Shown: positions 1-64,000 of the stretch, piece after piece | Position numbering within the stretch: the first letter of the stretch is position 1 | Layout of the letters: each line of letters opens with the position of its first letter | Source of the DNA: Chloroflexota bacterium | GTDB lineage: Bacteria > Chloroflexota > Limnocylindria > QHBO01 | Direction: 5' to 3' | NCBI GenBank assembly: GCA_038040195.1 | Contig: JBBPIR010000001.1 | Coordinates: 489,141-553,140 of the forward strand | Length of the DNA: 64,000 bases | The notes under the pieces: generated by a model | Told to the model about the DNA's origin: nothing | The model's database searches: none | What the model saw: the letters and a program-made list of their open reading frames with translations, nothing else | Position numbers and translations under genes: made by a program

Positions 1-39
1 CCGCTCGCGTTTCCGCACTGACCACGAGGGCTGCGTTCG

Positions 40-1005
40 TTGACCGATCCCCCCGCGCCTCCCGCTGATGAGCCCCTCCGCGGCGAGCTGGCAGACGAGC
101 TGACCGACGCCCTGCAGCGGGTTCCCGAGACAGCCGGTCGCGACCTCACCTTCGTCCCGCTCTCAGGCGGGATCACCAACCGCAACTTCCTGATCACGCT
201 GGCCGGCGAAGCCGATCGGTACGTCATCCGCCTGGCCGGGAACGACACCCACCTGCTCGGCATCAGCCGCGAGGTCGAGCACGCGGCCACCGTGGCCGCC
301 GCCGGGGTGGGCGTCGGGCCCGAGGTGGTGGCCTTCATCCGGCCCGAGGGCTACCTGGTGACGCGCTTCATCGTCGGCACCCCGGTCTCCCTGGAACAGG
401 TCCACGACCCGGCGACCCTGGCCCGCGTGGCGGACTCCATCCGCCGCATCCATGGCGGCCCGGCCATCCCCGGCCTGTTCGTCCCGCTGCGCGTGGCCGA
501 GGCCTATCGCGCACTGGCGGCCGCGCGCGGCGTCCCCGATCCCGCGGACTGGGAGGCGGCCTACGCCGCCGGCCGCCGGATCGAGCGGGCCCTCCTCGAC
601 GCTCCGCTGCCCCTCCATCCGTGCCACAACGACCTGCTCAACGCGAACTTCATCGACGATACGGAGCGGATCCGAATCGTGGACTGGGAGTACGCCGGGA
701 TGGGCGATCCCTTCTTCGACCTGGGCAACTTCAGCATCAACCACGAGCTGACCGCCGACGAGGATGCGGCGCTCCTGTCCGCCTACGACCGGACCGATGT
801 GCCCGATCCCGCCCGCCTGGCGCGAGTGGCCCTGATGCGGGTGGTCTCCGACTTCCGCGAGGCGATGTGGGGCGTCCTCCAGCAGGCCATCAGCACCCTC
901 GACGTGGACTTCGTCGAGTACGCCGACGGGCATTTCGCGCGCCTGCTGCGCCACGCGGCGGAGCCACGCTTCGAGCGGGCCTTGACCGAGGTCGAGGGTG
1001 GCTGA
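40..1005 (+). CDS. Phosphotransferase of the APH / choline-ethanolamine kinase fold
   Basis: 321-aa ORF. HNDLLNANFI and DWEYAGMGDPFFDLGN motifs are typical of this kinase fold. The start codon at 40 is TTG and uncertain. 8-nt overlap with the next gene. Confidence 0.7.
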   Translation: MTDPPAPPADEPLRGELADELTDALQRVPETAGRDLTFVPLSGGITNRNFLITLAGEADRYVIRLAGNDTHLLGISREVEHAATVAAAGVGVGPEVVAFIRPEGYLVTRFIVGTPVSLEQVHDPATLARVADSIRRIHGGPAIPGLFVPLRVAEAYRALAAARGVPDPADWEAAYAAGRRIERALLDAPLPLHPCHNDLLNANFIDDTERIRIVDWEYAGMGDPFFDLGNFSINHELTADEDAALLSAYDRTDVPDPARLARVALMRVVSDFREAMWGVLQQAISTLDVDFVEYADGHFARLLRHAAEPRFERALTEVEGG

Positions 1006-3424
1006 CGCCGTCCGGGTGGTCATCATCGGGGGCGGCGTCGGCGGCACGGCCATCGCCTACCACCTGGCGCGGCTGGGCTGGACCGATGTCGCCCTGGTCG
1101 ATCGGGCCGAGCTGACATCGGGATCGACGTTCCACTCGGCCGGCCTGGTGGGGCAGCTGCGGGCCAGCCCGACCCTGACCCGGATGATGGTCGACTCGGT
1201 GGCCACCTACCGCCAGCTGGCCGCCGAGACCGGGGTCGACCCCGGCTGGCGGGAGGTCGGTTCCCTCCGCCTGGCGTCTTCGCCGGAGCGGATGGAGGAG
1301 CTGCGCCGCCAGGCCGGTTGGGCCAAGGCCTACGGCCTGGAGATGGAGCTCGTGTCGGCCGATGAGGCTCACCGGCGCTTTCCGCTCATGTCGACCGACG
1401 GCGTCCTGGGCGCCGCGTGGCTGCCCACCGATGGCTATCTCGACTCTTCGGGCCTGACCCAGGCCCTGGCCGCCGGCGCCCGCCAGAACGGGGTGTCCAT
1501 CCGGGCCCGGACCCGGGTGACGGGGATTGCCGTCGAGCGTGGGCACGTGACCGGCGTCGAGACCGAGGAGGGGCCGATTCGATGCGAGGTGGTCGTCAAC
1601 GCCGGGGGCATGTTCGCGCCCGAGATCGGCCAGATGGCGAATGTGACGGTGCCCAGCATCCCGTTCGCGCACCAGTACCTGGTGACCGAGCCGATTGCCG
1701 GCGTCACGGCCGACCTGCCGCAGCTGCGCGACCCGGACAACCTGGTGTACTTCCGGCCCGAGGTGGCCGGGCTGGTCATGGGCGGCTACGAGCGGAATCC
1801 GGCGGCCTGGGGCCTGGACGGGATCCCGGCCGACTTCAATGGCAAGCTCCTGCCGCCGGACTGGCCGCGATTTGAGGAGATCAGCCGCGGCGCGCAGCGG
1901 CGCGTGCCCGCCATGGCCGAGGCCGGAGTCCGACAGGTCGTCAACGGCCCGGAGGCCTTCACGCCCGACAACGAGTTCATCCTCGGCGAGTCCGAGGTGC
2001 GCGGGTTCTTCGTGGCGGCCGGCTTCTCGGCCCACGGGATAGCCGGCGCTGGCGGGGTCGGTCGCCAGTTGGCCCGCTGGATCGTGGACGGGGAGCCGGA
2101 GTACGACCTGTGGAAGATGGACATCCGCCGCTTCGGGGCCCAGTACCGCTCGCGTGACTACACCCTGGCACGCGCTCACGAGAACTACGCGACGTACTAC
2201 GACATCCATTACCCGAAAGAGGAGCGCCAGTCGGCCCGCCCGCTGTGGATGTCCCCGACCTACTCCCGGCTGACGGAGCTGGGCTGCGCGTTCGGCGAGA
2301 AGTCGGGCTGGGAGCGGCCGAACTGGTTCGACGCCAACGCCCCGGCCGGCGACGAGTCCCTTCGCCCGCGGGGCTGGGCCGGAATGCACTGGTCGCCCGC
2401 CATCGGCGCCGAGCACCAGGCCACCCGTCAGACCGCCGCCCTGTTCGACGAGACGAGCTTCTCGAAGATCGAGATCAGCGGCCCAGGCGCGCTGGCCTTG
2501 CTCCAGCGCCTGTGCGACAACGACGTCGACCGGGCGGTGGGCCGCATCACCTACACCCAGATGCTGAACCGGCGGGGCGGGATCGAGTGCGACTTCACGG
2601 TGACCCGGCTGGGAGAGGATCGGTTCTTCATCGTCACCGGCACGGCCTTCGGCAACCACGACCTGGGCTGGATCCGCTCGCATGCGCCGAAGGACGGATC
2701 GGTCCAAGTGGCAGACGTCACCTCCGCCTGGGCGTGCCTGGGCATGTGGGGCCCGCGAGCCCGCGACATCCTGGCATCGGTGAGCGCGGATGACGTGTCG
2801 AACGAGGCGTTTCCGTACCTGACGGCGCGGAACATCTCGGTCGGGCAGGCGCCGGTGCAGGCGTTGCGAGTCACCTACGTCGGGGAGCTGGGCTGGGAGC
2901 TGTACACCCCCATGGAGCACGGGGCGGGGCTGTGGGACACGCTGTGGGCGGCGGGGCAGAGCCACGGGATGGTGGCCGGAGGCTATCGGGCCATCGACAG
3001 CCTGCGGCTGGAGAAGGGCTATCGGGTGTGGTCGAGCGACATCACCCCTGACGACAACCCCGACCAGGCGGGCCTGGGGTTCGCGGTGCGGATGAACAAG
3101 GCTGTCCCGTTCATCGGTCGCGAGGCGTTGCTGGCGGCACGCGACGCCGGCCTTGATCGGCGCCTGTGCTGCCTGGTGCTGGACGAGCCGTTGGCGGTGG
3201 CGCTGGGCAATGAGCCGATCCAGGTTGGGAGCGCGGTGGTGGGCCGGGTGACGAGCGGGGGCTACGGGTTCACGGTCGCGGCCAGCATCGCCTACGGCTA
3301 CCTTCCGGTGGAGCTGGGCGCGGTCGGCACCCGGGGCGAGGTCGAGGTCTTTGGGGAGTGGGTCGGCTGCACCGTGAGCGCCGAGCCGCTGTACGACCCG
3401 GAGGGGCTCCGGATCAAGTCCTGA
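998..3424 (+). CDS. FAD-dependent dehydrogenase fused to GcvT-like aminomethyltransferase domain (dimethylglycine/sarcosine dehydrogenase family)
   Basis: 808 aa. N-terminal VVIIGGGVGGTAIAYHLA dinucleotide fold. C-terminal T-protein-like folate-binding domain (GGYRAIDSLRLEKGY). GTG start at 998. Confidence 0.85.
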   Translation: MADAVRVVIIGGGVGGTAIAYHLARLGWTDVALVDRAELTSGSTFHSAGLVGQLRASPTLTRMMVDSVATYRQLAAETGVDPGWREVGSLRLASSPERMEELRRQAGWAKAYGLEMELVSADEAHRRFPLMSTDGVLGAAWLPTDGYLDSSGLTQALAAGARQNGVSIRARTRVTGIAVERGHVTGVETEEGPIRCEVVVNAGGMFAPEIGQMANVTVPSIPFAHQYLVTEPIAGVTADLPQLRDPDNLVYFRPEVAGLVMGGYERNPAAWGLDGIPADFNGKLLPPDWPRFEEISRGAQRRVPAMAEAGVRQVVNGPEAFTPDNEFILGESEVRGFFVAAGFSAHGIAGAGGVGRQLARWIVDGEPEYDLWKMDIRRFGAQYRSRDYTLARAHENYATYYDIHYPKEERQSARPLWMSPTYSRLTELGCAFGEKSGWERPNWFDANAPAGDESLRPRGWAGMHWSPAIGAEHQATRQTAALFDETSFSKIEISGPGALALLQRLCDNDVDRAVGRITYTQMLNRRGGIECDFTVTRLGEDRFFIVTGTAFGNHDLGWIRSHAPKDGSVQVADVTSAWACLGMWGPRARDILASVSADDVSNEAFPYLTARNISVGQAPVQALRVTYVGELGWELYTPMEHGAGLWDTLWAAGQSHGMVAGGYRAIDSLRLEKGYRVWSSDITPDDNPDQAGLGFAVRMNKAVPFIGREALLAARDAGLDRRLCCLVLDEPLAVALGNEPIQVGSAVVGRVTSGGYGFTVAASIAYGYLPVELGAVGTRGEVEVFGEWVGCTVSAEPLYDPEGLRIKS

Positions 3425-3447
3425 CCCCCGCCCGCCAGGGTTGGCGC

Positions 3448-4185
3448 TCAGCGCGCGGCGTACTCCCGGGCCGCGGCCAGGAACGAGGCCCACAGGTTCT
3501 CGAACTCGGGCGACGTGAACTCGGTCCGCTCGGGATGGCTCTGGACTGCCATCAGCCAGCGGTCCGGATCGGTGTCCTCCAGGGCTTCCACCAGGTCACC
3601 GTCGGCATGCGCGCTGTAGCCGCTAATGCGCAGGCGCTGCCCCACCTGTTCGGGCCGGATGGCCTGGTGGTGGTAGGTGTTTACCGAGGCCACTGTCTCG
3701 CCCAGGATCACCTCGAGCCGCGTGCCGGGTTCGATGTCCAGGTCATGGGAGGTGGCCTCCGGCGCGGGGTACGCGGGGCTGGTGTGGCCCTCGAGGTCCT
3801 GGACCAGGGACCCACCCCGGAAGACGTTGATGGCCTGCATCCCGCGGCAGATGCCGAACACCGGGACGCGGCGCTCCTCGGCCACGGCGAATGCGGCCTG
3901 CTCAAGGGCGTCGCGACCGGGCTCCACCACGGTCGTCGGGTGCGGCTCCTCGCCGAACAGCGCGGGGTCCAGGTCGGCCCCGCCGGAGAGGAGCAGGCCA
4001 TCCATGGCCACGAACGCCGCCTCACGCTCGGCGGGGCTGCTGTCCTCGTTGAGGACGATGACCTCGCCTCCGTGCCGCCGCACCCCCTCGAAGTAGCGGT
4101 CGTTCTTGCGCCACGCCACTTCTTCGTTGCGCGCGTGCTCCGGCGACTGCACGGTGACCACGATCCGCGGGTTTCGCTGTACCAC
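3448..4185 (-). CDS. Class I glutamine amidotransferase / peptidase C26 (gamma-glutamyl-GABA hydrolase-like)
   Basis: 245 aa. Nucleophile elbow GICRGMQ and His-Glu region AVQSHPERT. Confidence 0.8.
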   Translation of the reverse strand: MVQRNPRIVVTVQSPEHARNEEVAWRKNDRYFEGVRRHGGEVIVLNEDSSPAEREAAFVAMDGLLLSGGADLDPALFGEEPHPTTVVEPGRDALEQAAFAVAEERRVPVFGICRGMQAINVFRGGSLVQDLEGHTSPAYPAPEATSHDLDIEPGTRLEVILGETVASVNTYHHQAIRPEQVGQRLRISGYSAHADGDLVEALEDTDPDRWLMAVQSHPERTEFTSPEFENLWASFLAAAREYAAR

Positions 4186-4237
4186 GGCCCGATCTTACGC
4201 GGCCCGGGCACCCTTCACGCTTCGCCCGCGTGCTGGG

Positions 4238-4504
4238 TCACATAGGCCGTCGTCGACTGGTCACCATCTGGAACAGGAAGACGACGATGATCGCGCCCAC
4301 GGTGGCGGCGACGAGTGTCGAGATGTTGATGCCGGTTGTGTAGTCCTCGCCGGTCAGCGAGCTGAAGAGGAAGCCCCCAAGCACGGCGCCAACGATGCCG
4401 GCCACCAGGCCGCCCAGCCATCCATAACGCTCGTCACCAGGAACCACTTTGCTGGCGATCCAGCCGGCAATTGCCCCCACCACTAACCACGCAATGATGC
4501 TCAT
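4238..4504 (-). CDS. GlsB/YeaQ/YmgE family small stress membrane protein
   Basis: 88 aa. MSIIAWLVVGAIAGWIASKVVPG opening is typical of the family, with 3 predicted TM helices. GGGAG Shine-Dalgarno upstream. Confidence 0.8.
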   Translation of the reverse strand: MSIIAWLVVGAIAGWIASKVVPGDERYGWLGGLVAGIVGAVLGGFLFSSLTGEDYTTGINISTLVAATVGAIIVVFLFQMVTSRRRPM

Positions 4505-4529
4505 GTCTCCACTCCCTTCGGTTTGCCGG

Positions 4530-4742
4530 TCAGCCGAGAGATCGGATCACCCACGCGCTCGGGGCGGGGGCGGGTGGCTCTTCAGCCGGAGGTGCGGTCG
4601 TTCCGCCCCCGCTGCCACCCAAGAGGAAGTACCACACGATGAAGCCGATGACCAGGATCGCCACGACAAGCCCGACGATCATGCCGGCTCCGTAGCCACC
4701 TGACGAGCCATCGCTCGGAACGTTGACGTTCGTCTGTCCCAT
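4530..4742 (-). CDS. Small single-pass membrane protein, hypothetical
   Basis: 70 aa with one hydrophobic helix (MIVGLVVAILVIGFIVWYFLL). GGAGG about 11 nt upstream of the ATG. No recognisable family. Confidence 0.4.
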   Translation of the reverse strand: MGQTNVNVPSDGSSGGYGAGMIVGLVVAILVIGFIVWYFLLGGSGGGTTAPPAEEPPAPAPSAWVIRSLG

Positions 4743-4857
4743 GGGCCGATAAACCTCCGTGCTCTGGGGCGACTGGTGTCGGAACTAACGCCCGTGAGAT
4801 CATCGAGTGGGACGCTGGCTTCGTCAAGCCCTTAGGTCCCTCCTGAGCACGGGTAAA

Positions 4858-4881
4858 GATGCAAACTGCAAGGATGCAAAC
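4858..4881 (+). promoter_or_regulatory. Direct repeat GATGCAAAC x2 (15-nt period) upstream of the metallopeptidase gene
   Basis: GATGCAAAC at 4858-4866 and 4873-4881, 16-39 nt upstream of the ATG at 4897. A function as a binding site is inferred only. Confidence 0.3.
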
Positions 4882-4896
4882 CGGATTGAGGACGAG

Positions 4897-5745
4897 ATGA
4901 CCTTCGAGCCAGGCGCGCGCCTCGACCCCGGGCAGGTCCGTGACGTGCGAGGCAAGGGAGGCGTGCTGGCGGTCGGGGGTGGCATCGGCGGCGTGATTCT
5001 GCTGGTTCTCTTTGTCGCGCTGGGCGGCGACCCGTCCCAGCTGCCGCCGGGGCTGCTCGAGGGCCAGACGGTCGGCACCGGCCAAGAGAGTGACCTGACG
5101 GAGGAATGCCAGACGGGGGCGGATGCCAACCTGCGCGACGACTGCCGCATCGTCGGCTACGTGAACAGCGTCCAGGCCTACTGGACTGAGGCCGTGGACG
5201 GCTATACCCCGGCCCTGACCACGTTCTTCACCCAGGCGGTCAACACGGGCTGCGGCACGGCCTCGAGCGCGGTCGGCCCCTTCTACTGCCCGCCTGACGA
5301 GAGCGTCTACATCGACCTCGGCTTCTTCGACCAGCTGGAGACCCGCTTCGGCGCCGAAGGTGGGCCCTTCGCCGAGGCGTACGTCATCGCGCACGAGTAC
5401 GGCCACCATATCCAGAACCTGCTCGGGGACCTCCAGCCTGGCGGAGGAACGGGTGCCGAGAGCCATGCGGTGCGCACCGAGCTCCAGGCCGACTGCTACG
5501 CGGGGGTGTGGGCCAGCAATGCGGTTGAAACGGGCTACCTGGAGCCGATCACGCCTGAGCAGGTCGCCCAGGCGCTCGACGCCGCCTCAGCCATCGGCGA
5601 CGATCGGATCCAGGAGCAGACGCAGGGACAGGTGAACCCCGAGACCTGGACGCACGGCTCGTCCGAGCAGCGTCAGGCGTGGTTCCGCGTCGGGCTCGAC
5701 AGCGGCGACCCGAACGACTGCGACACGTTCAGCGCCGACATCTAA
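4897..5745 (+). CDS. Neutral zinc metallopeptidase (YpfJ-like), membrane anchored
   Basis: HEYGHHIQ zinc motif and an N-terminal TM helix. I chose the ATG at 4897 ([14 protein letters not shown]...) rather than the upstream ORF start at 4807. Confidence 0.8.
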
Positions 5746-5809
5746 CTGAGTAGCCGCCCTCGACCGATGAGCAGAAGGCCCTGCTCGTCGAGCGCTTCCG
5801 GCAGTGGGT

Positions 5810-6805
5810 TCAGCCGCTCGCCGCCGCCGAGGCCGCGGAGGCTCCGAACGTCAACCCGCGCTCCAAGCCGGCCTGCACGACCTGATAGGCGATGAGGAGT
5901 TGCGTGAGCGCCAGCGGGTCGGAGTGCCGCTCCACGCTGCCGTCGAGGTAACTGCCGATCTCCCCGGGACGGAGGTGACGATGCGTCTCCATGTGCGCCC
6001 AGATTCGCTCATCGAGCTCGAGAGAGCGTGAGGGCGAAACCGCTCCGTCGATCTCCAGGATGGAAGCGCCCGTAGCGTCCGCCTCCTGCTCGAGGCGAAT
6101 CGGGGGTGGCTCGTCCGCGGCGGCGCTCGCCAACACGTCGCCGAGGTCGAGCCGAGGAAGCCCAGGGCCGAGCCTGAGACGCACGTTCAGATGGGCGTCG
6201 TGATCGACGGCGGTTCCGGCCCGGAAATAGCCGGCCGGTGGGTAGAACTGGACGAGCATATCGGCGTACGCGCGCTGGGGTGCGAGGTACCGCCGATGGT
6301 CATCGCGCCTGTCGACGATCTGGCGGATGACTTCCGGCACGCTGTATCCGCGCTCCGCGCAGTCCCGCTTAACCTTCCAGGCCCACTTCAGCTCCTCCTG
6401 CGGCTGCAGCCACACGCGAACATCAAACGCGTTTCGCAGGTTCGCGGTCATCAGCGGAAAGAGGCCGCGGATGACGACGATCTCGCGCGGCTCGACATCC
6501 TCGCGCTGGCCGAAGGTCCCCGTCGAGTGGTCATAAGTTGGCTTCGAGATGGTCTCGCCGCGTGCAACAGCGGCGACCTGTCGCGCCATGAGCTCAATGT
6601 CGTTCGCGGCCGGGTTGAGGGCGGTCACGCCGAGCCGCTTGCGCTCTGCTCGGTCCAGCTTGTGGTAATCGTCGAGGCACAGGTTGGTGATCCGCTCCGC
6701 GCCGAAGATCCGATACAGGCCCCTGACCAGCGTCGTCTTGCCGCTGCCGCTGTCGCCTCCCACGGCCACCATGATCGGGCGATGGAAGTTCGTCGCCGCC
6801 ATCAA
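5810..6805 (-). CDS. prk: Phosphoribulokinase (class II / cyanobacterial-archaeal type)
   Basis: 331 aa. P-loop VAVGGDSGSGKTTL, plus DDYHKLDR, KPTYDHSTG and KWAWKVKRDCAERGYS patterns of PRK. The start codon abuts the rbcL stop with no gap. Confidence 0.85.
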   Translation of the reverse strand: MMAATNFHRPIMVAVGGDSGSGKTTLVRGLYRIFGAERITNLCLDDYHKLDRAERKRLGVTALNPAANDIELMARQVAAVARGETISKPTYDHSTGTFGQREDVEPREIVVIRGLFPLMTANLRNAFDVRVWLQPQEELKWAWKVKRDCAERGYSVPEVIRQIVDRRDDHRRYLAPQRAYADMLVQFYPPAGYFRAGTAVDHDAHLNVRLRLGPGLPRLDLGDVLASAAADEPPPIRLEQEADATGASILEIDGAVSPSRSLELDERIWAHMETHRHLRPGEIGSYLDGSVERHSDPLALTQLLIAYQVVQAGLERGLTFGASAASAAASG

Positions 6806-8143
6806 TCAGAACCTCACGCCCGACCACAGGTCGAGCGCCTGGCGCAATTCGGGGCAGGTACGCGCCGCGTGCGCGAGCGTCTGCCCGGCGGCCACCGCCT
6901 CCACCGCAACCCGCGCGGCGGTGGCACCGGCCCGGCTGCCGCCCGGATGGCCGTGCACGCCTCCACCGAACAGGAAGAAGGCGTCCGTCCCGAAGACCTC
7001 GTCGAGCTGGGGAACGTGGCCCGGGTGCAACCCGCCTGAGGCGACGGGAACCAGGGGCTTGAGCTCGCCCCAGGCCTGGTCGAACAGCGTCCCACCCCCG
7101 GCCGGCGCGAACGCGGCGGTCATCATTCGACGCCGCTCGCCCATCTCCTGGATGGTTCCCTCCAGCTTCCCGACCCCGGTGCCGACGTGGACGTGGTCCG
7201 CGCCCATCAGCCGCGCCCACTTGGCGATGACCAAGAAGTCCACGCCGTGGTCGGGGTGGCGATCCATCACCGCATGCATCGCCCGATGCGCGTGCAGCGC
7301 CAGGCCCAGCCGCTCGGTCTCCGCACGCAGCGACGCAGTCGCCGCGAAACCCGCCGTCAGGAAGTCGACCATCACGAACCGGCCGCCCTCGTCGGCCACC
7401 AGGTTGGCGCGGCGAAGCATCTCGCTGGTCTCGGCGGCGGTGACGTTGGCCCAATAGCCCTTGCGCTCCCCGGTCTCGGCCTCCGCGCGTTGCACGAGCT
7501 CCAGTGTCCGCCGGATGCGCTCGTCGAACGGCGACCAAGCCTGACTGTTCAGGTTCTCGTCGTCCTTGACGGTGTCGATCCCGCCCCGCAGCGTCTCGTA
7601 GGCGCGCCGCGCATGCTCGGCGGGCGAGAGCCCCAGTTTGGGTTTGATGGTAGATCCGGTCATCGCCCGGCCATGAACGTTCAGCTTCTCCCGGACGCCG
7701 GAGATGCCGAACGCAGGCCCTGGGAACGATTCGACCAGGGGTAGGGGGATACGCATGTCGAGCAGGCGAAGCGCGCTCACCGCCTTGAACCCAAAAACGT
7801 TGCCCACCACGCTGGACAGGATGTTGGGGATGCTGCCGAACTCGAACAGGTCAATCGGGTACGCGATCAAGGCGACGTCGGCGGCGATCCGGTACACCCG
7901 CGCCCGGAGCTGGTAGGCCAGGCCCTCGTCATCCTCGCTCACCTCGGTCCAGGTCCCCGTCGAGGACTCGGCCGCCACCGCCGCCGCGGCCTCCTCCATC
8001 GAGGTGTCCTCACGCGGGGCGAGCTTGAACGCAACCAGCAAGTCAGTCGCGGCGGGAACGTAGTCGAGGGCCAGATACAGCTCTTGGTACGAATGAACCC
8101 CACTGGTCCGCTCAGGTCCCGTCTGCGTTGAAGGCTGGGTCAT
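6806..8143 (-). CDS. rbcL: Ribulose-1,5-bisphosphate carboxylase/oxygenase large subunit (bona fide, not RLP); form III-like or form I-prime-like
   Basis: 445 aa. All catalytic motifs are present: ESSTGTW, GNVFGFK, IKPKLG, GGIDTVKDDEN (carbamylated Lys), HAHRAMH, HVHVGT, GKLEG, SGGLHPG and FGGGVHGHP. No small-subunit gene is adjacent. Confidence 0.9.
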   Translation of the reverse strand: MTQPSTQTGPERTSGVHSYQELYLALDYVPAATDLLVAFKLAPREDTSMEEAAAAVAAESSTGTWTEVSEDDEGLAYQLRARVYRIAADVALIAYPIDLFEFGSIPNILSSVVGNVFGFKAVSALRLLDMRIPLPLVESFPGPAFGISGVREKLNVHGRAMTGSTIKPKLGLSPAEHARRAYETLRGGIDTVKDDENLNSQAWSPFDERIRRTLELVQRAEAETGERKGYWANVTAAETSEMLRRANLVADEGGRFVMVDFLTAGFAATASLRAETERLGLALHAHRAMHAVMDRHPDHGVDFLVIAKWARLMGADHVHVGTGVGKLEGTIQEMGERRRMMTAAFAPAGGGTLFDQAWGELKPLVPVASGGLHPGHVPQLDEVFGTDAFFLFGGGVHGHPGGSRAGATAARVAVEAVAAGQTLAHAARTCPELRQALDLWSGVRF

Positions 8144-8413
8144 GGCACCGTGGCTCCCTCTTCGCTTCCCATCTCAGGCCTCCCTACACCTCCGCGGCCG
8201 CGTTGAATTATGGTCAGCCTGAGTGCCCTCGGCAGGTTCGAACAGGGCCGTTCGTACCGAAAACGCCCCGGCAACGAACCTTCGCGACACAGGATCAGCC
8301 GCACCGGCAGCCGTTGTCCAACCGCGCCGGCTCCGGTGGTGAGCGTCAACAGGGGCTCTGACCGAACAAACGGTCGAGGTCAAAGCCTTCTGGCCTGGCT
8401 TCGTGCTCGATGT

Positions 8414-8459
8414 TGGAGCCGAAGGTGGGATTCGAACCCACGACCGACGGTTTACGAAA
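8414..8459 (-). repeat. Truncated tRNA-Thr copy (3-prime 46 nt: anticodon loop to CCA), att-like direct repeat
   Basis: 46/46 nt identical to 16385-16430 of the intact tRNA-Thr. Beyond the anticodon loop the sequence (ATGCG...) cannot pair as an anticodon stem, and no D-arm or acceptor 5-prime strand is present. Confidence 0.85.
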
Positions 8460-8724
8460 TGCGGCCAGCTCCGTCCACTGGCGTCGTGTCATGCTCACTG
8501 AGAGTGGACGCCGCAGAATTGCCGTCCGCCGAAATCCGCAGGTAGCGCTCCCGTCCATCCCGTGGGGCGTCAGCAGGGGCGTCACCCGCTAGATGCAGCC
8601 CTGGAAACGTTGTCCAGGGCCTCGGCTGGGGCCGGCGGGACGAGAACTCCAGTCGGGCAACTGCGGGGAGTCTACGGGCGCCTTAAGGCGGGTGCCAGTT
8701 GGTGAGTGGGGTAGTAGACATAGC

Positions 8725-8768
8725 GGTCCGAAGTTGCCGGTAGCGCGGTATTGGTCAGAAGTTGCCGG
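8725..8768 (+). repeat. Two copies of the 16-mer GGTCNGAAGTTGCCGG
   Basis: GGTCCGAAGTTGCCGG at 8725-8740 and GGTCAGAAGTTGCCGG at 8753-8768. A third copy lies at 12679-12694. Confidence 0.6.
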
Positions 8769-8832
8769 CGCAGTCCGAGTCGCGCCACTCTCAGCGAGGA
8801 AGCTGGTACAGGATCCTGCCTCCGGGCAACGG

Positions 8833-10152
8833 TCAGGATGGTGGGTCCGGGGGTGCCGTCCGCACTGAGCCATCCGCCTCGTCGATGATGACCTCGAGCA
8901 TGGACCAGGCAACGCGGAGGGCCATCTCCACCGCAGCTGGACTCGCGGCCCGGGCGAACAGGAAGCCGAGGTACCGGTCACCTTCGGGGAGCGGAACGAG
9001 CGCCTCCCCGCGCGGGATCGTGATCGACAGGCCGTCGATGTTGGGGACGGCCCGGGCGGCCGACTGACCGCGAACCTCGCGAAGCCGCCCGGCGTGCCGG
9101 ATCGGGAGCATGAGGACGCCCGACGCGGACCGCTCGCGGTGGTGGGGCGGCAGGTCGAGGCCGGCGGCGTGGCGGAGGATGAGCTCCTCCAGGCTGACGC
9201 CGGCGCCGAATCGAAGGGTCCGAGCGCACAGCCCGCCGATCGAGCGAGCGGCGACCTCGAGGACCCACGCCCCCTCGTCGTTCAGGCGGACCTCGGCGTG
9301 GATCGGGCCTTCGCGAAGGCCGAGCGCCCGAGTGGCCAAGGCGGCGGTCGCCTCAACCTCGCGTCGTCGCTTCGGGGAGAGGCGCGACGGGGTAACGAAG
9401 AGAGTCTCTTCGAAGAACGGTCCGTCGAGCGGGTCGGGCTTGTCGAAGACCGCGAGGACCTCGAGCTCACCGGCGCGGAGCAGGCCTTCGATCGCCAACT
9501 CGACACCGGGAATGAAGTCCTCGACCAGGATCCCGGGGACGCGCGCAGGTTTGGCGGGCGCCGCGGGCTTGCCGACCGTGGCGGCGGTGGCGGCGGTCTC
9601 ATCGCAACCGAGGATTCGGGCAACCCGCCGGAAGGCGGCAACCAGCTCGGCCGGGTCGTTCGCCCGGATGACGCCCTGGCTCCCCGACCGATCGAGTGGC
9701 TTCACGACGCACGGGTAGCGGGTATCGGCCGCGAGCGCAGCGAGGGCGGCCGGGCCTGACGTGGCCGGATACGTTGCAAATCGTGGGGTCGGCAGACCGG
9801 CGGCCGCGAACGCCGTGCGGGCGTGCGCCTTGTCACGGCTCCGCTCGACCGCGGCCACCGAGTTGTGCGGCAGGCCGAGCCGTTCGGCTGCCGCGGCGGC
9901 CACTAGGGTCGACCCGTCGTCGACGCCGACGACGGCATCGAGCCGACGTTCGCGGGCGTACCGCTCGATCGTCGCGGCGCCCCGCTCGGCATCGTCGAGC
10001 TGGACACGGATCGTCCCAGCCCCGGCCACCGACTCGAGCACGTTCCGTCGCTCCGCCCCGACCACCACGTCCACCCCGAGCCGATCCGCAGCGGCGAGGA
10101 AGTCGGCCGTACGGTAGGTCCGCGTCGGGAGGAGCAGGAGGATCCGGGTCAT
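8833..10152 (-). CDS. ATP-grasp domain protein (carboxylate-amine ligase-like)
   Basis: 439 aa. YPCVVKPLDRSGSQGV, ILVEDFIPGVELAIEG and FEETLFVTPS patterns of the ATP-grasp fold. Confidence 0.75.
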   Translation of the reverse strand: MTRILLLLPTRTYRTADFLAAADRLGVDVVVGAERRNVLESVAGAGTIRVQLDDAERGAATIERYARERRLDAVVGVDDGSTLVAAAAAERLGLPHNSVAAVERSRDKAHARTAFAAAGLPTPRFATYPATSGPAALAALAADTRYPCVVKPLDRSGSQGVIRANDPAELVAAFRRVARILGCDETAATAATVGKPAAPAKPARVPGILVEDFIPGVELAIEGLLRAGELEVLAVFDKPDPLDGPFFEETLFVTPSRLSPKRRREVEATAALATRALGLREGPIHAEVRLNDEGAWVLEVAARSIGGLCARTLRFGAGVSLEELILRHAAGLDLPPHHRERSASGVLMLPIRHAGRLREVRGQSAARAVPNIDGLSITIPRGEALVPLPEGDRYLGFLFARAASPAAVEMALRVAWSMLEVIIDEADGSVRTAPPDPPS

Positions 10153-10187
10153 GGCCGAATTCTGCGCCAGTTGTACGATTCAGCGAA

Positions 10188-10775
10188 ATGGACGCCCCGC
10201 TCCTGCTCATCACACGCGAGGCGCAGGCCAAGGTCGCGGCGGCCGCCAGGAGCGCCGGCTACCCCGACGCCCGGCTTCGCGTGGCGATTGCCGGTCGGCG
10301 CGGAGCGAGCTTCGCATATGACCTCTCTCTGGTTCGGCCGGACCGGGTCGACCCGGCGGACCTCGTCGTCGAGACCCCGCTCGGCGTCGTCTATGTCGCG
10401 GCTGCCGATGCCGAGCGACTGCGCGGCGCCACGATCGGCCTGGACGCCACCGTATCCGGCGGGGCGATCGCGATCGACAACCCGAACGTCGGCTGGACCG
10501 ATCCACTCGCCGTGCGGGTCCAGGAGGTACTCGACACGCAGGTCAATCCCGGCGTTGCCGCCCACGGCGGCTACATCGACCTCCTCGAGGTCCGGGACGG
10601 GACGGCCTACATCTCGATGGGCGGTGGATGCGTCGGCTGTGCCCAGGTGGACGTCACCCTCCGTCAAGGGGTGGAGGTTGCTATCAAGCGGTCCGTTCCC
10701 GAGATCGTCGCTATCGTCGACACCACCGACCACGCGTCGGGCACCAATCCCTACTACCAGTCCGCCAAGAAGTAG
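10188..10775 (+). CDS. Nfu-type Fe-S cluster carrier (IscA/HesB-like N-domain + NifU C-domain)
   Basis: NifU C-domain pattern VNPGVAAHGGYIDLLEV...GGGCVGCAQVDVTL with CxxC. The ATG at 10188 was chosen because the longer ORF from 9696 translates as Arg/Pro-rich junk. Confidence 0.75.
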   Translation: MDAPLLLITREAQAKVAAAARSAGYPDARLRVAIAGRRGASFAYDLSLVRPDRVDPADLVVETPLGVVYVAAADAERLRGATIGLDATVSGGAIAIDNPNVGWTDPLAVRVQEVLDTQVNPGVAAHGGYIDLLEVRDGTAYISMGGGCVGCAQVDVTLRQGVEVAIKRSVPEIVAIVDTTDHASGTNPYYQSAKK

Positions 10776-10899
10776 GGATGAGCATCACGCACTTCCTCGA
10801 TGGCGACTAGCCGATTCGTGCGCGTTGACACTGTCGTGGGATTGACCGTGACGACATGATTGCGCCCGGCACGGCCGGCCTCGGAGAGCTGGCGACCGT

Positions 10900-12654
10900 A
10901 TGAGCCCCAGACCAGAGAGCCGCACGCGCCCGTGCAACGTCCTGGTCATCGGGACCGGCGGGGCCGGCCTCAGAGCTGCGATTGCGGCCCGCCAGGCCGG
11001 TGTCGACGTGGTGGTCATCGGCAAGCGGAGCCGACTGGATGCCCATACCGTGCTCGCCGCCGGCGGTATCAACGCGGCGCTTGGCACCGTCGACCCGGAG
11101 GACTCATGGCAGCAGCATTTCGCCGACACCATGCGAGAGGGCTATTACCTGAGCGACCCGCGCGTCGTCGAGATCATGACCAGCGAGGCACCGCTGGCAA
11201 TCAATGAGCTCGCTGAGTGGGGCTGCCCATTCGCGCGCACCGACGACGGCAAGCTTGACCAACGCTACTTCGGCGCCCACACGTTTCGGCGCACGTGCTA
11301 CGCCGGGGACTACACCGGGCGAGCCGTCCTGTCTACCCTGGCCGAACAGGTGCAGAAGCTCGATATCCCGGTGATCGAAGACCAGTACGTCTCGCGCCTG
11401 CTCACCGCCGACAGCCAGTGCTTTGGTGCGCTTGCCTTCGATCTCCACACCGGGGATCGCACGGTCTTTGAGGCCGACGCAGTCGTCCTGTGCGGCGGCG
11501 GGCATACGCGCATCTGGCGTCGCAGCTCGTCGCGGCGCGACGAGAACTACGGCGAGGGCATGTGGCTGGCCTTCCAGGCCGGGGCGCGCCTGATGGACAT
11601 GGAGCTCGTCCAGTTCCATCCCACCGGGATGCTGCTGCCGGAGGAGGCCGCCGGCACGCTGGTCACCGAGGCCGTGCGCGGCGAAGGCGGGCGACTGTAC
11701 AACGCCGAAGGCGAGCGCTTCATGCAGCGCTACGACCCCCAGCGGATGGAGCTGAGCAGCCGCGACCGCATCGCCCTGGCCAACTACACCGAGATCCAGG
11801 AAGGCCGGGGCGGCCCCAACGGCGGCGTCTTCCTCGACGTGACCCACCTGGGCAAGGACGTGATCCTGGAAAAGCTGCCGCGGATGTACCGCCAGTTCGT
11901 GGAGTATCAGATGCTCGACATTGCCAAAGAGCCCATGGAGGTCGCGCCCACGGCGCACTACTCGATGGGCGGGATCGTGGTCGATCCGCCGACCCACGCC
12001 ACCGACGTTGGCGGACTGTACGCCGCCGGCGAATGCACGGCGGGACTGCACGGTGCCAACCGGCTGGGTGGCAACTCGCTGGTGGAGACTCTGGTGTTCG
12101 GTCGGCGCGCCGGTGAGGCAGCGGCGCGATCTTCGCTGGAGCGCGAATCGCGGCTTCGCTCCAAACAAGTCACCGACGAGGCACACGCCGACCTCGACAG
12201 GCTGATCGACAACGGTACCGAGCTCAGCCGGGCCCTGCAGCGCGCGGTCCGCAACATCATGTGGGAGCACTGCGGCGTGGTGCGCGAAGCCAGCGACATG
12301 GAGCGGGCACTCGGCATGCTGGACGAGGTCCGCTCAGCGCTGCCGAGCGTCGACGTGCGCCCCAGCGAAGAGGGATGGGGCGACCTGGCCCACGTCCTCG
12401 ACGTCCAGGCCATGCTGGGCACCGCCGAAGCCACCCTGCGGGGGGCGATCGCGCGCGAAGAGAGCCGTGGTGCGCACAACCGTTCGGACTTCCCGGAGCT
12501 GGATCCGGCGATGGAGGTCAATTTCATCGTCGGGCGCGGCAGTGACGCCCGGATGGCGCTGGAACCCGCACCCGTTCCGGCGGTCTCCGTGGAGCTCCGA
12601 TCGTGGCTCGCGCGAGCGGGGAATATCGACCCCGCGGGGCGGCTTCTAGAATGA
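10900..12654 (+). CDS. SdhA/FrdA/NadB-family FAD flavoprotein, orphan (no Fe-S or membrane partner genes adjacent)
   Basis: 584 aa. VLVIGTGGAGLRAAI, AHTVLAAGG, VQFHPTG, TEAVRGEGG, AHYSMGG and GANRLGGNSL motifs. Confidence 0.8.
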   Translation: MSPRPESRTRPCNVLVIGTGGAGLRAAIAARQAGVDVVVIGKRSRLDAHTVLAAGGINAALGTVDPEDSWQQHFADTMREGYYLSDPRVVEIMTSEAPLAINELAEWGCPFARTDDGKLDQRYFGAHTFRRTCYAGDYTGRAVLSTLAEQVQKLDIPVIEDQYVSRLLTADSQCFGALAFDLHTGDRTVFEADAVVLCGGGHTRIWRRSSSRRDENYGEGMWLAFQAGARLMDMELVQFHPTGMLLPEEAAGTLVTEAVRGEGGRLYNAEGERFMQRYDPQRMELSSRDRIALANYTEIQEGRGGPNGGVFLDVTHLGKDVILEKLPRMYRQFVEYQMLDIAKEPMEVAPTAHYSMGGIVVDPPTHATDVGGLYAAGECTAGLHGANRLGGNSLVETLVFGRRAGEAAARSSLERESRLRSKQVTDEAHADLDRLIDNGTELSRALQRAVRNIMWEHCGVVREASDMERALGMLDEVRSALPSVDVRPSEEGWGDLAHVLDVQAMLGTAEATLRGAIAREESRGAHNRSDFPELDPAMEVNFIVGRGSDARMALEPAPVPAVSVELRSWLARAGNIDPAGRLLE

Positions 12655-12678
12655 CGCGCTCGCGTAGGTAGATAGAGC

Positions 12679-12694
12679 GGTCCGAAGTTACCGG
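12679..12694 (+). repeat. Third copy of the GGTCNGAAGTTRCCGG motif, upstream of the GH130 gene
   Basis: GGTCCGAAGTTACCGG. With its flank it shares 18/19 nt with 8722-8740. Here CGAAGT/ACTTCG also form a 6-bp hairpin. The motif is followed by TAGACT at 12725-12730 and the ATG at 12739. Confidence 0.6.
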
Positions 12695-12738
12695 ACTTCG
12701 TCGAACCCGCCGACCGAGCCGGTCTAGACTCACTGCCA

Positions 12739-13710
12739 ATGTCCTCCGGCCGCGCCCTTTTCACGCGCTTTCCCGGTAATCCGATCATTCGTGCAGCCGA
12801 CCTTCCCTACGACGCGAACGCGGTCTTCAACCCGGGCGCAGCCGAGGTCAACGGTGAGACCGTCCTTCTCCTTCGCGTGGAGGACCTCCGCGGCATCAGC
12901 CACCTCACCGTTGCCCGCAGCCGGGACGGGGTCAGCGACTGGCGAATCAACAGTGAGCCGAGCTTGCGCTCCGCCCCGGTGCGGTACCCGGAGGAGGTGT
13001 GGGGCATCGAGGATCCGCGGCTGACGTGGCTTGAGGAGATGCAGGCCTGGGTGATCGCCTACACCGCCTACAGCCGGCGCGGCCCGCTCGTCTCCTTTGC
13101 ACGCACGGCCGACTTCCGATCCTTCCGGAGGTTTGGCGCGGCGCTTCTGCCGGAGGACAAGGACGCCGCCCTGTTTCCGCGGCGATTCGGCGGCCGATGG
13201 GCGGTCATCCACCGTCCGACGCCGGTGCACGGGAACGCGAGCATGTGGATCTCCTATTCGCCCGACCTACGCCACTGGGGCGATTTCAGCCTGCTCCTCG
13301 AGCCACGCGAGGGCGCGTGGTGGGACTCGGCCAAGATCGGGCTGGGACCCCCGCCGCTGGAGACCCCCGAGGGCTGGTTGGTCATGTACCACGGTAGTCA
13401 TCTCACGGCCAGCGGCGCCCTGTACCGGACTGGGCTCGCCCTGCTCGATCTCGAGGACCCCAGGACCGTCCTGCGACGCAGCGACGAATGGGTGATCGGG
13501 CCGACTGAGCCCTATGAGCGGGTCGGCGACGTGGGCGGCGTCGTCTTCCCGTGCGGCTGGGTGCTGCATCGGGCGACCAACGAGCTCCGCGTGTACTACG
13601 GCGCAGCCGATACGTCCGTCGCGCTCGCCACCGCGCGCCTGGACGATGTGCTCGAGTACCTGCGCAGCTCCCCCCGGCCGACGCCGCAGAGGCGCCGGGT
13701 GCGCCTCTAG
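12739..13710 (+). CDS. GH130 family glycoside hydrolase/phosphorylase (beta-mannoside-type)
   Basis: 323 aa. NPGAAEVNGETVLLLRVED, GIEDPRLTW, AYTAYS and DKDAALFPRRFGGRW patterns of GH130. Confidence 0.8.
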   Translation: MSSGRALFTRFPGNPIIRAADLPYDANAVFNPGAAEVNGETVLLLRVEDLRGISHLTVARSRDGVSDWRINSEPSLRSAPVRYPEEVWGIEDPRLTWLEEMQAWVIAYTAYSRRGPLVSFARTADFRSFRRFGAALLPEDKDAALFPRRFGGRWAVIHRPTPVHGNASMWISYSPDLRHWGDFSLLLEPREGAWWDSAKIGLGPPPLETPEGWLVMYHGSHLTASGALYRTGLALLDLEDPRTVLRRSDEWVIGPTEPYERVGDVGGVVFPCGWVLHRATNELRVYYGAADTSVALATARLDDVLEYLRSSPRPTPQRRRVRL

Positions 13711-16040
13711 CGGGCGACCTTCACGGCCGCCTGCAGGCCACGCAGGCTAGCGGGTGCCTGCCGAACCTCGCGGATCCGTTCCACGGCCAGCAGCCACGCG
13801 AGCGTCGACTCGGCGCCGCAGTTCGCGTTCACCCCATACGGACCCAGCCCGTCGTGGCAGGCTCCGGCCTGCGGGACGGCCAACGCCAGCCCGAGATGAT
13901 TCTCGCCGAGGAACCACGCGTAGGCGCGCTCCATGTCGTCCAGCCAGCGGGCATCACCGGTCACGATCAGGGCAGCGCGAGCGGCCTCCAGCAGCGACGT
14001 CGCTTCGATCGGCTGCTGGTCGAAGGACGCCGGGCGCCCACCACGGGGCCACCAGCCGCGGTTCCCGATGGGGACCAGGTGTCCGTCGGCGTCCGTCTGC
14101 GCGGCGAGCAGCCAGTCCAGCAGGCGGGCGCCGAGCTCGACCCAGCGGTCCTGGTTCAGCAAGTCGCCGGCGCTGAGGAGCGCCTGCGGCAGGGTCCCGT
14201 TGTCGTAGGTCACCGTCGCCTCTGGCCATGGCCAATCGGCAGTTGCAGGCGGGATGGATGCCGCCAGCGTTGTGGTGAGGCTCGCGAGCGATTGCCGCAG
14301 CGCTGGGCTCCCCGCAGAACGCAGGGCGGCCGCGCAGCCTAGGATCGCGTAGCAGCGTGGCCGGAGGTGAGCGAAGGCCAGCGCAGCCGGCAGGGCGGTG
14401 GTGAAGAGCTTCGACGCCAGGCGACGCGCCACATGGTCGTCGGAGCGGGCCAGGAACTCCCCGAGCGCCTGCAACGCGCGGCCGTGGCAGTCCTCGGAGC
14501 CGATCCGTTCAAGCCACACACCATCGGCACTCCGGAGGTTCCGGAAGCGTCCCGCCGCTGGGTCATAGGCGTCATCCAGAAAGCGCAGCGATCGGTGAAT
14601 CGAGGCCGTCACCGCTGGCCCTGGAGCCTGCTCCGCGTGGAGCAGATCCACCACCAGGGCACGCGCCACGTCATCGGTGCAGGTGCCGTGGCGCGGATCG
14701 GCAGTTTCGCCAATCGCATGCTGCCAGATCCCGCGCCCGGTCCCCAGGCGGGAAAGATGATGCCGTTCGATCCGCGGGAGGACCCGCGCCGGCAGAGTCT
14801 TGGCGGTGACGCGACCGTCAGACCGGGCGGCCTCTGGCCCGATCATCTGGACCGGTCGCAGCGCATGGCGCGCTTCGCCGGCCACCTGGGAGAAGATTGC
14901 CCGGTAGCCGTCGCCGACGGCGTCCCAACTCATGTCGGCGGCCAGCGCGCGTGCGCGGTTCCCGATTTTCTGCCGCTCAACGGGATGGGTGAGGAGCGCG
15001 AACAGCCGGTCGGCGAGCGCCTCGACGTCGTCGAATGGAAACAGGACCCCGCGGCCGTCGGCGAGGAGCTCCCGCGCGTACTCGTAGGGTGTCGAGATGC
15101 ACGCTCGACCGGCGGCCACGGCATATGCCAGCGTCCCCGAGGCAGCCTGCTCGGCGTTCCCGTACGGGGTGACGAAGAGGTCCGCGGCCTGCAGCCAGGC
15201 CACCAGCTCGTTGTCATCGACGTAGCGATCCACGAACAGGAGGTGACGCTCGAGGCCGAGCGCCTGCGCCCGCGCAGCGAGGGCAGCGCGATAGCGTTCC
15301 CCGTTTCGGAGCCGCACCTCTGGGTGCGTGGCACCGACGATCGCGAATCGAGTCTGTGGGACACGATCGCGGATTCTGGCGAGGGCATCGATCACCAATT
15401 CGAGGCGCTTGGCTGGACCAAGCAGGCCGAACGAAAGGATGAGAGGCCCTTCTGGCAAGCCGAGGCGGGCCCGTGCCTCGGCTGGGTCGACTATCTCGAT
15501 CTGCGGTACGCCGTGGGGAATGACCTGCAATGCATCGGACGGGGCCTCGTATTCGGTGCTGAGCAGGTGCCGCGCACGTTCGCTCATTACCACGACACGC
15601 GCCGATCGCCGCACCAGCTCGACGAGGATGGCGCGCTGGAGCGGTGTGGGATGGGGGCGGACCGTGTGCAGGGTGGTGACGAGGGGCACCCGCAACGCCG
15701 CCGCGAGCCCGAGGACGTGACGGCCGGATGGGCCACCGAATATGCCGTACTCGTGCTGGAGCGAGACGACCTCGGTACCAGCGACGGCCAGGTGGGCGGC
15801 GGCGGCGACATACGCCTCGGCGTCGGAGCGCTTCAGGCGGAAGGTGACCTCGGGCGGATACCGGGGCGGGTCCCGGCGGCCGCGGTCTACCGCGACCACC
15901 AGCGGTGTGCGCGCGCCCGGCGGTGTGAGATCTACCAGTGCGTCGCGCAGGTCACGCGTGAAGGTGGCGATCCCGCAACGCCGAGGCGGATAGGTCCCTA
16001 CCAAGGCCAGGGCCGGAAGGTCCTGCCACGTCGCGGTCAT
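13707..16040 (-). CDS. GT4 glycosyltransferase fused to a ~390-aa C-terminal domain of unknown function
   Basis: The N-terminal ~390 aa are GT-B/GT4-like (LALVGTYPPRRCGIATFTRDL, EQAASGTLAYAVAAG). The C-terminal half is helical and Trp-rich. The ATG at 16040 has GGAGGTGAGG upstream. The stop overlaps the GH130 stop as a CTAG palindrome. Confidence 0.8.
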   Translation of the reverse strand: MTATWQDLPALALVGTYPPRRCGIATFTRDLRDALVDLTPPGARTPLVVAVDRGRRDPPRYPPEVTFRLKRSDAEAYVAAAAHLAVAGTEVVSLQHEYGIFGGPSGRHVLGLAAALRVPLVTTLHTVRPHPTPLQRAILVELVRRSARVVVMSERARHLLSTEYEAPSDALQVIPHGVPQIEIVDPAEARARLGLPEGPLILSFGLLGPAKRLELVIDALARIRDRVPQTRFAIVGATHPEVRLRNGERYRAALAARAQALGLERHLLFVDRYVDDNELVAWLQAADLFVTPYGNAEQAASGTLAYAVAAGRACISTPYEYARELLADGRGVLFPFDDVEALADRLFALLTHPVERQKIGNRARALAADMSWDAVGDGYRAIFSQVAGEARHALRPVQMIGPEAARSDGRVTAKTLPARVLPRIERHHLSRLGTGRGIWQHAIGETADPRHGTCTDDVARALVVDLLHAEQAPGPAVTASIHRSLRFLDDAYDPAAGRFRNLRSADGVWLERIGSEDCHGRALQALGEFLARSDDHVARRLASKLFTTALPAALAFAHLRPRCYAILGCAAALRSAGSPALRQSLASLTTTLAASIPPATADWPWPEATVTYDNGTLPQALLSAGDLLNQDRWVELGARLLDWLLAAQTDADGHLVPIGNRGWWPRGGRPASFDQQPIEATSLLEAARAALIVTGDARWLDDMERAYAWFLGENHLGLALAVPQAGACHDGLGPYGVNANCGAESTLAWLLAVERIREVRQAPASLRGLQAAVKVAR

Positions 16041-16384
16041 CCTCACCTCCCGGCGCGGGCACAGCAGGTGTCGCGGATGGAGCGACGCCATGCCCGGCCC
16101 TGATGGCTGCGACGACCACGTGCATCAGCAGAGATCGTGGACCTGAGCAGCGGGGTCCGGATCTGCGAACACGCGTCGCGGCTGCACGTGCTCATGGAGC
16201 TGCGCAACTTGAGCGGGCCCCGTCGCGGGGCCTCGTGGTAGCACCCGATGGTATCGCCGGCGGTGGCCGCGGGTCAAATCGCCGCATTCGCGGCGAGCCG
16301 GCGTTCAGGTCGCAGCCGGGGCGTCAAACCGAACAGACGATCGCGCCTCCGATTCGTGAGCGGGGCAACTTCGTGCTCAGAAGA

Positions 16385-16459
16385 CTGGAGCCGAAGGTGG
16401 GATTCGAACCCACGACCGACGGTTTACGAAACCGTTGCTCTACCCCTGAGCTACTTCGG
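16385..16459 (-). tRNA. tRNA-Thr (anticodon CGU), CCA encoded
   Basis: 75 nt, hand-folded cloverleaf. Acceptor GCCGAAG/CTTCGGC, anticodon stem ACGGT/ACCGT with loop TTCGTAA, T-arm GTGGGTTCGAATCCCAC, 3-prime TCCA. Confidence 0.9.
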
Positions 16460-17339
16460 CCCGATCGCCGGCCGATTTTAGCGCCTCTCCCTTTGCGCTC
16501 CCCAACCTGACCGAGGGCGGCGCCCAGCCGTGGAGCAGCTCGTCGTGGTAGCGCGGCCCGCGCTCCAGCGAACGGGGAATGGGGGCCATCCGCGCCTTTC
16601 CGCGCTGGACCAGGGCGAAGTACGGGCACAGGTCGGTGAGCGGGCACAGGCCGCAGATGGGGCGCGGGGCGCGGCACACCTCCCGCCCGTGGCGTATGAG
16701 CAGCACGTGCCCGGCGTACATGGCCTCGGGCGGCACCACTTCCTCCAGCAGGTCGTGGGCCCGGGTCAGGTCGGTCTTGGGCGGGAGCAGGCCCAGCCGG
16801 GAGGCGACTCGATAGACGTGGGTGTCGACCGGCAGCGCGGGCCGGCCGAACGCGAACAGGAGCACGATCGATGCCGTCTTGCGCCCAATCCCGGGCAGGC
16901 CCACCAGCCACTCGCGGGCCCGCTCGAGCGGCCACTCCCGCAGGTACCCGAGGTCCCAGGTCCCGTTCGTGGCGTCGTGGACCTCGGCCAGAACGAGCTG
17001 GATGCGGCGGGACTTGGTTGGGGCCAGCCCGCCGGGCCGGATGACGTCTGCCAGTTCGTCGGTCGGCGCAGCCAGCACGGCGTCCCACGACGGGTAGGCA
17101 GCCCGCAGGGCCACGAAGGCGCGGTGCGAATTCGTGTCGGCCGTGTTCTGGGCCAGCACGGTCAGGACCAGCTCCGCGACGGGGTCCAGCCGCGGACCGG
17201 ACCAGACCGGCATTCCGTATCGGTCAGCCAGGCGTTCCAGGATGGGACGGATGCGCGCGCGCCGCACGCGGCGCAGCGCGGCCAGCCGGCGGCGGTTGAC
17301 CCGCGATCGCACCCTGCGAGGTCGTGCGGCGTCCGTCAC
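16440..17339 (-). CDS. nth: Endonuclease III family DNA glycosylase (HhH-GPD with 4Fe-4S loop)
   Basis: HhH LPGIGRKTASIVLLFAFG, PVDTHVYRV, and Fe-S loop CRAPRPICGLCPLTDLC. The GTG start at 17339 forms a GTGA overlap with the upstream gene. The 3-prime 20 nt overlap the tRNA-Thr. Confidence 0.75.
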   Translation of the reverse strand: MTDAARPRRVRSRVNRRRLAALRRVRRARIRPILERLADRYGMPVWSGPRLDPVAELVLTVLAQNTADTNSHRAFVALRAAYPSWDAVLAAPTDELADVIRPGGLAPTKSRRIQLVLAEVHDATNGTWDLGYLREWPLERAREWLVGLPGIGRKTASIVLLFAFGRPALPVDTHVYRVASRLGLLPPKTDLTRAHDLLEEVVPPEAMYAGHVLLIRHGREVCRAPRPICGLCPLTDLCPYFALVQRGKARMAPIPRSLERGPRYHDELLHGWAPPSVRLGSAKGEALKSAGDRAEVAQG

Positions 17340-17623
17340 GCGGCTCCCAGCCTCGCGGTCTCGCGGGCATACCCGGCCCAGGCCCCGGCTCCGAGTCGCG
17401 AGGCCTGGCCCAGGTCGACGATCCGACCCCGACCATCCTGCCGCGTGGCCCACGCGTCCGCGTGGTCGGGTGAGCAGAGCAGCACGGTTGGGGTGCAGAA
17501 CTCGGCCCTCAAGTCCGTTCCGCCGGCGGCCAACCACAGGCGCTGGGGTGGCTCGGCCTCGGCCCCGATCGGTACCCGGAGCGTGAATGCGGTGCGCCGC
17601 ACGATCTCGTCGACGTCTCGCAC
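17336..17623 (-). CDS. Small hypothetical protein; C-terminal pattern loosely reminiscent of the MerB C-terminus
   Basis: 95 aa with GC3-rich codons. The GTG start lies 1 nt after the glxK stop and a GTGA overlap links it to nth. FCTPTVLLCSPDHADAWA...LGAG resembles the MerB C-terminal region from memory only. Confidence 0.35.
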   Translation of the reverse strand: MRDVDEIVRRTAFTLRVPIGAEAEPPQRLWLAAGGTDLRAEFCTPTVLLCSPDHADAWATRQDGRGRIVDLGQASRLGAGAWAGYARETARLGAA

Positions 17624-17624
17624 G

Positions 17625-18800
17625 TTAGCCTCGGCTCCCCAATCCCTGACCGATGTCGATGCTGCGCGCCAACCGGGCAGCCGCATTGGCCAGCAGGCGT
17701 TCGGTGTCGGCCATGGCGATTTCCAGGCCGAGTGGTCGATCGATGATGGGCTGCACCACGGCGAACGCCCCCGACTCCTCGACGATCTCGGCGCCTGGGC
17801 CCAGGCCGCCGCACAGCAGGACGACCGGGGCATTGCCGGCATGATGGGCCACCCCCAGCGCCGCCTTGCCGGCCAGGGTCTGCTCGTCGGCCCGCCCCTC
17901 CCCGGTGATGACCAGGTCCGCCCCCTCGCAGGCCGCCGCCAGGCCCACCAGGTCGGCCACGACCTCCACGCCGGAGCGCAGCTCGGCGGAGGTGAAGCCC
18001 AGCAGCCCGGCCGTTGTCCCGCCGGCCGCGCCGGCGCCTCGGACCTCCGCCACGTCGCGACCCGTCGCTCGTCGGATCTCGGCTCCCCAGCGCACCAGGG
18101 CCTCGTCCAGCTCGGCGACGGCGTCGGGGTCCGCGCCCTTCTGCGGCCCGTAGCTCGCGGCTGCGCCGTTCGGCCCGGTCAGGGGGTTGGTGACGTCGGA
18201 AGCGATCAGGATCTCGACCTCGGCCAGCCGCGGATCGAGCCCGTCGGCGTCGACGTGGTCCAACGTCGCCAGGGCCGCGCCGCCGTCCGGCACCTGGCCC
18301 CCGCGGGCGTCGAGCAGCCGGAGCCCCATCTCGACCAGCAGCCCCGCCCCGCCATCGGTGGTGGCCGATCCGCCAAGGCCAACCACGATCCGTCCCGTGC
18401 CGGCATCCAGCGCCGCCGCGATGAGCCGTCCCGACCCCCGGGTCGTGGCCAACCGAGCACTGGTCGACGTCCGCTCCGCCAAGGCCAGCCGCGCCAGCCC
18501 GCTGGCCGCCGCCATCTCCACGAACCCCGTTGCACCGCCGTCGAGCGCCAGCCAGTCCGCGCTGATCGGCCGGCCCAGGGGATCGGTCGTCATCACCGTG
18601 TTCCGGGTGGCCGCGCTTCCCCGAGCTGCGGCGATCGCGGCCAGGGTCCCCTCGCCCCCGTCCGCCATCGGGATCTTCACCACCACATCGTCGGGCCGCG
18701 CCGAGGCCCAGCCGCGGGCCATGGCCTCGGCGACCGCCACCGAGTCCAGCGCACCCCCGAACGAGTCGGGAGCCACGACCACGCGCAGCGGCGGGCTCAT
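17625..18800 (-). CDS. glxK: Glycerate kinase (GlxK/GarK family)
   Basis: 391 aa. VVVAPDSFGG, MADGGEGT, ITGEGRADEQTLAGKA patterns. Confidence 0.85.
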   Translation of the reverse strand: MSPPLRVVVAPDSFGGALDSVAVAEAMARGWASARPDDVVVKIPMADGGEGTLAAIAAARGSAATRNTVMTTDPLGRPISADWLALDGGATGFVEMAAASGLARLALAERTSTSARLATTRGSGRLIAAALDAGTGRIVVGLGGSATTDGGAGLLVEMGLRLLDARGGQVPDGGAALATLDHVDADGLDPRLAEVEILIASDVTNPLTGPNGAAASYGPQKGADPDAVAELDEALVRWGAEIRRATGRDVAEVRGAGAAGGTTAGLLGFTSAELRSGVEVVADLVGLAAACEGADLVITGEGRADEQTLAGKAALGVAHHAGNAPVVLLCGGLGPGAEIVEESGAFAVVQPIIDRPLGLEIAMADTERLLANAAARLARSIDIGQGLGSRG

Positions 18801-20707
18801 CGGGAAAGCTCCTTGCGCCTCGCGAGGTAGGCGGGGATCGTGTTCATCGGCGGTCGAATCTCGTCCCCCACCTCGCGGACCTCCAGGCTGAATTTGTCAC
18901 CTTCCTGGCGGATCTGCTTCATCCGCTCGCCCATGTCGGTCAGCAGCTCAATCCGCTGACGCTCCTCCAGCTTGGTGATCCCGGCCTTGAGGATGACAAA
19001 GGCCATCCGCGACAGGTCCAGCAGCGACTGGTTGCGATGGATGCGGCGCTCGAGGTCGACCTGCCCGATGCCGGACAGGCCGACGCGGTCCAGGATGTCG
19101 ATGAGCAGCCCGATCTCGACCGCGTAGCCGGTGAAGAACGGCACCGACTCGAGGAGCGCGCGACGCCCCGCGTACTCCCCGGCCAGGGGTTGGATGATGC
19201 CGGACAGCTCGGGGAAGAACAGGTTGATGAGCGGGCGAGCGGTCAGCTCTGTCACCCGTCCGCCCTCGTCGGGCTGGCGCCGCCCGCCAGCCGTCAGGGG
19301 CCGTTGGTAGAAGGCCTTCACGTAGTGGATCCGCGACTCGCGCAGGAGCGGGCCCAGCAGGCCGTACACGAAGCGAGGCTGGATGTTGCGGATGTCGGTG
19401 TCGACCCAGACCACGATGTCCCCGCGCAGCTCGTACAGGCTCTTCCACAGCGCTTCGCCCTTGCCGACGTGGCTCCCCAGCTCCGGGAGGATGGTGTCGT
19501 GCTGGCGGACGGGTGCCCCCAGCTCGCGGGCGATCTCCACCGTTCGGTCGGTGGAGGCCGAGTCGATGACGAGCAGCTCGTCCACCAACGGCACGCGGTC
19601 CATGAGCGCATCGCGAATGCGACGGATGACCAGCCCGATGGTCTTCTCTTCGTTCAGGGTCGGTAGTCCCACGCTGATGGTCAGGCCCTGGCGCTCCTTG
19701 AGGTCCACCAGGCGCTTGAGGTCGCGAAATTCGCTGGTGTCGAACGTGTTCTCGGCAAACCAGCGGTCGACCACGCTCGGCAGGCTGCGGGTCTGCTCGA
19801 TGGCGGCGTCCGCGGCGGGCAGGCTTCCGGTCTCGGCCCGGAGATGTTCGAAGGTGACTGCGGTGAACGGTTGTCGGGTCTTGACCACCATCACGGTTGG
19901 CTTGGCGCGGCTGGCGACTGTCTCCGCCAGCCGCCCGAACAGGCGCCGGCCCGATCCGGCTCCGGTCGGCTGGGCAGAGGCCCCGACCACAACCAGGTCG
20001 TGGTTCGCGGCCTCTTGCAGGATGGCGCCCCGAACGGTCGGCGCCTCCACCAGCAGCTGGCGGACCTTGACCCCTCGGGTATTACGCCTGACCAGGCGGC
20101 CAAGCGCCGCCCGCTCGTCCTCGAGCGCGGCCGAGCCACCCTCGGGCGGGACCACGTGCAGAACGACCAGCTCAGCGCCGAAGCCGCGCGCCAGGTCGGT
20201 GGCCAGCGAGAGCGCCAGCTCGGCATTCGGACCTCCCCGAACCGGGACCAGGATGGAGCGGACGGTTCCCAGTGCGCGCTGCTTGACCACGGCGATATCG
20301 CATGGGGCCTCACGGACGACCTGGTCAATGGTGGTCGAGAAGACCGCGTGCCGCAGGCCGGTCGGTTGGGGGCCGCCCCAGCCGAAGACCACCAGGTCGG
20401 CCCCGATCTCGGCCACCGCCTCCACGATCCCCTCCGACGCCTGGCGGCCGATGCGGACCGCGGTATGGACCTCGACCGACGCGTCGTCCCGGAAGTCAGG
20501 CACCCGCTGGAGCAGGCGGCGGGCCTGGCGCGCGCGGCTGGCGCCCTCCGCCAGCGACACGCCCTCGGGGACCTCGACGATGCCCAGCGCGGTGATCTCG
20601 GTGGGCCGCCGGTGGGCGAGGTGGGAACCGATGCGGATCAGGTCGCGCGCGGTGCGCGGGTTGGCCAGCGGCATGAGGACCCGATACGGACCACGCCGGC
20701 GGGCCAT
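18797..20707 (-). CDS. gpgS: Tandem universal-stress-protein domains fused to glucosyl-3-phosphoglycerate synthase (GT81)
   Basis: 636 aa. The N-terminal ~300 aa have two Usp-like repeats (DLVVFGWGG, DLVVVGAS). The C-terminal ~320 aa align motif by motif with mycobacterial GpgS as I recall it (PTLNEE, GKGEALW, DTD, GGRVTEL, QPLAGEY, GYAVEIGLLID). Confidence 0.8.
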   Translation of the reverse strand: MARRRGPYRVLMPLANPRTARDLIRIGSHLAHRRPTEITALGIVEVPEGVSLAEGASRARQARRLLQRVPDFRDDASVEVHTAVRIGRQASEGIVEAVAEIGADLVVFGWGGPQPTGLRHAVFSTTIDQVVREAPCDIAVVKQRALGTVRSILVPVRGGPNAELALSLATDLARGFGAELVVLHVVPPEGGSAALEDERAALGRLVRRNTRGVKVRQLLVEAPTVRGAILQEAANHDLVVVGASAQPTGAGSGRRLFGRLAETVASRAKPTVMVVKTRQPFTAVTFEHLRAETGSLPAADAAIEQTRSLPSVVDRWFAENTFDTSEFRDLKRLVDLKERQGLTISVGLPTLNEEKTIGLVIRRIRDALMDRVPLVDELLVIDSASTDRTVEIARELGAPVRQHDTILPELGSHVGKGEALWKSLYELRGDIVVWVDTDIRNIQPRFVYGLLGPLLRESRIHYVKAFYQRPLTAGGRRQPDEGGRVTELTARPLINLFFPELSGIIQPLAGEYAGRRALLESVPFFTGYAVEIGLLIDILDRVGLSGIGQVDLERRIHRNQSLLDLSRMAFVILKAGITKLEERQRIELLTDMGERMKQIRQEGDKFSLEVREVGDEIRPPMNTIPAYLARRKELSR

Positions 20708-22008
20708 CAGCCCGGCCCCCCGACCTTTCCCCCGGCCGACTGCGCCTGCCAGGCGCGGACCAGCCAGGGCTTGAGGTCCTCGAACTCGCGGGCCTGGCTC
20801 TCGACCAGCCGTTCGGCCTGCTCATCGGTCATCTCACGAGCCTCATTGAAGAAGCCCGCGGTACGCCCGAAGTACAGCCCGGTCAGGCCCGCCAGCAGCG
20901 CGTCGCGGTCGATGCCCGGCCGTTGAAAGGCGAGCAACGCGTCGTAGAGGCAGCGGATCCAGAGCTCCGAGGGGAAGGTGAAGGCCGCAGGGTCCTCGGC
21001 AGGCAGCGCCAGCACCCGTTCCAGCTGCTCCCCGGCCAGGGTCCGCTTCCACACCTGGCGCTGGGCCAGGCGCGCGGTCTCGAACGCGTCCACGAGCTTG
21101 GCCTGGTTGACCGTTATCGCCTCTGGCAGCACCACCCGCTCGAAGCCGTACTCGGGAACCGGCTGCGAGCCGCGGACCGGGAGCCACGCCTCGGACATCG
21201 AGCCAGCCAGCCGGAACAGGGTGCCGACCACCTGCCGGAACATGGGTCCCAGGTCAGAGGCGGGATCCTTGGGGTCGTGGATCTTGGCCCCCAGCCTGGT
21301 CTGGCACACCGCAAACCCGGCGGCCAGGGCGTGGTGAGTCATCCAGACGTCGATCCCGAACTTCGCCGTGGCCTCGTCCCAGTCGTCGAGTTCCAGCAGG
21401 GCGTTGACCAGGTCGCGGCTGAAGGCGAACTCGCCCCCGATCGGCTGGCGCATCCGCCGCCCATACAGGGTCCGCGTCAGGGGGTAGGCGATCTGGTTGG
21501 TGATGGTCCCGTCGAACTTGTGGCGCGCGTACAGAGGGGCCACGTAGTCGTAGCCGCCCTTCAGGATCGGACCCGCCAGCAGCTCTATCCACTCGGGCAC
21601 GATGCTCCGCAGGTCGGAGTCGACCAGCACCAGGGCCTCGACCTTCAGCTCGCGGGCGACCTCCAGCAGCGCCCGGACGGCGGACCCCTTGCCGCTCGGC
21701 CCGCGGTAGGTGACCGCGACCCGTCGCAGCCGATGCGGCGGCCGGACCAGGATCATCTTTTCGAGGTAGGCGGGGCTCTCCGTGCTGACCGCCACCCGTG
21801 GCGTGTCGTCGGGCGATCCCCCGTCGGCGTTGACCAGGACCGGCTTCAACTCCGGGAAGTACTGGACCATGCCGGCCATGGCGGCCCGGACGACGTAACC
21901 GATGGTGTCGGCGTTGCCGAAGCTGGGGATCCCGACCATGAGGTCCGCCTGGCCGACCCCCCGCACTGCGGACCGACCGCGCGCATCGAGGGCGGAGGCG
22001 ACGCTCAC
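20707..22008 (-). CDS. GT-A glycosyltransferase resembling mannosylglycerate/glucosylglycerate synthases (GT78-like)
   Basis: 433 aa. GIPSFGNADTIG, GKGSAVRAL, VDSDLRSI, QPIGGEFAF and FGIDVWM parallel the Rhodothermus MGS motif order as recalled. The GTG start at 22008 forms a GTGA overlap with the upstream gene. Confidence 0.55.
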   Translation of the reverse strand: MSVASALDARGRSAVRGVGQADLMVGIPSFGNADTIGYVVRAAMAGMVQYFPELKPVLVNADGGSPDDTPRVAVSTESPAYLEKMILVRPPHRLRRVAVTYRGPSGKGSAVRALLEVARELKVEALVLVDSDLRSIVPEWIELLAGPILKGGYDYVAPLYARHKFDGTITNQIAYPLTRTLYGRRMRQPIGGEFAFSRDLVNALLELDDWDEATAKFGIDVWMTHHALAAGFAVCQTRLGAKIHDPKDPASDLGPMFRQVVGTLFRLAGSMSEAWLPVRGSQPVPEYGFERVVLPEAITVNQAKLVDAFETARLAQRQVWKRTLAGEQLERVLALPAEDPAAFTFPSELWIRCLYDALLAFQRPGIDRDALLAGLTGLYFGRTAGFFNEAREMTDEQAERLVESQAREFEDLKPWLVRAWQAQSAGGKVGGPG

Positions 22009-22703
22009 CGGGTGATCTCGCGCTTCTTGCGTCCCTTCCAGAACAGGCCGGTCACGCCGGGGTGCCGGTCTGGGTCGATGGTGATGATGATCCAGTCCTC
22101 GTTCGACGTCCCGGGCCGGTAGCGCGAGTTGGCGTGCTTGGCCACCGCGCGGCTGAATCCGTTCTCCTGCCAGGCGTGGAACCACGACCGGAGTGGCATC
22201 TTGATCGAGGGCGTGACCCGCAGCCGAACACTCTCGCTGACCACCCCCGACAGGAGGCGGCGGCGCTCCTGGTACGGGTGCTCACCCAAGAACTGCCCGT
22301 CCAGCTCGATGAGGTCGACGACCACGAATGCGCGCCGCTTCTCCAGCTGCGCGGGATCGGGTCCGTCCTCGGGCAGATCGCCGGCCTCGTCGGCCAGCGC
22401 TTCGGACCAGCGTTCGGCCGCCGATCCGCGACCCAGGAACGGCTGTGCGGTCCAGATCCCGTCCAGCACCGCCTGGTCGGCGTCGACCGAGGTCCGCAGC
22501 ACCTCGGCCAGGTCGCCGTAGAACTCGTCGACGGCGTGTCCGCCGGCATCGGTCAGGCGAATTTCGCCGTCCGCGACGCGAGCCAGCAGCCGTTCCCCGA
22601 TCCAGTACGGCTCGAACGACCAATGCGGACTGTTGATTCCGACGCTCGCCTCGGTGGCGAGCTGGGGGCGGATCGGCTCGTCGCCCAAGGGCTGATCGGT
22701 CAT
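22005..22703 (-). CDS. LigD/ATP-dependent-DNA-ligase-like nucleotidyltransferase domain with catalytic residues substituted (pseudo-ligase)
   Basis: 232 aa, collinear with the ligase motifs. Motif I reads EPYWIGER instead of E-x-K-x-D-G-x-R. Motif III reads VLDGIW (no Glu). Motif IV reads GFSRAVAK and motif V reads WIIITI (no Lys). ATGA overlap with the helicase gene. Confidence 0.55.
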   Translation of the reverse strand: MTDQPLGDEPIRPQLATEASVGINSPHWSFEPYWIGERLLARVADGEIRLTDAGGHAVDEFYGDLAEVLRTSVDADQAVLDGIWTAQPFLGRGSAAERWSEALADEAGDLPEDGPDPAQLEKRRAFVVVDLIELDGQFLGEHPYQERRRLLSGVVSESVRLRVTPSIKMPLRSWFHAWQENGFSRAVAKHANSRYRPGTSNEDWIIITIDPDRHPGVTGLFWKGRKKREITR

Positions 22704-23968
22704 CGGTACAGGCCCAGCTCCCCCTCTTCGACCTCCATGCCCACCTCGGACCGGATGGCCTGCCACGCGTCGAGATCCCACTCGGCGACGAACGTGATGG
22801 CCGTGCCGGCACGCCCCATTCGCGCCGTGCGACCCACCCGGTGGACGTAGGTGTCCGCGTCCTCGGGGATGTCGTAGCTCAGGACGTACGGCAGGTCGGT
22901 GATGTCCAGCCCGCGGCTGGCGACATTGGTGGCCACCAGGAACTGGATCTCCCCCGCCTTGAAAGCGGCCAGCGTCTTCTCCCGCTCCCGCTGGGACAGG
23001 CCGCCATGGAGGGCGGCCGCGTTCCTGCCCCGCCGCTTGAGCGAGGCGCTCAGCCGATCCACGCCGATCTGGGTATGGCGGAAGATGAGGAGCCGATCGA
23101 ACCCGAACCCATCGGCCAGCTCAATCAGGGCCGCCACTTTGTCCTGCTCGGCCACGAAGTAGACCATCTGGCGGACCGTTTCGACCAACTTCAGCTCGGG
23201 ACGGACCGCGATGTGGTCCGCGTCGCGGCGCATGAACCGATCGCAGATGCGGAGGATGGCGTACGGCATGGTGGCGCTGAACAGCGCCGTCTGGCGTTGG
23301 CGCGGGCAGCGGGCCAGGATCGTCTCCACGTCCACGATGAAGCCCATGTCCAACATCCGGTCGGCCTCGTCGAGGATCACGGTCCGCACCGATTCCAGGC
23401 GCAGCTCCCCTCGACGGATGAGGTCGAGAACGCGCCCCGGGGTGCCGATCACGACTTGCGCTCCGCGCTGGAGGGCGGTGATCTGGCGGTCCATGGCCGC
23501 TCCGCCGTAGATGGCCACCGTCTTGACGTTCCGGAAGCGCCCGATGCGGGCGATCTCGGCGGTGACCTGCTGGCACAGCTCCCGGGTGGGGGTCAGGATC
23601 AGGGCCTGGACCGATTTCGAGCCGGGGTCCACGTGCTCGACGATGGGGATCCCGAACGCGGCCGTCTTGCCCGTCCCGGTCTGGGCCTGACCGATGAGAT
23701 CGTGGCCCGCCCGGAGGGGCGGAATAGCCCGGGCCTGGACCTCGGTGGGCGTGACGTAGCCCATCTGCTCCAGGGCGCGGGCGATGGTGACCGGGACCTC
23801 GATGTCCCCGAACCGATACCCGGCCGCAGCGGCCATCACGGCCGCAGTCAGCGCGGAGAGGGGTTCGGCAGTCGGTTCGGCGGTGGGCTGGCGGCCGTCG
23901 GTGTGCGGCGGCGGGACCGGCGCGCGGCGACGCGTTCGGCGACGGGGCGTGGTCGGGGTTGGCGGCAA
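22700..23968 (-). CDS. DEAD-box ATP-dependent RNA helicase
   Basis: 422 aa. Q-motif TPTEVQ, AQTGTGKT, PTRELC, DEAD, SAT, ARGLD and HRVGRTAR. Confidence 0.9.
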   Translation of the reverse strand: MPPTPTTPRRRTRRRAPVPPPHTDGRQPTAEPTAEPLSALTAAVMAAAAGYRFGDIEVPVTIARALEQMGYVTPTEVQARAIPPLRAGHDLIGQAQTGTGKTAAFGIPIVEHVDPGSKSVQALILTPTRELCQQVTAEIARIGRFRNVKTVAIYGGAAMDRQITALQRGAQVVIGTPGRVLDLIRRGELRLESVRTVILDEADRMLDMGFIVDVETILARCPRQRQTALFSATMPYAILRICDRFMRRDADHIAVRPELKLVETVRQMVYFVAEQDKVAALIELADGFGFDRLLIFRHTQIGVDRLSASLKRRGRNAAALHGGLSQREREKTLAAFKAGEIQFLVATNVASRGLDITDLPYVLSYDIPEDADTYVHRVGRTARMGRAGTAITFVAEWDLDAWQAIRSEVGMEVEEGELGLYR

Positions 23969-24070
23969 GCAGTGGCTCCGGCAGGTTGTTGATCGGTTGC
24001 TCGGATCGTAGCACGGGCGCTTCCCGCGCCTTGACGGCGGCCCATTACGCGTTGATACTGCGTCTCAGGT

Positions 24071-24817
24071 ATGACTCCCCTCCTGGTCGCCATGTCGGCC
24101 ACCGCTGTCCTGTCTGCCCTGGGCGGCGGGGTGATGGCGTTGCGGCTCGTCCGGCAGGTGGGCTACGTCATCGCGGTCGGGGCCGGGATCCGGATCGGAG
24201 CCGCGTTCTTCGACCTGCTACCCGAATCGGTGGAGTTGATGGCCGGTGCCACGAACTTGGCCATGTTATTCGCGGCGGTGGGCTTCCTCGCCTTCTACGT
24301 GATCGAGAAGGTGACGCTCCTGCACGTCGGCCACGAAACGGCGACCGAGCTCGACCACGACGACGCGGCCCACCGTCACGTGGGGCTCATCGGGGCCGGC
24401 GCGATGTCGGTCCACAGCCTTCTCGACGGGGTGGCCATGGCGGCCGCATTCCAGGCCAGCCCGGAGCTCGGCCTCGTCGTCAGCCTGGTCGTCGTCATCC
24501 ATCGGTTCAGCGACGGGATCGGCATCGTGAGCCTGCTGCTCGCCAGCCGCGTACCGCAATCATCGACCATGCGCTGGGTCTTCGTCGTGAGCCTGGCACC
24601 GGTGCTCGGGGCTGCGGTGACCGCGATCATCCCGATCCCTGATCCGATTCTGGGGGCCCTGCTGGCCACCTTCGCGGGCTTCTTCCTGTACGTCGGCGCT
24701 GCCGAGCTCTTACCCGAAGCTCACCGCAATGAAGGCTCGCGCTGGGTGATCGTGGCCACGCTGGTCGGCGTGGCGGCGATCATGGCCATGACCTGGGGGC
24801 TGGAAGCGCAACTGTGA
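24071..24817 (+). CDS. ZIP family divalent metal (zinc) transporter
   Basis: 248 aa, about 8 TM helices, with HSLLDGVAMA and HRFSDGIG motifs of ZupT-like proteins. Confidence 0.85.
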   Translation: MTPLLVAMSATAVLSALGGGVMALRLVRQVGYVIAVGAGIRIGAAFFDLLPESVELMAGATNLAMLFAAVGFLAFYVIEKVTLLHVGHETATELDHDDAAHRHVGLIGAGAMSVHSLLDGVAMAAAFQASPELGLVVSLVVVIHRFSDGIGIVSLLLASRVPQSSTMRWVFVVSLAPVLGAAVTAIIPIPDPILGALLATFAGFFLYVGAAELLPEAHRNEGSRWVIVATLVGVAAIMAMTWGLEAQL

Positions 24818-25305
24818 GCGCAGCGACCGCGCGCCGGCTTCGGCTGGCAGGCCAACGCGTCACCACCCAACGGCTGGCCGTGGCCGCAGCACTGTCCTCT
24901 GCGCGCCACCAGGTCACAGCCCAGGAGCTATGGGAGCGGATGCGCCCCCGTCACCGCAACCTGGGCCGCGCGACCGTGTTCCGGACCCTGGAAGCGCTGA
25001 CCGAGGCCGGCCTGGCCCGACGGCTGGAGCGCGACGGCCACATTTACGCCTACGTCGCCTGCCGCCCGGCCCATCACCACCACCTGGCGTGCCGCGTCTG
25101 CGGCACGGTGGAGGAGGTCGGGGAGGAGCTGGTGGCCGAGATCAGCCGGCGCGCGCGACGCGAGCTGGGGTTCGAGATCGAGGACGCGAGGATGGACTTC
25201 TACGGCGTGTGCCGCCGATGCGCCGCCGAGGCGGCCGAGGCTCAGGCGGCGGCCGATGCATCCGCGGCCGCTGAGGTGGCCGAGACGGCTCCGCCTAGTA
25301 GCTGA
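24814..25305 (+). CDS. Fur family metalloregulator (Zur-like by context)
   Basis: 163 aa. Winged helix plus HHHLACRVCG...CRRC metal sites. 4-nt overlap with the ZIP gene. Confidence 0.8.
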   Translation: MSAATARRLRLAGQRVTTQRLAVAAALSSARHQVTAQELWERMRPRHRNLGRATVFRTLEALTEAGLARRLERDGHIYAYVACRPAHHHHLACRVCGTVEEVGEELVAEISRRARRELGFEIEDARMDFYGVCRRCAAEAAEAQAAADASAAAEVAETAPPSS

Positions 25306-26404
25306 CCCGGGTCGAAACCCGCTCGACGGAAGCGGTCGGTCCGGCGTCCGCGGCCGCCACACCATCCGACGACTGGCCCGCACCTCCCCGCCCGTGATGG
25401 CGCGGGGCGCGCGGCTTGCGCTTGGCATAGCCGGTCGGATGGGACAGCTTCCAGGCCCAGGCATCGGCCAGCATCTGCTCCAGCGACGACTCCCGCGGCT
25501 GCCAGCCCAGGTCGCGGCGAGCCCGACGGGATGAGGCCACCAGCCGTGGCGGGTCGCCGAGCCGGCGCTTGACGACGCGGGCCGGGATCGCGCGGCCGGT
25601 CACCTTGCGGGCGGCCTCGATCACCTCGCGGACCGAGAACCCGGCCGCCGAGCCCAGGTTGTAGACCTCGAACGAGGGCTCCGCCTCGCCGGTTGCTTCC
25701 AGGGCCAGGAGGTGGGCCGTAGCCAGGTCGCGGACGTGGATGAAGTCGCGGATGCATGTCCCATCGGGTGTGTTGTAGTCCTGGCCGAAGATCCGCACGT
25801 CGGGCAACTCGCCAGCGGCCACCTTGAGCACCAGCGGGATGAGGTGGGTCTCGGGGTCGTGGTCCTCGCCGTTGCGCTCGGTGGCGCCGGCGCAGTTGAA
25901 GTAGCGCAGGCTGATGGCGCGGAAGCCATGGCAGGCGGCGTACCAGCGCATGGCGCCCTCGAAGGCCAGCTTCGTCTCGCCGTAGGGGTTGATCGGCTCG
26001 GTCCGGTCCGCCTCGGCGATTGGCACCCGCTTGGGCTCGCCATAGACCGCGGCCGTGGACGAGAACACGATCCGGTTCACGCGTCGCTCACGCAGGGCCT
26101 CGAGCAGCTTGACGCCGTTCGCCACGTTCTCGCGGTAATACAGCTCCGGCTTCTCCATCGACTCGCTGACCAGCGAGCGCGCGGCGCAATGAAGGACCGC
26201 CTGAATCCGATGCTCGCGCAGAACGCGCTCGACCCGGTTCTGGTCGCTCAGGCTGCCCACCACCAGGCGCACGTCGCGGATCACCGCATCGCGGTGCCCG
26301 AACTTCAGGTTGTCGTAAACGGTGACGTCGTGACCGGCGTCAATGAAGGTCTCGACGCTGGTCGAGCCCACGAAGCCGGCACCACCGACGACCAGGATCC
26401 GCAC
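25295..26404 (-). CDS. galE: UDP-glucose 4-epimerase with a basic C-terminal extension
   Basis: 369 aa. MRILVVGGAGFVGS and the YGETK catalytic motif. A ~45-aa Arg/Gly-rich tail is present. 11-nt convergent overlap with the Fur-family gene. Confidence 0.85.
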   Translation of the reverse strand: MRILVVGGAGFVGSTSVETFIDAGHDVTVYDNLKFGHRDAVIRDVRLVVGSLSDQNRVERVLREHRIQAVLHCAARSLVSESMEKPELYYRENVANGVKLLEALRERRVNRIVFSSTAAVYGEPKRVPIAEADRTEPINPYGETKLAFEGAMRWYAACHGFRAISLRYFNCAGATERNGEDHDPETHLIPLVLKVAAGELPDVRIFGQDYNTPDGTCIRDFIHVRDLATAHLLALEATGEAEPSFEVYNLGSAAGFSVREVIEAARKVTGRAIPARVVKRRLGDPPRLVASSRRARRDLGWQPRESSLEQMLADAWAWKLSHPTGYAKRKPRAPRHHGRGGAGQSSDGVAAADAGPTASVERVSTRVSY

Positions 26405-26517
26405 GCGGCCAACCTAGCTGACAGACCGATGGACGGGCAGGGCAGCCCGTCGGGTACTGACGCTCATGCGGGGAAGGGCTCCTCCGATGGGTCCGGGTCG
26501 CCGATTGTAGCAGCGGG

Positions 26518-27951
26518 CTAGGCCGATTCCGAAGCGCCAGGTCCGGTGTTGTGGTGCTTCGACGCACCACCCTGGCCGGCCGTCGCCGCCTCGCGGGCCA
26601 ACCGCAATAGCGGCTCCCGGTTGTTGAGCGCGGGGTCGTCCAGGACGGCCTGCAGCAATTCGTCGAGGATCCGCCCGATTTCCGGGCCAGGCGCCATGCC
26701 AAGCTCCGCGATGAGATCATCCCCATCCACCGCCAGCTCGCGGACCGAAAGGACCGCGGCTCCCCGGAGTGCGGCCAGGCGCCGCTCCAGCTCGTCGGCG
26801 GCGCGGTCACGCAGCTCCGGTCCGACCGACGCGGCGGTATCGGCGCGGCGCAACGCCAGCAGATCGTCCAGCGGCTGGCCGGCGCCGATGCGGCGCAGGA
26901 AGCGGCGCACGGCGGCATCGGACCAGTCGGACGTGTAGTGGATGAGGTGGTGACGCACCAGGTGGCTGACGCGATCGATCTCGGTGCGGGGGAAGGCCAG
27001 CTCCCGCAAGCGGCGCTCGACGAGCTGAGCGCCGACCGACTCGTGGCCGATGAAGTGGCCGTCGGCAGCGGTGGGCGCCTTGCCCACGTCGTGGAGCAAT
27101 CCGGCCAGGCGGAGCACCGGGTCCGCGGCCGGCAGCGCATCCACGGCCCTCAGGGAGTGATCCAGGGCGTCGCCACCCAGGACCTTGCCCTGCTCCACGC
27201 CCCGCAGGGCCGCCAGCTCGGGAAGCACCACGCCCAGCAGCCCCAGCCGCTCCATCAGGGAGAACCCGCGTGACGGCTCCTCCGCGGCCAGGAGCCGGAG
27301 CAGTTCGTCGCGCACCCGCTCCCCGGAGAGCTGCTCCGCGGCCGGGGCCAGCCGCGTCGCGGCGGCCTCCGTGGCGGGGTCCAGGGTTAAGCCCAGGGTG
27401 GTGGCGAAACGCACGGCCCGCAGGAGGCGCAGCGCGTCCTCGGTGAATCGCTGCTCCGCGTCCCCCACCGCGCGCAGGGCGCCGGCCGCCAGGTCCGCCT
27501 GCCCGCCGTACGGGTCGACCACGTGGCCGCGCCCCGCGGCCAGGTCATCGGGCACCCAGGCCATGGCGTTGATCGTGAAGTCGCGTCGTTCCAAGTCGTC
27601 CTCGAGCCGCGTCCCCCACCGCACCTCCGACGGGTGGCGCGCGTCGCGGTACCCGGCTTCGGTGCGGTAGGTCGTCACCTCCACCGCCATCGGTCCGGAT
27701 CGGACGGTTACGGTCCCGTACGGATTGACCCAGGTGGAGTCCGGGAACAGCGCGGCCACCACGTCCGGAGGAGCGGACGTGGCCACGTCCCAGTCGCCGG
27801 GCTCGACCCCGCGGACCAGGTCGCGCACGCAGCCCCCGACCAGCGCGGCCTCGTGACCGGCGGCAGCCAGGTCACCCAGGACGGCGGTGACCGGGGCGGG
27901 GAGCCTCAGTTCCGTGGCTTGGGCTCGTCCAGGAACAGGAACGTCCGCCAA
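26518..27951 (-). CDS. cca: CCA-adding tRNA nucleotidyltransferase with HD domain
   Basis: 477 aa. LVGGCVRDLV, RDFTINAMA, and the HD region LLHDVGK. The exact start is uncertain because it overlaps the HNH gene 3-prime end by 46 nt. Confidence 0.8.
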   Translation of the reverse strand: MADVPVPGRAQATELRLPAPVTAVLGDLAAAGHEAALVGGCVRDLVRGVEPGDWDVATSAPPDVVAALFPDSTWVNPYGTVTVRSGPMAVEVTTYRTEAGYRDARHPSEVRWGTRLEDDLERRDFTINAMAWVPDDLAAGRGHVVDPYGGQADLAAGALRAVGDAEQRFTEDALRLLRAVRFATTLGLTLDPATEAAATRLAPAAEQLSGERVRDELLRLLAAEEPSRGFSLMERLGLLGVVLPELAALRGVEQGKVLGGDALDHSLRAVDALPAADPVLRLAGLLHDVGKAPTAADGHFIGHESVGAQLVERRLRELAFPRTEIDRVSHLVRHHLIHYTSDWSDAAVRRFLRRIGAGQPLDDLLALRRADTAASVGPELRDRAADELERRLAALRGAAVLSVRELAVDGDDLIAELGMAPGPEIGRILDELLQAVLDDPALNNREPLLRLAREAATAGQGGASKHHNTGPGASESA

Positions 27952-28436
27952 GCGTCGTTCCGCTCATCGGTCAGATAGGAGCCATACAGGTAGCGCGCGT
28001 CGGCGCGCGGGGCGCGCGGCTCGCGGCGCAGGGCCATCCGCGACTCGGCCAGAGTCTTGGAACCCTTGCGATGATTGCAGCGCCGGCAGGCGGCGACCAG
28101 GTTTTCCCACTCGTGGCGGCCGCCGCGGTGGCGTGGTACGACGTGGTCGATCGTCAGGTCGTGGGTGGCGGTGCCGCAGTACTGGCAGCTATGGCGGTCC
28201 CGGGCGAACACCTCGCGCCGCGAGAGCTTGACCCGGGGCTGGGGCCGGCGGACGAGATACACCAGGCGAATGACCGATGGCGCGTCGAAGGCGCGGCTGA
28301 CGGTGTGGATCACCTGGTGGTTGCGGGCGATCAGCTCCGCCTTCTCGGCGCCGAGCAGCCGGAAGGCGCGCCTGATGTCGCAGACGTTGAGGGCTTCGTA
28401 ATTCTGGTTGAGAACCAGGACTGGTGCGTTGAGCAA
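27906..28436 (-). CDS. HNH endonuclease family protein
   Basis: CQYCG...[10 protein letters not shown]...[16 protein letters not shown]. The TTG start at 28436 was chosen because GGAGG lies 6 nt upstream and the longer ORF would run into the pdxS promoter region. Confidence 0.7.
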
Positions 28437-28539
28437 TCCGAGCCTCCGTGCGCGCGATGATAGCGGAGCCGCCAACGAGGCCCGGCAACCAGGCCCACCG
28501 ATCGGATCCTCGAGGGGCCGCGAGTACAATGCGGGCCTG

Positions 28540-29454
28540 ATGACGACCACCGAGCCAACCACCCACGACCTCACCCAAACCTCGACCTGGGCGACCAAGG
28601 TCGGGCTGGCGCGCATGCTCGCCGGCGGGGTGATCATGGACGTCGTGACCGCCGATCACGCCCGGATTGCTGAGGAAGCGGGCGCGGTGGCGGTGATGGC
28701 CCTCGAGCGCGTCCCATCCGACATCCGCAAGCACGGTGGGGTGGCCCGCATGAGCGACCCCAAGCTGATCGAGGACATCAAGCGGGCGGTCACCATCCCG
28801 GTCATGGCCAAGTGCCGGATCGGCCACTTCGTCGAAGCCCAGATCCTCCAGGCCCTGGAGGTCGACTACATCGACGAGTCGGAGGTCCTGACTCCGGCCG
28901 ACGAGGCGCACCACATCGACAAGCACCGCTTTGACGTGCCGTTCGTGTGCGGCTGCCGCGACCTGGGCGAGGCCCTGCGCCGGATCGGCGAGGGCGCGGC
29001 CATGATCCGGACCAAGGGCGAGGCGGGCACCGGCAACGTGGTCGAGGCCGTGCGCCACATGCGCGCCGTACGGTCCGGCATCGCGCAGCTGCGCACCATG
29101 CGTTCGGACGAGCTCTTCGCTACCGCCAAGGAGCTGCGCGCCCCGCTGGAGGTCGTCCGGCAGGTGGCCGAGCTGGGCGAGCTGCCGGTCCCCAACTTCT
29201 CGGCCGGCGGCGTCGCCACCCCTGCCGACGCGGCCCTCATGCGCCAGCTCGGCGCGGAGGCCGTGTTCGTAGGCAGCGGGATCTTCAAGGCCGAGCATCC
29301 GGAGAAGGTCGCGCGGGCCATCGTCAAGGCCACCACCCACTACGACAACGCGGAGATCCTGGCCGAGGTCAGCGCGGGGCTGGGTGAGCCGATGCGTGGC
29401 CTGGAGCTGGCCGAGATCCCTGCCGAGGAGCGGCTGGCCACCCGGGGTTGGTAG
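28540..29454 (+). CDS. pdxS: Pyridoxal 5-prime-phosphate synthase lyase subunit PdxS
   Basis: [21 protein letters not shown] and [15 protein letters not shown]. Highly conserved. Confidence 0.95.
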
Positions 29455-30053
29455 GCACAGAGCGCCGGCCACGGGTCGGCATCCTGGCGCTGCAGGGGGA
29501 CGTTCGCGAGCACGCCGCCGCGCTGCGCGAGGTGGGCGCGGAGCCAGTGGAGGTCCGCCTTCCACGCGACCTGGCCGGCGTGGAGGCCCTCATCCTGCCC
29601 GGCGGGGAGAGCACCACCATGCGGCGCCTGATCGACGCCTACGGCCTGGCCGAGCCGATCCTCAGCCTGGCGGCCTCGGGTGCGCCGATGTGGGGCACCT
29701 GTGCGGGCATGATCCTGCTCGCCCGCCGAATCACCGATGGCGATGAGCCGATCCTGCCGCTGCTCGATATCGAGGTCCGGCGCAACGCCTACGGGCGCCA
29801 GCTGGACTCGTTCGAGGCCGACCTGGCCGTCCCGGCCCTGGGGGACGAGCTGCTCCACGCGGTCTTCATTCGCGCGCCGGTGGTGACCGATGTGGGACCG
29901 GGGGTCGAGGTCCTGGCCACCGATCCGATGGGGCGCACGGTGGCCGTGCGCCAGGGCCGCCTGCTGGCCACCGCGTTCCATCCCGAGCTGACCGGGGATC
30001 GGCGCTTCCACCGCGCGCTGGTAGACCTCATCGGGGTCGAGACGCGAGCATGA
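29448..30053 (+). CDS. pdxT: Pyridoxal 5-prime-phosphate synthase glutaminase subunit PdxT
   Basis: [30 protein letters not shown] start overlapping the pdxS stop. Confidence 0.9.
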
Positions 30054-31111
30054 ACAGCGTGGCCAACGATGCCGGCGAGGTGCGTGCCGCGCGCCTGACC
30101 GACCGCCAGGCCCTGGCCGAGCTGTCGGGACAGGTCCATGCCGCGTCGGACGCGTATCGGCGCAGCCTGGGCGTACCCGCCCCAGCGGGGAGTCCCGGCA
30201 TCCAGCTGTCCACCCTCATCCCGTCGTGGATCCCACTGCGCCCGCCATCGGTCCACCTGGTGGCCGAATCGGACGGGGCGCTGATCGGCTCATGCCGGGC
30301 CATCACTGAGCCGCACCGTGACGACTGGGTGATCATCGAGCTCGACGCCGCCGACGGGCCGATGGCCGGCGAGGTGCGCTGGGCCCTCCTCGAGGCCCTC
30401 ATCGCAGAGGGGGCCAAGCGCGACGTTGCGCGCTATCACGTGGCCTGCGCGGACGTGCCCGAGAACCTCCAGCTGTTCGGGACGGCAGGCTTCATGGCAT
30501 ACGCCCAAGAGGAGATCCTGTACCGCCCGGCCGAGGAGCCGGGGAGCACCGGGCGGAGCTGGCTGCGCCGCGGCTTCCGGAATCGGCTGCCCAGGCGGGG
30601 AGCCGTCGCCGCGGACATCAACCTCCAGCCCGCCGGGGCGCCCGACGCCTGGCACCTGTTCGACTTGTGGAGCCACTGCACCCCGCCCGCCGTCGCGAGG
30701 GTGGAGGACTACCGCGCCGCGGACTGGGAGTCGGCGGGCCACGAGGCCATCGTCCCGCGCTCCAGCCTGAACCCCATCCTCCACTTCTCCGCCGTCAGTG
30801 CCTGGCTTGCGCCACTCGACCAGCGGGCCGGGGGATTCGCCCAGCACGGGGCGAGCCGGGTGGGACCGCACTACCTGCGCTTCCTGGTCCGCGACGGAAC
30901 CGACGGGGCCGCCATGCTCAGCGCTGTCCTGGGACGCCTGCCCGCGGACGCGCTCGCCGCCGGGATCCTGGCTCCGGTGCGAACATACGAGTCGGCGGGA
31001 CTACAGGCAGCCGCGGACGCAGGCTTCGCACCGGTGGGACGAGTCACCCTGCTGGTACGCGAGGTGAGGGCCACGGCACGCCAACCGGCGATGGTGCCGG
31101 CGGTCAATTGA
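30050..31111 (+). CDS. Hypothetical protein, probable GNAT-fold acetyltransferase domains
   Basis: 353 aa. ATGA overlap with pdxT. Weak GNAT-like core ([15 protein letters not shown]...FGTAGFM). Confidence 0.45.
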
Positions 31112-31137
31112 GCAGGCAACCGAGCGCGGAGGAACGC

Positions 31138-32835
31138 GTGGCGAAACTCGAAACCACCGACGACCTCGAGGCCCTGTTGGGGGCGCTGCCCCCGGAGGTC
31201 ATCGAGCGCGTCCGCGGCTTGGGGTCGCGGGCCGACCTGTTGGAGGTCGTCCTGGACCTGGGCCGCCGGCCGGAGGCCCGCTTCACGCATAGTGAGGAGC
31301 TCCTCCTGGAGCGTGAGGTCACCGAGGCCGACATCGGCTGGGTGGTGGACCGCATCGGCGCCTTCGGTGACGACAACCGGGCCGGCATCGAGCGCACCCT
31401 GCATCGGATCAGCGCCATCCGGAATCGGTCCGGCAAGGTGGTGGGCCTGACCTGCCGCATCGGGCGGGCCGTGTTCGGAACCATCGACATCATCCGCGAC
31501 ATCGTGGAGTCGGGGCAGAGCCTGCTGATCCTGGGCCGGCCGGGGATCGGCAAGACGACCATGCTGCGCGAGGTGGCTCGCGTCCTGGCCGACGACCTGG
31601 GCAAGCGGGTGGTGGTGGTCGACACCTCCAACGAGATCGCCGGCGACGGGGACATCCCGCATCCGGGGATCGGTGACGCGCGGCGGATGCAGGTCCGGAC
31701 CCCCACCGAGCAGCACGCGGTGATGATCGAGGCGGTCGAGAATCACATGCCCGAGGTCATCGTCATCGACGAGATTGGGACCGAGTTGGAGGCGGTCGCG
31801 GCCCGGACCATCGCCGAGCGGGGTGTCCAGCTGGTGGGCACCGCCCACGGCAACACGCTGGACAACCTCATGCTCAACCCGACCCTGTCCGACCTCATCG
31901 GTGGGATCCAGACCGTGACCCTGGGCGACGAGGAGGCCCGGCGGCGCGGGACCCAGAAGAGCGTCCTGGAGCGCAAGGCGCCGCCGACGTTCGACGTGGT
32001 GGTCGAGATCGTGGAGCGGGACCGGGTCATCGTCCACCGCAGCGTGGCAGAGACGATAGACGCCATCCTGCGCGGCCACATGGTGCCGCCCGAGTCGCGC
32101 TGGCGGGACGAGGCAGGCGAGGTGCGCGCCGCGACCAAGTATGACTACCGGATCCAGGAGGCAGCCTCCAACAGCTCGATGTTCGTGACGCCCGAGCCGG
32201 GCGGACACGGTACGTTCAGCCGGCGCACCGGCTTGTCTGGGCTCCAGCCGCTCCCCGGGGGGCGGGGTCAGGGGTCGATCGAGGAGGCGATGCTCGCATC
32301 GGACGTTTCCTCGGACGTGGCCCAGGCCACGACCGCCCGCGAGCGCGAAACGCGTGTGGCGAGCATGCGGCCCATGGCCGTGTTCCCGTATGGCGTCAGC
32401 CGCAAGCGCCTGGAGCAGGCGGTCCGCGAGCTGGGCGTGCCTGTGACCGTGGCCCGCGACCTTGAGGAATCGGATGCGGTCATCACCCTGCGGACGTACT
32501 ACCGCCGCAAGCCACCGGCCCTGCGCGACGCGGAGGCGGGCGGTACCCCGCTGTTCGTGCTGAAGACGAATACGCTGCTCCAGATGGAGTCCATGCTCGC
32601 CAACCTGTACGAGCTGGAGGCCAATCCCCAGGAGGCCGCCCTGCGCGAGACCGCAGAGGCCATCGGCCTGGTGCAGGAGAGCGGCCGATCGATGGAGCTG
32701 GCGCCCCAGAACGCTTACGTGCGGCGCCTTCAGCACCAGATGGCCGAGCAGCACAACCTCATGAGCCGCTCGCGGGGCAGCGAGCCGAACCGCCGGGTTC
32801 AGCTCCTTCCCGAAGAGGGGCGCGCCTGGCGCTAG
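31138..32835 (+). CDS. AAA ATPase with C-terminal R3H nucleic-acid-binding domain (SpoIIIAA/Ycf45-like)
   Basis: P-loop [21 protein letters not shown], and the R3H region [35 protein letters not shown]. The GTG start at 31138 has GGAGG 5 nt upstream. Confidence 0.75.
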
Positions 32836-32837
32836 GT

Positions 32838-33458
32838 TTGTTCATCACCCTGGAGGGCCCCGAAGGCAGCGGCAAGAGCACCGCCGCCCGCCACCTGGCC
32901 GAATGGCTGCGCACCCGCGGCGTGCCGACGACCCTGACCGCCGAACCGGGCGGAACTCCGGTGGGCGAGGAGATCCGGCGACTGCTTCTCCACATCCGAA
33001 CGCTCTCCGACGACCTCGATCCCAAGGCCGATGCGCTCCTGTTCGCCGCCGGTCGCGCCCAGCATGTCGAGCGCCGCATCCTCCCCGCCCTGCAGCGGGG
33101 CGAGTGGGTCGTCTGCGCCCGCTACCTCGACTCGTCCATGGCCTACCAGGGAGGCGGCTACGGCCTCGACATGGACGCCCTGCGCGACCTCCAGGCGTTC
33201 GCCACCGGCGGGTTGAAGCCGGACCTCACCATCCTTTTGGACGTGCCGGTCGAGATCGGCCTCGGGCGCAAGCGGCGCGACCGTTGGAACCGGTTCGAAG
33301 ACACGGAGAGCGCTGCCTTCTTCGAGCGCGTGCGACGCACATACCTTGATCTGGCCGCGGCCGAACCTGGTCGGTACCGGGTCCTGGACGCCTCCGGATC
33401 GGTCGAAGAAACCGACGCAGCCATCCGCGAGCTGGTGGCGCCGCTCCTGCATCGGTAG
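32838..33458 (+). CDS. tmk: Thymidylate kinase
   Basis: MFITLEGPEGSGKST P-loop and the DRY-like RYLDSS region. Confidence 0.9.
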   Translation: MFITLEGPEGSGKSTAARHLAEWLRTRGVPTTLTAEPGGTPVGEEIRRLLLHIRTLSDDLDPKADALLFAAGRAQHVERRILPALQRGEWVVCARYLDSSMAYQGGGYGLDMDALRDLQAFATGGLKPDLTILLDVPVEIGLGRKRRDRWNRFEDTESAAFFERVRRTYLDLAAAEPGRYRVLDASGSVEETDAAIRELVAPLLHR

Positions 33459-33473
33459 GGCATACTGCGGCCG

Positions 33474-33803
33474 ATGAAGCTGGTCACCGCCGTCGTTCAC
33501 AGCGAGGACGCCGGAGCCCTCGTCGACGCCCTGCTCGAAAAGGAGTACCGCGCCACCCGGCTGAACTCGTCGGGCGGGTTCCTCAAGCAGGGCAACGCGA
33601 CCATCCTGATCGGGTGCGAGGACGACCAGGTGGACGCCGTCTTGGCCCTCATCAGCGCCAACTGCCACGCCCGCAAGCAGTTCGTGAACCCCATGCCCCC
33701 GATCATGGAGCCGGGCGAGTTCTACATGCCCTACCCGGTCGAGGTCGAGGTCGGCGGGGCCACCGTCTTCGTCCTTCCCGTCGAGCGCTTCGAGCGCTTG
33801 TAG
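33474..33803 (+). CDS. darA: PII-like cyclic-di-AMP receptor DarA (YaaQ family)
   Basis: 109 aa, near-collinear with B. subtilis YaaQ as recalled (MKL..AVV, TGGFLK.GN, PYPVEVEVGGATVFVLPV). Lies next to tmk, as in Bacillus. Confidence 0.8.
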   Translation: MKLVTAVVHSEDAGALVDALLEKEYRATRLNSSGGFLKQGNATILIGCEDDQVDAVLALISANCHARKQFVNPMPPIMEPGEFYMPYPVEVEVGGATVFVLPVERFERL

Positions 33804-33812
33804 AGACCGATA

Positions 33813-34424
33813 GTGATGCGCGCAAATTCGCGCGCCTGGGTGGACGAGCTGGAGTTCGGGGCGCCGGACGTGCTGGCCGTCTGGCGGCTCATCGATCCTG
33901 CCGATTTCAGCAAGGATTATTCGGCGATCCGCGCCGAGCTGAGTCGCCGGGCGGGAACGGGAAGCGCCCCTCGTGTGTTGGCCGAGCAGGAGGCAATCGC
34001 CGACGCTCTCGAGGCGGTCCTGGCCGAGATGCCGGAGGAGCTCCTCCTAGCGCCTGGAGGCGAGGACGACTGGAACGTGGCCCAGGCCTTCGCGCACGCC
34101 ACGGGGTCGCGGCGCTACCTGGCCGCGGCGGCCGCCTTCGCAGCTCGTGGCGAGTGGCCCGATCCCCCGCCCGTAGTCACGCCGGGCATCCCCGGCCCGG
34201 CCGATGCCGACCGCGAGACGTTGCTCATGCTGTTGAACAAGAGCCGTCGCTCCATGGCCCTGTCGGCCGCGGCCATCGCCGGCCACGAGACCGATCCATG
34301 CCCCCTCGACCATCCGCTGATCGGCACCCGGCTGCTTTGCGGGGAATGGCTCCTGTTCTGCGGAGTCCACGACCTCATGCACCTCGAGCAGCTCCACGAC
34401 CTGCTGGACCGCGCCTCGGGATGA
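33813..34424 (+). CDS. DinB/YfiT-like four-helix-bundle metalloprotein
   Basis: 203 aa. His triad pattern including VHDLMHLEQL. Confidence 0.65.
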   Translation: MMRANSRAWVDELEFGAPDVLAVWRLIDPADFSKDYSAIRAELSRRAGTGSAPRVLAEQEAIADALEAVLAEMPEELLLAPGGEDDWNVAQAFAHATGSRRYLAAAAAFAARGEWPDPPPVVTPGIPGPADADRETLLMLLNKSRRSMALSAAAIAGHETDPCPLDHPLIGTRLLCGEWLLFCGVHDLMHLEQLHDLLDRASG

Positions 34425-35551
34425 GCGGCGACCAGCGCCCCGCGCCGCTGGTCCTGATGGGCGCCCCCGCCGCCGACGAGGCACCGTTTGGCTCGTACGC
34501 AGCGGGGCTGGCCACCGGCCGGCACTTGCTGGCCGCGGAGCTCAGCCAGCGGCTGGCCCGCCAGGGCGCCGCCGTGCAGCTGATCCCGCCGGCGGTGGAG
34601 GCCGGGCCGTTTCACTGGGGAAGTTGGTACTCGCGCGCTGCCCGAGCTGCGTTGGACGAGGCCGGCGACCGAGTAGACGCATTGGGTTGGGTCGGCGCCG
34701 GGGCGCTGGCCATGCTCGGGGATGAGGCGTTGGACGCGCTGCTGAGCCCGATCGCCGGAGAGGTGGTCACCAACAACCGTTTCAGCTCCGATGCGTTCGT
34801 TGTGGCCGGCGACCTGAGTGCCGCGCTGGGAGTTTTGGCCGGACTGGGAGCCGATAACGGCGCCCCGCGAGCCCTGGAAGCGGCCGGTTTCACGGTCCGC
34901 GACCTCTCTGACGCGCCTTGGACCCGATTCGACGTCGACACGCCGCTCGATCTCGCCCTGCTGCGCTTGGCGACGCGCATCGCCGGCACGCGGACGCTGG
35001 ATCCGGCGATTGTCGCGTTCCTCGAGGGCGCGCAACTGCCCGGCAGCCGATCACTGGAGATCCCGCGCCTCGAGGATCTGCTGGCGGTCCTCAGGAACCG
35101 GAATGCGGAGCTGGTTGTGGCCGGCCGCGTTCCGTCCAGCGCTTTCGCCTACCTCGAGGAGCAGGCCGCCTGCCGGGTGCGCCTTTTCGTGGAGGAGCGT
35201 GGGATGCGAGCGGCACCCGGCCACCGTCCACGATCCTTACTCGCGGATTGGGTGACGGAACACGGGGGCGCCTCGCTTATGGAGCACCTGGCGACCCTCG
35301 GCGATGCGGTCATCATCGATACACGGGTCGTGATGGCGTCCCTTGCCGGCTCATCGGACACCGCCGCTTGGCCATCGCCAGAAGAGCGTTATGCCTCCGA
35401 CTTCGGCGACCCTTCGCCTATAGCCACTCCGTGGCTCCGCGACCTCACCACGGCGGCGGCGTCCGCATCGGTCCCGTTCCTACTCGGCGCCCACACTCTG
35501 GTCAGCGACGGCCTCCGCATCCTCACAGACGCCGCCTGGCTTGGCAGGTAG
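34421..35551 (+). CDS. Hypothetical protein
   Basis: 376 aa. ATGA overlap with the DinB-like gene and GC3-rich codons. No family recognised. The upstream extension of the ORF to 33614 is rejected. Confidence 0.5.
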   Translation: MSGDQRPAPLVLMGAPAADEAPFGSYAAGLATGRHLLAAELSQRLARQGAAVQLIPPAVEAGPFHWGSWYSRAARAALDEAGDRVDALGWVGAGALAMLGDEALDALLSPIAGEVVTNNRFSSDAFVVAGDLSAALGVLAGLGADNGAPRALEAAGFTVRDLSDAPWTRFDVDTPLDLALLRLATRIAGTRTLDPAIVAFLEGAQLPGSRSLEIPRLEDLLAVLRNRNAELVVAGRVPSSAFAYLEEQAACRVRLFVEERGMRAAPGHRPRSLLADWVTEHGGASLMEHLATLGDAVIIDTRVVMASLAGSSDTAAWPSPEERYASDFGDPSPIATPWLRDLTTAAASASVPFLLGAHTLVSDGLRILTDAAWLGR

Positions 35552-35573
35552 CCGAGTTCGTCGTCGGAAGGCT

Positions 35574-35597
35574 CTCCTGATAGACTCTGATCAGGAG
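35574..35597 (+). promoter_or_regulatory. Inverted repeat CTCCTGAT-N8-ATCAGGAG enclosing a TAGACT -10-like hexamer, upstream of nuoA
   Basis: 8-bp perfect arms at 35574-35581 and 35590-35597, with TAGACT at 35581-35586. A GC hairpin GCGGGCCG-TAG-CGGCCCGC follows at 35612-35630. nuoA starts at 35650. Confidence 0.4.
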
Positions 35598-35649
35598 ATT
35601 TGATCCGCATTGCGGGCCGTAGCGGCCCGCTCGAGCGAGCACAACGACG

Positions 35650-36009
35650 ATGGACCAGACCGGGCTGCTCTACGTCCTGGGATTCGGCTTCGCCGCCACG
35701 ACGTTCGTGTTCGGCACGATTCTGTTCTCGTGGCTGATCACGCATCGGCGCAAAGAGGCCCAGAAGGGGCTGCCCTACGAGTGCGGGATCGACACCATCG
35801 GTGACACCTGGTCCCGCTTCGGGCTGGCGTTCTACCTGTACGCCCTGCTGTTCGTGGCCTTCGACGTGGAGATCATCTTCATCTACCTCTGGGCGATCGT
35901 GATTCGCGACCTCACGCTCACCGGCATGATCCTGATGGGGATCTTCCTGGTGGTCCTGATGTACGGCGAGTTCTACGCCTGGAAGAAGGGTGACCTGAAA
36001 TGGCGATAA
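35650..36009 (+). CDS. nuoA: NADH-quinone oxidoreductase subunit A
   Basis: 119 aa, 3 TM helices, PYECG motif. Confidence 0.9.
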
Positions 36010-36629
36010 CAACCGCTCCCCGAGCTGACGAGCCGATCGTCATCCCCGACGCGGCCGGCGACGATCCGCTGCTGGGCGAGTTCGGGATGGAGAACCACCC
36101 CCAGGGTGGGTTCCATGGCCTGCTGGAGGTCATCCCCACCCGGGCCGATTACATCCTGGACCTGATCCGGGCCAACTCGCTGTGGCCGCTCCTGTCCGGC
36201 CTGTCGTGCTGCGCCATCGAGATGATGAGCACCGCCACCAGCGTCAACGACATCGACCGATTCGGGATGTTCCCGTTCCGCGCCTCGCCGCGCCAGGCTG
36301 ACGTCCTGATCGTGGCCGGCACCCTGACCACCAAGATGGCCGGTCCGCTGGTGCGCCTGTGGCAGCAGATGCCGGAGCCCAAGTGGTGCGTCGCCATGGG
36401 CACCTGCACCACCTCCGGCGGACGCTTCAAGCGCAGCTACAGCGTCGTCCAGGGCGTGGACCGGGTCATGCCGGTCGACGTCTACGTGCCGGGTTGCCCG
36501 CCGCGCCCCGAAGGCCTGATCTACGGGCTGATGAAGCTCCAGGAACTGGTCAAGCAACGCCGCGGCCAGTGGGCCACCTATGCCGACCGGGGTCCGGACC
36601 TCCGATCCTGGGAAGGAGACGTGCGCTGA
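36000..36629 (+). CDS. nuoB: NADH-quinone oxidoreductase subunit B
   Basis: 209 aa. N2 ligand pattern SCCAIEM, CVAMGTC, GCPPRP. Confidence 0.95.
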
Positions 36630-37204
36630 GCGCACCGGCCGCGGCGGGCCCGCTGGTCCGGCTGCTGGGCGACCGGCTCGCCGACGCGGCGAGCGAACTG
36701 TGGACCGACGAGGACACGGTCGAGATCCAGGTTCCCCGCGACAAGATCGTCGATTCGCTCCGCACCCTGCGCGACGACGCGGACTTCGGCTTCTTCTTCC
36801 TGGCCGATGCGGCCGCGGTCGACTACGGGGTCGGCAACTGGTTCGAGGTCGTCTACCACCTGTACTCGGACCGCCACCCCACCTGGCTGCGGGTCCGGGT
36901 CAAGGTTGACCGCGAGAATCCGGTGACGCCCAGCATCACCTCGCTGTGGGAAGGGGCGATGTTCCACGAGCGCGAGATGTACGACATGATGGGCATCGTC
37001 TTCGAGGGCAACCGCGACCTGCGGCGGATCTACATGTCGCCGGACTACCGGTCCTTCCCGCAGCGCAAGGACTTCCTGCTCCCCGATGACGCCGCCGATT
37101 CCGCCGCCGCCGGCAACCGCCCGCTGGAGCGGCCCGAGACCTGGGACCTGAGCAAGCTGGCGGACGCCGCCGCGCACCGCGACGAGCCGGGAGGCCCGGT
37201 GTGA
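36626..37204 (+). CDS. nuoC: NADH-quinone oxidoreductase subunit C
   Basis: 30-kDa subunit pattern ([28 protein letters not shown]). No ATG/GTG/TTG is available in frame near the N-terminus. CTG at 36626 overlaps the nuoB stop as CTGA, with GGAAGGAG 7 nt upstream. Confidence 0.8.
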
Positions 37205-38484
37205 CGACCACCAAGCCGCCGCAAGCTGAGGACGCGGAGGAGCCACGCTCCGACGAGCCGCGCATCCCCGACCCGCTGGTATTGGACGCCATGGCCACCG
37301 GCGCGCCGCGCCAGGAGTTCTTCGGCTTCGACATCGTCCCGCCCCCCGACCGGCCGCCCCAGACCGAGCGCGAGCAGGAGGTCTACACCCTCGGCGACGG
37401 CGAAATGCTCGTCAACATGGGCCCCCAGCACCCCTCCACCCACGGCGTGATGCGCCTGGTGGTCAAGGTCCGCGGCGAGGTGGTCATCGACATCGACCCT
37501 GTGCTCGGCTACCTGCACCGAGGGATCGAGAAGCTGTGCGAAGAGGCCACCTACACCACGGTCCTGACCTACGTGGACCCCATGGACTACATGTCGGCCA
37601 TGCACAACGAGCACGCGCCGGCGATCGCGTTCGAGAAGCTGTACGGGATCCAGGCACCGCGCCGGGCGGAGTACATCCGGGCCCTGGTGGTCGAGCTGAA
37701 CCGGGTGTTCAGCCACGGCCTGATGATGGGCTTCCTGGCGCTCGACATCGGCGGCCTGACTCCCATCCTGTACGGCTTCATCAACCGCGACGAGGTGGTC
37801 GAGATGCTGGCCGCCATCTCCGGCCAGCGGATGCTGTTCAACTTCTTCCGAGTGGGCGGCGTGAACTTCGACACCAATGACGAGTTCATGTCGCGCCTCG
37901 GCCGATGGCGGGCCAACGTCCTGGACAACGTCGAGATGAACGAGAAGATCCTGACCGATAACGAGATCTTCCGGGCTCGGACCAGGGGGATGGGCACCCT
38001 GAGCGGCAAGGAAGCGATAGCTCTGGGGGTCAGCGGACCCAATCTGCGGGCCAGCGGGGTGCCGTTCGACGTCCGCAAGGCCCACCCGTACTGCATCTAC
38101 AACGAGCTCGAGTTCGACGTCATCACCCACACCGAGGGCGACACCTATGCCCGCTACATGCAGCGCATCGCGGAGCTGAAGCAGTCCATCCACCTTATCG
38201 ACCAGATCGTGGACAAGATGCCCCACGGCCCGGTCCAGGCCCAGGTGCCGGGGATCATCCGCCCTCGCCCCGGACGCGCCTATGCGGCCATCGAGTCGCC
38301 CCGTGGGCTGTACAGCGTGTACGCCATCAGCGACGGCGGCCCGAACCCGTATCGGTTCCGCATGCGCGACCCGAGCTTCATCAGCCTGCAGGTCATGCCC
38401 AAGCTCATGCCCGGGCACCTCATCGCCGACACCATGGCGATCATGGCCAGCCTGGATCCGATCATGGGCGGCGTGGACAAGTAG
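37201..38484 (+). CDS. nuoD: NADH-quinone oxidoreductase subunit D
   Basis: 427 aa. NMGPQHPSTHGV, and the C-terminal SLDPIMGGVDK. GTGA overlap with nuoC. Confidence 0.95.
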   Translation: MTTTKPPQAEDAEEPRSDEPRIPDPLVLDAMATGAPRQEFFGFDIVPPPDRPPQTEREQEVYTLGDGEMLVNMGPQHPSTHGVMRLVVKVRGEVVIDIDPVLGYLHRGIEKLCEEATYTTVLTYVDPMDYMSAMHNEHAPAIAFEKLYGIQAPRRAEYIRALVVELNRVFSHGLMMGFLALDIGGLTPILYGFINRDEVVEMLAAISGQRMLFNFFRVGGVNFDTNDEFMSRLGRWRANVLDNVEMNEKILTDNEIFRARTRGMGTLSGKEAIALGVSGPNLRASGVPFDVRKAHPYCIYNELEFDVITHTEGDTYARYMQRIAELKQSIHLIDQIVDKMPHGPVQAQVPGIIRPRPGRAYAAIESPRGLYSVYAISDGGPNPYRFRMRDPSFISLQVMPKLMPGHLIADTMAIMASLDPIMGGVDK

Positions 38485-38493
38485 GGGGCCGAA

Positions 38494-39513
38494 ATGGATC
38501 CGGCGACCATCGAAACCCTGCTCGGCGTCGGCCGTTTCGTGGCGGCAACGACCCTGCTGCTGCTGCTGACCGTGCCGACCGCGTTCATCGTGGGCCAGCT
38601 GGAGCTGAAGATCATCGCCCTCATGCAGCTCCGCTACGGCCCCAACCGGGTCGGCCCGCGCGGGATGTTCCAGAGCGCGATCCACGGCTTCAAGATCCTG
38701 GCCAAGGAGGACCAGACGCCGGATCGAGCCGACGTCCCGGTCTTCACCCTGGCGCCGTGGATGGTGTTCATGGCGGCCGCCATGAGCATGCTGGTCATCC
38801 CGTTCGCCCCGGGCCTTGTGGCCTTCGACTCCGACATCGGCGTCATCTACTTCTTCGCCATCATCGGTCTGTCGGTGGTCGGGATGCTGGTCGCCGGTTG
38901 GGCCAGCTACAACAAGTACGCGCTGCTGGGCGGGCTGCGGAGTGCGGCCCAAATGGTCAGCTACGAGATCCCGTTGACCCTGTCCATCGTGGGCGTGGTG
39001 GTCCTGACCGGGACGTTGTCGTTCACCCACATCGTCGAATGGCAGCTGGAGCACGGCTGGGCGGTCATCTGGCAGCTGGTCGGCTTCCCGATCTTCTTCA
39101 TCGCCGCCGCCGCGGAGATCAACCGCACCCCGTTCGACATGGTGGAGGCCGATTCGGAGATCGTGGCCGGCCCGTTCACCGAGTACTCGGGCATGCGATT
39201 CGGTTTCTTCTATTTTGCGGAGTACGTCGCACTTTTCATCATGTGCGGCATCCTGGTCACCCTCTTCTTCGGCGGGTGGCTGGCGCCGTGGCCCTTCCCG
39301 GCCCAGCTGGACGGCTTCGCCGGCACCGTCTACGGCCTGGTCTGGTTCTTCCTGAAGACGTACATCTTCGTGTTCATCGCGATCTGGGTGCGGGCTACCC
39401 TGCCCCGCGTGCGAGTCGACCAGCTCATGGGCATGGCCTGGAAGGCGCTCCTCCCGCTGGCGCTCATCAATCTGTTCGTGACCGCCGCGGTGGTCCTGAT
39501 CTTCAAGCTGTGA
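38494..39513 (+). CDS. nuoH: NADH-quinone oxidoreductase subunit H
   Basis: 339 aa, polytopic. EIVAGPFTEYSGMRFGFFYFAEY motif. It follows nuoD directly, the gene order of 11-subunit-type operons. Confidence 0.95.
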   Translation: MDPATIETLLGVGRFVAATTLLLLLTVPTAFIVGQLELKIIALMQLRYGPNRVGPRGMFQSAIHGFKILAKEDQTPDRADVPVFTLAPWMVFMAAAMSMLVIPFAPGLVAFDSDIGVIYFFAIIGLSVVGMLVAGWASYNKYALLGGLRSAAQMVSYEIPLTLSIVGVVVLTGTLSFTHIVEWQLEHGWAVIWQLVGFPIFFIAAAAEINRTPFDMVEADSEIVAGPFTEYSGMRFGFFYFAEYVALFIMCGILVTLFFGGWLAPWPFPAQLDGFAGTVYGLVWFFLKTYIFVFIAIWVRATLPRVRVDQLMGMAWKALLPLALINLFVTAAVVLIFKL

Positions 39514-39524
39514 TGGCCTGACAC

Positions 39525-40373
39525 ATGGCGATCCCCGGCTCCGGCCTGCTCACCGGCATGGGCGTCACCCTGCGCAACCTCTTCCGCCCCAAGGTGACGC
39601 AGCAGTACCCCGAGGTGCGCCCCGCCATGGCGGAGCGTTGGCGGGGTCGGCTGGACCTGATCTACGACCCGTTCGGGGAGCACAAGTGCGAGGTCTGCTT
39701 CCAGTGCGCCATGGTGTGCCCGGTGGAAGCCATTGACATGAGCGGCTTCGACTCGCAGGGCAACAAGATCCGATACGGGCTGCCCGAGATCTACGACGAG
39801 CGCCGGGACCCCAACGCCTTCCGACGGGCCGGCCTTCCATCCAGACCGATGCGCAACGCGGCGCGCTGGGAGGAAGCGGTAGATGACGCCTGGGTCGACC
39901 AGGTCGTAGATGGATTTGGCGGGCGTCCGGAGTCGCTGGTGGCCATCTTCGTCGCGGTCCAGACCCGATACGGGTACCTGCCCGAGCCCGCGTTGCGCCG
40001 GATCAGCGACAGGATGACGATCCACTGGGCCCAGGTCTTCGGGGCTGCCGGGCTGGGCGGCTTCCGGCTGCTGCCGACCGAGGGGCACCTGGTCACGGTG
40101 TGCGACTGCGCCGCGTGCCGCTTCGCCGGAGGCGACAAGCTCCTGGCGGCCCTGGAGGAGGAGCTGGGGGTACGGGCCGGGGAGACGACCGATGACGGCG
40201 CATTCACCCTGGAGACCGATGCGAGCGTGGGAGCGGGCGCGATTGCGCCGGCGGTGCGGATCGACACCCTGGTATACGGGCCGCTCAACGTCGACGAGGC
40301 ACGCCACCTGATCTACGCCCGGCGGGCGGAGAAGTCCCGCGCCGAGAAGCTCGGCGCCGGGGCGAGCGCCTGA
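39525..40373 (+). CDS. nuoI: Fusion: N-terminal half of NuoI (one 4Fe-4S motif only) + diverged NuoE-like thioredoxin-fold domain
   Basis: 282 aa. Residues 1-~95 are NuoI-like (QYPE...RWRGRLDLIYDPFGEHKCEVCFQCAMVCPVEAIDM). Residues ~120-270 are NuoE-like (VCDCAAC retained; the second Cys pair reads SVGAGAIAP). Confidence 0.8.
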   Translation: MAIPGSGLLTGMGVTLRNLFRPKVTQQYPEVRPAMAERWRGRLDLIYDPFGEHKCEVCFQCAMVCPVEAIDMSGFDSQGNKIRYGLPEIYDERRDPNAFRRAGLPSRPMRNAARWEEAVDDAWVDQVVDGFGGRPESLVAIFVAVQTRYGYLPEPALRRISDRMTIHWAQVFGAAGLGGFRLLPTEGHLVTVCDCAACRFAGGDKLLAALEEELGVRAGETTDDGAFTLETDASVGAGAIAPAVRIDTLVYGPLNVDEARHLIYARRAEKSRAEKLGAGASA

Positions 40374-41719
40374 TGGCGGCCGGCCTCTCCCCGCAGATCC
40401 GGATCCTCCCCGGCGGGGAGCACCGCCTGCTGGCCGGGATCGGGAAGCTGGACCCCGAGTCGCTGGCTGCGTACCGCAAGGCCGGTGGCTACCGCGGCCT
40501 GACCCGCGCCATCACCAAGCTCTCCCCCGACGAGGTCATCACCGAGATCTTCGCGTCCCGCCTCCGCGGCCGAGGGGGCGCTGGGTTCCCGGTGGCCGAC
40601 AAGTGGCGCGCCACCCGTTCCGCCCCCGGTGAGCGGAAGATCGCGGTCGCCAACCTGATGGGCGCCGACCCGACATCGCTGGGGGATCGGGCGCTGGCCG
40701 AGGGCAACCCCCACCTCGTCCTGGAGGGGCTGCTCATCGCCGCCGCCGCGGTGGGGGCCTCGGAGGCCATTCTGGCCGTGCGGCGCGACTGGACCGCGGG
40801 CATCGAGCGCCTCCGCAAGGCGGCGGCGGATGCCGAGGCCGCCCACCTGGCGGGCTACCTCATCCTGGGCACCGACGTATCGGTCCAGGTGTCGGTGTGG
40901 GAAGGCTCCGGCGCCTACGTGGCGGGGGAGGAGACGGCCCTCATCCACGCCCTCCAGGGCGACCGCGGCATGCCGCTCATCCGCCCCCCGTATCCTGCCG
41001 CGCGCGGGCTGTGGGGCGTCCCGACGCTGGTCCACAACGGCGAGACCCTGGCCCACGTGGCCTGGATCCTGGGCCACTCGGCAGGCGACTTTGCCAAGGT
41101 CGGGCCCGAGGAGGCGCCGGGCACCAAGCTGGTCACCATCGCCGGCGCGGTGCGCAACCCGGGTCTGGCGGAGGTCGCGATGGGCACCGTGGTCGCCGAC
41201 ATCGTCAAGCTGGCCGGCGGGTCGACCGGGACCGTGAAAGCCGCGTTCGTGGGTGGACCGGGTGCCGGCGCGCTGGCTGCCAACGAACTGTCTGACACGG
41301 GCTACGAATACGGCGCGCTGGGCGCCGCCGGCGCTCACATCGGTTCGGGATCGGTCCTGGTCACCGACGCCGCCACCTGCATGGTGGCCACCGCCCGCTT
41401 CCTGCTGGACTACTCCGCGCGCGAGGCATGCGGAAAGGCCGTCCCGTGCCGGATCGGTCCGTTGCGGCTGGTTGAGATCCTGGACCGCATCCTGGCCGCC
41501 ACCCCGCGCCCCAACGACCTGGTCCTGCTGCGCGAGCTGTCGGCCAAGATCGCCGACACCGCCCTGTGCCGCCTCGAATCGCTCGCCCCCAAACCCATGC
41601 TCACCACCCTGGATCGCTTCGAGGACGAGTACCGCGCCCACGCCGAGCGGGGCGTTTGCCTGGCGGGCTCGTGCAAGACGGACCCGGTCTCCCCGTTGCT
41701 GGCGCCGCTGGCGTCATAG
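40373..41719 (+). CDS. nuoF: Diverged NuoF-like flavoprotein subunit
   Basis: 448 aa. RLRGRGGAGFP and GSGAYVAGEETAL are conserved. The NADH-pocket loop reads NLMGADPTSLGDR. The N3 motif reads ACGKAVPC, with the middle Cys missing. Confidence 0.8.
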   Translation: MAAGLSPQIRILPGGEHRLLAGIGKLDPESLAAYRKAGGYRGLTRAITKLSPDEVITEIFASRLRGRGGAGFPVADKWRATRSAPGERKIAVANLMGADPTSLGDRALAEGNPHLVLEGLLIAAAAVGASEAILAVRRDWTAGIERLRKAAADAEAAHLAGYLILGTDVSVQVSVWEGSGAYVAGEETALIHALQGDRGMPLIRPPYPAARGLWGVPTLVHNGETLAHVAWILGHSAGDFAKVGPEEAPGTKLVTIAGAVRNPGLAEVAMGTVVADIVKLAGGSTGTVKAAFVGGPGAGALAANELSDTGYEYGALGAAGAHIGSGSVLVTDAATCMVATARFLLDYSAREACGKAVPCRIGPLRLVEILDRILAATPRPNDLVLLRELSAKIADTALCRLESLAPKPMLTTLDRFEDEYRAHAERGVCLAGSCKTDPVSPLLAPLAS

Positions 41720-41729
41720 GATTGGACCG

Positions 41730-44114
41730 ATGACCTTCGCAGGCAACGGCAACGGGAAAGGCAACAGCAGCATGGTGGGGCCCTTCGAGGACTACGCCCC
41801 CATCTGGCCGGTGGTGCCCGGCACGCGCAAGATTACGGTCACGATCAATGGCCGCCAGGTCCAGGCCGAGGAGGGCCAGACCATCCTCCAGGCCTGTCGG
41901 GTGCTTGGGCTCGAGATCCCCACCCTGTGCTACGAGCCCAAGCTGTCCCCGTACGGTGCCTGCCGGATCTGCGTGGTCGAGGTGGACGGCCAGGACAACA
42001 CGCCCATCTCGTGCGGGACCGACCTCGCCGAGGGGATGGTCATAACCACCCACTCGGAGCGGGTCATCGAGAACCGCCGCCTGGTGCTGGAGCTGATCTT
42101 CTCGGACCACGACGCGTACTGCCTGCCGCCCTGCCAGTTCAAGTGCCCCACCCGGGTCGACATCCCCGGCTACCTGAAAGCCAACGCGGAGGGCAACTGG
42201 GAAGAGGCGACCCGCATCCTGAAGCGCTCGCTCCCCTTCCCGGCCATCCTGGGTCGGGTGTGCCCCGCCCCCTGCGAGACCCACTGCCGGCGCGAAGAGG
42301 TGGACACCGCCATCGCCATCCGCGACTCGCATCGGTACTGCGCCGACCGGGTCCTGGAGGTGGACGCGCCGGCCCCGCTGCCGTGGCCCAAGGAATCGGA
42401 CACCGGGCGCCGGGTGGCGATCGTCGGTTCAGGGCCCGCCGGCATGACGGTGGCCTACTACCTCCAGCTGCGCGGGCATCACTGCGACGTGTTCGAGGCC
42501 GATCCCGAGCAGGGGGGAATGCTCCGCTACGGGATTCCCGAGTACCGCCTGCCCAACGGCTGGATGGACCGCGAGCTGAACCACGTCTGGGAGCTGGGCG
42601 CCACCTTCAAGCCGAACATGCGCCTGGGCCGCGACTTCCACCTGGCCGATCTGGTGGAGCAGGGCTACGACGCCATCTTCGTGGGCATCGGCTGCTACAA
42701 GCCCAACGAGATGGGGATTCCCGGCGAGGACGCCGACGGGACCGTCAACGCGCTGGAGAACCTGTACAACAGCACCCGCGGCATCCCGGTTCCCGCCCTG
42801 AAGGGGGCCAGCGTGGTGGTCATCGGCGGCGGCTTCACGGCCATCGACTGCACCCGGACCTCCCTCCGCCAGGGCGCAGCCGAGGTCAACCTGGTGTACC
42901 GCCGTGACCTGAAGGACATGCCAGCGCAGGACGAGGTCCACGAGGCCGCCGAGGAAGGCGCCAAGGTCACCTTCCAGGCCGCGCCGGTCCGCATCGTGAC
43001 CGATGCCAAGGGCAAGGTGACCGGGGTCGAGTTCCAGAAGATGCACCTGGGCGAGGCCGATGAGAAGGGCCGGCGCCGGCCGGAGCCCATGCCCGGCACC
43101 GAATTCATCATCGAGTGCGACACGGTCCTGGGTGCCATCGGCCAGGGGCCGGAGCTGGCGTGGATCGACTCCGAGCCCGATGAGATCCGCTCCGGGCTGG
43201 AGGTCAGCCGCCAGGGGCGTCTGGTGGCCGATGCGAACACGTTCCGCACAGGCATCCCCAAGATCTTCGCCGCCGGCGACGTGAACCTGGGGGCCACCAC
43301 CGTGGTGGAGGCCATCGGCGACGGTCGGCGGGCGTCGTATGCCATGGACTACTGGCTCCGCGGCCACGACCTGGACGACCCGCAGGTGCGGCGCATGGTG
43401 TCCGAGCCGCAGCCCTCGTTCCTGACCATCGTGCCCTTCACCGACGACGTGAAGGAGCCCCAGGCGGTGATGGGCAAGCTGGGCGCTGAGGAACGGCGCA
43501 CGAACTTCGAAGAGTACGAGCACGGCTACACCCACGACCAGGCCATGGGCGAGGCCGCCCGCTGCCTGCAGTGCACGTGCGAGGCGATTGGCCACTGCGA
43601 CCTGCGCGAGGCGGCCATCGAGTACGAGACCACCCTGAACATGACGATCGACGAGCGGTCGATCCAGGACAACCCGTATGTCGGCATCAACCACGGCTAC
43701 GGCCGGGACGAGACCCACTCGTTCATCCTGCGCGATTACTCGCGCTGCATCGATTGCGGCCGATGCGCCCAGGTGTGCAAGGACATCGTGGGCGCCGGGT
43801 GCTACGACTTCATCGGAAAGGGCTTCGACTCGCTGGTTACGACCGCCGATTACGTCTCGTTGAACGAAACGCCGTGCGTGTCATGCGGGCGGTGCGCGGA
43901 GACGTGCCCGGTGGGGGCGCTCATGCCGCGGCCGCGGATCCTGGAGACGTACCAGCTCGACGTGAGCCGCTGCATCTTCTGCGGCATCTGCGCCGACGCC
44001 TGCCCCTACGACGCGCTCCGCTGCGGCCCGGAGTTTGAGTTCAGCGAGTACCAGCGCGACCTGCCCATGCTCGACATCCTCGAGATGTCCGACCGGGAGC
44101 GCCCCACCCGCTAG
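41730..44114 (+). CDS. Multidomain Fe-S flavoprotein: NuoG-type 2Fe-2S domain + GltD-like FAD/NAD(P)H oxidoreductase + ferredoxin motifs + C-terminal half of NuoI
   Basis: 794 aa, with the ATG at 41730. Motifs are CYEPKLSPYGACRICVVEV...SCGT; CLPPCQFKCP and GRVCPAPCETHC; VAIVGSGPAGMTVAYYL; VVVIGGGFTAIDCTRTSLRQGAAEVNLVYRR; RCIDCGRCAQVC; and CVSCGRCAETCPVGAL. The protein ends with RCIFCGICADACPYDALRCGPEFEFSEYQRDL. No molybdopterin-like domain is present. Confidence 0.8.
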   Translation: MTFAGNGNGKGNSSMVGPFEDYAPIWPVVPGTRKITVTINGRQVQAEEGQTILQACRVLGLEIPTLCYEPKLSPYGACRICVVEVDGQDNTPISCGTDLAEGMVITTHSERVIENRRLVLELIFSDHDAYCLPPCQFKCPTRVDIPGYLKANAEGNWEEATRILKRSLPFPAILGRVCPAPCETHCRREEVDTAIAIRDSHRYCADRVLEVDAPAPLPWPKESDTGRRVAIVGSGPAGMTVAYYLQLRGHHCDVFEADPEQGGMLRYGIPEYRLPNGWMDRELNHVWELGATFKPNMRLGRDFHLADLVEQGYDAIFVGIGCYKPNEMGIPGEDADGTVNALENLYNSTRGIPVPALKGASVVVIGGGFTAIDCTRTSLRQGAAEVNLVYRRDLKDMPAQDEVHEAAEEGAKVTFQAAPVRIVTDAKGKVTGVEFQKMHLGEADEKGRRRPEPMPGTEFIIECDTVLGAIGQGPELAWIDSEPDEIRSGLEVSRQGRLVADANTFRTGIPKIFAAGDVNLGATTVVEAIGDGRRASYAMDYWLRGHDLDDPQVRRMVSEPQPSFLTIVPFTDDVKEPQAVMGKLGAEERRTNFEEYEHGYTHDQAMGEAARCLQCTCEAIGHCDLREAAIEYETTLNMTIDERSIQDNPYVGINHGYGRDETHSFILRDYSRCIDCGRCAQVCKDIVGAGCYDFIGKGFDSLVTTADYVSLNETPCVSCGRCAETCPVGALMPRPRILETYQLDVSRCIFCGICADACPYDALRCGPEFEFSEYQRDLPMLDILEMSDRERPTR

Positions 44115-44155
44115 ATCCGAGCCCGGGCCGGCGCTGGGCGGTATCCTCGGGCGGA

Positions 44156-44560
44156 ATGACCGATCTTCCCCAGCAGCCGATCGAGATGATCCTGCTCCGC
44201 CAGCTGTCGGAGCACCTGTCCATTCCGATGTGGGTCATCGACGGCGAGGGGGATCTCGTCTTTTTCAACGAGGCGGCCGAGCCGACCCTCGGCGTGCGGG
44301 CCGACGACGTTGACCAGATGCCGTTCGAGACCTGGACCACGTCCTTCCGGCCCCGGGATCTATCGGGCAATCCGCTGCCGCCCGAGGCGCTGCCCCCGAT
44401 CATCGCGCTGCGAAAGGGGGAACCGGCCCATGCCACGATCGAGATCACGGGCGGGGATGGGGTCGCGCGCCGGATCGGCGTCACCGCCTTCCCGCTGACC
44501 GGCGGCCACGGCGACATCATGGGCTCGGTGACGATGTTCTGGGAGTCCCCCAAGGCGTGA
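44156..44560 (+). CDS. Stand-alone PAS domain protein
   Basis: 134 aa. PAS-like pattern (IPMWVIDGEGDLVFFNEAAEPTLG ... GVARRIGVTAFPL). Located inside the nuo operon. Confidence 0.65.
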   Translation: MTDLPQQPIEMILLRQLSEHLSIPMWVIDGEGDLVFFNEAAEPTLGVRADDVDQMPFETWTTSFRPRDLSGNPLPPEALPPIIALRKGEPAHATIEITGGDGVARRIGVTAFPLTGGHGDIMGSVTMFWESPKA

Positions 44561-45402
44561 TCGTCCGTCTGTGGGGCACCCGCGGGTCGGTGGCGGCCGC
44601 CGGCCCCCAGACCGCGCGCTATGGCGGCAACACGGCCTGCGTGGAGGTGCGCGGCGACGATGGGACGCTGCTCGTCCTCGACGCGGGGACCGGCATCCAG
44701 CGCCTGGGCGCTGAGGTCGCGATGGAGGCGGGGCGGATCGACATCCTGCTGACCCACCTCCACATGGACCACATCCAGGGCCTGGGCTTCTTTGCCCCGA
44801 TCTTTCGCCCCGGCTGCGAGATCCACATCTGGGGTCCGCCCTCGCCGACGCTCCATCTGCGCGCCCGCCTGACGCGCTACCTCTCCCCGCCCCTGTTCCC
44901 CATCCGCTTGCGCGACCTGCGTGCCAACTTCGACTTTCACGATGCTCCACAGGAGCCGTTCCGGATCGGTCCATTCACCATCCTGGCCGATGAGGTCATC
45001 CATCCCGGCGCGACCCTCGGCTTTCGGGTCAGCGAGAACGGCCGTTCCCTGGCCTACCTGAGCGACCACGAGCCGGCGCTCGGGACGGGGAACGGAGATG
45101 GCAACACATCCTGGGTGAGCGGGCTGCGCCTGGCGCGCGGGGCGGACGTGCTCATCCACGACGCCCAATACACGAACGAAGAGCGTGCCGAGCGGCTGGG
45201 CTGGGGCCACTCATCGGTCGGCGAGGCCATTGCCTTCGCGCGCCGCGCCCAGGTCGGCAAGCTGGTCCTGTTCCACCACGATCCGGCACGAACCGACGAT
45301 CAGATGGACGTCCTGGCCATGGCGGCCGCGGACCTGGCCGCGTCCACCGCCAACGGCCTGCAGGTGACCGCCGGGCGCGAGGGCGATCAGCTCTTGCCGT
45401 AG
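44557..45402 (+). CDS. MBL-fold metallo-hydrolase
   Basis: 281 aa. HLHMDHIQG (HxHxDH) and the later LFHHD. 4-nt overlap with the PAS gene. Confidence 0.8.
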   Translation: MIVRLWGTRGSVAAAGPQTARYGGNTACVEVRGDDGTLLVLDAGTGIQRLGAEVAMEAGRIDILLTHLHMDHIQGLGFFAPIFRPGCEIHIWGPPSPTLHLRARLTRYLSPPLFPIRLRDLRANFDFHDAPQEPFRIGPFTILADEVIHPGATLGFRVSENGRSLAYLSDHEPALGTGNGDGNTSWVSGLRLARGADVLIHDAQYTNEERAERLGWGHSSVGEAIAFARRAQVGKLVLFHHDPARTDDQMDVLAMAAADLAASTANGLQVTAGREGDQLLP

Positions 45403-45432
45403 AATCGGTCACGGCCTCTCGAGCGAGGCCGT

Positions 45433-45975
45433 GTGAGCGCTCGGTCTCGAACGGGAGCCTCGACTCTGGACATCTCGACCGTCCTCTTCGTGGTGCTCGC
45501 CGCCGGCGTCCTCGGCGGCGGCCTGGCGGCCGTCCTGCTGCGGAACGTGATCCATTCCGCGGTGGCCATGATGGTCTCTTTCGGAGCCCTGGCGGGCACG
45601 TACGCCCTGCTCGGCGCGCCCATCGTGGCCGCCGCCCAGGTCCTCATCTACCTGGGGGCCATCAGCGTCCTGATCCTGTTCGCGATCATGCTGACCCAGG
45701 CCGGCGACGCCAACCTGCCGGCACCTTTCCAGCGCCAGGCGCCGTTCGCGGCCCTGGTCGCCATCGGGATCGTGGCCCTCGTCGGTTGGGCCCTGCTCCA
45801 GACCGACTGGCCCAACCCCAGCGTGATCATCCCGGTCGAGCTCGACGCCCTGGCCGCCGCCCTCTTCAACGACTACGCGCTGCCGTTCGAGATCGTGGGC
45901 TTCCTGTTGCTGGCCGCCATCATCGGCGCCATCTACCTCGCCCGACGGCCCGAAGAAGACGAGCGGATGAACTGA
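45433..45975 (+). CDS. nuoJ: NADH-quinone oxidoreductase subunit J
   Basis: 180 aa, 5 TM helices, NVIHSAVAMMVSF pattern. The GTG start is uncertain and lies in the 3-prime arm of a 9-bp hairpin (45410-45433). Confidence 0.85.
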   Translation: MSARSRTGASTLDISTVLFVVLAAGVLGGGLAAVLLRNVIHSAVAMMVSFGALAGTYALLGAPIVAAAQVLIYLGAISVLILFAIMLTQAGDANLPAPFQRQAPFAALVAIGIVALVGWALLQTDWPNPSVIIPVELDALAAALFNDYALPFEIVGFLLLAAIIGAIYLARRPEEDERMN

Positions 45976-45978
45976 CCG

Positions 45979-46287
45979 ATGGGCCTCAACGGCTACCTGT
46001 TCCTGTCACTCGCCCTGTTCGGGATCGGGGCCTTCGGCTTCCTGGCCCGACGCAACGCGATCATGATGCTGATCTGCATCGAGCTCATGTTGAACGCGGT
46101 CAACCTGGCCCTGGTGGCCTTCAACGCGTTCGATTATTACGCCACCGATGACGCGGGCGCCGTCTTCTCGCTGCTCGTGATGGCCGTCGCGGCAGCCGAG
46201 GCGACGGTCGGCCTGGCCCTGGTCATCGCGATCATCCGCACCCGTCAGACCGCCGAGGTCGACGACTACGCCGATCTGAAGGAGTAA
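45979..46287 (+). CDS. nuoK: NADH-quinone oxidoreductase subunit K
   Basis: 102 aa, 3 TM helices, conserved membrane Glu (ICIELMLNA, AAEATVGLA). Confidence 0.9.
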   Translation: MGLNGYLFLSLALFGIGAFGFLARRNAIMMLICIELMLNAVNLALVAFNAFDYYATDDAGAVFSLLVMAVAAAEATVGLALVIAIIRTRQTAEVDDYADLKE

Positions 46288-46291
46288 CGCG

Positions 46292-48529
46292 CTGGACCTG
46301 CAGTCGCTCGTCGCCCTGATCCCGGCCCTGCCGCTGGCCGGCTTCCTGTTCGCGGTGCTGGTTGGGCCGCGCTTCGACCGCATTCCGGAGCACGCCGAGC
46401 ACGATGACGAGCACGGCGCCGGGGCCGGTCACGACACGGGCGGCGACGCGCACGCCTCCCACGCCGAGGCGGTCGACGAGTCCGGGTACCGCGGCGTCCC
46501 GACCGAGGAGGAGCAGCGCGAGACCTCGCCCCACCGGGGCCACGCCGACGACCTGGCCAACGCCAACGGGGCCGATGGGATCATCCCCGACGAGCTGAAC
46601 GACGGGCGCGGGCAGCCCGGTCACGTGACGCCCGGCGGGCCGCGGCCGGTCTACCGCTCGTGGTGGGTCCCGGTCGCATTGGTGGCCGTGGCCTGGGCCG
46701 CGTCAATGGCCATCTTCGGCGCGGTCATCTTCGGAGGCGCCGAGTACCGGGTCACCGTCTACGAGTGGATCGTGTCGGGTGATTTCCGGATCGAGATCAC
46801 GTTCTTCGTGGACGCGCTGACCGCGGTCCTGCTGCTGGTGGTCAGCACGGTGGGCCTGCTGGTCCACGTCTATTCCATCGGCTACATGGACGGCGACCGC
46901 AGCGTCTGGCGCTTCTTCGCCTACCTGAACCTGTTCATGTTCAGCATGCTGCTGCTGATCCTGGCCGACAACTTCCTGCTCCTGTACGTGGGCTGGGAGG
47001 CGGTCGGCCTGTGCTCGTACCTCCTCATCGGCTACTGGTACAAGAAGCCGTCCGCGGCAGGAGCCGCCAAGAAGGCGTTCATCGTCAACCGGGTCGGCGA
47101 CTTCGGTTTCGGGCTGGGCGTGATCCTGATCTGGACCCTGCTCGGCACGCTGACGTTCGACGAGGTGTTCGCGGGGATCGGCGGCCTCGAGGGCTGGCAG
47201 ATCACCCTCATCGCCCTGCTCCTGTTCGCAGGGGCAGTGGGCAAGAGCGCCCAGTTCCCGCTGCACGTCTGGCTCCCGGACGCGATGGAGGGCCCCACCC
47301 CGGTCAGCGCCCTCATCCACGCCGCGACCATGGTCAACGCCGGGGTGTACCTGGTCGCCCGCGCCAACCCGATCTTTGCCCACTCGCCGGAGGCAATGGG
47401 CGTGGTGGTCGCGATCGGGGTGTTCACCGCCGTCCTGGCGGCGGCCATTGCGGTCACCCAGAACGACATCAAGAAGGTGCTGGCCTACTCGACCGTCAGC
47501 CAGCTGGCGTACATGTTCTTCGGGCTGGGGATCGGGGCCTGGGCGGCGGCCATCTTCCACCTGCTGACCCACGGCTTCTTCAAGGGCCTGCTGTTCATGG
47601 CTTCCGGATCGGTCATCCACGGGGCCGGCGGGGAGCAGGACATGCGCTTCATGGGCGGCCTCCGGGAACGCATGCGCTGGACGTACGGGACCATGCTCGT
47701 GGGGGCCCTGGCGCTGGCCGGGATCCCGATCTTCGCGGGGTTCTTCAGCAAGGACGAGATCCTGTCGGAGGCCTTCGCCCGCGGCTACCCGATCTACTGG
47801 GCGGTGGGCATCGGGGTCGCGTTCCTGACCGCGTTCTACACCTTCCGGATGATCTTCATGACCTTCCACGGCTCGTGGCGCGGGCCGGCGGCCGCCTGGA
47901 AGCACGTCCACGAGAGCGCGCGGACGATGGTCGCGCCGCTCGTCATCCTGGCCGTCCCTACCGCGCTGGCCGGGCTCCTGCTGGGCATTCCGCCCGAGGG
48001 CGGCACGATCCATCTGTGGCTGGAGGAGGTCTTCGCCAGTGCTGAGGGGCTCGGGGCCGGTATCCAGCCCGGCTCGATCCTGGCGGAGGCCATGGAGCAC
48101 GGGGAGGCGCACGGCTTCGAGCTGTTCGGCCTTGGCGGGCTGCTGCTGCTGGCCGGGGCGTCGGTCGGCCTGGCCGGCATCCTGCTCGCCCGGCGCTGGT
48201 ACATCCAGGATCCCGAGGCGCCCGCGCGTTTTGTGGAGCGCTTCCCGTTCGGGCTGGGGCCGGGCATGTACCGGGCCAGCCTGAACAAGTACTACTTCGA
48301 CGACCTGTACCAGCTCATCTTCGCTCGCGGCGGCGTGGTGCTTTCAAATGCCCTGTGGTGGTTCGACGTGAAGGTCATCGACGGGGCGGTGAACGGCGTC
48401 GGCTGGTTGGCCCAGCGCCTGGGCGGCGGGTTGCGCAGGTCCCAGACCGGGCGGGTCCAGAACTACGGATTGGGGATCGCGGCCGGGTTGGTCATCGTCC
48501 TGCTGGTCTATGCCACGGTGGTGCGCTGA
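46292..48529 (+). CDS. nuoL: NADH-quinone oxidoreductase subunit L with a ~93-aa His/Asp/Glu-rich insertion after TM1
   Basis: Antiporter-like core (WEAVGLCSYLLIGYW, SAQFPLHVWLPDAMEGPTPVSALIHAATMV). TM1 (LVALIPALPLAGFLFAVLVG) is only encoded if translation starts at CTG 46292. GAAGGAG lies 7 nt upstream of that codon. Confidence 0.85.
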   Translation: MDLQSLVALIPALPLAGFLFAVLVGPRFDRIPEHAEHDDEHGAGAGHDTGGDAHASHAEAVDESGYRGVPTEEEQRETSPHRGHADDLANANGADGIIPDELNDGRGQPGHVTPGGPRPVYRSWWVPVALVAVAWAASMAIFGAVIFGGAEYRVTVYEWIVSGDFRIEITFFVDALTAVLLLVVSTVGLLVHVYSIGYMDGDRSVWRFFAYLNLFMFSMLLLILADNFLLLYVGWEAVGLCSYLLIGYWYKKPSAAGAAKKAFIVNRVGDFGFGLGVILIWTLLGTLTFDEVFAGIGGLEGWQITLIALLLFAGAVGKSAQFPLHVWLPDAMEGPTPVSALIHAATMVNAGVYLVARANPIFAHSPEAMGVVVAIGVFTAVLAAAIAVTQNDIKKVLAYSTVSQLAYMFFGLGIGAWAAAIFHLLTHGFFKGLLFMASGSVIHGAGGEQDMRFMGGLRERMRWTYGTMLVGALALAGIPIFAGFFSKDEILSEAFARGYPIYWAVGIGVAFLTAFYTFRMIFMTFHGSWRGPAAAWKHVHESARTMVAPLVILAVPTALAGLLLGIPPEGGTIHLWLEEVFASAEGLGAGIQPGSILAEAMEHGEAHGFELFGLGGLLLLAGASVGLAGILLARRWYIQDPEAPARFVERFPFGLGPGMYRASLNKYYFDDLYQLIFARGGVVLSNALWWFDVKVIDGAVNGVGWLAQRLGGGLRRSQTGRVQNYGLGIAAGLVIVLLVYATVVR

Positions 48530-48530
48530 C

Positions 48531-50057
48531 ATGAGCGGCCTGCCGGTGCTGTCGCTGATCGTCTTCACGCCGCTGCTCGGCGTGGCGGCCCTGCTGTTCG
48601 TGCCGGGCACCAACCATCGGCTCATCCGCTGGGTGGCCCTGCTGGCGGCCATGGGAAGCCTGGGCTTCAGCCTATTCCTGGTGGGCTACGACCCCGCCGG
48701 GGCGGAGTTCCAGTTCCGCGAGGACCTTCCCTGGATCAGCGCATTCGGGATCCGCTACCAGCTGGGGGTGGACGGCATGAGCGCAGTGCTGGTGCTGCTC
48801 ACCACGGTCCTGAGCGTGGTCAGCATCCTGTACTCCTGGGGGCCGATCCAGATGCGGGTCAAGGAGTACTACGCCGCGATGCTGCTCCTGATGGCCGGCA
48901 TGCTCGGCGTCTTCGTGGCGCTCGACCTGTTCGTGTTCTACGTTTTTTGGGAGCTGAGCCTGATCCCGATGTACCTGGTGATCGGGATCTGGGGTGGGCC
49001 GCAGCGCATTTACGCCACGCTGAAGTTCGTCATCTACACGCTGGTCGGCTCGCTCCTCATGCTGGTCGCCATCCTGGCCGTGGTCATCGCCAACGCCAAC
49101 CTCCCGGGCGGGACGTTCACGTTCAGCTACGAGGCCCTGCGCGGCGTCCCCTTCCCCGATCTGCTCCAGGCTGGCGCATTCATCGCGTTCGGGCTGGCCT
49201 TTGCCATCAAGGTACCGATGTGGCCGTTCCACACCTGGCTGCCCGATGCTCACGTGGAGGCCCCGACCGCGGGCTCCATCATCCTGGCCGGGGTCCTGCT
49301 CAAGCTGGGCGGCTACGGGTTCCTGCGATTCAGCCTGCCGCTGCTGCCCGACGCGGCCCAGTCCTTCGCGCCGCTCATGATCGGCCTGGCCTTGATCGCC
49401 ATCATGTATGGCGCGCTGGTGGCCATGGTCCAGCCCGATCTGAAGAAGCTGATCGCCTACTCGAGCGTGTCGCACATGGGCTTCGTGATGCTGGGGGCGT
49501 TCGTCTTCAACACCCAGGGCCTGCAGGGCGCGATCTTCCAGATGGTCAGCCACGGGATCACGACCGGCGCCCTGTTCCTCTTGGTGGGCGTCATCTATGA
49601 ACGCACCCACGACCGGCTGATCAGCCACATGGGCGGTCTGAACGCCCGCCTGCCGGCCTACGCCGCCCTGTTCGGGCTGTTCACCTTCGCGAGCATCGGC
49701 TTACCAGGCTTGTCGGGGTTCGTGGGCGAGTTCCTGGTCATGCTCGGCGCTTTCCAGTACTCGGCCTGGGTGGGGGCCTGGGCCATGCTGGTCGTGATAG
49801 CCAGCGCGGTCTACATGCTGTGGATGTTCCAGCGCGCCTTCTTTGCCGTGCCGTCGGACTGGATGCGCCGGGCCTGGGGCGGCCTGCATGACCTGACCCG
49901 GGTCGAGTGGCTGTCGCTGGCCCCACTGGTGGTCCTGGTGGTGGCACTGGGGGTGTTCCCGGCCCCCGTCCTGGAGGCCACCGCCGGGCCGGTGCAGCGC
50001 ATCCTCGACGCGGTCCAGGGCGCCGCGGGGCTCAACCTGGTCGCCTGGCCGTGGTGA
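48531..50057 (+). CDS. nuoM: NADH-quinone oxidoreductase subunit M
   Basis: 508 aa, antiporter-like (FAIKVPMWPFHTWLPDAHVEAPTAGS). The ATG lies 1 nt after the nuoL stop. Confidence 0.95.
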   Translation: MSGLPVLSLIVFTPLLGVAALLFVPGTNHRLIRWVALLAAMGSLGFSLFLVGYDPAGAEFQFREDLPWISAFGIRYQLGVDGMSAVLVLLTTVLSVVSILYSWGPIQMRVKEYYAAMLLLMAGMLGVFVALDLFVFYVFWELSLIPMYLVIGIWGGPQRIYATLKFVIYTLVGSLLMLVAILAVVIANANLPGGTFTFSYEALRGVPFPDLLQAGAFIAFGLAFAIKVPMWPFHTWLPDAHVEAPTAGSIILAGVLLKLGGYGFLRFSLPLLPDAAQSFAPLMIGLALIAIMYGALVAMVQPDLKKLIAYSSVSHMGFVMLGAFVFNTQGLQGAIFQMVSHGITTGALFLLVGVIYERTHDRLISHMGGLNARLPAYAALFGLFTFASIGLPGLSGFVGEFLVMLGAFQYSAWVGAWAMLVVIASAVYMLWMFQRAFFAVPSDWMRRAWGGLHDLTRVEWLSLAPLVVLVVALGVFPAPVLEATAGPVQRILDAVQGAAGLNLVAWPW

Positions 50058-50064
50058 GACCGGT

Positions 50065-51516
50065 ATGAACGACCCCGCGGCGCTGTACGCGCTCCTGCCC
50101 GAGGTGGCCCTGGCCATCTCGGTCCTGGTGATCATCACCGTCGACCTGTTCCTTCCCCGGGAGCGCAAGTGGCTGCTGACCCCGCTGACCGTGGCCGGCC
50201 TGGCGGCCACCGCGCTGGCCATCGGCGCGGTCTGGACCACCCCGCCCAGCGGGGCGTTGGCGGGAGGGGTCTATACCGTGGACCGGCTGGCGCTGGTGCT
50301 GAAGCTGGCGGCGGTCGGTATCGGCGTGTTGACGACCCTGTTCGCGCCGGGCTACCTGGTCGTCCGCCGCCTGCCGTTGGGCGAGTTCAACGCCATCCTG
50401 CTGTTCTCGACCCTGGGCATCTTCGTCCTGGCCAGCAGCGCGGATCTCATCACCCTGTTCCTCGGCCTCGAGCTGATGGTCATGCCAGCCTACCTGCTGG
50501 CCGCCTTCCACAAGACCGATCGGTTCAGCAACGAGGGCGGGCTGAAGTACTTCCTGCTCGGGTCATTTGCGAGCGCCATCCTCCTGTTCGGCATCGCCTG
50601 GACCTACGGCCTGACCGGCTCGACCGTGTTCACCGAGATCGCCGAGGTGTTCTCGGGCGGCTTGATGAACGGGGCGGTGCTGGTGGCGATCGGCTTCCTG
50701 ACCGTGGGGGCGACCTTCAAGGCGGCGGCGGTGCCGTTCCACTTCTGGACTCCGGACGCCTACCAGGGCGCCCCGACGCCCATCACCGGGTTCCTGTCAG
50801 TAGGCCCCAAGCTGGGGGCCTTTGCCCTGCTGCTGCGCCTCTTCGGGGAAGCGCTCGGCCCGTTGCGCACCGACTGGCTGGACGTGTTCGTCGTGCTGGC
50901 GGTGGTGACCATGACGTTTGGCAACGTGGTGGCCCTGACCCAGACCAACGTCAAGCGGATGCTGGCCTACTCCTCGATCGCCCATACCGGCTACATCCTG
51001 GCCGGGCTGGCGGCGTTTGCAGCAGCCACAGATCCAAAGGTTGCCACCGAGGCCATCGAGGCGGTCGTGTTCTACCTGGTCGGCTACTCGGTGATGAACA
51101 TCGCGGCTTTCGCGGTGGTCGGCATGCTGCAGCGCGACGTGCGCCGATACGGCGGATTGGGCTCATTCGCGGGCCTGGCCGGGCGTCAGCCGGCCCTGGC
51201 CGCAGCCATGACCGTCCTGCTCCTGTCGCTGACGGGCATCCCGCCCACGGTCGGGTTCTTTGCCAAGCTGTACGTCCTGCTGACGTCGGTCGACGCGGGC
51301 CTGGCCTGGCTGGCGGTGGCCATCGCCCTGAATGCCGCCCTGGCCGCGTTCTACTACCTGCGGGTGGTGGTCTACATGTACATGCGTGACCCGGAGGCTG
51401 AGCCGGCGGATGTGGAGCGCTCCGGGGTCGGCCGCCTGGCGCTGGGACTCAGCGTGGCCGGCGTGCTCCTGCTCGGCATCTTCCCCGGCATCCTGCTCGG
51501 GTGGCTGCCGGCTTGA
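50065..51516 (+). CDS. nuoN: NADH-quinone oxidoreductase subunit N
   Basis: 483 aa (FKAAAVPFHFWTPDAYQGAPTPITGF). Confidence 0.95.
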   Translation: MNDPAALYALLPEVALAISVLVIITVDLFLPRERKWLLTPLTVAGLAATALAIGAVWTTPPSGALAGGVYTVDRLALVLKLAAVGIGVLTTLFAPGYLVVRRLPLGEFNAILLFSTLGIFVLASSADLITLFLGLELMVMPAYLLAAFHKTDRFSNEGGLKYFLLGSFASAILLFGIAWTYGLTGSTVFTEIAEVFSGGLMNGAVLVAIGFLTVGATFKAAAVPFHFWTPDAYQGAPTPITGFLSVGPKLGAFALLLRLFGEALGPLRTDWLDVFVVLAVVTMTFGNVVALTQTNVKRMLAYSSIAHTGYILAGLAAFAAATDPKVATEAIEAVVFYLVGYSVMNIAAFAVVGMLQRDVRRYGGLGSFAGLAGRQPALAAAMTVLLLSLTGIPPTVGFFAKLYVLLTSVDAGLAWLAVAIALNAALAAFYYLRVVVYMYMRDPEAEPADVERSGVGRLALGLSVAGVLLLGIFPGILLGWLPA

Positions 51517-52199
51517 CCACCCGCCGTCCCCGGGGGCTGGCCCTCCCGCTGACCCTCGCCCTGCTGGGGGTGGTCCTGATCCTGTCCGGCCAACTGCCCC
51601 TGGACGAGGGCGCCCGCCCCAGCCTGGCGCCCATCCCGACCCCCAGCCTGGTGGCCCGGACCCAATCGCCCGGGGCCGAACCCTCGACGGATGGCACGCC
51701 CGAGGCCACCCCCGAAGCCACGCCGATCCCCAGCGACTGGGTGGCGACCCAGATCCAGGTCGAATCGGTGGGCGTCAATGTGGCTGTCCAGCGGCTCGCG
51801 CCAGGCCAGCCGCTCGGCGAGTGCTGCGCCTTCCTCCTCGCCCAGACCTCGGACCCGGGCCGCGGAACGAACTCGTACATCGTGGCGCACGCCCTGCGGC
51901 CGCTGTTCATCGGCCTGTGGAACGTCGAGCTTGGCGCCGAGGTGCGCATCCTGATGTCCGACGGCCAGGTCCTCCGCTACCGCGTGACCGAGGTCCACGC
52001 CAACGTGTCCTGCCCCGACCCGGACGCCGAGCCAATGCCGAGCCCGCCGTTGGACCTCCTCTATGCGGGCCCCGGGTGCGAGGAGGGAGGCCGCTGGACG
52101 GCGGCCACCGACCACGAACGGCTGACGCTCCAGACCTCCCAGGGCTTCAACCGCAACTGGGGCGAGTTGATCGTGGTCGCACTGCCCATCCAGCCCTGA
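51501..52199 (+). CDS. Membrane-anchored sortase-fold-like protein with Ser in place of the catalytic Cys
   Basis: 232 aa with an N-terminal TM helix. Pattern order is sortase-like: IQVESVGVNVAV, PGRGTNSYIVAHAL, VLRYRVTEV, LTLQTS (where sortases have TLxTC), then NRNWGELIVVA. 16-nt overlap with nuoN. Confidence 0.4.
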   Translation: MAAGLTTRRPRGLALPLTLALLGVVLILSGQLPLDEGARPSLAPIPTPSLVARTQSPGAEPSTDGTPEATPEATPIPSDWVATQIQVESVGVNVAVQRLAPGQPLGECCAFLLAQTSDPGRGTNSYIVAHALRPLFIGLWNVELGAEVRILMSDGQVLRYRVTEVHANVSCPDPDAEPMPSPPLDLLYAGPGCEEGGRWTAATDHERLTLQTSQGFNRNWGELIVVALPIQP

Positions 52200-52209
52200 T
52201 CTCGACCCG

Positions 52210-52902
52210 TCAGAGGTCGCGCCGCCGGAACCGCAAGGCGGCGACGGCCCAGGCCAAGGCGGCCAGCGTCAGGCACAGGCCGATGGCCTGGAGGCCCACC
52301 GTGATCGGCCGATCGGCGGGGACCATCCCGGCCACCAGCCAGTAGCCGCTTGCGGGATGGACGGCCGTCTCACCCAAGAGGACGAGCGGCAGGGCTAATA
52401 TCGCGGCTCCCCCGACGACCGCCACGAGCGTCACCCGGCTCGAAGCGTCGACGGCGATGGCCAGCGCAGCCGCCGACAGTGGCAGCGCCGGAGCGGCGGC
52501 GGCGACCACCGTCACCGCCACCGCGACTGGACCCGGCGCCCCTTCCAACGGAGGCGGCAGGGCGAGGGCGGCCAGGATCCCGGCCAGTACGAAGGCCACC
52601 AGCACGGCCAGCGCCGGAAGCGCCAGCCAAGCCCTGATGAGCGCGGTCCGGGGCACGGCCCGGACCACCAGCCACGCTGCGGCGCCCGAGCCGATTTCCT
52701 CGCTGAAGCCTGTGCCCACCAGGGCGGCGCTCAGGACGGCGGCCACCCCGAAGCCAACCGCCAGCGCCAGGCGACCGGCCTCCGAACCGAACTGGCCGTC
52801 GACGACGACCGCCACCACGGCCGCGATGGCCGGAAGGACCAGCAGGCCCAGCAGCCGGAGCTGAATCCACAGCTGACGTGCGACGTGGACGGTGAGGATC
52901 AT
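52210..52902 (-). CDS. Polytopic membrane protein (ABC-2 permease-like), hypothetical
   Basis: 230 aa, about 6 TM helices. 4-nt overlap with the upstream ABC-ATPase-like gene. Confidence 0.55.
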   Translation of the reverse strand: MILTVHVARQLWIQLRLLGLLVLPAIAAVVAVVVDGQFGSEAGRLALAVGFGVAAVLSAALVGTGFSEEIGSGAAAWLVVRAVPRTALIRAWLALPALAVLVAFVLAGILAALALPPPLEGAPGPVAVAVTVVAAAAPALPLSAAALAIAVDASSRVTLVAVVGGAAILALPLVLLGETAVHPASGYWLVAGMVPADRPITVGLQAIGLCLTLAALAWAVAALRFRRRDL

Positions 52903-53672
52903 GGGACCAGGTCGGCCATTGCGGTCAGGCCGCGCAACGAGAGGGGCAGACGTTGGGCGTCCAGCTCGCCAATCGGCGCGTGAAGCGCGACGCGTCCGTC
53001 GCGGATGAGGACCACCCGGTCGACAACACCGCCCTGCTGGGCCGGGTAGCGACTGGCGATGAGCACGGTTCGGCGCTCGCCCGGGATGCGGAGCAGCCGC
53101 AGTCGATCGGGCGCAGCATGGGCGCGCAGCGGCTCATCCAGGAGGAGGACTTCGGGGTCGGGGAGGAGGGCGGCTGCCAGCGCCGTCCGTTCGAGAATGA
53201 TGCGCCCGGCATGCTGCAGCGGACGGTCGCGGATGGCGCCCAGCCGGAACGCCTGGAGGGATTCTTCGATCTCGCGCTGTCGTTCCGCTCCGTCGATTCC
53301 GGACAGGCGCGCGGCCAGGTCAAGGCTTTCGGCTGCCGTCATCCATCGCGGAATGCCTGGATCCGATCCAACGAACCCGATCCGCCGCACCCAGCCCTCG
53401 GGAATGGCCGTCTCGCGCTGGAGCCCGGCCAGGGTCACCGTTCCCCGATCCGCGCGCGCCAGGCCGGCCATGATCCGCAACAGGAGCGAAGGAGCCTCGG
53501 GGTCGATCCCGGCCAGCAGGACACGTGCCCCGACCGGTACCGCCAGCTCGACCCCGTCCAGGATCGGCCGGTTGCCAACCCGGCGAGCGAGGTCGACGAC
53601 CTCCACCGCCACCGGCCGCAGGCGACCGGCGGCCGGCGACGACCACAGCGCGTCCGGCGTGGAGGTCGGCAT
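52899..53672 (-). CDS. ABC ATPase-like protein with degenerate nucleotide-binding motifs
   Basis: 257 aa. Walker B LLLDEP is present. Walker A reads GIDPEAPSLLL (no Lys), no LSGGQ signature is recognisable, and the H-loop position reads IASRYP. Confidence 0.55.
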   Translation of the reverse strand: MPTSTPDALWSSPAAGRLRPVAVEVVDLARRVGNRPILDGVELAVPVGARVLLAGIDPEAPSLLLRIMAGLARADRGTVTLAGLQRETAIPEGWVRRIGFVGSDPGIPRWMTAAESLDLAARLSGIDGAERQREIEESLQAFRLGAIRDRPLQHAGRIILERTALAAALLPDPEVLLLDEPLRAHAAPDRLRLLRIPGERRTVLIASRYPAQQGGVVDRVVLIRDGRVALHAPIGELDAQRLPLSLRGLTAMADLVP

Positions 53673-53710
53673 GGCCGGACTCTACCGCGTCGCGATCGGC
53701 GAAGGGCGTA

Positions 53711-53740
53711 TTGACACCTGCCCATTCCGGGGGATAGGAT
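53711..53740 (+). promoter_or_regulatory. Sigma-70-type promoter candidate TTGACA-N18-TAGGAT for the arsR-pgsA-ino1 operon
   Basis: TTGACA at 53711-53716 and TAGGAT at 53735-53740, followed by an unusually AT-rich stretch (TTATATAAAG). The ArsR-family ATG is at 53803. Confidence 0.5.
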
Positions 53741-53802
53741 AAGCACGGCCTTATATAAAGACCACCTTACCTGTTCTCTTCAAGGGGACTCGAGCGACAC
53801 AC

Positions 53803-54168
53803 ATGACCCTTCAGCCCGCCGACTCGATCGCCACCCGCGACCTCCGCCTGCTGCGCGACCTGTACCGCGCCCTGGCCGACCCCACCCGGCTCCGCATCTG
53901 CGCCATCCTGGGCGAGTCGGGGCCGCTCCCCGTCAATGAGCTGTCGGCTCGATTCGGCCTCTCTCAGCCGCTCATCAGCTGGCACCTGCGGATCCTGCGC
54001 ACGGCGGGGCTGGTGGAGATGCGGCCCCACGGTCGCGAGAAGCTGTGCGCCCTGCGACCCGCCGCCTTCGCGGCGCTGACCGCCGCCCAGCAACGCCTGG
54101 TGGCAGGTGACCTGCGCGTGGCCGCCACCCAAGGGTTGGATGCGGGAGGCGTGCTTCGTGTCCGCTGA
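53803..54168 (+). CDS. ArsR/SmtB family transcriptional regulator
   Basis: 121 aa. LADPTRLRICAILGE...VNELSARFGLSQPLISWHLRILRTAGLV winged HTH. Confidence 0.85.
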   Translation: MTLQPADSIATRDLRLLRDLYRALADPTRLRICAILGESGPLPVNELSARFGLSQPLISWHLRILRTAGLVEMRPHGREKLCALRPAAFAALTAAQQRLVAGDLRVAATQGLDAGGVLRVR

Positions 54169-54832
54169 CCCAACGCCCCGGGGCGATGCGCTCCTCTCGG
54201 CCCGGCTCAAGGAAGCGGGTCGGGTGGCCGTTGCGCCGGTGGTGAATGTCCTGGCCGCGGCGGGGGTCTCCCCCAACTCGGTCACGGTCTCCGGCCTGAT
54301 CCTGGTCGCCGCGGCCTCGCTCCTGGTGTGGCAGCGATCCCTGCTCCTGGGCGCGGTGTTCCTGGCCGTGGGCGCGAGTCTGGACGCCATCGACGGCGGC
54401 CTGGCCCGAGCCCAGGGCGGCGCCACGCCCTTCGGGGCGTTCCTGGACAGCACCCTGGACCGCACCGGGGAAGCCCTCGTCTACCTGGGCATCGTCGCCT
54501 TCTGGCTGGATCGCACCGCGCAACCCTTCGTGCCGGTCATGCTGGCCGCCCTCGCCCTGAGCGGTTCGTTCCTGGTCAGCTACTCGCGGGCGCGGGCCGA
54601 GGCCGCCGGATTCACCGCCTCCAACGGCTTGGCGCCCCGACCCGAGCGGCTGATCATCCTGGTCCTGGGCCTGGCGCTGGCCGGGCTCGGCCATTCCATC
54701 GCTCTGATCGTGGCGATGGGTCTCATCGCCATCCTCGCCTGGGCGACTGTCGCCCAGCGTATCTGGAACGTTCGTCAGCAGGCGGCTTCCGCCGCCCTGC
54801 CTGCCCCCATCGGTCAAGACAAGGAGATCTGA
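54158..54832 (+). CDS. pgsA: CDP-alcohol phosphatidyltransferase (phosphatidylinositol phosphate synthase-like)
   Basis: DAIDGGLAR...[13 protein letters not shown] matches the D-x2-D-G-x2-A-R...D-x3-D motif. The GTG start at 54158 has GGGAGG 8 nt upstream. 11-nt overlap with the ArsR-family gene. Confidence 0.8.
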
Positions 54833-54837
54833 ACATC

Positions 54838-56055
54838 GTGGCCACCAACACCAAGATCGCGTCGAACGGGCGGAACGGGAAGCGTCGCCCGGACGGCAAA
54901 GTCCGGGTCGCCATCGTCGGCGTGGGCAACTGCGCCTCGAGCCTGGTCCAGGGGCGCCACTACTACGAGAACGCCCGTGTCGGGGACCAGATTCCGGGCC
55001 TCATGCACGTCGACCTCGGCGGCTACCACATCCGTGACATCGAGTTCGTGGCGGCCTTCGACATTGACAAGAACAAGGTCGGCAAGGACCTGTCGGAGGC
55101 CATCTACGCGCCGCCCAACAACACGTTCGTGTTCCAGCAGGTGCCCCACCTGGGCGTCACCGTGGATCGGGGCATGACCCTCGACGGGCTGGGCAAGTAC
55201 CTGTCCCAGGTGATCGAGAAGGCGCCCGGCCAAACCTCCGACGTGGTCGGCATCCTCCGCGAGCGGGAGGTCGACGTCATCGTGTCCTACCTGCCGGTGG
55301 GCAGCGAGGACGCCACCAAGTGGTACGTCGAGCAGGCGCTTCAGGCGGGCGTCGGGTTCATCAACGCCATCCCGGTGTTCATCGGTCGCGAGGCCTACTG
55401 GCAGCGCCGGTTTGCCGAGCACGGCCTGCCGATCATCGGTGACGACATCAAGAGCCAGGTGGGTGCCACGATCACGCATCGCGTCCTGACCCGGCTGTTC
55501 ATGGACCGCGGGGTGCGGGTGGATCGCACCTACCAGCTGAACTTCGGGGGCAACACCGACTTCCTGAACATGCTCGAGCGCGAGCGGCTGGAGTCGAAGA
55601 AGATCAGCAAGACGAACGCGGTGACCTCGATGCTCGACTACGAACTTGGCCCGGACAACGTCCACGTCGGGCCGTCGGACTACGTGCCGTGGCTGAAGGA
55701 CCGCAAGTGGTGCCACATCCGGATGGAGGGAACCACCTTCGGCGACGTGCCGCTCAACCTGGAGCTGAAGCTCGAGGTCTGGGACTCGCCGAACAGCGCC
55801 GGCGTCATCACCGATGCCATCCGCTGCGCGAAGCTGGGATTGGACCGCGGGCTGGCCGGCACGCTGGTCGCGCCGTCCTCGTACTTCATGAAGTCGCCGC
55901 CCATCCAGATCCACGACGACGTGGCCCGGGAGCGGGTGGAGGCCTTCATCCGAGGCGAGGACAACGAGACCCTGGACGGCACCGAGGCGCCGCGTCCGGT
56001 ACGGGCCAGGCATGCCCCGCGGGCGCCTCGCGCCAAAGCCGCCGCCCGGCGCTGA
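54838..56055 (+). CDS. ino1: myo-Inositol-1-phosphate synthase (actinobacterial/archaeal type)
   Basis: Near-collinear with mycobacterial Ino1 as recalled ([69 protein letters not shown]). The GTG start at 54838 has AAGGAG upstream. Confidence 0.9.
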
Positions 56056-56079
56056 AGGTTTGGCTGAGGGCGTCCGCCC

Positions 56080-57087
56080 GTGACCGCTGAGGAAAGCCCG
56101 ACTCGGGCTCGGGCGCGGCCGCATGCCGCGCGTGGGGGCGAGCGCGGGCGTGAGCGACTGGCGTACTGGGGTTACCGAGCGACCGAACGCGCCCTGAGCG
56201 CGCTGCCTCGTGGGGTCGTGCTGCCGGCGGCGGCGGCGCTCGCCAACGGCGCCTATGACGTGTCCGGCGCGAAGGGCGCCGTGATCCGGGCCAACATGGC
56301 CCAGGCCCTGGGCCTCCCAGTTGAGGATCCACGAGTGTCGCGCGCCGCGCGCCGCGCGTTCCAGAACTACGGGCGCTACCTGGCCGAGGTCATGCGGCTG
56401 CCGGCCCTGGACCCGGTGGAGGCCCGGCAGCGGGTCACATTCCACGGCTGGGAGAACCTGGCCGTCGCGCAGGGCACCGAGGGCAAGGGACTCCTCATCT
56501 GCGCGGTTCACGTGGGCGCCATGGATCTCCTGGCCCCAGCCCTGATGGTCGAGGGCGAAAAGATCAGCGTGGTGGGCGACGACACGACGTACGGACGGCT
56601 GTACGACCACCTGGCCGCGGTGCGTGGAGCGTTCGGGGTGCAGGTCATCGGGTGGCGCAACCTGCGCCGGCTGTACAAGGTGCTCCAGAGCGGCGGCAAC
56701 CTCGCCCTCCTGTGCGATGGCGCCTACCGACCCGGCGACGTCCCGGTCGAGCTGCTGGGAGCCGCCACCACGTTCCCGGCGGGGCCGGCGGTGATCTCGG
56801 CGCGGACCGGTGCCGCCATCCTGCCCATCGGCGCGCGACGGACCGATGACGACCGGCTGGAGGCGTGGGGATACCCCGTCATCCGGGCCACCAGTTCCGA
56901 GCCGGCCGAGGTCTACCGCGCCACCCAGGCCCTGGCCGATGCCCTGGGCCAGGTCATCGCCGGCGACCCGGGCCAGTGGTACATGTTCCGCCCGGTGTGG
57001 CCCCAGACCGAGGCCGACCGGGCCGCTGCGGACGCGGCGTTGGCTCGAGCCCGGGCGGGCGAGGACTGGACCATCGGCGGCCGATGA
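56080..57087 (+). CDS. LPLAT/HtrB-family acyltransferase (PIM acyltransferase-like), copy 1
   Basis: 335 aa. HVGAMD (H-x4-D) catalytic motif. Context between ino1 and pimA. Confidence 0.7.
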   Translation: MTAEESPTRARARPHAARGGERGRERLAYWGYRATERALSALPRGVVLPAAAALANGAYDVSGAKGAVIRANMAQALGLPVEDPRVSRAARRAFQNYGRYLAEVMRLPALDPVEARQRVTFHGWENLAVAQGTEGKGLLICAVHVGAMDLLAPALMVEGEKISVVGDDTTYGRLYDHLAAVRGAFGVQVIGWRNLRRLYKVLQSGGNLALLCDGAYRPGDVPVELLGAATTFPAGPAVISARTGAAILPIGARRTDDDRLEAWGYPVIRATSSEPAEVYRATQALADALGQVIAGDPGQWYMFRPVWPQTEADRAAADAALARARAGEDWTIGGR

Positions 57088-58025
57088 GCCTGCGCCCGGG
57101 CGGCCTGGTCCTGCGCGCCGGCCTGGAGCTCGGCGATGCGCTGGTCGGCCTTCTCCCGTCTCGTGCCGCCTACGCCGTGGCGGACCGGCTCGGGCTGGCG
57201 TGGTACCGATTTGCCCCCGCGCGGCGCCGGCTGGTGGCGGCCAACCTGGCCCGCGTGTGCGCCGCAACAGGCCGGCCGGCCCGCGGCACGGAGCTTCGGC
57301 GACTGGTGCGCGCGGCATTCGTGGCCCACGCCCGCTACTACCTGGAGGTGATCCGCCTCCCACGCCAGGGCCGCCGGGATATCGACCAGATGCTGGTTCT
57401 CGACGATGCGGCCGGCGTCGAAGCGCTGGCGCGAGCGGGCGGCGTCATCGGCGTATCCGCCCATTTCGGCAATCCCGAGCCAGGGGCCATCTGGCTTGCC
57501 GCCCGCGGCCTGCGCTGGGTGGCCCCGGTCGAGCGCATCGAGCCGCCGGAGCTGTTCGCGTACCTGCGTTCGCGCCGCGGCGCGGGCAGCGTTGGGGGGG
57601 AGATGGTGCCGCCTCCGAGCGGCCGTCGCGTGCTCGATGGCCTGCGCCACGGCGAGCTGGTGGCCATCGCTGCCGACCGCGACTTGAGCGGGAGCAGCCT
57701 GGTGGTGAGCTTCTTCGGCCACCCGGCGCGGGTGCCGGATGGTCCGGCCACGATCTCCGTCCTGACCGGCGCCCCGGTGGTGGTGGGCACGATCCGCCGC
57801 ACCGCCCCGAATCGCTTCGCGGCCCGCGCCGATCTCGTGGCATGGACACCAACCGGCAACCGCCGGGCCGACGTGGCGGCGTTGACCCAGCGCATCACCG
57901 ACGTCCTGGCCGATCACATCGCCCGGGCGCCCGAGCAATGGTGGGGCGCCTTCCAGCCGATCTGGGCCGACCTGACGCCCGATCAGCTGCCCGACCTCCT
58001 TGCTGGCGGCGGGGGCCCACCATGA
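57084..58025 (+). CDS. LPLAT/HtrB-family acyltransferase, copy 2
   Basis: 313 aa. HFGNPE (H-x4-E). ATGA overlap with copy 1. Confidence 0.7.
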   Translation: MSLRPGGLVLRAGLELGDALVGLLPSRAAYAVADRLGLAWYRFAPARRRLVAANLARVCAATGRPARGTELRRLVRAAFVAHARYYLEVIRLPRQGRRDIDQMLVLDDAAGVEALARAGGVIGVSAHFGNPEPGAIWLAARGLRWVAPVERIEPPELFAYLRSRRGAGSVGGEMVPPPSGRRVLDGLRHGELVAIAADRDLSGSSLVVSFFGHPARVPDGPATISVLTGAPVVVGTIRRTAPNRFAARADLVAWTPTGNRRADVAALTQRITDVLADHIARAPEQWWGAFQPIWADLTPDQLPDLLAGGGGPP

Positions 58026-58771
58026 GCCGATCCGGACCCCGGAGTGGGGCGCGCGGCATGGCCGATCTCCACCTCCACACCCTGTACTCCGACGGCACCG
58101 CGCGCCTGGTGGACCTGCTCGACTGGGTCGAGCAGCGGACGAGTCTGGACCTGGTGGCCATCACGGATCACGATCGGATCGACGGCGCCCTGCGCGCCCA
58201 CGCCATGCATGCCGCTGGCGACTACCACTTCGGGCTCGTGGTGGGCGAGGAGATCACCACCCGCAGCGGTCACCTGCTCGGCCTGTTCCTGACCAGCCCC
58301 ATCCCGCCGTTCCGCTCGGTGACCGAGACCGTGGAGCGGATTCACGAGCAGCGCGGCCTGGCGGTGGCGCCCCACGCCCTGGGCGTCTTCCTGTCGCTCG
58401 GCCGCGGGAGCCTGGTCCGCCTCCAGACCGATCCACGCCCCGAACGCCACCTCGACGCGGTCGAGCTGATCAACCCCAGCCTCGGCGGGCGGCTGCGCCA
58501 CGCGGCGCTGGCCGAGCTGAACGCCGAGCGCCTCCATCTGCCGGGGTTGGGCAGCTCGGACGCCCACGTGCTTGAGACGGTGGGCAGCGCCTGGACTGCC
58601 TTCGACGGCACGACGGCGGACGAATTCCGGGCCGCGCTGGCAGCAGGTGCGGTCGAGGCGGTCGGCCGCCACTGGAGCACCAGCCACAACGTGGCGGTGT
58701 ACGGCCGTCAGCTGGTGGCCAAGGCCCGCAAGCTGGGGCATACTCTGCGCCCGTCCGGAGAGTGGCGATGA
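58022..58771 (+). CDS. PHP domain phosphoesterase
   Basis: DLHLHTLYSDG, AITDHD and SSDAH motifs. The ATGA-coupled start at 58022 was chosen. An alternative ATG lies at 58058. Confidence 0.75.
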   Translation: MSRSGPRSGARGMADLHLHTLYSDGTARLVDLLDWVEQRTSLDLVAITDHDRIDGALRAHAMHAAGDYHFGLVVGEEITTRSGHLLGLFLTSPIPPFRSVTETVERIHEQRGLAVAPHALGVFLSLGRGSLVRLQTDPRPERHLDAVELINPSLGGRLRHAALAELNAERLHLPGLGSSDAHVLETVGSAWTAFDGTTADEFRAALAAGAVEAVGRHWSTSHNVAVYGRQLVAKARKLGHTLRPSGEWR

Positions 58772-59979
58772 GCGTGATTGAGGCCCCCGAGGCCGCCCGA
58801 CTCGACGTCCGTGCGGAGCCGACCGGCCCGACCGTTGCACGCGCCCCGCTGAAGATCGGGATCGTCAGTCCGTATGGCTTTCCGCACCCCGGCGGGGTCA
58901 ACGAGCACGTACGGCACACCTACGAGGAGCTGCGCTCGCTTGGTCACGACGCATGGATCATCACTCCCAAGTACGGTCCGGAGCGCGACAGCGAGGGCCA
59001 CGTCATCCGCGTCGGCACGGGCTGGGCGGTGCCCAGCAACGGAAGCGTCGGCCGCCTGACCATCGGTTGGCGGCTCAGACCCCGGATCCGCGATCTGCTG
59101 GCGGCCCACCGCTTCGACGTCCTCCACTTCCACGAGCCGTTCGTCCCGTTCCTGTGCCCTGTGGTGCTGCGGGAATCGAGGACCGTCAACGTGGCGACCT
59201 TCCACGCGTTCGGCGGCTTCTCCCCGTCCTATTGGCTCGGACGCCGGGCGGGCTCCGGTTTGGCCGCGCGCCTGCACGGCCGGATTGCGGTCAGCGGCGC
59301 GGCCCGCCACTTCATCGGCCGCTACTTCGAAGGCGACTACCGGATCATTCCCAATGGAGTCGAGATCGAGCCGTTTGCCACTGCGCAGCCCTTCGACGAA
59401 CTGCGGGACGGGACCTTGAACATCCTGTTCGTTGGTCGGATGGAGGACCGCAAGGGCATGTCGTACCTCCTGCGGGGCTACCACCGGCTCCGGAAGCGCC
59501 ACGTCGACGCGCGCCTGATCGTGGTCGGCGAGGGTCCGCGACTCCGCGAGTACAAGCGCTACGCGGCGACCCGCCGCATCCGGGACGTCGAGTTCGTGGG
59601 TCACGTGTCGCAGGCCGCCAAGCTCCGCTACTTCGCCAGTGCCGACATCTTCTGTGCCCCGTCTACGGGCCAGGAGAGCTTCGGGATCGTCCTGCTGGAA
59701 GCCATGGCCGCCGGCCTGCCGATCGTGGCCTCGGACATCCACGGCTACAAGAACGTGGTCTCGCGCGATGTCGAGGGCTACCTGGTCGAGCCGCGCAACC
59801 CACGCGCCATCGCGGCGGCGCTGTACAAGCTGGCCAGGAATCCGGACCTGCGACATCGGATGGGCGAGGCCGGCCGCGCAAAGGCCGAGGACTACTCCTG
59901 GGAGCGTGTCACCCAGCAGTTGGTGGCGTACTACCACGAGGTGCGCGACGAGGTCCTCGCGAAGCGCGTCGGCCCCTAG
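58768..59979 (+). CDS. pimA: GT4 phosphatidylinositol mannosyltransferase (PimA-like)
   Basis: IGIVSPYGFPHPGGVNEHV and ESFGIVLLEAMAAG (E-x7-E region). ATGA overlap with the PHP gene. Confidence 0.8.
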   Translation: MSVIEAPEAARLDVRAEPTGPTVARAPLKIGIVSPYGFPHPGGVNEHVRHTYEELRSLGHDAWIITPKYGPERDSEGHVIRVGTGWAVPSNGSVGRLTIGWRLRPRIRDLLAAHRFDVLHFHEPFVPFLCPVVLRESRTVNVATFHAFGGFSPSYWLGRRAGSGLAARLHGRIAVSGAARHFIGRYFEGDYRIIPNGVEIEPFATAQPFDELRDGTLNILFVGRMEDRKGMSYLLRGYHRLRKRHVDARLIVVGEGPRLREYKRYAATRRIRDVEFVGHVSQAAKLRYFASADIFCAPSTGQESFGIVLLEAMAAGLPIVASDIHGYKNVVSRDVEGYLVEPRNPRAIAAALYKLARNPDLRHRMGEAGRAKAEDYSWERVTQQLVAYYHEVRDEVLAKRVGP

Positions 59980-60965
59980 GCCACCTCGAATGGCCGCCGA
60001 TAGGCGGTGAACTTCTCGCTGACGACGAATCCGTTGTCGGTGTAGACGCCAAGTGCCCCGGTCTCGTTGCCCGCGTCGACGCCGAGGATCCCCTCGGCCA
60101 TGCCCCGGTCGCGCAGCAGCGTCAACGAGCGCGCGACGAGCGCGTGGGCCAGCCCGCGACCGCGCCACTGGCGCCGGGTGAAGACCGAGTCCAACCAGCC
60201 CCGTTCGACACCCAGCTGCCGGTTCGCATCGGCGTAGATGGCGTTGATGACTGCGCCCGCGATCTCATCGCCGTCGAAGGCCACCACGTGCAGGGAGGGG
60301 TCGAAACTCGACTCCTCAGACCAGCGAGCGAACGCCGTGTCCGAACTGTCCACTCCGCCCCAGTGGTCGAGAAACGCCTCGTTGTCGGCCAGGAACAGCC
60401 GATGCGAGTCCTCGCGTGTGACCGGCCGCACCTCGAGCCCCTCGGGGAGCGGGAGGTCGGCGATCGGCTGCGCCAGGTCACGGGTCATGTGGAAGAACCA
60501 CCGGGCCGGCCGGTAGCCGTTCCGCTCGTACAGAGCGTGCGCGCCCTTGTCCGTCTCCGCGGCCCAGCAGCCGGCCACCCGAGGCCGATCGATGTCATGG
60601 CTGGCCGCCACCTCAGAGATGCGCTTTCGCGCGCGGGCGAACAGCACGGAGCCGACTCCGCGCCGGCGCCAAACCGGATCCACCTCGCCCCAGGATCGGT
60701 ACTCGCGCAGCCCATCGTTGGTGTCGATCCATGCGACCTTCGCGAAGCCAACGGTCGTCTCGTCGACCTCGGCCACGACCAGGTCGTGGGCGGGGTCGCA
60801 CTTCTCGTCGGGACGCAGCTCCAGGGTCATCTGCTCCACGGTGAGGCGGTCGCTGATCTGGTCGGCCGCCTCGGCATCGTTCGTGATGCGGGTGAGGATC
60901 GGGATGTCGGCCTCCCCGGCGTACGGTCGCAGCCGGACCTGGACATCGGTCAATTTCGAGCTCAT
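59976..60965 (-). CDS. Tandem-GNAT N-acetyltransferase (MshD-like architecture)
   Basis: 329 aa with two GNAT cores (WRRRGVGSVLFARA and WRGRGLAHALVARS). 4-nt convergent overlap with pimA. Confidence 0.65.
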   Translation of the reverse strand: MSSKLTDVQVRLRPYAGEADIPILTRITNDAEAADQISDRLTVEQMTLELRPDEKCDPAHDLVVAEVDETTVGFAKVAWIDTNDGLREYRSWGEVDPVWRRRGVGSVLFARARKRISEVAASHDIDRPRVAGCWAAETDKGAHALYERNGYRPARWFFHMTRDLAQPIADLPLPEGLEVRPVTREDSHRLFLADNEAFLDHWGGVDSSDTAFARWSEESSFDPSLHVVAFDGDEIAGAVINAIYADANRQLGVERGWLDSVFTRRQWRGRGLAHALVARSLTLLRDRGMAEGILGVDAGNETGALGVYTDNGFVVSEKFTAYRRPFEVA

Positions 60966-60966
60966 G

Positions 60967-61767
60967 TCAGCCCACCCGCTTCAGTCTGCCCGTGCGCTTG
61001 GCGTAGCGCTCGGCCCGCCCGAAGGCCCACAGGCCCAGGGGAATGAACACGAACCCCATCAGGGCCAACGGCCAGGCGTCGTGGAGCAGCGCGGTGACCG
61101 ACGTGCCGTTGATCAGCCCCTCCCGCACCGCGTCCAGCACATACGTTGCCGGGCTGAAGTTGCTCAGGAACTGCATCCACTCGGGCAGGATCTCGACCGA
61201 GTAGTACACCCCGCTGATCAGCAGCAGGACCGACTGCAGGACGAAGGTCATCTGCGCCCCGCGCTCCACGTACATGAGCGGCAGGATGGCGGTCATGATC
61301 CCGATCCCGATGAACGAGAACGAGCCCAGGACCATGAACACCGCCGCCGTGCCCAGATCCGCCTGGGCCAGATTCAGGTCGAAGAACAGCGCCAGCACCA
61401 CGAGCATGACCACGGTGTGAATCATCCCGTACGTGACCGCGAAGATGGTCGACCCCAGCATGTGGGTCCAGCGCCGCACGGGAGCCATGAAGGTGTACTC
61501 CAGGGTCCCCTCCCAGCGCTCCCAGGCCACCGTCTCGGCGATGAAACTGAACAGGATGGACAGGTAGTTCCAGAAGATGGCGCCAACGACCAGGGTGAGC
61601 AACAGCACCTGGTCGTTCTGAGACTGACCGATGAGGGCGACCGCCAGGGCGCCCGCCACCGAGTAGACCAGGAAGGCGACTTCCCAGCCCCAGTAGCGCT
61701 TGGTGAGGTTGAAGTTCCGCTCGACGAAGGCGTACGAGGCCCTCAGCTCGCGGGTCAGGATGGCCAT
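60967..61767 (-). CDS. ABC-2 type exporter permease
   Basis: 266 aa, 6 TM helices. It starts immediately after the ATPase stop. Confidence 0.8.
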   Translation of the reverse strand: MAILTRELRASYAFVERNFNLTKRYWGWEVAFLVYSVAGALAVALIGQSQNDQVLLLTLVVGAIFWNYLSILFSFIAETVAWERWEGTLEYTFMAPVRRWTHMLGSTIFAVTYGMIHTVVMLVVLALFFDLNLAQADLGTAAVFMVLGSFSFIGIGIMTAILPLMYVERGAQMTFVLQSVLLLISGVYYSVEILPEWMQFLSNFSPATYVLDAVREGLINGTSVTALLHDAWPLALMGFVFIPLGLWAFGRAERYAKRTGRLKRVG

Positions 61768-62673
61768 CTACTCGTCCTCTTCCGGTTCTTTTTCCTCGAC
61801 GTCGTCGTCCAGCGACCGTCCGGTGAAGGTCATGAACACGCTTTCCATGGTCGGAGGCTGGCCGTGCTCAGCGGCGACCATCGCCATCAGGCCGGCCGGG
61901 GTGTCCTCGGCCACGATCCGCCCGTCGTTGAGGATCGCGATCCGCCGACACAGCCGCTCCGCCTCGTCCAGGTCGTGGGTGGTCAGCACGATCGTCGCGT
62001 CGTGGTTGTCCCGCACGTCCTCGATGAAGGTCTGGACGTCCAGCTTGGACCGTGGATCCAGGCCGGTGGTCGGCTCGTCCAGGAGGAGCAGGATCGGGCT
62101 GGTCAGCAGGGCGCGTGCGATGGCCACCTTCTGCTGCATGCCCCGGCTCATCTGCTCCAGCGGCCGGGACAGGCGCTTCTCGGCGATCCCCAGCCGGGCC
62201 AGGATGCGGATCGCCTCGACCCGCGCCAGCCGGGCGTCCATGCCGTACAGGCGCGCGGCGTAGATCAGGTTCTCGAACGGGGACAGCTTCTTGAAGAACG
62301 CCGCGTCCACGCTGACCCGGTTGATCAGGCGCTTGACGGCCATCTCGTCGCGCTCGATGTCATGGCCGAAGATCTCCACCCGTCCGGTGTCGAGCGTCAG
62401 CAGGGTTGAAAAGAGCCGGATGAGGGTCGACTTGCCGCTCCCGTTGGCGCCCAGGATGCCGTAGATCTCGCCGCGCTCGATCCGGATCGACACGTCGTTG
62501 ATGGCCACCACCGGCCGCTTCTTGCGGCCGACCTGGAACCGCTTGCTGACGTGCTCGGCCGTGACGGCCAACGGCAGCACCGGCTCAGGCAGCACCACCT
62601 GCGGCGTCTCCACCGTCGCGGTGGGGCGCTCGTCGGTCACCGTCTTCGTCTGTGGGCTGATGCCGGTCTGCAT
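61768..62673 (-). CDS. ABC transporter ATP-binding protein (DrrA-like)
   Basis: GANGSGKST, LSRGMQQKVAIA, LLLDEPTTGLD and TTHD. The ATG at 62673 is preferred. A GTG at 62748 would add a repeat-encoded HRSSRQ-HRSSRR-HRSSQK extension. Confidence 0.85.
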   Translation of the reverse strand: MQTGISPQTKTVTDERPTATVETPQVVLPEPVLPLAVTAEHVSKRFQVGRKKRPVVAINDVSIRIERGEIYGILGANGSGKSTLIRLFSTLLTLDTGRVEIFGHDIERDEMAVKRLINRVSVDAAFFKKLSPFENLIYAARLYGMDARLARVEAIRILARLGIAEKRLSRPLEQMSRGMQQKVAIARALLTSPILLLLDEPTTGLDPRSKLDVQTFIEDVRDNHDATIVLTTHDLDEAERLCRRIAILNDGRIVAEDTPAGLMAMVAAEHGQPPTMESVFMTFTGRSLDDDVEEKEPEEDE

Positions 62674-62682
62674 CTGGAGTTC

Positions 62683-62736
62683 CTTCTGGCTGGACCGATG
62701 TCTTCGGCTGGACCGATGTTGTCGGCTGGACCGATG
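62683..62736 (-). repeat. 18-nt tandem repeat x3 (minus strand CATCGGTCCAGCC + 5 variable nt) directly upstream of the ABC ATPase start
   Basis: Units at 62683-62700, 62701-62718 and 62719-62736. A 13-nt core is identical in all three. Confidence 0.85.
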
Positions 62737-62748
62737 CGGACCGGGCAC

Positions 62749-62779
62749 AAAAAGGCCGTGGTCCGGATCGGCCCACGGC
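62749..62779 (-). terminator. Intrinsic-terminator-like hairpin plus U5 tract inside the ABC exporter leader
   Basis: Minus strand reads GCCGTGG-(GCCGATCCGGA)-CCACGGC followed by CTTTTTG. A U5 run looks rare in this GC-rich sequence. Confidence 0.5.
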
Positions 62780-62942
62780 TGGGGTCTGAGTCGGCGGCGG
62801 TGCCGCCGGATCGTCAGCTGGTCGCGGGCGTAGATCTCCCGTTTCGCGGGGCGCTGAGCGTGCAGGTCATGGCGATGCGGCTCCTCGTTGCGAACGGGAA
62901 GGATGGCGGGTGGCGGCTACACCCGGCGTTGGTCGCCGGCGG

Positions 62943-62972
62943 AGTCTACGGGCGGGGGTCGGACGGTGTCAA
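62943..62972 (-). promoter_or_regulatory. Sigma-70-type promoter candidate TTGACA-N18-TAGACT (minus strand) for the ABC exporter leader
   Basis: On the plus strand, TGTCAA lies at 62967-62972 and AGTCTA at 62943-62948. This predicts a leader of about 260 nt before the ATG at 62673. Confidence 0.5.
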
Positions 62973-63052
62973 GAAACGGGCCGAATGGCATTGGAGTCCG
63001 GACAGGACGGGTGCCAGAATGGGAGTCCTAGCTCGGAGGGGAGTCAGTCGCC

Positions 63053-64000
63053 ATGAAATCCGCGCCGCGCGGCGCCATCTTCTGGGGCGCCGCACTTGTC
63101 ACCGCCGGAGTGGTGATCCTGGCCATTCAACAGGGCTACATCAACGACGAGATCCTGGCCGAGGCCTCGCGGTGGTGGCCCTTGATCCTGATCGGCGCCG
63201 GCGTAGCGGTCATTTTCGCCGGCAGCCTGGGCGTGGTGGCCATCGGCTTGGCCGGGATCCTTCTCGGCGCGTTGATTGGCGGGCTGGTGGGGAGCGGGGG
63301 TTCGTTCCCGACTGCGTGTGGTGGCGGTGACCCCGCCCCGTTGGGCGCCTTCGAAAGCGGCTCCTTCGGCGGGAGTGGCGGCGACGTCGAGCTAGATCTC
63401 AATTGCGTCACCCTCGAGGTGAGCGGCGGAGACGCCCCGGAGTGGATCGTCGAGGCCGACGAGGAGTCCGCCTCGGATCTCGAGCTGGCCTCGGCCGAGC
63501 GGAACCTGGTAATCCGATCCGGCGACGCGGTGTCGCTGGGCGGACGCCGTAACGTGGCGCTGGCACTCCCCCAGGACGACGGTACGAACATTTCGACCTC
63601 GCTCAACGCCGGGGACGCGACTCTGGATCTGGCCGGAGGCCACTGGGGCGCGATCCTGATGGACGGGAACGCGGCGGCCTTTACGGTCGACCTCTCGGAC
63701 GCGGAGGTGGACTCGCTGGAGGCGTCACTGAACGCGGGATCGGCCGGCCTCCAGTTCTCCGATCAGACCGCGGTCGGATCGGTCCGGCTGAGCGCGAATG
63801 CGGGCGAGTTCCACGTCTGCGTGCCCGATGGCATCGGCCTGCAGGTCACCATCGGCAGTGACGTCGCGGTGGGTCACAACCTCGACGAAGAGGGATTGAC
63901 CGAGGATGGAGACGTGTGGCGCACGCCGGGATACGCGTCCGCGGACATCCGGATCGACATCGTGTTCAGCGGCAACGCCGCCGCGTTCACGCTCAACCCG
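63053..64000 (+). CDS. Membrane protein with LiaF/DUF4097-like beta-repeat C-terminal domain (partial, runs off the window)
   Basis: The frame is open from the ATG at 63053 to the window end (316 codons, hand-translated) and is not in the supplied ORF track. GGAGGGGA lies upstream. It has two or three N-terminal TM helices, then repeated LNAGDATLDL / LNAGSAGLQF / SANAGEFHV strands. Confidence 0.65.
   Translation, partial: MKSAPRGAIFWGAALVTAGVVILAIQQGYINDEILAEASRWWPLILIGAGVAVIFAGSLGVVAIGLAGILLGALIGGLVGSGGSFPTACGGGDPAPLGAFESGSFGGSGGDVELDLNCVTLEVSGGDAPEWIVEADEESASDLELASAERNLVIRSGDAVSLGGRRNVALALPQDDGTNISTSLNAGDATLDLAGGHWGAILMDGNAAAFTVDLSDAEVDSLEASLNAGSAGLQFSDQTAVGSVRLSANAGEFHVCVPDGIGLQVTIGSDVAVGHNLDEEGLTEDGDVWRTPGYASADIRIDIVFSGNAAAFTLNP

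Follow-up and report, generated by a model that had tools for sequence, protein, structure and literature searches.

The gene analysed here, ligL, lies on the minus strand at 22005..22703 (stop codon included) of the window, by which we mean the whole 64,000-nucleotide stretch of Chloroflexota DNA that was examined. It runs from an ATG at 22703 to a TGA at 22005 and encodes a 232-aa protein, a stand-alone LigD-type nucleotidyltransferase (NTase) domain that has neither the nucleophilic Lys nor an OB domain. A longer reading from a GTG at 22781 (258 aa) was rejected because it overlaps the 3' end of the upstream gene and because the ATG is the start of the closest homologues, which have 232 aa. 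That upstream gene, in the same transcription unit, encodes a DEAD-box RNA helicase of the CshA/DbpA/RhlE-like type (22700..23968, minus), extended at the N terminus by an Arg/Pro-rich segment but not at the C terminus, and the helicase stop codon and the ligL start share an ATGA, read directly from the sequence at 22700..22703 (minus). At the other end, the ligL stop overlaps in a GTGA (22005..22008, minus) the GTG start of a glycosyltransferase gene (20707..22008, minus), a start that agrees with orthologue N-termini in the alignment; the glycosyltransferase carries a C-terminal extension of ~190 aa and has weak matches to the MGS_GT, GT2 and GpgS families. The two overlaps uphold the translational coupling of ligL between helicase and glycosyltransferase that an earlier note on this DNA had read from the sequence. 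The ATGA is confined to the closest relatives and gives way to gaps of 14-70 nt in deeper ones, the helicase-to-ligL spacing ranging overall from a 4-nt overlap up to ~70 nt. The rest of the conserved block (16440..20707, minus) comprises a Usp-Usp-GpgS fusion (18797-20707), a glycerate kinase (17625-18800) and an HhH-GPD/endonuclease III-like glycosylase (16440-17537), all on the minus strand. The GC and GC3 of ligL match those of its neighbours (GC3 = 0.88), and a foreign insertion was rejected as its origin on this ground; a defence-system or phage origin was rejected likewise, as PADLOC and PHROGs gave no matches.

The ligL product matches the Pfam family DNA_ligase_A_M with E=2.2e-8 and 34.5 bits, the cut-off being 26.2 bits, over profile positions 20-201 of 204. 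With phmmer, it aligns with the ligase (LIG) domain of Mycobacterium tuberculosis (Mtb) LigD (1VS0/6NHX) at E~1e-12, and a family profile gives E=4e-19. Homology to the ligase NTase domain is, on these alignments, far beyond chance, and we assign to ligL a homologous nucleotidyltransferase (adenylation) domain fold. The Pfam and phmmer results also bear out the collinearity with this domain proposed in the earlier note, which extends over motifs I, III, IIIa, IV and V of Mtb LigD (Rv0938; PDB 1VS0, 6NHX, 6NHZ). ligL reaches the curated NCBIfam score of no ligase equivalog, its best matches being PRK09632 (82 bits versus a cut-off of 989) and NHEJ_ligase_lig (63.7 versus 227.75). An OB-fold domain with motif VI was searched for and PF04679 gave no match; the protein stops 24 residues past motif V, and these residues are predicted to be disordered. 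At the level of sequence, the comparisons demonstrate that ligL consists of an NTase domain standing alone, whose ancestor was an ATP-dependent DNA ligase of the LigD type.

Positional orthologues of ligL occupy 71 GTDB species loci of Ca. Limnocylindria, all with an intact ORF, and the ORF is also intact in hundreds of metagenomic clusters. Besides the helicase-linked clade to which the gene of the window belongs, there is a sister clade of 727 matches, ~30% identical, whose few source-named members are Limnocylindrales. The chromosomal position of ligL is the same in both clades.

Residue roles in Mtb LigD were taken from the literature (PMC8656161), and our statements about the pocket rest on alignment to them. 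In the degenerate motif I (W28-SFEPYWIGE-R38; 22590..22622, minus), the nucleophile K481 is replaced by Y33 (codon 22605-22607) and D483 by I35, and E31, W34, G36 and R38 are kept; further on, R501 reads A53. The degenerate motif III (A78-VLDGIW-T85; 22449..22472, minus) keeps D81-G82 and has I83 in place of the Glu (E530); W84 and T85 beside it are clade-specific invariants. In the motif IIIa region (A125-FVVVDLIELD-G136; 22296..22331, minus), F126 and D130 are kept, and V129 replaces a Phe that is 100% conserved among the 49 active ligases from the same search. The remnant of motif IV (G182-FSRAVA-K189; 22137..22160, minus) has S184-R185 for Glu-Gly, S184 standing for E613, and ends in the invariant K189, after which R629 is replaced by S200. 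In the remnant of motif V (D203-WIIIT-I209; 22077..22097, minus), W204 remains but neither Lys does, K635 having become I206 and K637 T208.

The K and D of motif I are present in 49/49 of the active ligases, whereas the first Lys of ligL is K122, so that residues 1-121 contain none. A catalytic Lys shifted in register was considered and rejected, as no Lys near motif I is conserved among the homologues. The nucleophile position reads Y/F/A/C/S in the helicase-linked clade and S/G/N/R/A in the sister clade; Lys occupies the column in 0/119 clade-1 sequences and, sporadically, in 5/117 of clade 2, the column being unconstrained. The loss of catalytic residues holds across ~236 homologues from both clades. 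Among the residues shared with Mtb LigD, E31 (E479), R38 (R486, the motif I Arg) and K189 (K618, the motif IV Lys) are invariant in the family, and the DG of motif III (D81-G82), the D of motif IIIa (D130) and the W of motif V are also retained. The family has in addition invariants of its own that are missing from active ligases, namely Q14, P32, R42, D52, T85, R162, P165, P170, W178 and N192.

The alignment thus agrees with the earlier note at motif I (Lys to Tyr, Asp to Ile), motif III (Glu lost), motif IV and motif V (both Lys lost). Its statement that every catalytic residue is replaced is correct for most of them and overstated for E31, R38, K189, D81-G82 and D130. As judged from the aligned positions, ligL lacks every residue needed for self-adenylylation or DNA sealing. 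With its nucleophile, the ligands for metal and triphosphate, the Phe of motif IIIa and the OB domain all lost, the protein should be able neither to self-adenylylate nor to seal, in line with the pseudoenzyme unable to ligate that had been proposed.

ligL differs from Mtb LigD also in its charge and in two added segments. A clade-specific acidic insertion of a helix and a loop follows motif III (R92-L120; 22344..22430, minus); it is absent in Mtb LigD and is modelled with lower confidence (pLDDT 62-66). At the C terminus, a basic tail, R213-HPGVTGLFWKGRKKREIT-R232 (22008..22067, minus), has a net charge of +6 and is predicted to be disordered; it is a conserved linear motif in the helicase-linked clade only, the sister clade having no tail. 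The basic part of ligL is limited to these 20 residues. The core is strongly acidic (pI 4.7, net charge -15), whereas the equivalent fragment of Mtb LigD has a pI of 9.2; such an acidity makes it less likely that the domain on its own binds nucleic acid. The suggestion of the earlier note that the protein was retained for nucleic-acid or nucleotide binding is not borne out and is partly contradicted, given that the phosphate and metal residues and the motif IIIa Phe are gone and the core is acidic.

The HNH-CCA-GalE-...-GT-GpgS-GlyK-EndoIII block is syntenic class-wide, so the adjacencies of ligL may reflect ancestry and not function. In the sister clade, which belongs to the same class, the ligL orthologue directly follows GalE, with no helicase, and in one sister sub-lineage it opens the unit, preceded by a transporter gene of divergent orientation. 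Since the sister clade has no helicase neighbour, ligL predates the helicase adjacency, which is lineage-specific; the association with the glycosyltransferase operon is older, and the glycosyltransferase itself is the most deeply conserved of the downstream neighbours. The idea, raised earlier, of a clade defined by the Lys-to-Tyr change and tied to DEAD-box helicases therefore survives in part: the helicase is adjacent in the lineage of the window, but the sister clade is GalE-adjacent and the Tyr is not conserved. The glycosyltransferase operon lies directly downstream of ligL in 57/65 of the informative loci from metagenomes and in most of those from genomes, and is the sole neighbour common to both clades. 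This would fit a role of ligL as a regulator or sensor of the compatible-solute operon, with a cleft that binds an NDP-sugar or an adenosine derivative and a modulation of the glycosyltransferases by protein contact. The GTGA overlap in the subclade of the window, the position of ligL at the start of the unit in one sister sub-lineage and the presence before ligL, in the sister clade, of the nucleotide-sugar enzyme GalE point in the same direction. However, ~5 species keep ligL without adjoining glycosyltransferase, GpgS and GlyK genes (L033, L036, L048, L052, L053), eight loci have the operon without ligL, many lineages have a promoter-like GTGCTACC[CA]T motif between the ligL and glycosyltransferase genes, and the phosphate-binding residues of the ancestral pocket are all lost. 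We consider such a role unlikely. The helicase, ligL and the glycosyltransferase operon are each found without the others, so that guilt by association points to no single partner.

Descent from an NHEJ-type ligase, with PRK09632 and NHEJ_ligase_lig as the best NCBIfam matches, would be in keeping with an accessory role in DNA repair, be it recognition of a nick or a 5'-phosphate, a hand-off of base-excision intermediates from the nearby endonuclease III-like glycosylase, or competition with or regulation of LigD/Ku. The HhH-GPD glycosylase that ends the block comes immediately after ligL in loci that lack the sugar genes, although it usually lies 4-5 kb away. We find a repair role quite improbable, for the core is acidic, the OB and DNA-binding domains are absent, and ligL has lost the lysines of motif V and the Phe of motif IIIa, residues that active ligases require at a nick. 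Unlike LigD, ligL has no POL or PE domain fused or adjoining, and no gene for Ku, a polymerase (AEP) or a phosphoesterase was found within 6-7 kb in the window and the related loci examined.

ligL might also be a relic of evolution, a piece of a ligase that is decaying without function and persists through synteny. It is the fastest-evolving gene of the conserved block, with a between-clade identity of 30% versus 45-58% for its neighbours and an evolution rate ~2x theirs, and its former nucleophile position is unconstrained. It is missing from 8/65 informative related loci that retain the glycosyltransferase operon, and the helicase too is retained in five ligL-less loci (L093, L097, L109, L116, L122). 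A sensitive six-frame profile search of the ligL-less loci for remnants returned nothing better than E=3.7; the absences are therefore clean, and ligL is dispensable, not essential. Against decay, neither disrupted ORFs in the 71 species loci nor dN/dS near 1 were seen: dN/dS is 0.08-0.31 at an unsaturated dS of 0.15-0.72, similar to that of the adjoining glycerate kinase, and 47 columns are invariant in 20 members at 46-87% identity, some of them family-specific and not inherited from ligases. The gene was moreover kept across a divergence that left its neighbours 45-58% identical, and it gained a new conserved tail. These patterns of substitution, together with the presence of ligL in 71 species and in the sister clade, demonstrate maintenance by purifying selection throughout the class Ca. 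Limnocylindria, so that the retention by selection assumed in the earlier note is sustained and a functionless relic seems improbable to us. That ligL is still an enzyme, with another nucleophile or a new chemistry such as nucleotidyl transfer or a non-covalent transferase reaction, is extremely unlikely: E31, R38, D81, D130 and K189 do remain invariant, R42, T85, R162 and N192 are new invariants, and USP53/USP54, annotated as pseudoenzymes, reportedly proved active, but no Lys, His, Ser or Tyr is conserved at or near the nucleophile position, the metal ligands and phosphate clamps are all lost, and no member of the ligase/capping superfamily is known to function when the Lys of motif I is missing.

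Among kinases, phosphatases and proteases there are many documented cases of relatives that have lost catalysis. The explanation that we favor, and to which we would give about an even chance, is that this pseudoenzyme acts as a non-catalytic binding or adaptor protein. It might then serve as a module comparable to the Lys-less capping-enzyme NTase domain with which snurportin-1 holds the cap. The m3G-cap-binding domain of snurportin-1 (PDB 1XK5, 3GJX, 5DIS) is the best functional precedent, as an analogy and not as a homologous family, and like ligL it is a stand-alone NTase fold without the nucleophilic Lys and without an OB domain. Work by Strasser et al. in 2005 reportedly established that snurportin-1, devoid of the catalytic Lys and of the OB domain, binds the cap non-covalently by aromatic stacking. 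The two proteins nevertheless differ: snurportin-1 is eukaryotic, belongs to the capping-enzyme branch and has importin-beta- and CRM1-binding extensions, whereas ligL belongs to the DNA-ligase branch; no sequence similarity between them is detectable (13% identity, absent from the profile search).

The old AMP cleft of ligL appears to have kept its five lining strands intact, together with a putatively buried and invariant polar set (E31, R38, D81, D130 and K189). Its charges would have been swapped for hydrophobic or aromatic residues, namely Y/F33, W84 (Y/F83 in the sister clade), W178 and F183. A cleft remodelled in this way may suit a non-covalently bound ligand, be it an uncharged group (base-like or other) or a peptide from a partner, and the aromatics Y33, W84, W178 and F183 are suggestive of a snurportin-type mode. 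Alternatively, the retained polar residues may have a structural role only, and the aromatic side chains may do no more than fill the cleft.

The basic tail and the helicase adjacency co-occur, both being present in one clade and neither in the sister clade. The helicase has no C-terminal RNA-binding extension. Building on the binding or adaptor reading, we tentatively suggest, as a possibility rather than a probability, that ligL was captured into a two-gene unit with the helicase and acquired the conserved tail at that same point, and that it acts there as an accessory subunit whose tail contacts RNA or the helicase. A bolder version can be drawn from the ancestral chemistry. Ligase NTase pockets hold the AMP of the A(5')pp(5')N intermediate, so a Lys-less version could bind such ends without reacting. 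ligL would on this account be a bacterial counterpart of snurportin that reads a 5'-5'-linked adenylate or cap-like end (AppN, NpnN, NAD-type) or an adenine-containing signal, the tail delivering this specificity to the DEAD-box helicase; we regard it as very unlikely.

The ligL family would represent a new kind of pseudoenzyme; it has hundreds of members in two clades and a fixed genomic position, is under purifying selection and is restricted to an abundant, uncultured class of soil and freshwater Chloroflexota. Our literature searches on Lys-less or inactive LigD-like proteins, on ligase pseudoenzymes and on Limnocylindria combined with ligase or helicase found nothing relevant. The source annotations of ligL as 'ATP-dependent DNA ligase' or 'bifunctional NHEJ protein LigD' are wrong on sequence grounds, and such misannotation would inflate the NHEJ capacity inferred for metagenome-assembled genomes. 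Should the cleft bind a nucleotide-like ligand or an RNA end, ligL would constitute an independent bacterial parallel to snurportin and a new type of partner for DEAD-box proteins.

Two other systems invite comparison. The poxvirus A20/A22 protein, a DNA-polymerase processivity factor with a ligase-like middle domain, is much more distantly similar to ligL; A22 is viral and multi-domain and bridges the polymerase to uracil-DNA glycosylase. The Lhr-Core/MPE/ligase damage-response cluster (TIGR04121/TIGR04120) likewise places a helicase beside a gene of the ATP-dependent-ligase family. Unlike in that cluster, no MPE nuclease gene accompanies ligL, the ligase-like protein is dead (18.8 bits against TIGR04120, the cut-off being 400), and the helicase is of the DEAD-box RNA type, scoring 298-426 bits against the CshA, DbpA and RhlE models (426 for CshA) versus 53 bits against TIGR04121.

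On sequence grounds, it is firmly established that ligL, which runs on the minus strand from an ATG at 22703 to a TGA at 22005 (232 aa), encodes a descendant of a LigD-type adenylation domain that is catalytically dead, has no OB domain, and has been kept by selection. The earlier note took the protein to be collinear with the ligase domain, and indeed it matches Pfam DNA_ligase_A_M at 34.5 bits (gathering score, 26.2) over profile positions 20-201 of 204. Its closest solved relative is the ligase domain of M. tuberculosis LigD (Mtb LigD; E~1e-12 with the single sequence, 4e-19 with a family profile), and an AlphaFold2 model has a mean pLDDT of 80, core blocks at 84-96, and the expected strand order. 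Alignment to Mtb LigD, with roles taken from a structural review of LigD (PMC8656161), places Y33 at the motif I nucleophile K481, I35 at D483 of the same motif, A53 at R501 (ATP gamma-phosphate/ribose), I83 at E530 of motif III (water-mediated ribose contact), S184 at E613 of motif IV, S200 at R629 (ATP gamma-phosphate), and I206 and T208 at the motif V lysines K635 and K637. The motif IIIa Phe, invariant in 49 active ligases from the same profile search, is V129. The substitutions that the note had read in motifs I, III, IV, and V are therefore all borne out, but its wording that every catalytic residue is replaced went too far: most are, yet E31 (E479, motif I), R38 (R486, the motif I ribose contact), and K189 (K618, motif IV) are retained, as are D81-G82, D130, and W204. 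A search for a catalytic Lys in register returned none, residues 1-121 containing no lysine at all, and no OB domain was found in ligL, which ends 24 residues past motif V. With neither nucleophile nor OB domain, without the ligands for metal and phosphate, and scoring below every NCBIfam cut-off, ligL differs from ATP-dependent DNA ligases and is rightly called a pseudoenzyme.

In the old AMP cleft, hydrophobic or aromatic side chains stand in place of several catalytic charges: Y/F33, I/V83 with W84 (Y/F83 in the sister clade, whose ligL block lacks the helicase), V129, W178, F183, and I/V206. Since every phosphate and metal ligand is gone, ATP binding is unlikely. The core (residues 1-212) has a pI of 4.7 and a net charge of -15, the equivalent Mtb LigD fragment having a pI of 9.2, and because of this charge the core itself probably does not bind nucleic acid. 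The basic C-terminal 20 residues, RHPGVTGLFWKGRKKREITR (net charge, +6), are predicted to be disordered (pLDDT 30-42) and yet are conserved as a linear motif in 120 sequences (P215 in 115/120, G219 in 97/120, R225 in 114/120, and I230 in 112/120). This tail is confined to the helicase-linked clade of the window; sister-clade proteins stop 4-8 residues past the motif V Trp. The reading given in the note thus finds support as to the pseudoenzyme, whereas retention for nucleic-acid or nucleotide binding stays conjectural. We propose, at about an even chance, that the Limnocylindria protein acts as a noncatalytic binding or adaptor module on its remodeled cleft.

The coupling described in the note was confirmed: the ligL start overlaps the stop of an upstream DEAD-box RNA helicase gene (22700-23968, minus strand; 422 aa) as ATGA, and its stop overlaps, as GTGA, the start of a glycosyltransferase gene (20707-22008, minus strand; 433 aa), a GTG that agrees with the orthologue alignment. 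The GC content (0.69) and GC3 (0.88) of ligL are like those of its neighbors. The helicase matches Pfam DEAD (169 bits), Helicase_C (97 bits), and the NCBIfam CshA/DbpA/RhlE models (298-426 bits), and it ends directly after the second RecA domain, without a C-terminal RNA-binding extension; a basic extension of this kind is typical of CshA, RhlE, and DeaD. Its N-terminal ~50 residues form a Pro/Thr/Arg-rich extension, MPPTPTTPRRRTRRRAPVPP.... Upstream of the helicase and divergent from it, at 23969-24070 and 24071-25305 (plus strand), lie a ZIP-family metal transporter and a Fur-family regulator, whose stop and start codons overlap; the pair is found in part of the clade only, and the region holds a sigma-70-like promoter match at 24031-24059.

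The glycosyltransferase carries a ~190-aa C-terminal extension and has weak MGS_GT (30 bits), GT2, and GpgS-like (PRK13915, 58 bits versus a cut-off of 262) matches; none of its orthologues in the sister clade has a precomputed Pfam match. It is very strongly conserved across both Limnocylindria clades (55% identity, with long invariant stretches) and may belong to an uncharacterized glycosyltransferase family of a glucosylglycerate or mannosylglucosylglycerate-type pathway. Downstream of it lies a 636-aa fusion (18797-20707, minus strand; PRK13915, 387 bits versus 262) of two universal-stress-protein domains with a full glucosyl-3-phosphoglycerate synthase, whose stop codon overlaps the start of a glycerate kinase gene (17625-18800, minus strand). 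The sugar cluster of the window shows no evident gene for a phosphatase. An HhH-GPD/endonuclease III-like gene comes next (16440-17537, minus strand); a tRNA-Thr(CGT) at 16386-16460 on the same strand covers the last ~20 nt of its longest ORF and is followed by a weak terminator-like hairpin (16335-16348).

When one genome from each GTDB species was scanned, 71 ligL loci were found, nearly all in Limnocylindria or Chloroflexota MAGs, and almost all 71 species keep the order of the window's clade: HNH, CCA-adding enzyme, GalE, (Fur, ZIP), helicase, ligL, glycosyltransferase, Usp-GpgS fusion, glycerate kinase, and endonuclease III. The helicase and ligL overlap in the closest relatives only, the other loci having a gap of about 14-70 nt. 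The sister clade has the same block without the helicase, ligL lying about 25 nt after GalE or, in one sublineage, after a divergently oriented transporter gene; the helicase is therefore a lineage-specific acquisition next to ligL, and the sugar operon is the older neighbor. The K-to-Y clade tied to DEAD-box helicases that the note envisaged thus holds for helicase adjacency in the window's clade but not for the sister clade, nor is column 33 uniformly Tyr. In one Limnocylindria genome (L056:2455-5900), opposite-strand genes for a ClC-type channel and a MarR-like regulator split the helicase from ligL; the helicase is apparently frameshifted or truncated, and the basic tail of ligL is still there. 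A conserved 425- to 600-aa protein with no Pfam matches (L072:3018-4820 and counterparts in the related loci L077, L079, and L080) is encoded in the sister clade between the genes for GalE and the CCA-adding enzyme, a position from which it is missing in the window's clade.

In about five species (loci L033, L036, L048, L052, and L053), the helicase, ligL, and endonuclease III genes succeed one another without intervening sugar genes. Among metagenomic contigs surveyed with the glycosyltransferase gene as anchor, ligL lies upstream of this gene in 57 of 65 informative loci and is missing from 8, in none of which a remnant was found; the helicase directly adjoins the glycosyltransferase in three of the eight (L109, L116, and L122). 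None of the neighbor associations of ligL is thus obligatory, and ligL is dispensable. An extended -10-like motif, GTGCTACC[CA]T, was seen in 45 of the 143 related loci (within L023-L138, e.g., L029 and the three just named), mostly 50-105 nt 5' of the glycosyltransferase start but, in a few ligL-less loci, closer to it, at about 30 nt. Motif-bearing loci always have an intergenic gap or lack ligL; the motif is absent from the window, in whose subclade the gap has been lost and the genes are fused. In many lineages, then, the sugar operon is probably transcribed from a promoter of its own, in which case the helicase unit would end with ligL.

Within the adaptor reading, the protein with its new basic tail might have been recruited in the window's lineage as an accessory of the DEAD-box helicase, a suggestion that we hold only tentatively. 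A role as sensor or regulator for the compatible-solute operon, its older neighbor but one missing beside ligL in some species, seems unlikely. We consider still less probable a DNA repair accessory working with the endonuclease III-like glycosylase or against LigD/Ku: the glycosylase gene does close the block, and no Ku, POL, or PE gene lies within 6-7 kb of ligL in the loci examined, which sets the locus apart from LigD/NHEJ systems.

A first database search with ligL returned 187 clusters, the best 120 of which are 48-99% identical to it and nearly all 224-245 aa long, those with a named organism being Ca. Limnocylindria or Chloroflexota. Position 33 among the best clusters is Y (85), A (11), C (9), F (7), or S (7), never Lys. 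Searching 1.84 billion cluster representatives with a profile revealed a second tier of ~230-250 aa with the signature PExWxGR...DG[YF]L...K..SY...W, outscoring true LigD proteins, which begin near E~1e-23; a search seeded with one member (P0278) gave 727 matches, the few organism-named ones being Limnocylindrales. The column of the old nucleophile is essentially free of constraint in these second-clade proteins (S 50, G 21, N 14, R 9, A 9, K 5, and others); Y/F/H/W take the place of the motif III Glu, and I/V and P/S that of the two motif V lysines. Both clades share E31, W34, G36, R38, D81-G82, F126, D130, R147, K189, Y195, and W204, as well as invariants not seen in active ligases (Q14, P32, R42, D52, T85, R162, P165, P170, W178, and N192). 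These Lys-less proteins are a conserved family and no accident.

Pairwise Nei-Gojobori dN/dS against orthologues is 0.08-0.31 for ligL (at dS 0.15-0.72), demonstrating purifying selection, 0.05-0.17 for the helicase and glycosyltransferase, and 0.17-0.30 for the glycerate kinase. With about 30% identity between the two clades, compared with 45-58% for its neighbors, ligL is the fastest-evolving gene of the block. That ligL is a functionless relic would fit its dispensability, but selection and the newly gained constraints speak against it, and we rate this as low as the repair role. A cryptic enzyme with a new nucleophile is very improbable for a protein whose former nucleophile column is so variable.

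Source annotations name these proteins "ATP-dependent DNA ligase" or "bifunctional NHEJ protein LigD," which is misleading for a clean, well-delimited pseudoenzyme family. PADLOC and PHROGs searches of ligL gave no matches, our literature search found no published description of Lys-less LigD-like proteins, and the locus falls outside the Lhr-type ligase-associated helicase cluster. Snurportin, with its dead nucleotidyltransferase domain, is an analogue, ligL deriving from the DNA ligase branch. Of note, the motif I Lys or Asp is also lost in proteins outside the ligL family (homologues P0232, P0240, P0247, P0259, and P0213, with WEDWxGR, HERWDGR, or WEKWPGR) in which an OB domain (PF04679) or the 3'-phosphoesterase domain of LigD (PF13298) is still present, so LigD-type ligase domains may have been inactivated repeatedly and independently.

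Follow-up and report, generated by a model that had tools for sequence, protein, structure and literature searches.

To our knowledge, NuoI is one polypeptide in every described complex I. Other input modules are carried by the 11-subunit core, such as FpoF (F420H2 dehydrogenase) and the ferredoxin-binding NdhS/V/O (cyanobacterial NDH-1), and share the evolutionary logic that conserved Q- and P-modules take a lineage-specific electron-input module. These modules dock non-covalently on an intact NuoI/FpoI/NdhI, and we know of none that divides an iron–sulphur domain between two polypeptides. In the 2x[4Fe-4S] ferredoxin fold, each cluster is ligated by three Cys of one motif and a fourth Cys of the other.

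Bfu modules inside nuo operons have been predicted as 'Nuo-Bfu' (Schut et al. 2022, PMC9304861). They lie in 14-subunit A–N clusters of Deferribacteres, Proteobacteria, Planctomycetes and Nitrospirae, where NuoI is intact and GltD absent, and were proposed to confurcate NADH and ferredoxin (PMC9304861). The text of that paper mentions neither GltD nor the word 'split', and a literature search found no paper joining Bfu electron bifurcation with NuoI. The stnABC genes are ordered NuoE-like, NuoF-like and large subunit, as in the cassette described below (PMC10482914). NuoI–GltD fusion proteins are known from Mbx-like operons (NCBIfam PRK13984; Degli Esposti 2015, PMC4758237).

Organization of the locus

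The window (i.e. the whole 64-kb stretch of DNA that was analysed) contains the operon nuoA-B-C-D-H-P1-P2-P3-(PAS, MBL)-J-K-L-M-N, in which P1–P3 occupy the place of nuoI. The gene order and coordinates in a preliminary description of this DNA are borne out by the open reading frames and profile matches, as is its assignment to the 11-subunit type, with nuoH directly 3' of nuoD. The features are:

35650..36009, +: nuoA (ORF; operon head in loci reaching that far; PF00507 in orthologous loci)
36000..36629, +: nuoB, carrier of cluster N2 (TIGR01957, 221.9 bits, cut-off 142.7)
36611..37204, +: nuoC, start codon uncertain (TIGR01961, 115 bits for the stretch tested, below the cut-off of 122.45; syntenic in all loci)
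37201..38484, +: nuoD (NF004739, 422.6 bits, cut-off 360)
38494..39513, +: nuoH, right after nuoD (NF004741, 324.5 bits, cut-off 305)
39525..40373, +: P1, whole, 282 aa
39525..39773, +: P1 residues 1–83, NuoI N-half (TIGR01971 positions 1–72 of 121, 55.0 bits)
39774..39896, +: P1 residues 84–124, linker joining the NuoI N-half to the NuoE-like domain (no family match; frame continuous)
39897..40373, +: P1 residues 125–282, NuoE/HydC/NfnC-like thioredoxin-fold domain (PF01257, residues 125–263)
40373..41719, +: P2, NuoF/HydB/NfnB-like flavoprotein core (PF01512, PF10531, PF10589)
41730..44114, +: P3, whole, 794 aa
41826..42056, +: P3 residues 33–109, [2Fe-2S] domain of NuoG/HydA/NfnA type, A1/N1b equivalent (PF13510; aligned to 9bov_A from residue 2; Cys invariant)
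42123..43364, +: P3 residues 132–545, GltD-type domain with two [4Fe-4S] clusters, FAD and NAD(P)H site (PF14691, PF07992)
43563..43598, +: P3 residues 612–623, C-x2-C-x-C-x5-C motif (aligned to RCLECGCMDYFEC of 9bov_A; invariant in 67 loci)
43725..43922, +: P3 residues 666–731, 2x[4Fe-4S] ferredoxin-like domain, motifs C673 and C716, A3/A4 equivalent (PF22117, 666–731; TIGR02512, 666–741)
43935..44114, +: P3 residues 736–794, NuoI C-half, motif C748-C751-C754-C758-P759 (TIGR01971, 50.5 bits alone)
44156..44560, +: PAS gene (Pfam and NCBIfam matches)
44557..45402, +: MBL-fold gene (Pfam and NCBIfam matches)
45433..45975, +: nuoJ (ORF; synteny; PF00499 in orthologous loci)
45979..46287, +: nuoK (ORF; synteny; PF00420 in orthologous loci)
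46355..48529, +: nuoL, antiporter-like subunit (ORF; PF00361 in orthologous loci)
48510..50057, +: nuoM, antiporter-like subunit (ORF; PF00361 in orthologous loci)
50065..51516, +: nuoN, antiporter-like subunit (ORF; PF00361 in orthologous loci)

The Q- and P-modules are of ordinary type: the scores of NuoB, NuoD and NuoH exceed their curated cut-offs, the nuoB translation shows the four N2 Cys, and nuoL, nuoM and nuoN show mutual paralogy of 25–27%. The P1–P3 genes belong to one operon and are translationally coupled (an 11-nt gap between nuoH and P1, a TGATG overlap between P1 and P2 and a 10-nt gap between P2 and P3). The PAS and MBL-fold genes are lineage-specific cargo outside the core architecture; they occur in the closest relatives only, and P3 is followed directly by nuoJ in loci L042, L073 and L075 and in subfamily 2.

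Two parts of NuoI and their conservation

P1 was claimed to start as NuoI with a single motif and to continue as a NuoE-type domain, which TIGR01971 and PF01257 confirm. Residues 11–83 align to positions 1–72 of the 121 in TIGR01971 (E = 5.8e-15 for the fragment alone) and hold one ferredoxin-type motif, CxxCxxCxxxCP (C55, C58, C61, C65 and P66). The other two frames after this N-half contain stops and no Cys motif. The missing half, previously placed in the last ∼60 residues of P3, is found there: residues 736–777 align to positions 71–112 of TIGR01971, and the last 59 residues alone to positions 73–112 (E = 1.4e-13). A generic ferredoxin reading of this terminal motif was checked in a profile search, in which the top eight matches to the 59 residues are all NuoI models and none is a generic ferredoxin. 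P3 holds three ferredoxin-type motifs (starting at C673, C716 and C748), so that the counts reported earlier, three and one, stand in the window; they are odd in both partners in every lineage examined. The cassette thus lies inside nuoI, whose N-half is the N-terminus of P1 and whose C-half is the C-terminus of P3, with ∼4.1 kb of coding sequence between them.

On the NuoI profile, the two fragments complement each other and do not overlap. When P1(1–83) and P3(736–794) were joined in silico, the concatenation matched TIGR01971 positions 1–112 with 111.7 bits (E = 1.6e-32), 1.3 bits short of the curated cut-off of 113.05; the scores are additive (55.0 bits for the N-half and 50.5 bits for the C-half alone). 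The concatenation also aligns nearly gaplessly with plant TYKY/NDUFS8 (7ar7_I residues 23–139), with a length difference of two residues. No intact nuoI is present in the operon or the rest of the 64-kb window, where a TYKY query matches only the two half sites. A complete two-motif NuoI in a single polypeptide was also considered: NF004536 aligns P3 714–777 across two motifs, with 45.6 bits versus 109.3 bits for the concatenation against the same model. This candidate was rejected, and motif 716 is assigned to motif 673, since the region with these two motifs is homologous to the di-cluster domain seen in the Stn/Nfn A subunit structures.

Because cluster ligands are shared between motifs, the halves must assemble into one NuoI domain. 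The preliminary description argued that neither half is self-sufficient and that they re-associate across two polypeptides, and the complementary profiles, additive scores and invariant Cys support this at the level of sequence. We infer physical reassembly on this basis; AF2 gives pLDDT ∼25 over P3 residues 559–794 and 34 for the concatenation, so no structural model backs it. The N6a ligands would be P1 C55/C58/C61 and P3 C758, and the N6b ligands P3 C748/C751/C754 and P1 C65. A reassembled domain of this kind would hard-wire the input module to NuoB and NuoD.

A total of 335 species-level genomes contain relatives. The layout is common to all 80 inspected loci of Candidatus Limnocylindria (Chloroflexota), and a second Limnocylindria subfamily has the same operon; three loci of subfamily 2 and the 80 from the genome scan make up the 83 Limnocylindria loci. 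The split is also found in three more distant lineages (L084, L086/L089/L090 and L088). A search of related genomes for the same junctions, as proposed at the outset, thus found them throughout the Limnocylindria loci examined: in all 83 loci the sequence reads through every junction that lies on the contig, some of these contigs being long-read ones of 0.4–2 Mb, and hundreds of metagenome proteins carry the junctions. That a frameshift, chimera or misjoin made the apparent split has a negligible probability in our estimate, given junctions identical in all 80 independent genome loci wherever covered (long-read contigs included), their recurrence in the metagenome proteins, and continuous frames with stops in the alternatives. 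Cross-genome conservation rules this artefact reading out.

All eight Cys and both Pro of the NuoI halves are invariant in every covering locus among the 83. In subfamily 1, the C-half is 97–100% identical in 52 of 54 loci (lowest 95.7%) and the N-half only 75–89% identical. Judged from the alignments, purifying selection on both halves is strong. Association of P1–P3 with the membrane arm is deduced from sequence, which leaves a slim chance that P1–P3 form a soluble Nfn-like enzyme with non-functional half-NuoI remnants, the membrane arm being inactive or using a NuoI encoded elsewhere. Strong selection on both halves, their invariant Cys and the near identity of the C-half argue against such a relic, as do the absence of another nuoI within the 64-kb window, the single, translationally coupled operon and the odd motif counts, which would leave incompletely ligated clusters in both proteins. 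Moreover, the split is kept between lineages whose P1 identity is only 26–52%.

The inserted cassette and its probable electron path

The best solved relatives of the NuoE-like part of P1 are 9bov_C, HydC and NfnC. Its [2Fe-2S] site is without the second Cys pair (ASVGAG versus ACLGCC in solved relatives); at position 234, 80/83 loci have D/E/N/S/Q/G, and at position 238 all 83 have G or S. P2 is closest to 9bov_B, 8oh5_B and NfnB, with 381 bits against 9bov_B (residues 107–525 of 584) versus 266 bits against Aquifex NuoF. It has neither the N- nor the C-terminal cluster domain of HydB and ends 12 residues past the core. Its N3/B1 motif has three Cys (C353-x2-A356-x2-C359…C399; of 76 loci, 73 have Ala and 3 have Thr at position 356), and N-L-M-G-A-D-P-T-S-L replaces the pocket N-x-D-E-G-D-P-G-x-F in 79/79 loci. 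The canonical pocket is kept by lineages with intact B1 and C1.

P3 33–758 aligns to 9bov_A 2–699 (567 bits), and also to StnC 8oh5_C and NfnA 9n5u_A. Its GltD domain scores 555 bits against PRK12814 and shares the LVYRRD signature with 9bov_A; NADPH has been seen bound in the homologous domain of StnC (PMC10482914). The C-x2-C-x-C-x5-C motif is probably an A2-type cluster by alignment, and the 2x[4Fe-4S] domain aligns collinearly with the di-cluster domains of 9bov_A, 8oh5_C and 9n5u_A. The NuoI C-half stands where Stn/Nfn A subunits begin their molybdopterin-type domain. The cassette had been labelled E/F/G-like: it is an inserted input module, but the alignments of P1, P2 and P3 place it nearer to HydBC/NfnABC/StnABC than to NuoEFG. 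By these alignments it is an Nfn/Stn-type (Bfu family) module with degenerate flavin and cluster sites in the window's lineage.

Taken as a whole, we favour, with moderate confidence, a complex I with an Nfn/Stn-type cassette inside nuoI, non-bifurcating and fed with NAD(P)H via the GltD FAD. The base would be an 11-subunit respiratory complex I core (NuoA, B, C, D, H, I, J, K, L, M and N), with the three-gene Bfu-family dehydrogenase cassette placed in the nuoI loop between the two Cys motifs. NAD(P)H, probably NADPH, would give electrons at the FAD of the P3 GltD domain, from which they would pass along the P3 iron–sulphur chain to N6a/N6b, N2 and quinone, driving proton pumping. P2 and the NuoE-like part of P1 are degenerate and may act chiefly as scaffold, offering at most a second way in for NADH. 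The enzyme is thus most likely an NAD(P)H:quinone oxidoreductase that pumps protons, does not bifurcate and takes its electrons mainly via the GltD FAD; we infer its electron path, donor specificity and proton pumping. Preference for NADPH over NADH at the GltD site is probable, as judged solely from the YRR signature and homology. That P3 is the working electron entry is most likely, given its invariant Cys and high identity versus a degenerate P2: all 34 Cys of P3 are invariant or nearly so, and median identity is 88.3% for NuoB, 85.8% for P3 and 69.8% for P2, the operon minimum.

P2 may still contain FMN and a [3Fe-4S]-like cluster and may still accept NADH. A less probable alternative is therefore a complex I with two donors, NADH at the P2 FMN via a three-Cys, possibly [3Fe-4S], N3-type cluster and NADPH at the P3 FAD, joined in one chain to quinone; such an enzyme may also equilibrate the two nucleotide pools. 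The signature C-x2-[A/T]-x2-C…C is the classical [3Fe-4S] site of 7Fe ferredoxins and succinate dehydrogenase, and the P2 N3 motif fits it. P2 also keeps the Gly-rich FMN loop GRGG[ASG]G[FYW]P, the GEET motif and Cys353/359/399 in all loci, its full-length ORF is retained in at least 80 species, and FAD and FMN are linked through A-subunit clusters in Stn/Nfn (PMC10482914, PMC11829005). However, the acidic pair and Phe of the pocket are replaced in all 79 loci, P2 is less conserved than any other protein of the operon, and L084 loses a different N3 Cys (CGRCIPG), which resembles decay more than a designed [3Fe-4S] site.

In favour of bifurcation, the cassette has homology to an enzyme proven to bifurcate, and confurcating Nuo-Bfu complexes have been proposed (Schut et al. 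2022, PMC9304861). Bifurcation or confurcation, in which for example NADH plus reduced ferredoxin, or NADPH, reduces menaquinone with extra driving force, is nevertheless improbable here. Bifurcation needs at minimum the site [B1-FMN-C1], and the C-terminal domain of the B subunit is where ferredoxin binds (PMC11829005). In the window's lineage, only the flavin loop of this minimal flavobicluster is undamaged: two C1 ligands are gone, B1 is down to three Cys, and P2 has no ferredoxin-binding C-terminal domain (B3/B4). Deletion of the NuoE-like [2Fe-2S] cluster (C1) alone abolishes bifurcation in Stn and leaves NADPH:viologen activity (PMC10482914). The input module of this lineage would thus no longer bifurcate. 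In L086/L090 and L088, C1 and B1 are intact and both the N-terminal domain of HydB and the canonical pocket are retained, and bifurcation may hold for these distant lineages.

Comparison with known systems

The preliminary description knew of no complex I with this topology, and we found no description of a split NuoI in the searchable literature. The arrangement spans a whole class of soil and freshwater bacteria, and the swap of input module probably changes the fuel burnt by complex I.

The NfnABC/StnABC transhydrogenases (Bfu family; PDB 9bov, 9n5u and 8oh5) have the same three subunit types as P1–P2–P3. P3 is collinear with NfnA/StnC over the [2Fe-2S], GltD, C-x2-C-x-C-x5-C and 2x[4Fe-4S] regions, P2 is nearest to NfnB/StnB and the C-part of P1 to NfnC/StnA. 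However, Nfn/Stn enzymes are soluble and bifurcating, whereas the cassette is embedded in a nuo operon; P3 has the NuoI C-half instead of the molybdopterin-type domain of their A subunit, P2 is without both terminal cluster domains of their B subunit and has a three-Cys B1, and P1 has lost C1 [2Fe-2S] ligands.

Nuo-Bfu shares the concept of a Bfu-type module replacing NuoEFG in a complex I cluster, with predicted quinone delivery and proton pumping; the module in the window differs in lying inside nuoI, in its GltD NADPH domain and in the loss of the bifurcation site in this lineage. NuoI–GltD fusions likewise combine, in a complex I-like membrane enzyme, a NuoI-type two-cluster domain with an NAD(P)H flavoprotein of GltD type, and PRK13984 matches P1 17–73, P3 135–545 and the concatenation (model positions 18–116). 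In these fusions, however, the NuoI-like domain is intact and in one chain with GltD, there are no NuoE/NuoF-like or [2Fe-2S] subunits, and the partner is an Mbx/Mbh-like complex rather than a quinone-reducing Nuo.

Compared with canonical NuoI/Nqo9/TYKY (NDUFS8), the halves together hold the N-terminal segment, both CxxCxxCxxxCP motifs and the PxFE tail, and with the cassette they occupy the canonical nuoI site, after nuoH and before nuoJ. By contrast with the canonical protein, the NuoI of the window is broken between the motifs, its N-half carried on a NuoE-like domain and its C-half on a GltD/NuoG-like protein.

The division of NuoI between two proteins

The nuo operon of the window is densely packed, with all of its ORFs on the plus strand, and consists of the following genes:

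35650–36009, plus strand, nuoA
36000–36629, plus strand, nuoB
about 36611–37204, plus strand, nuoC
37201–38484, plus strand, nuoD
38494–39513, plus strand, nuoH
39525–40373, plus strand, P1 (282 aa), the N-half of NuoI with a NuoE-like domain
40373–41719, plus strand, P2 (448 aa), NuoF-like
41730–44114, plus strand, P3 (794 aa), a large iron–sulphur and GltD-type protein ending in the C-half of NuoI
44156–44560, plus strand, PAS gene (134 aa)
44557–45402, plus strand, MBL-fold gene (281 aa), RNase Z/cyclic-nucleotide phosphodiesterase-like
45433–51516, plus strand, nuoJ, K, L, M and N

The genes nuoA, B, C, D, H, J, K, L, M and N are all present in this one cluster, which corresponds to the 11-subunit core less a single-chain NuoI. 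NuoB, NuoD and NuoH pass the curated NCBIfam cut-offs, and the translated NuoB (TIGR01957, 221.9 bits) contains the N2 ligands (CC…C…CP). The junctions around the cassette are operon-like: nuoH and P1 are 11 nt apart, the P1 stop and P2 start overlap (TGATG) and a 10-nt gap separates P2 from P3.

Sequence comparison indicates that NuoI is naturally cut in two here, with the two halves fused to different subunits of a foreign input module. P1 residues 11–83 match positions 1–72 of the 121 positions in the NuoI model TIGR01971, and P1 contains exactly one CxxCxxCxxxCP motif (C55, C58, C61 and C65) and a NuoE-type thioredoxin-like domain (residues 125–263). P3 residues 736–777 match positions 71–112 of the same model, with a motif at C748. 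The two matches are complementary and meet at model position 71/72, which places the break in the segment between the two Cys motifs. When P1(1–83) and P3(736–794) were concatenated in silico and scored against NCBIfam, the joined sequence reached 111.7 bits with TIGR01971 (positions 1–112, E = 1.6e-32), against 55.0 bits for the N-half alone (51.6–55.0 bits for P1 alone) and 50.5 bits for the 59-residue C-half alone (54.8 bits for P3); neither half nor the concatenation reaches the curated cut-off of 113.05 bits. The concatenation aligns to residues 23–139 of the plant NuoI homologue TYKY (7ar7_I), with aligned lengths that differ by just two residues, and also to dozens of NDUFS8, NuoI and Nqo9 chains of solved structures. 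The preliminary description, which proposed a nuoI split around an inserted cassette, with one motif in the N-half protein and three in P3, is thereby borne out; the three motifs of P3 begin at C673, C716 and C748. AlphaFold2 gave a mean pLDDT of 58.7 for P3 (53-sequence alignment), but ∼25 over residues 559–794, and a pLDDT of 34 for P1(1–83) + P3(736–794) as a single sequence.

Other readings of the C-terminal motif were considered. The P3 tail could be a generic ferredoxin, but its first matches in NCBIfam are NuoI models. A complete NuoI could also be formed within P3 by the motifs at 716 and 748; this stretch scores only 62.7 bits with TIGR01971, and its NuoI-specific part begins after motif 716. 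Motif 716 instead pairs with motif 673, collinear with the di-cluster domain of solved Stn/Nfn relatives, and these two motifs also match HydA and Nqo3 ferredoxin-domain profiles. No NuoI in the form of a single two-motif 2×[4Fe–4S] polypeptide was found in the window, only two half-matches on different proteins, and a TYKY query across the whole window gave matches at the P1 and P3 places only, which rules out a second nuo operon or an intact nuoI there. No other NADH dehydrogenase was found within the window either. The flanks (986–3424 and 10852–13710) contain ordinary aerobic-heterotroph genes, including those for a sarcosine/dimethylglycine dehydrogenase-type protein (DAO + GCV_T) and an SdhA-type flavoprotein.

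Conservation and spread of the split

The P1 fusion has hundreds of full-length homologues (73–91% identity), and those with a named source are mostly from Candidatus Limnocylindria or Chloroflexota. A genome scan that took one genome per species revealed relatives in 335 genomes; 80 loci were kept. A frameshift or a chimeric assembly, either of which the preliminary description had allowed for, is rejected: the order nuoA-B-C-D-H-P1-P2-P3-(gap)-J-K-L-M-N is common to 80/80 kept loci, long-read contigs of up to 2 Mb among them, and the alternative frames after the N-half contain stops and no Cys motif. The NuoI cysteines (C55/58/61/65 of P1 and C748/751/754/758 of P3, clusters N6a and N6b) are invariant in every covering locus. 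Within subfamily 1, the window's own Limnocylindria type, the C-half is 97–100% identical in 52 of 54 loci (minimum 95.7%) and the N-half only 75–89% identical.

The operon recurs in a second Limnocylindria type (subfamily 2), where nuoJ comes immediately after P3; the P3 of this type is ∼60% and its P1 ∼37% identical to those of the window. Subfamily-2 P3 proteins (e.g. P0217 and relatives; L081, 10001–12628) have a C-terminal extension of ∼80 residues beyond the NuoI C-half that terminates in a Gly/His-rich tail, and subfamily-2 NuoH is ∼120 residues longer (463 versus 339 aa). The window NuoL has a His/Asp-rich N-terminal extension of ∼110 residues (46355–46690) ahead of the first transmembrane stretch; NuoL length is constant across subfamily-1 loci and ∼57 residues shorter in subfamily 2. 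More distant split versions occur in L084/L085 (GC 59%, P1 26% identical), L086/L089/L090 (GC 68%) and L088 (GC 49%), which indicates that the split is older and wider than the window's clade.

The PAS and MBL-fold genes, which overlap each other by 4 nt inside the nuo operon between P3 and nuoJ, were considered as parts of the machine and rejected, because they are confined to the closest relatives, with nothing or other cargo at this place elsewhere. The P3–nuoJ junction is a variable insertion spot; in L013, for example, it holds a HAD hydrolase as unrelated cargo. Five loci (L002, L014, L036, L044 and L079), with the same operon and a P1 76–96% identical to the window's, are filed as Pleomorphomonadaceae, Steroidobacteraceae or Zixiibacteriota MAGs; they are most likely mis-binned Limnocylindria contigs.

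Origin, cofactor sites and possible function of the inserted module

P2 is a NuoF-type protein (PF01512, PF10531 and PF10589), and ahead of its NuoI half P3 contains:

residues 33–109, [2Fe–2S] domain
residues 132–545, GltD-type domain
residues 612–623, invariant C-x2-C-x-C-x5-C motif
residues 666–731, ferredoxin-like di-cluster domain (motifs at C673 and C716)

The closest solved structures are 9bov_A (567 bits), StnC (8oh5_C) and NfnA (9n5u_A) for P3 residues 33–758, the B subunits of 9bov, Stn and Nfn for P2 (381 bits, versus 266 bits for the Aquifex complex I NuoF) and the C subunits of the same enzymes for the NuoE part of P1. NfnABC and StnABC are electron-bifurcating NADPH:NAD/ferredoxin transhydrogenases of the Bfu family (PMC11829005, PMC10482914). 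BfuA-, BfuB- and BfuC-type subunits are likewise encoded together in the window, with a GltD domain in the A subunit, and the gene order (NuoE-like, NuoF-like, large subunit) is common to the cassette and stnABC. By contrast, Nfn/Stn A subunits carry a molybdopterin-type domain, which opens with a CxxCxxxC cluster, where P3 bears the NuoI C-half. The simplest history suggested by this comparison is that an stnABC-like operon entered an 11-subunit nuo operon by insertion, landing in the nuoI loop between the two Cys motifs. Locus L088 (1321–6023) is arranged differently: GltD lies at the C-terminus of a HydB-like NuoF protein (1048 aa), and the NuoI C-half is on a 265-aa HoxU/NuoG-N-terminal-like protein ([2Fe–2S] + His-cluster + 2×[4Fe–4S]). 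When this short protein was used as a homology query, just two clusters shared its form, and the remaining matches were NuoG/Fdh-like proteins of the ordinary type.

For Nfn, the minimal bifurcation site has been defined as [B1-FMN-C1], and ferredoxin binding has been placed on the B-subunit C-terminal domain (PMC11829005); in Stn, deletion of the NuoE-like [2Fe–2S] abolishes bifurcation and leaves NADPH:viologen activity (PMC10482914). In the window lineage, (i) the four-Cys [2Fe–2S] site C1 is incomplete in P1, where the second Cys pair is lost (ASVGAG versus ACLGCC in relatives; of 83 loci, 80 lack a Cys at position 234 and all lack one at position 238); (ii) the four-Cys [4Fe–4S] site B1 is incomplete in P2 (C-G-K-A-V-P-C), where the 76 loci have Ala (73) or Thr (3) in place of the second Cys; (iii) P2 is without both HydB-type terminal domains (the N-terminal one and the C-terminal 2×[4Fe–4S] ferredoxin-binding B3/B4 domain), aligns only to residues 107–525 of the 584 in 9bov_B and ends 12 residues later; and (iv) the P2 pocket N-x-D-E-G-D-P-G-x-F has become N-L-M-G-A-D-P-T-S-L in 79/79 loci. 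These sequence features argue against electron bifurcation by the module of this lineage. The 34 cysteines of P3 are invariant or nearly so, and its median identity (85.8%) is the second highest in the operon, after NuoB (88.3%); that of P2 (69.8%) is the lowest.

C1, B1 and the pocket are all intact in L086/L090 and L088, and every bifurcation-type ligand is intact in L088. L086 (9296–11550) and L090 (5715–7507), whose contigs stop before the large subunit, combine the split NuoI N-half with a fully liganded NuoE [2Fe–2S], a HydB-type N-terminal domain, an intact C-G-K-C-V-P-C and a canonical flavin pocket. This lineage may represent a less decayed form that possibly still bifurcates. L084 (2811–4217) has kept C1 and lost a different B1 Cys: the N3/B1 motif reads CGKAVPC or CGKTIPC in Limnocylindria (P2 residues 353–359) versus CGRCIPG in L084, and the other three Cys are invariant. 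The loss of one Cys may indicate a [3Fe–4S] site, a non-Cys ligand or decay. The lineages form a natural series from intact to degenerate bifurcation hardware, which illustrates how a bifurcating Nfn/Stn enzyme can become a plain dehydrogenase.

In the most probable mechanism, the two NuoI halves would co-fold into one N6a/N6b domain by cross-ligation, pairing C55/58/61 with C758 and C748/751/754 with C65, in keeping with the established 3+1 Cys ligation rule for 2×[4Fe–4S] ferredoxin folds. NAD(P)H would reduce the FAD of the P3 GltD domain; the donor is probably NADPH, given the conserved LVYRRD signature and the homologous StnC domain, in which NADPH is bound (PMC10482914). Electrons would then pass from the P3 clusters to N6a/N6b, N2 and quinone with proton pumping, and P2 and the NuoE part of P1 would act as a scaffold or a weak second entry. 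As judged by sequence, the P3 tail replaces the A5-bearing domain that adjoins A4, so the docking geometry would differ from the canonical N5-to-N6a contact of complex I.

The split domain as a possible connector and comparison with described systems

The same split device is used in L087 (8412–15933), a pyruvate:ferredoxin oxidoreductase (PFOR) cluster of the 'Por-Bfu' type. P0409, which is NuoE-like, is fused to one half of a NuoI-like domain; the other half, behind a 2×[4Fe–4S] domain, is joined to the POR beta/TPP subunit. In the NuoI model the halves cover positions 22–66 and 69–118, and their concatenation scores 81.6 bits. P0291/P0409 were considered as a further complex I case and rejected because of their location in the PFOR cluster. 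Bfu-type modules may quite generally use the split di-cluster domain as their connector. If so, (i) it would be an unrecognised covalent dock that joins Bfu-type flavoprotein modules to varied partners (complex I, and PFOR in L087); (ii) Limnocylindria would have a complex I that pumps protons and is truly NADPH-specific, with NuoE and NuoF reduced to a pseudo-enzyme scaffold; and (iii) in the less degenerate lineages L086 and L088 the same topology may yield an Nfn-complex I that is bound to the membrane, coupled to the pmf and able to bifurcate or confurcate. This reading as a whole is tentative and less likely than not.

Few bioenergetic machines have been studied as much as complex I, whose 14 core subunits are regarded as fixed building blocks. 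The cut in NuoI suggests that two chains can together build an N6a/N6b domain, and the fusion of its halves to a foreign module suggests that a new dehydrogenase can be attached by operon insertion into the loop of a core gene. The electron donor of the 11-subunit complex I is a long-standing question, for which one abundant soil and freshwater class now offers a concrete, testable candidate, probably NADPH via a GltD flavoprotein. Present annotations call the proteins 'NADH-quinone oxidoreductase subunit E', 'glutamate synthase small subunit-like' or 'formate dehydrogenase major subunit', and metabolic reconstructions in which nuoI serves as a marker of complex I would probably take that of Limnocylindria to be incomplete.

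Among described systems, Schut et al. (2022) predicted 'Nuo-Bfu', 'Mbh-Bfu' and 'Por-Bfu' enzymes (PMC9304861). As in their definition of Nuo-Bfu, the window has BfuABC genes in the middle of the nuo cluster, replacing NuoEFG (PMC9304861). Nuo-Bfu is, however, described as a 14-subunit A–N complex in which NuoI stands alone and the bifurcating BfuBC core (FMN + six clusters) is conserved, whereas in the window NuoI is split and fused and the BfuBC core has lost most cluster sites; the words 'GltD' and 'split' are both absent from that text (PMC9304861). Degli Esposti (2015) described Mbx-like operons with a GltD-related flavoprotein in place of NuoI (PMC4758237), and NCBIfam PRK13984 fits such a single-chain NuoI–GltD fusion. 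Our literature search found no paper that joins Bfu, electron bifurcation and NuoI, and no description of a NuoI divided between two polypeptides in the literature searched. Because Nuo-Bfu and GltD cases are known, none of them with a divided NuoI, the window enzyme belongs to a known kind, complex I fitted with an alternative input module, from which it is set apart by its split core subunit, its probable GltD/NADPH entry and its decayed bifurcation site.

Follow-up and report, generated by a model that had tools for sequence, protein, structure and literature searches.

Sequence comparison indicates that in uncultured Chloroflexota of the class Limnocylindria the NADH-input part of respiratory complex I is exchanged for a cut-down NADPH-transhydrogenase module of the NfnABC type. 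By the same evidence its three genes form a cut-down nfnCBA cassette that sits inside nuoI. Starting from a window of 64,000 nucleotides of contig JBBPIR010000001.1, we established to what this module is homologous and how it is built, which ligands have changed, that these changes are fixed, and under what selection the genes evolve.

A three-gene cassette in a split nuoI

The window encodes the Q- and P-module proteins NuoA, B, C, D, H, J, K, L, M and N, as shown by open reading frames and Pfam (Table 1). The N2 tandem-Cys motif of nuoB was read directly as LSCCAIE, and the quinone-site motifs HPxxHG and GYLH of nuoD as GPQHPSTHG and GYLHRG. The gene order nuoABCDH-[I'E]-F-[A-I'']-JKLMN recurs at 23 Limnocylindria loci, which are independent loci from metagenome-assembled genomes (MAGs) and include a closed 2.09-Mb chromosome. 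The stop codon of the I'-E gene overlaps the start of the F-like gene (TGATG).

The two CxxCxxCxxxCP motifs that TIGR01971 places on one polypeptide are found here on two, the I'-E and the A fusions. The N-terminal half of NuoI carries the first (C55, C58, C61, C65, invariant in 22 genomes) and aligns with TYKY/Nqo9 as far as the inter-motif loop; the C-terminal half carries the second (C748, C751, C754, C758) and directly follows A4, in place of A5 and the Fdh-like domain. Concatenated, they align with TYKY/Nqo9 end to end (E = 1e-23), and a full NuoI is rebuilt. The linker between the N-terminal half and the E-like domain has the clade consensus PEIYDER.DPNA.RRAG...PMRN.ARW and gave no database match.

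Table 1. Features of the complex I locus in the window
Feature	Position	Strand	Basis or state
nuoA, nuoB, nuoC, nuoD, nuoH	35650..39513	+	Open reading frames, Pfam
NuoI N-terminal half (aa 1-86 of the I'-E fusion)	39525..39782	+	TIGR01971 positions 1-72 of 121
Linker, NuoI N-terminal half to E-like domain (aa 87-118)	39783..39878	+	Clade consensus
NfnC/NuoE-like thioredoxin-like domain, remodelled C1/N1a site	39879..40373	+	PF01257
NfnB/NuoF-like core, 448 aa (Rossmann/FMN, SLBB and four-helix B1 domains)	40373..41719	+	Pfam, PDB alignments
Gly-rich FMN/NADH loop RGRGGAGFP	40565..40591	+	Kept
Remodelled flavin/nicotinamide-side loop NLMGADPTSLGDR	40652..40690	+	Alignment columns
GSGAYVAGEETAL, with nucleotide-binding motif GEETAL	40904..40942	+	GEETAL kept; Cys before GEE is Ala184
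Bfu "B2" zinc-site residues C336, H423, C429, C434	41378..41674	+	Retained
B1/N3 motif ACGKAVPC (CxxAxxC)	41426..41449	+	A356 in middle-Cys column
Distal B1 ligand loop ALCRLES	41561..41581	+	Cys399 kept
NfnA/StnC-like subunit	41730..43934	+	Pfam; alignment to NfnA 9bov_A
NuoI C-terminal half, fused to the C-terminal end of the NfnA-like subunit	43935..44114	+	TIGR01971 positions 71-112
nuoJ, nuoK, nuoL, nuoM, nuoN	45433..51513	+	Open reading frames, Pfam

Origin of the three proteins

The first-pass annotation had called these proteins E- and F-like subunits; the fitting comparators are NfnC, NfnB and NfnA of the electron-bifurcating NfnABC/StnABC transhydrogenases rather than NuoE and NuoF. 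The E-like domain has the fold of PF01257 (2Fe-2S_thioredx, 87.8 bits with a cut-off of 24.8, at aa 125-263 of the 282-aa product of 39525-40373), scores only 61.8 with the NuoE model TIGR01958 (cut-off 142.4) and finds its best PDB match in NfnC 9bov_C. The F-like protein matches PDB structures of NfnB/StnB at E = 1e-113 and of NuoF at E = 1e-78; its 325.3 bits with the NuoF equivalog TIGR01959 lie below the cut-off of 558.65, and it misses the cut-offs of the other NuoF equivalogs too. Among solved structures, Nfn-type C, B and A subunits (9bov, 8oh5, 9n5u) are nearest to all three proteins, and the closest genomic relatives, at most 47% identical, also have the C-B-A gene order and a GltD-inserted A subunit. 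Given these relatives, this gene order and the retention of Bfu-specific B2 zinc-site residues, the E- and F-like proteins are descendants of NfnC and NfnB of Bfu-type transhydrogenases and not of respiratory NuoE/F. A search of 1.84 billion cluster representatives for intermediates at about 47%-66% identity between the clade and ordinary Bfu proteins returned none.

The A subunit carries the best-preserved candidate for electron entry, the GltD-type FAD/NADPH domain. Its residues 33-758 align to residues 2-699 of NfnA 9bov_A (E = 6e-169), and it comprises the [2Fe-2S] cluster A1, the GltD-type domain with A6/A7, and A2, A3 and A4. As in Nfn-type BfuA, a HydA/NuoG-like Fe-S domain harbours the GltD-type domain as an insert; there is no Fdh-like domain and no A5. 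All 22 of the cluster Cys conserved in NfnA-like proteins are kept, and the FAD motif GxGxxG and the NADPH motif GGGxxAxD...YRR are invariant. The A7 Lys ligand, present in 11/11 NfnA-like proteins, is His201 in 15/15 clade members, and Cys204 is new.

The F-like protein has the Pfam domains Complex1_51K, SLBB and NADH_4Fe-4S and lacks both the N-terminal thioredoxin-like (B5) and the C-terminal 2x[4Fe-4S] (B3/B4) domains of BfuB. Its alignment covers only residues 107-525 of NfnB (584 aa), and it ends 14 aa past the last B2 Cys; its 448 aa compare with 584-630 aa in relatives carrying B3/B4 and B5.

Ligand changes in the E- and F-like proteins

Two of the four canonical Cys ligands of C1/N1a (Cx4C ... 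Cx3C) are present in the E-like domain. The first pair, C193/C198 in VTVCDCAAC, is retained. The second is gone: in a gap-free local alignment to solved NfnC/HydC chains, aClGcCslAP matches aSvGaGaiAP column for column, which places S234 and G238 at the ligand positions. In 22/22 clade members, D, S or N stands at position 234 and Gly at position 238, where 58/58 outgroup proteins have Cys. VTVCDCAAC also holds a newly gained third Cys, C195, where 55/58 outgroup proteins have Gly; C193, C195 and C198 are invariant in the 22 sequences. The codon positions of these ligands were checked.

In the F-like protein the nucleotide-binding loops are conserved as in NuoF, with RGRGG(A/S)G(F/Y)P and GEETAL invariant in the clade. 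G66, R67, G68, G69 and G71 are retained and clade-fixed, and F72 is F or Y. Among FMN and NADH contacts, which we drew from PMC9299107, PMC11677225 and PMC11829005, K77, N94, D105/R106, E186/E187, N222/E224/T225 and the adenine-stacking F72/Y207 are retained; the NADH contacts F159, K164, E274, F294 and G156 of NfnB correspond to F72, K77, E187, Y207 and G69. The CHCC residues of the putative B2 zinc site (3Cys-1His, PMC11829005) are present throughout the clade (100%), compared with about 89/141 outgroup proteins.

The flavin-side loop is different. Gap-free alignment to NfnB/StnB chains sets the canonical Bfu form NADEGDPGAFMDR against NLMGADPTSLGDR; the complex I form is NADE(S/G)EPGxFKDR, and NADEG is here NLMGA. 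Position 97 is G or A in the clade and Glu in 128/141 outgroup proteins, and position 96 is Met in 117/119 clade members and Asp or Glu in 117/141 outgroup proteins. Glu95, which PMC9299107 describes as fully conserved in complex I, has no equivalent in the loop, which reads NLM(G/A)ADP(T/S). The clade motif NLM[GA]ADP[TS][SA]LGDR is itself conserved. Furthermore, position 184 is Ala in 119/119 clade members and Cys in 104/141 outgroup proteins, and the N221 position is Q or H in the clade.

At B1/N3, three of the four Cys ligands (CxxCxxC...C) remain. CGKCxxC aligns with CGKAVPC, and at position 356 every clade member has Ala (119/119) where every outgroup protein has Cys (141/141). Replacement of the second Cys by Ala or Gly, CxxA/GxxC, is the motif of [3Fe-4S] ferredoxins (PMC6237146), and CGKAVPC...C399 agrees with it at the motif level. 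In the distal loop Cys399 is kept, the G400 position is R, K, Q or H, and the G402 position is Glu in 119/119 clade members and Gly in 136/141 outgroup proteins. Glu402, beside Cys399, is a candidate replacement ligand of B1, and the co-fixed C356A and G402E look like a ligand swap.

All substitutions in the first-pass annotation proved correct; from the single locus it had read the kept first and lost second Cys pair of the E-like domain, the intact RGRGGAGFP, the acidic pocket replaced by NLMGADPTSLGDR, the middle N3 Cys changed to Ala and the distal Cys in ALCRLES. It had also taken GSGAYVAGEETAL to be intact, which is true of GEETAL but not of the canonical Cys before GEE, and it had not listed the changes at N221, G400 and G402 or the new third Cys in VTVCDCAAC.

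Fixation and selection

We compared 119 full-length F-like homologues and 22-23 Limnocylindria genomes with outgroups of 141 F-type and 58 E-type proteins. The ligand substitutions are fixed in 119/119 homologues and in the 22-23 genomes, and absent from the 141 outgroup proteins; whether close homologues share them, a check proposed with the first-pass annotation, is answered by 119/119 F-like and 22/22 E-like sequences. None of the motifs is interrupted by a gap in the pairwise HMMER alignments, so that the objection foreseen with the first-pass annotation, Cys and acidic residues merely shifted by indels, does not apply. Clade-wide fixation rules out chance or sequencing error.

The F-like gene has a dN/dS of 0.08-0.33 (Nei-Gojobori), in the same range as other nuo genes. 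These genes evolve under purifying selection, and the values rule out relaxed selection or a pseudogene. The clade keeps 66 of the 81 family-conserved F positions, among them the Gly-rich loop, K77, E186/E187, N222/E224/T225 and the adenine-stacking aromatics; the figure for all sites is 50% at >=95% conservation. The "erosion" of the first-pass annotation is therefore the wrong word for changes that are clade-fixed, in motifs that are newly conserved. The co-fixed gains, Cys195 in E and Glu402 in F, point to remodelling rather than decay.

Despite its low dN/dS, the F-like gene shows a real increase in relative rate. In conservation it ranks last, or joint last, among the genes of the operon; the NfnA-like protein is 83-88% identical at depths giving 68-74% for the F-like protein, which lies 6-18 identity points under A in every locus below 90% identity. 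True Nfn loci have B more conserved than A in 35/36 pairs, so that the order is inverted in Limnocylindria.

Proposed electron route and alternatives

Cofactor occupancy, electron route and donor specificity are what we infer from these observations, the route by extrapolation from the structures of Csac NfnABC and complex I. In NfnABC, electrons follow the path FAD-A7-A6-A3-A2-A1-B1 with a side branch A2-A4-A5, and the Bfu bifurcation site is B1-FMN-C1 (PMC11829005). B1, short of one Cys, and C1, short of two, are the only clusters with lost Cys ligands here, i.e. exactly those of the bifurcation site, and the B1-FMN-C1 flavobicluster is not intact. That these flavin-side changes are fixed and conserved suggests electron entry via the intact NADPH/FAD domain.

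Our best explanation, which we believe slightly more than we doubt, is a non-bifurcating complex-I-type NADPH:quinone oxidoreductase built on an Nfn module, with the F/E remnant as a remodelled side branch. Genes of the NfnABC/StnABC type would have been inserted as one block into nuoI in the ancestor of the class Limnocylindria, and the module would then have been stripped of the parts required for flavin-based bifurcation, with deletion of B5 and of the ferredoxin-side B3/B4 domain, loss of two canonical Cys of the C1 [2Fe-2S] and of the middle Cys of the B1 [4Fe-4S], and replacement of the flavin-adjacent acidic residues. Electrons might pass from NADPH to the GltD-type FAD, on through A7, A6, A3, A2 and A4, and through the two NuoI clusters, built from two polypeptides, to N2 and quinone, driving proton pumping. 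The F/E remnant would hang off A2 via A1 and might persist under purifying selection as a dock and tether for the module, given that its E-like domain is covalently joined to the NuoI N-terminal half. The remnant probably still binds FMN and NAD(H), next to a B1 site predicted to be either [3Fe-4S], from the CxxAxxC motif, or a Cys3-Glu402 [4Fe-4S].

Two proposals of the first-pass annotation bear on this route. It had suspected that the canonical path from NADH through FMN and N3 (with N1a) is impaired or rewired; the ligand losses do alter the arrangement, but the sites are remodelled, not decayed. It had also named the GltD FAD site as a possible entry, and with its 22 Cys and its FAD/NADPH motifs invariant this site stands as the best-preserved candidate. 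Yet the FAD branch is not untouched either, since the A7 Lys is His and mutation of this Lys impairs Stn.

The FMN/NADH loops are strictly conserved, as is E187, the residue that disfavours NADPH in complex I (cf. E. coli NuoF E183), and this is equally compatible with F as a working, even the main, NADH entry. A NADPH-only enzyme would be physiologically odd if it were the sole NADH dehydrogenase of these genomes. One might think of a dual-donor or mainly NADH enzyme, whose F-like subunit holds FMN and oxidises NADH via a modified B1, [3Fe-4S] or Cys3Glu, into A1-A2, the GltD/FAD domain serving as an auxiliary NADPH entry or, under reverse electron flow, as a NADP+-reducing exit. Removal of acidic residues and a raised cluster potential would then be retuning for a one-way non-bifurcating enzyme. 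The Gly-rich loop, GEETAL, K77, N94, D105/R106, N222/E224/T225 and F72/Y207 are invariant or conservatively changed over about 30% divergence, the new flavin-side motif is conserved, dN/dS is low, the C356A/G402E pair resembles a ligand swap, and B1 links B to A in non-bifurcating homologues (PMC9304861). Nevertheless, we regard this as rather unlikely: conservation in the operon is lowest, or joint lowest, for the F-like gene, the usual B-over-A order is inverted, the canonical C1 ligands are lost, and Asp/Glu96, Cys184 and Asn221 are replaced, as is Glu97, fully conserved in complex I according to PMC9299107.

It is improbable, in our view, that the F- and E-like proteins bind no redox cofactor and only dock the NfnA-like subunit on the Q-module. 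Such a pure scaffold would fit the lost B1 and C1 ligands, the changed flavin-side loop and the elevated rate of the F-like gene, and the family offers a precedent in the structural zinc that replaces clusters at B2 and B5 of Csac NfnB. But K77, E186/E187, N94 and R106 bind ligands rather than serve folding and are invariant, as are the three remaining B1 Cys (119 sequences) and the three E-loop Cys (22 sequences); in a cofactor-free protein cofactor-site residues should have drifted at 30% divergence.

Since nuo genes flank the BfuABC-like genes on both sides, an arrangement shared with the predicted Nuo-Bfu class (PMC9304861), one might think of an enzyme that still performs flavin-based electron bifurcation or confurcation, using NADH and ferredoxin (or NADPH, NAD, quinone). 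This is very improbable, as the short F-like protein lacks the domains carrying B3/B4 and B5 besides the C1 and B1 ligands, deletion of B3/B4 in HydABC abolishes bifurcation and non-bifurcating homologues have no B2-B5. Nothing but the unusual motifs speaks for recent decay or pseudogenisation, or for apparent fusions and substitutions created by misassembly or frameshifts, and this reading is effectively refuted by identical architecture and substitutions in 23 independent MAG loci and 119 database proteins, with intact reading frames and dN/dS well under 1.

Comparison with related complexes

NfnABC/StnABC enzymes (Caldicellulosiruptor saccharolyticus NfnABC, 9bov; Sporomusa ovata StnABC, 8oh5; archaeal Nfn-Bfu, 9n5u) share with the Limnocylindria module the C-B-A order, the Cys of A1-A4/A6/A7, the B core with Gly-rich loop, GEETAL and the B2 zinc-site residues. 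In contrast to them, the module is membrane-anchored within a nuo operon and about 45% identical at most, its B has CxxAxxC and the neighbouring Glu402 at B1 and no B5 or B3/B4, NADEG is NLM(G/A)A, C1 is two Cys poorer and one richer, the A7 Lys is His, and the Fdh-like domain with A5 is swapped for half of NuoI.

The predicted Nuo-Bfu complexes, e.g. of Geobacter sulfurreducens (Schut et al. 2022, PMC9304861), likewise have a BfuABC-type module instead of NuoEFG in mid complex I operon. Unlike the Limnocylindria enzyme, they have a complete BfuBC core (B1-B5, C1) with predicted NADH and ferredoxin confurcation, an A subunit that is not of the Nfn/GltD type and a separate, intact NuoI. That survey collected BfuB by its ferredoxin-type domain, and the Limnocylindria B, which lacks this domain, would have escaped it.

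With the canonical N-module (NuoE/F/G; Nqo2/1/3) and complex I at large, the Limnocylindria enzyme shares the E and F folds, the FMN/NADH loop motifs, the N-terminal [2Fe-2S]-plus-[4Fe-4S] part of G and ordinary Q- and P-modules (NuoA-D, H, J-N). It differs in failing all NCBIfam equivalog cut-offs, in missing N1a and N3 ligands and Glu95, in lacking the NuoG C-terminal domain, in an extra FAD/NADPH domain and in a NuoI that is split and fused. Finally, Mbx-like/Thermotoga-type operons also place a GltD-type NAD(P)H flavoprotein on a complex-I-like membrane module, where it accompanies or replaces NuoI (Degli Esposti 2015, PMC4758237), but they are of Mrp/Mbx type rather than quinone-type and have neither NfnB/C remnants nor a split NuoI. 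This was the only case our literature search on GltD and complex I returned; for Limnocylindria in combination with complex I or NADH dehydrogenase, the searches brought up no relevant paper.

Implications

To our knowledge, characterised complex I enzymes are all fed by NADH via NuoF, or by ferredoxin or F420 in 11-subunit forms, and use of NADPH by complex I is known only as engineered. Tentatively, and with rather more reserve than for the route above, we suggest that Limnocylindria have a natural proton-pumping NADPH:quinone complex I, in which a domesticated NfnABC was spliced into NuoI and the bifurcation site converted to a higher-potential, non-bifurcating one. If so, reverse operation would make it a pmf-driven NADP+ reductase, and the two-cluster ferredoxin fold of NuoI would be assembled from two different polypeptides. 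The conversion would consist of ligand swaps, C356A being accompanied by G402E in the F-like protein and the loss of Cys238 by the gain of Cys195 in the E-like domain, and the converted B1-FMN-C1 site might be a second port, for NADH, or a redox buffer. With its N-module exchanged for a cut-down Nfn module and precisely the two clusters of the Bfu bifurcation site altered, this conserved lineage amounts to a natural knock-out and rewiring experiment on that site. It also illustrates how a complex I input module is exchanged, here through in-frame insertion into a subunit with a ferredoxin fold. Since Limnocylindria abound in metagenomes from freshwater and soil, the nature of their main respiratory dehydrogenase has a bearing on metabolic models. 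At present, automated pipelines annotate these proteins as NuoE, NuoF or "FAD-dependent oxidoreductase".

A Nfn-type cassette within NuoI

The nuo operon on the + strand of the window holds the E-like, F-like and GltD-fusion genes (see the table of features). Among solved structures, the best relatives of their products (I'E, F-like and A) are, respectively, the C, B and A subunits of Nfn-type Bfu enzymes (Csac NfnABC, 9bov; S. ovata StnABC, 8oh5; archaeal Nfn-Bfu, 9n5u). Respiratory NuoE/F/G rank far below, and in profile comparison none of the three proteins reached the NuoE, NuoF, NuoG or NuoI equivalog cut-offs. The nearest genomic relatives show the same C-B-A order and an A subunit with the GltD insertion. 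The F-like protein corresponds to NfnB residues 107-525, i.e. it lacks the N-terminal thioredoxin-like (B5) and the C-terminal 2x[4Fe-4S] (B3/B4) domains, and it carries the residues of the Bfu-typical B2 zinc site (C336, H423, C429, C434).

The operon has no separate nuoI gene. NuoI profile positions 1-72 are matched by the first 86 residues of I'E and positions 71-112 by the C-terminal 59 residues of the GltD fusion; once joined, the two pieces align end-to-end with TYKY/Nqo9 (E = 1e-23). An nfnCBA-like cassette thus interrupts NuoI, in frame, in the loop that connects its two Cys motifs. The NfnC-like domain is fused to the N-half, and the C-half directly follows cluster A4, in place of the NfnA Fdh-like domain (and cluster A5). 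A strongly conserved linker of ~32 aa (PEIYDER.DPNA.RRAG..RPMRN.ARW) joins the N-half to the E-like domain; no database entry matches it, and it may serve in docking, in place of the missing NuoG C-terminal domain. The stop codon of I'E overlaps the start codon of F-like (TGATG), an arrangement that implies translational coupling.

Features of the operon and of its surroundings
Feature	Position	Strand	Remarks
APH/choline-kinase-family gene	22-1002		adjoins the next gene
812-aa protein gene	986-3421		DAO + FAO_M + GCV_T + GCV_T_C
PF06153, DinB_2-family and 360-aa ORF genes	33459-35551		immediately 5' of nuoA
nuoA	35650-36009	+	
nuoB	36000-36629	+	
nuoC	end at 37204	+	
nuoD	37201-38484	+	
nuoH	38494-39513	+	
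I'E, 282 aa	39525-40373	+	Pfam: thioredoxin-like [2Fe-2S] (NuoE-type) domain, aa 125-263
NuoI N-half	39525-39782		in I'E
NuoI-E linker	39783-39878		in I'E
Stop-start overlap	40371-40375		I'E/F-like
F-like, 448 aa	40373-41719	+	Pfam: Complex1_51K, SLBB, NADH_4Fe-4S
GltD fusion (A), 794 aa	41730-44114	+	Pfam: [2Fe-2S] Fer2_4, GltD-type Fer4_20 + Pyr_redox_2, 4Fe-4S dicluster domains
A7 ligand region	42330-42341		aa 201-204 of A
NuoI C-half	43935-44111		in A
PAS gene + MBL-fold gene	44156-45402		between GltD fusion and nuoJ
nuoJ, nuoK, nuoL, nuoM, nuoN	up to ~51513	+	

All 23 loci of this type share the gene order nuoABCDH-[I'E]-F-[A]-(PAS-MBL)-JKLMN. The small PAS-domain gene and the MBL-fold (Lactamase_B_2) gene overlap by 4 nt; besides the window, loci L002, L003, L005, L007, L008 and L020 carry the pair, and it was not detected in the deeper-branching loci L012, L013, L014, L021 and L022. 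Upstream of nuoA lie genes for a cyclic-di-AMP receptor (PF06153) and a DinB_2-family protein, and an ORF of 360 aa with no Pfam match.

Remodelling rather than erosion

The first-pass annotation had interpreted ligand changes in the E-like and F-like proteins as cofactor-ligand erosion. All the substitutions that it listed are real. The alignments to solved structures that fix these columns are gap-free, and therefore no indel shift, the artefact it had itself envisaged, can restore the lost ligands. In the E-like domain the first Cys pair (C193/C198) is retained and the second reads aSvGaGaiAP in place of aClGcCslAP. In the F-like protein RGRGGAGFP is unaltered, the loop reads NLMGADPTSLGDR where the canonical form is NADEGDPGAFMDR, and CGKAVPC takes the place of CGKCxxC, with the distal Cys399 retained. 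Several changes had been overlooked: in F-like, Ala184 instead of Cys before GEETAL, Gly402 to Glu three residues past the distal Cys, Gly400 to basic/polar residues and Asn221 to Gln/His; in E-like, a third Cys (C195) within VTVCDCAAC at the canonical Gly position.

Close homologues share the substitutions: they are common to the Limnocylindria-type clade (119 F-like proteins, each at least 69% identical to that of the window, and 22 E-like sequences).

Residues at altered positions in the clade and in other family proteins
Protein	Position	Clade	Outgroup
F	356	Ala 119/119	Cys 141/141
F	402	Glu 119/119	Gly 136/141
F	97	Gly/Ala	Glu 128/141
F	96	Met 117/119	Asp/Glu 117/141
F	184	Ala 119/119	Cys 104/141
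E	234	D/S/N 22/22	Cys 58/58
E	238	Gly 22/22	Cys 58/58
E	195	Cys 22/22	Gly 55/58

In pairwise comparisons the F-like gene has a dN/dS of 0.08-0.33, like the rest of the nuo genes in these pairs (0-0.35), and there is therefore no decay. The gene evolves comparatively fast, with 68-74% identity at depth versus 83-88% for the GltD fusion; of 36 pairs from genuine NfnABC loci, 35 have a B subunit that is more conserved than A. As the changes are fixed in the clade and under selection, they are better described as remodelling than as erosion: a domesticated Nfn module whose one-time bifurcation site has been remodelled, with the result fixed.

Clusters with lost ligands and a proposed electron route

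The minimal bifurcation site of Bfu enzymes is the flavobicluster B1-FMN-C1, within the path FAD-A7-A6-A3-A2-A1-[B1-FMN-C1]-B3-B4-Fd, and A2-A4-A5 is a dead-end remnant branch (Li et al. 2025, PMC11829005). In the Limnocylindria proteins Cys ligands are lost at exactly two clusters, B1 and C1 (the counterparts of N3 and N1a), and the B3, B4 and B5 domains are deleted. In the A chain, the FAD motif, the GGGxxAxD...YRR motif and all 22 Cys conserved in NfnA-like proteins (A1-A4, A6, A7) are invariant. Its sole change concerns the A7 Lys ligand, present in 11/11 NfnA-like proteins (Lys170 in Csac NfnA) and replaced by His201 in 15/15 clade members, with a new, invariant Cys204 three residues further. 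The first cluster after FAD may have been re-ligated in this way.

This topology suggests that electrons would pass from FAD through A7, A6, A3, A2 and A4 into both clusters of NuoI, and from there to N2 and quinone. The A2-A4 remnant branch would thus be re-used as exit, and A1-B1-FMN would have turned into a side branch. The best-supported reading, given the intact FAD/NADPH motifs and A-chain Cys, is the one proposed previously, in which electrons would enter at the GltD FAD site; the route itself is inferred from homologous structures.

State of the altered sites

The F-like site is probably not entirely dead. The outgroup has 81 positions with at least 85% conservation; the clade has kept and fixed 66 of them, the yardstick being that 50% of all F-like sites are at least 95% conserved within it. 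Five have switched and are fixed (Y135A, G236S, S352A, C356A, G402E) and 10 are relaxed, including E97, G101 and N221. NfnB contacts NADH through Phe159, Lys164, Glu274, Phe294 and Gly156 (PMC11829005), and the counterparts F72 (F/Y), K77, E187, Y207 and G69 are all retained. The altered residues all lie where the pocket faces isoalloxazine/nicotinamide and B1: they include the Glu95-Ser96-Glu97 triad region and Asp103 (PMC9299107, PMC11677225), and the loop with the Gly after the distal Cys, whose backbone contacts pyrophosphate waters (PMC9299107). CxxAxxC is the standard [3Fe-4S] motif (PMC6237146), which makes this the predicted cluster type of B1; alternatively, Glu402, fixed together with A356, could provide a fourth ligand. 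Three Cys are invariant in the E-like loop, a new one included; with Asp/Ser/Asn at the old Cys234, they suggest a re-ligated metal site, a hypothesis with a precedent within the Bfu family, where Zn is found in place of a cluster (PMC11829005).

Distribution and known systems

Searching 1.84 billion cluster representatives gave one full-length representative of the type plus fragments, the next matches being at most 47% identical. In a scan of 185,579 species genomes the type was confined to MAGs of Candidatus Limnocylindria and related Chloroflexota, with 23 loci of at least 68% identity, after which matches drop to Bfu-type proteins of anaerobes (at most 46%). We found no description of this architecture in the literature, and database names are generic (NAD(P)H-dependent oxidoreductase subunit E; NADH-ubiquinone oxidoreductase-F iron-sulfur binding region domain-containing protein; FAD-dependent oxidoreductase). 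Of the concepts described, the predicted Nuo-Bfu class comes closest; unlike in this system, its bifurcating BC core is complete, its A subunit is not of the Nfn type and its NuoI is intact (PMC9304861). The survey of that class required a ferredoxin-type domain in BfuB (PMC9304861), which the F-like protein lacks. GltD-type flavoproteins were noted in Mbx-like operons (Degli Esposti 2015, PMC4758237), but there the membrane module is different.

Loci L003, L016 and L018 come from MAGs labelled Pleomorphomonadaceae or Steroidobacteraceae (Proteobacteria), yet they carry the Limnocylindria-type operon. Because of their 71-95% identity and identical synteny, these labels most likely reflect binning or taxonomy errors, not horizontal transfer. 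Elsewhere in the window, the 812-aa protein is of the dimethylglycine/sarcosine dehydrogenase type.
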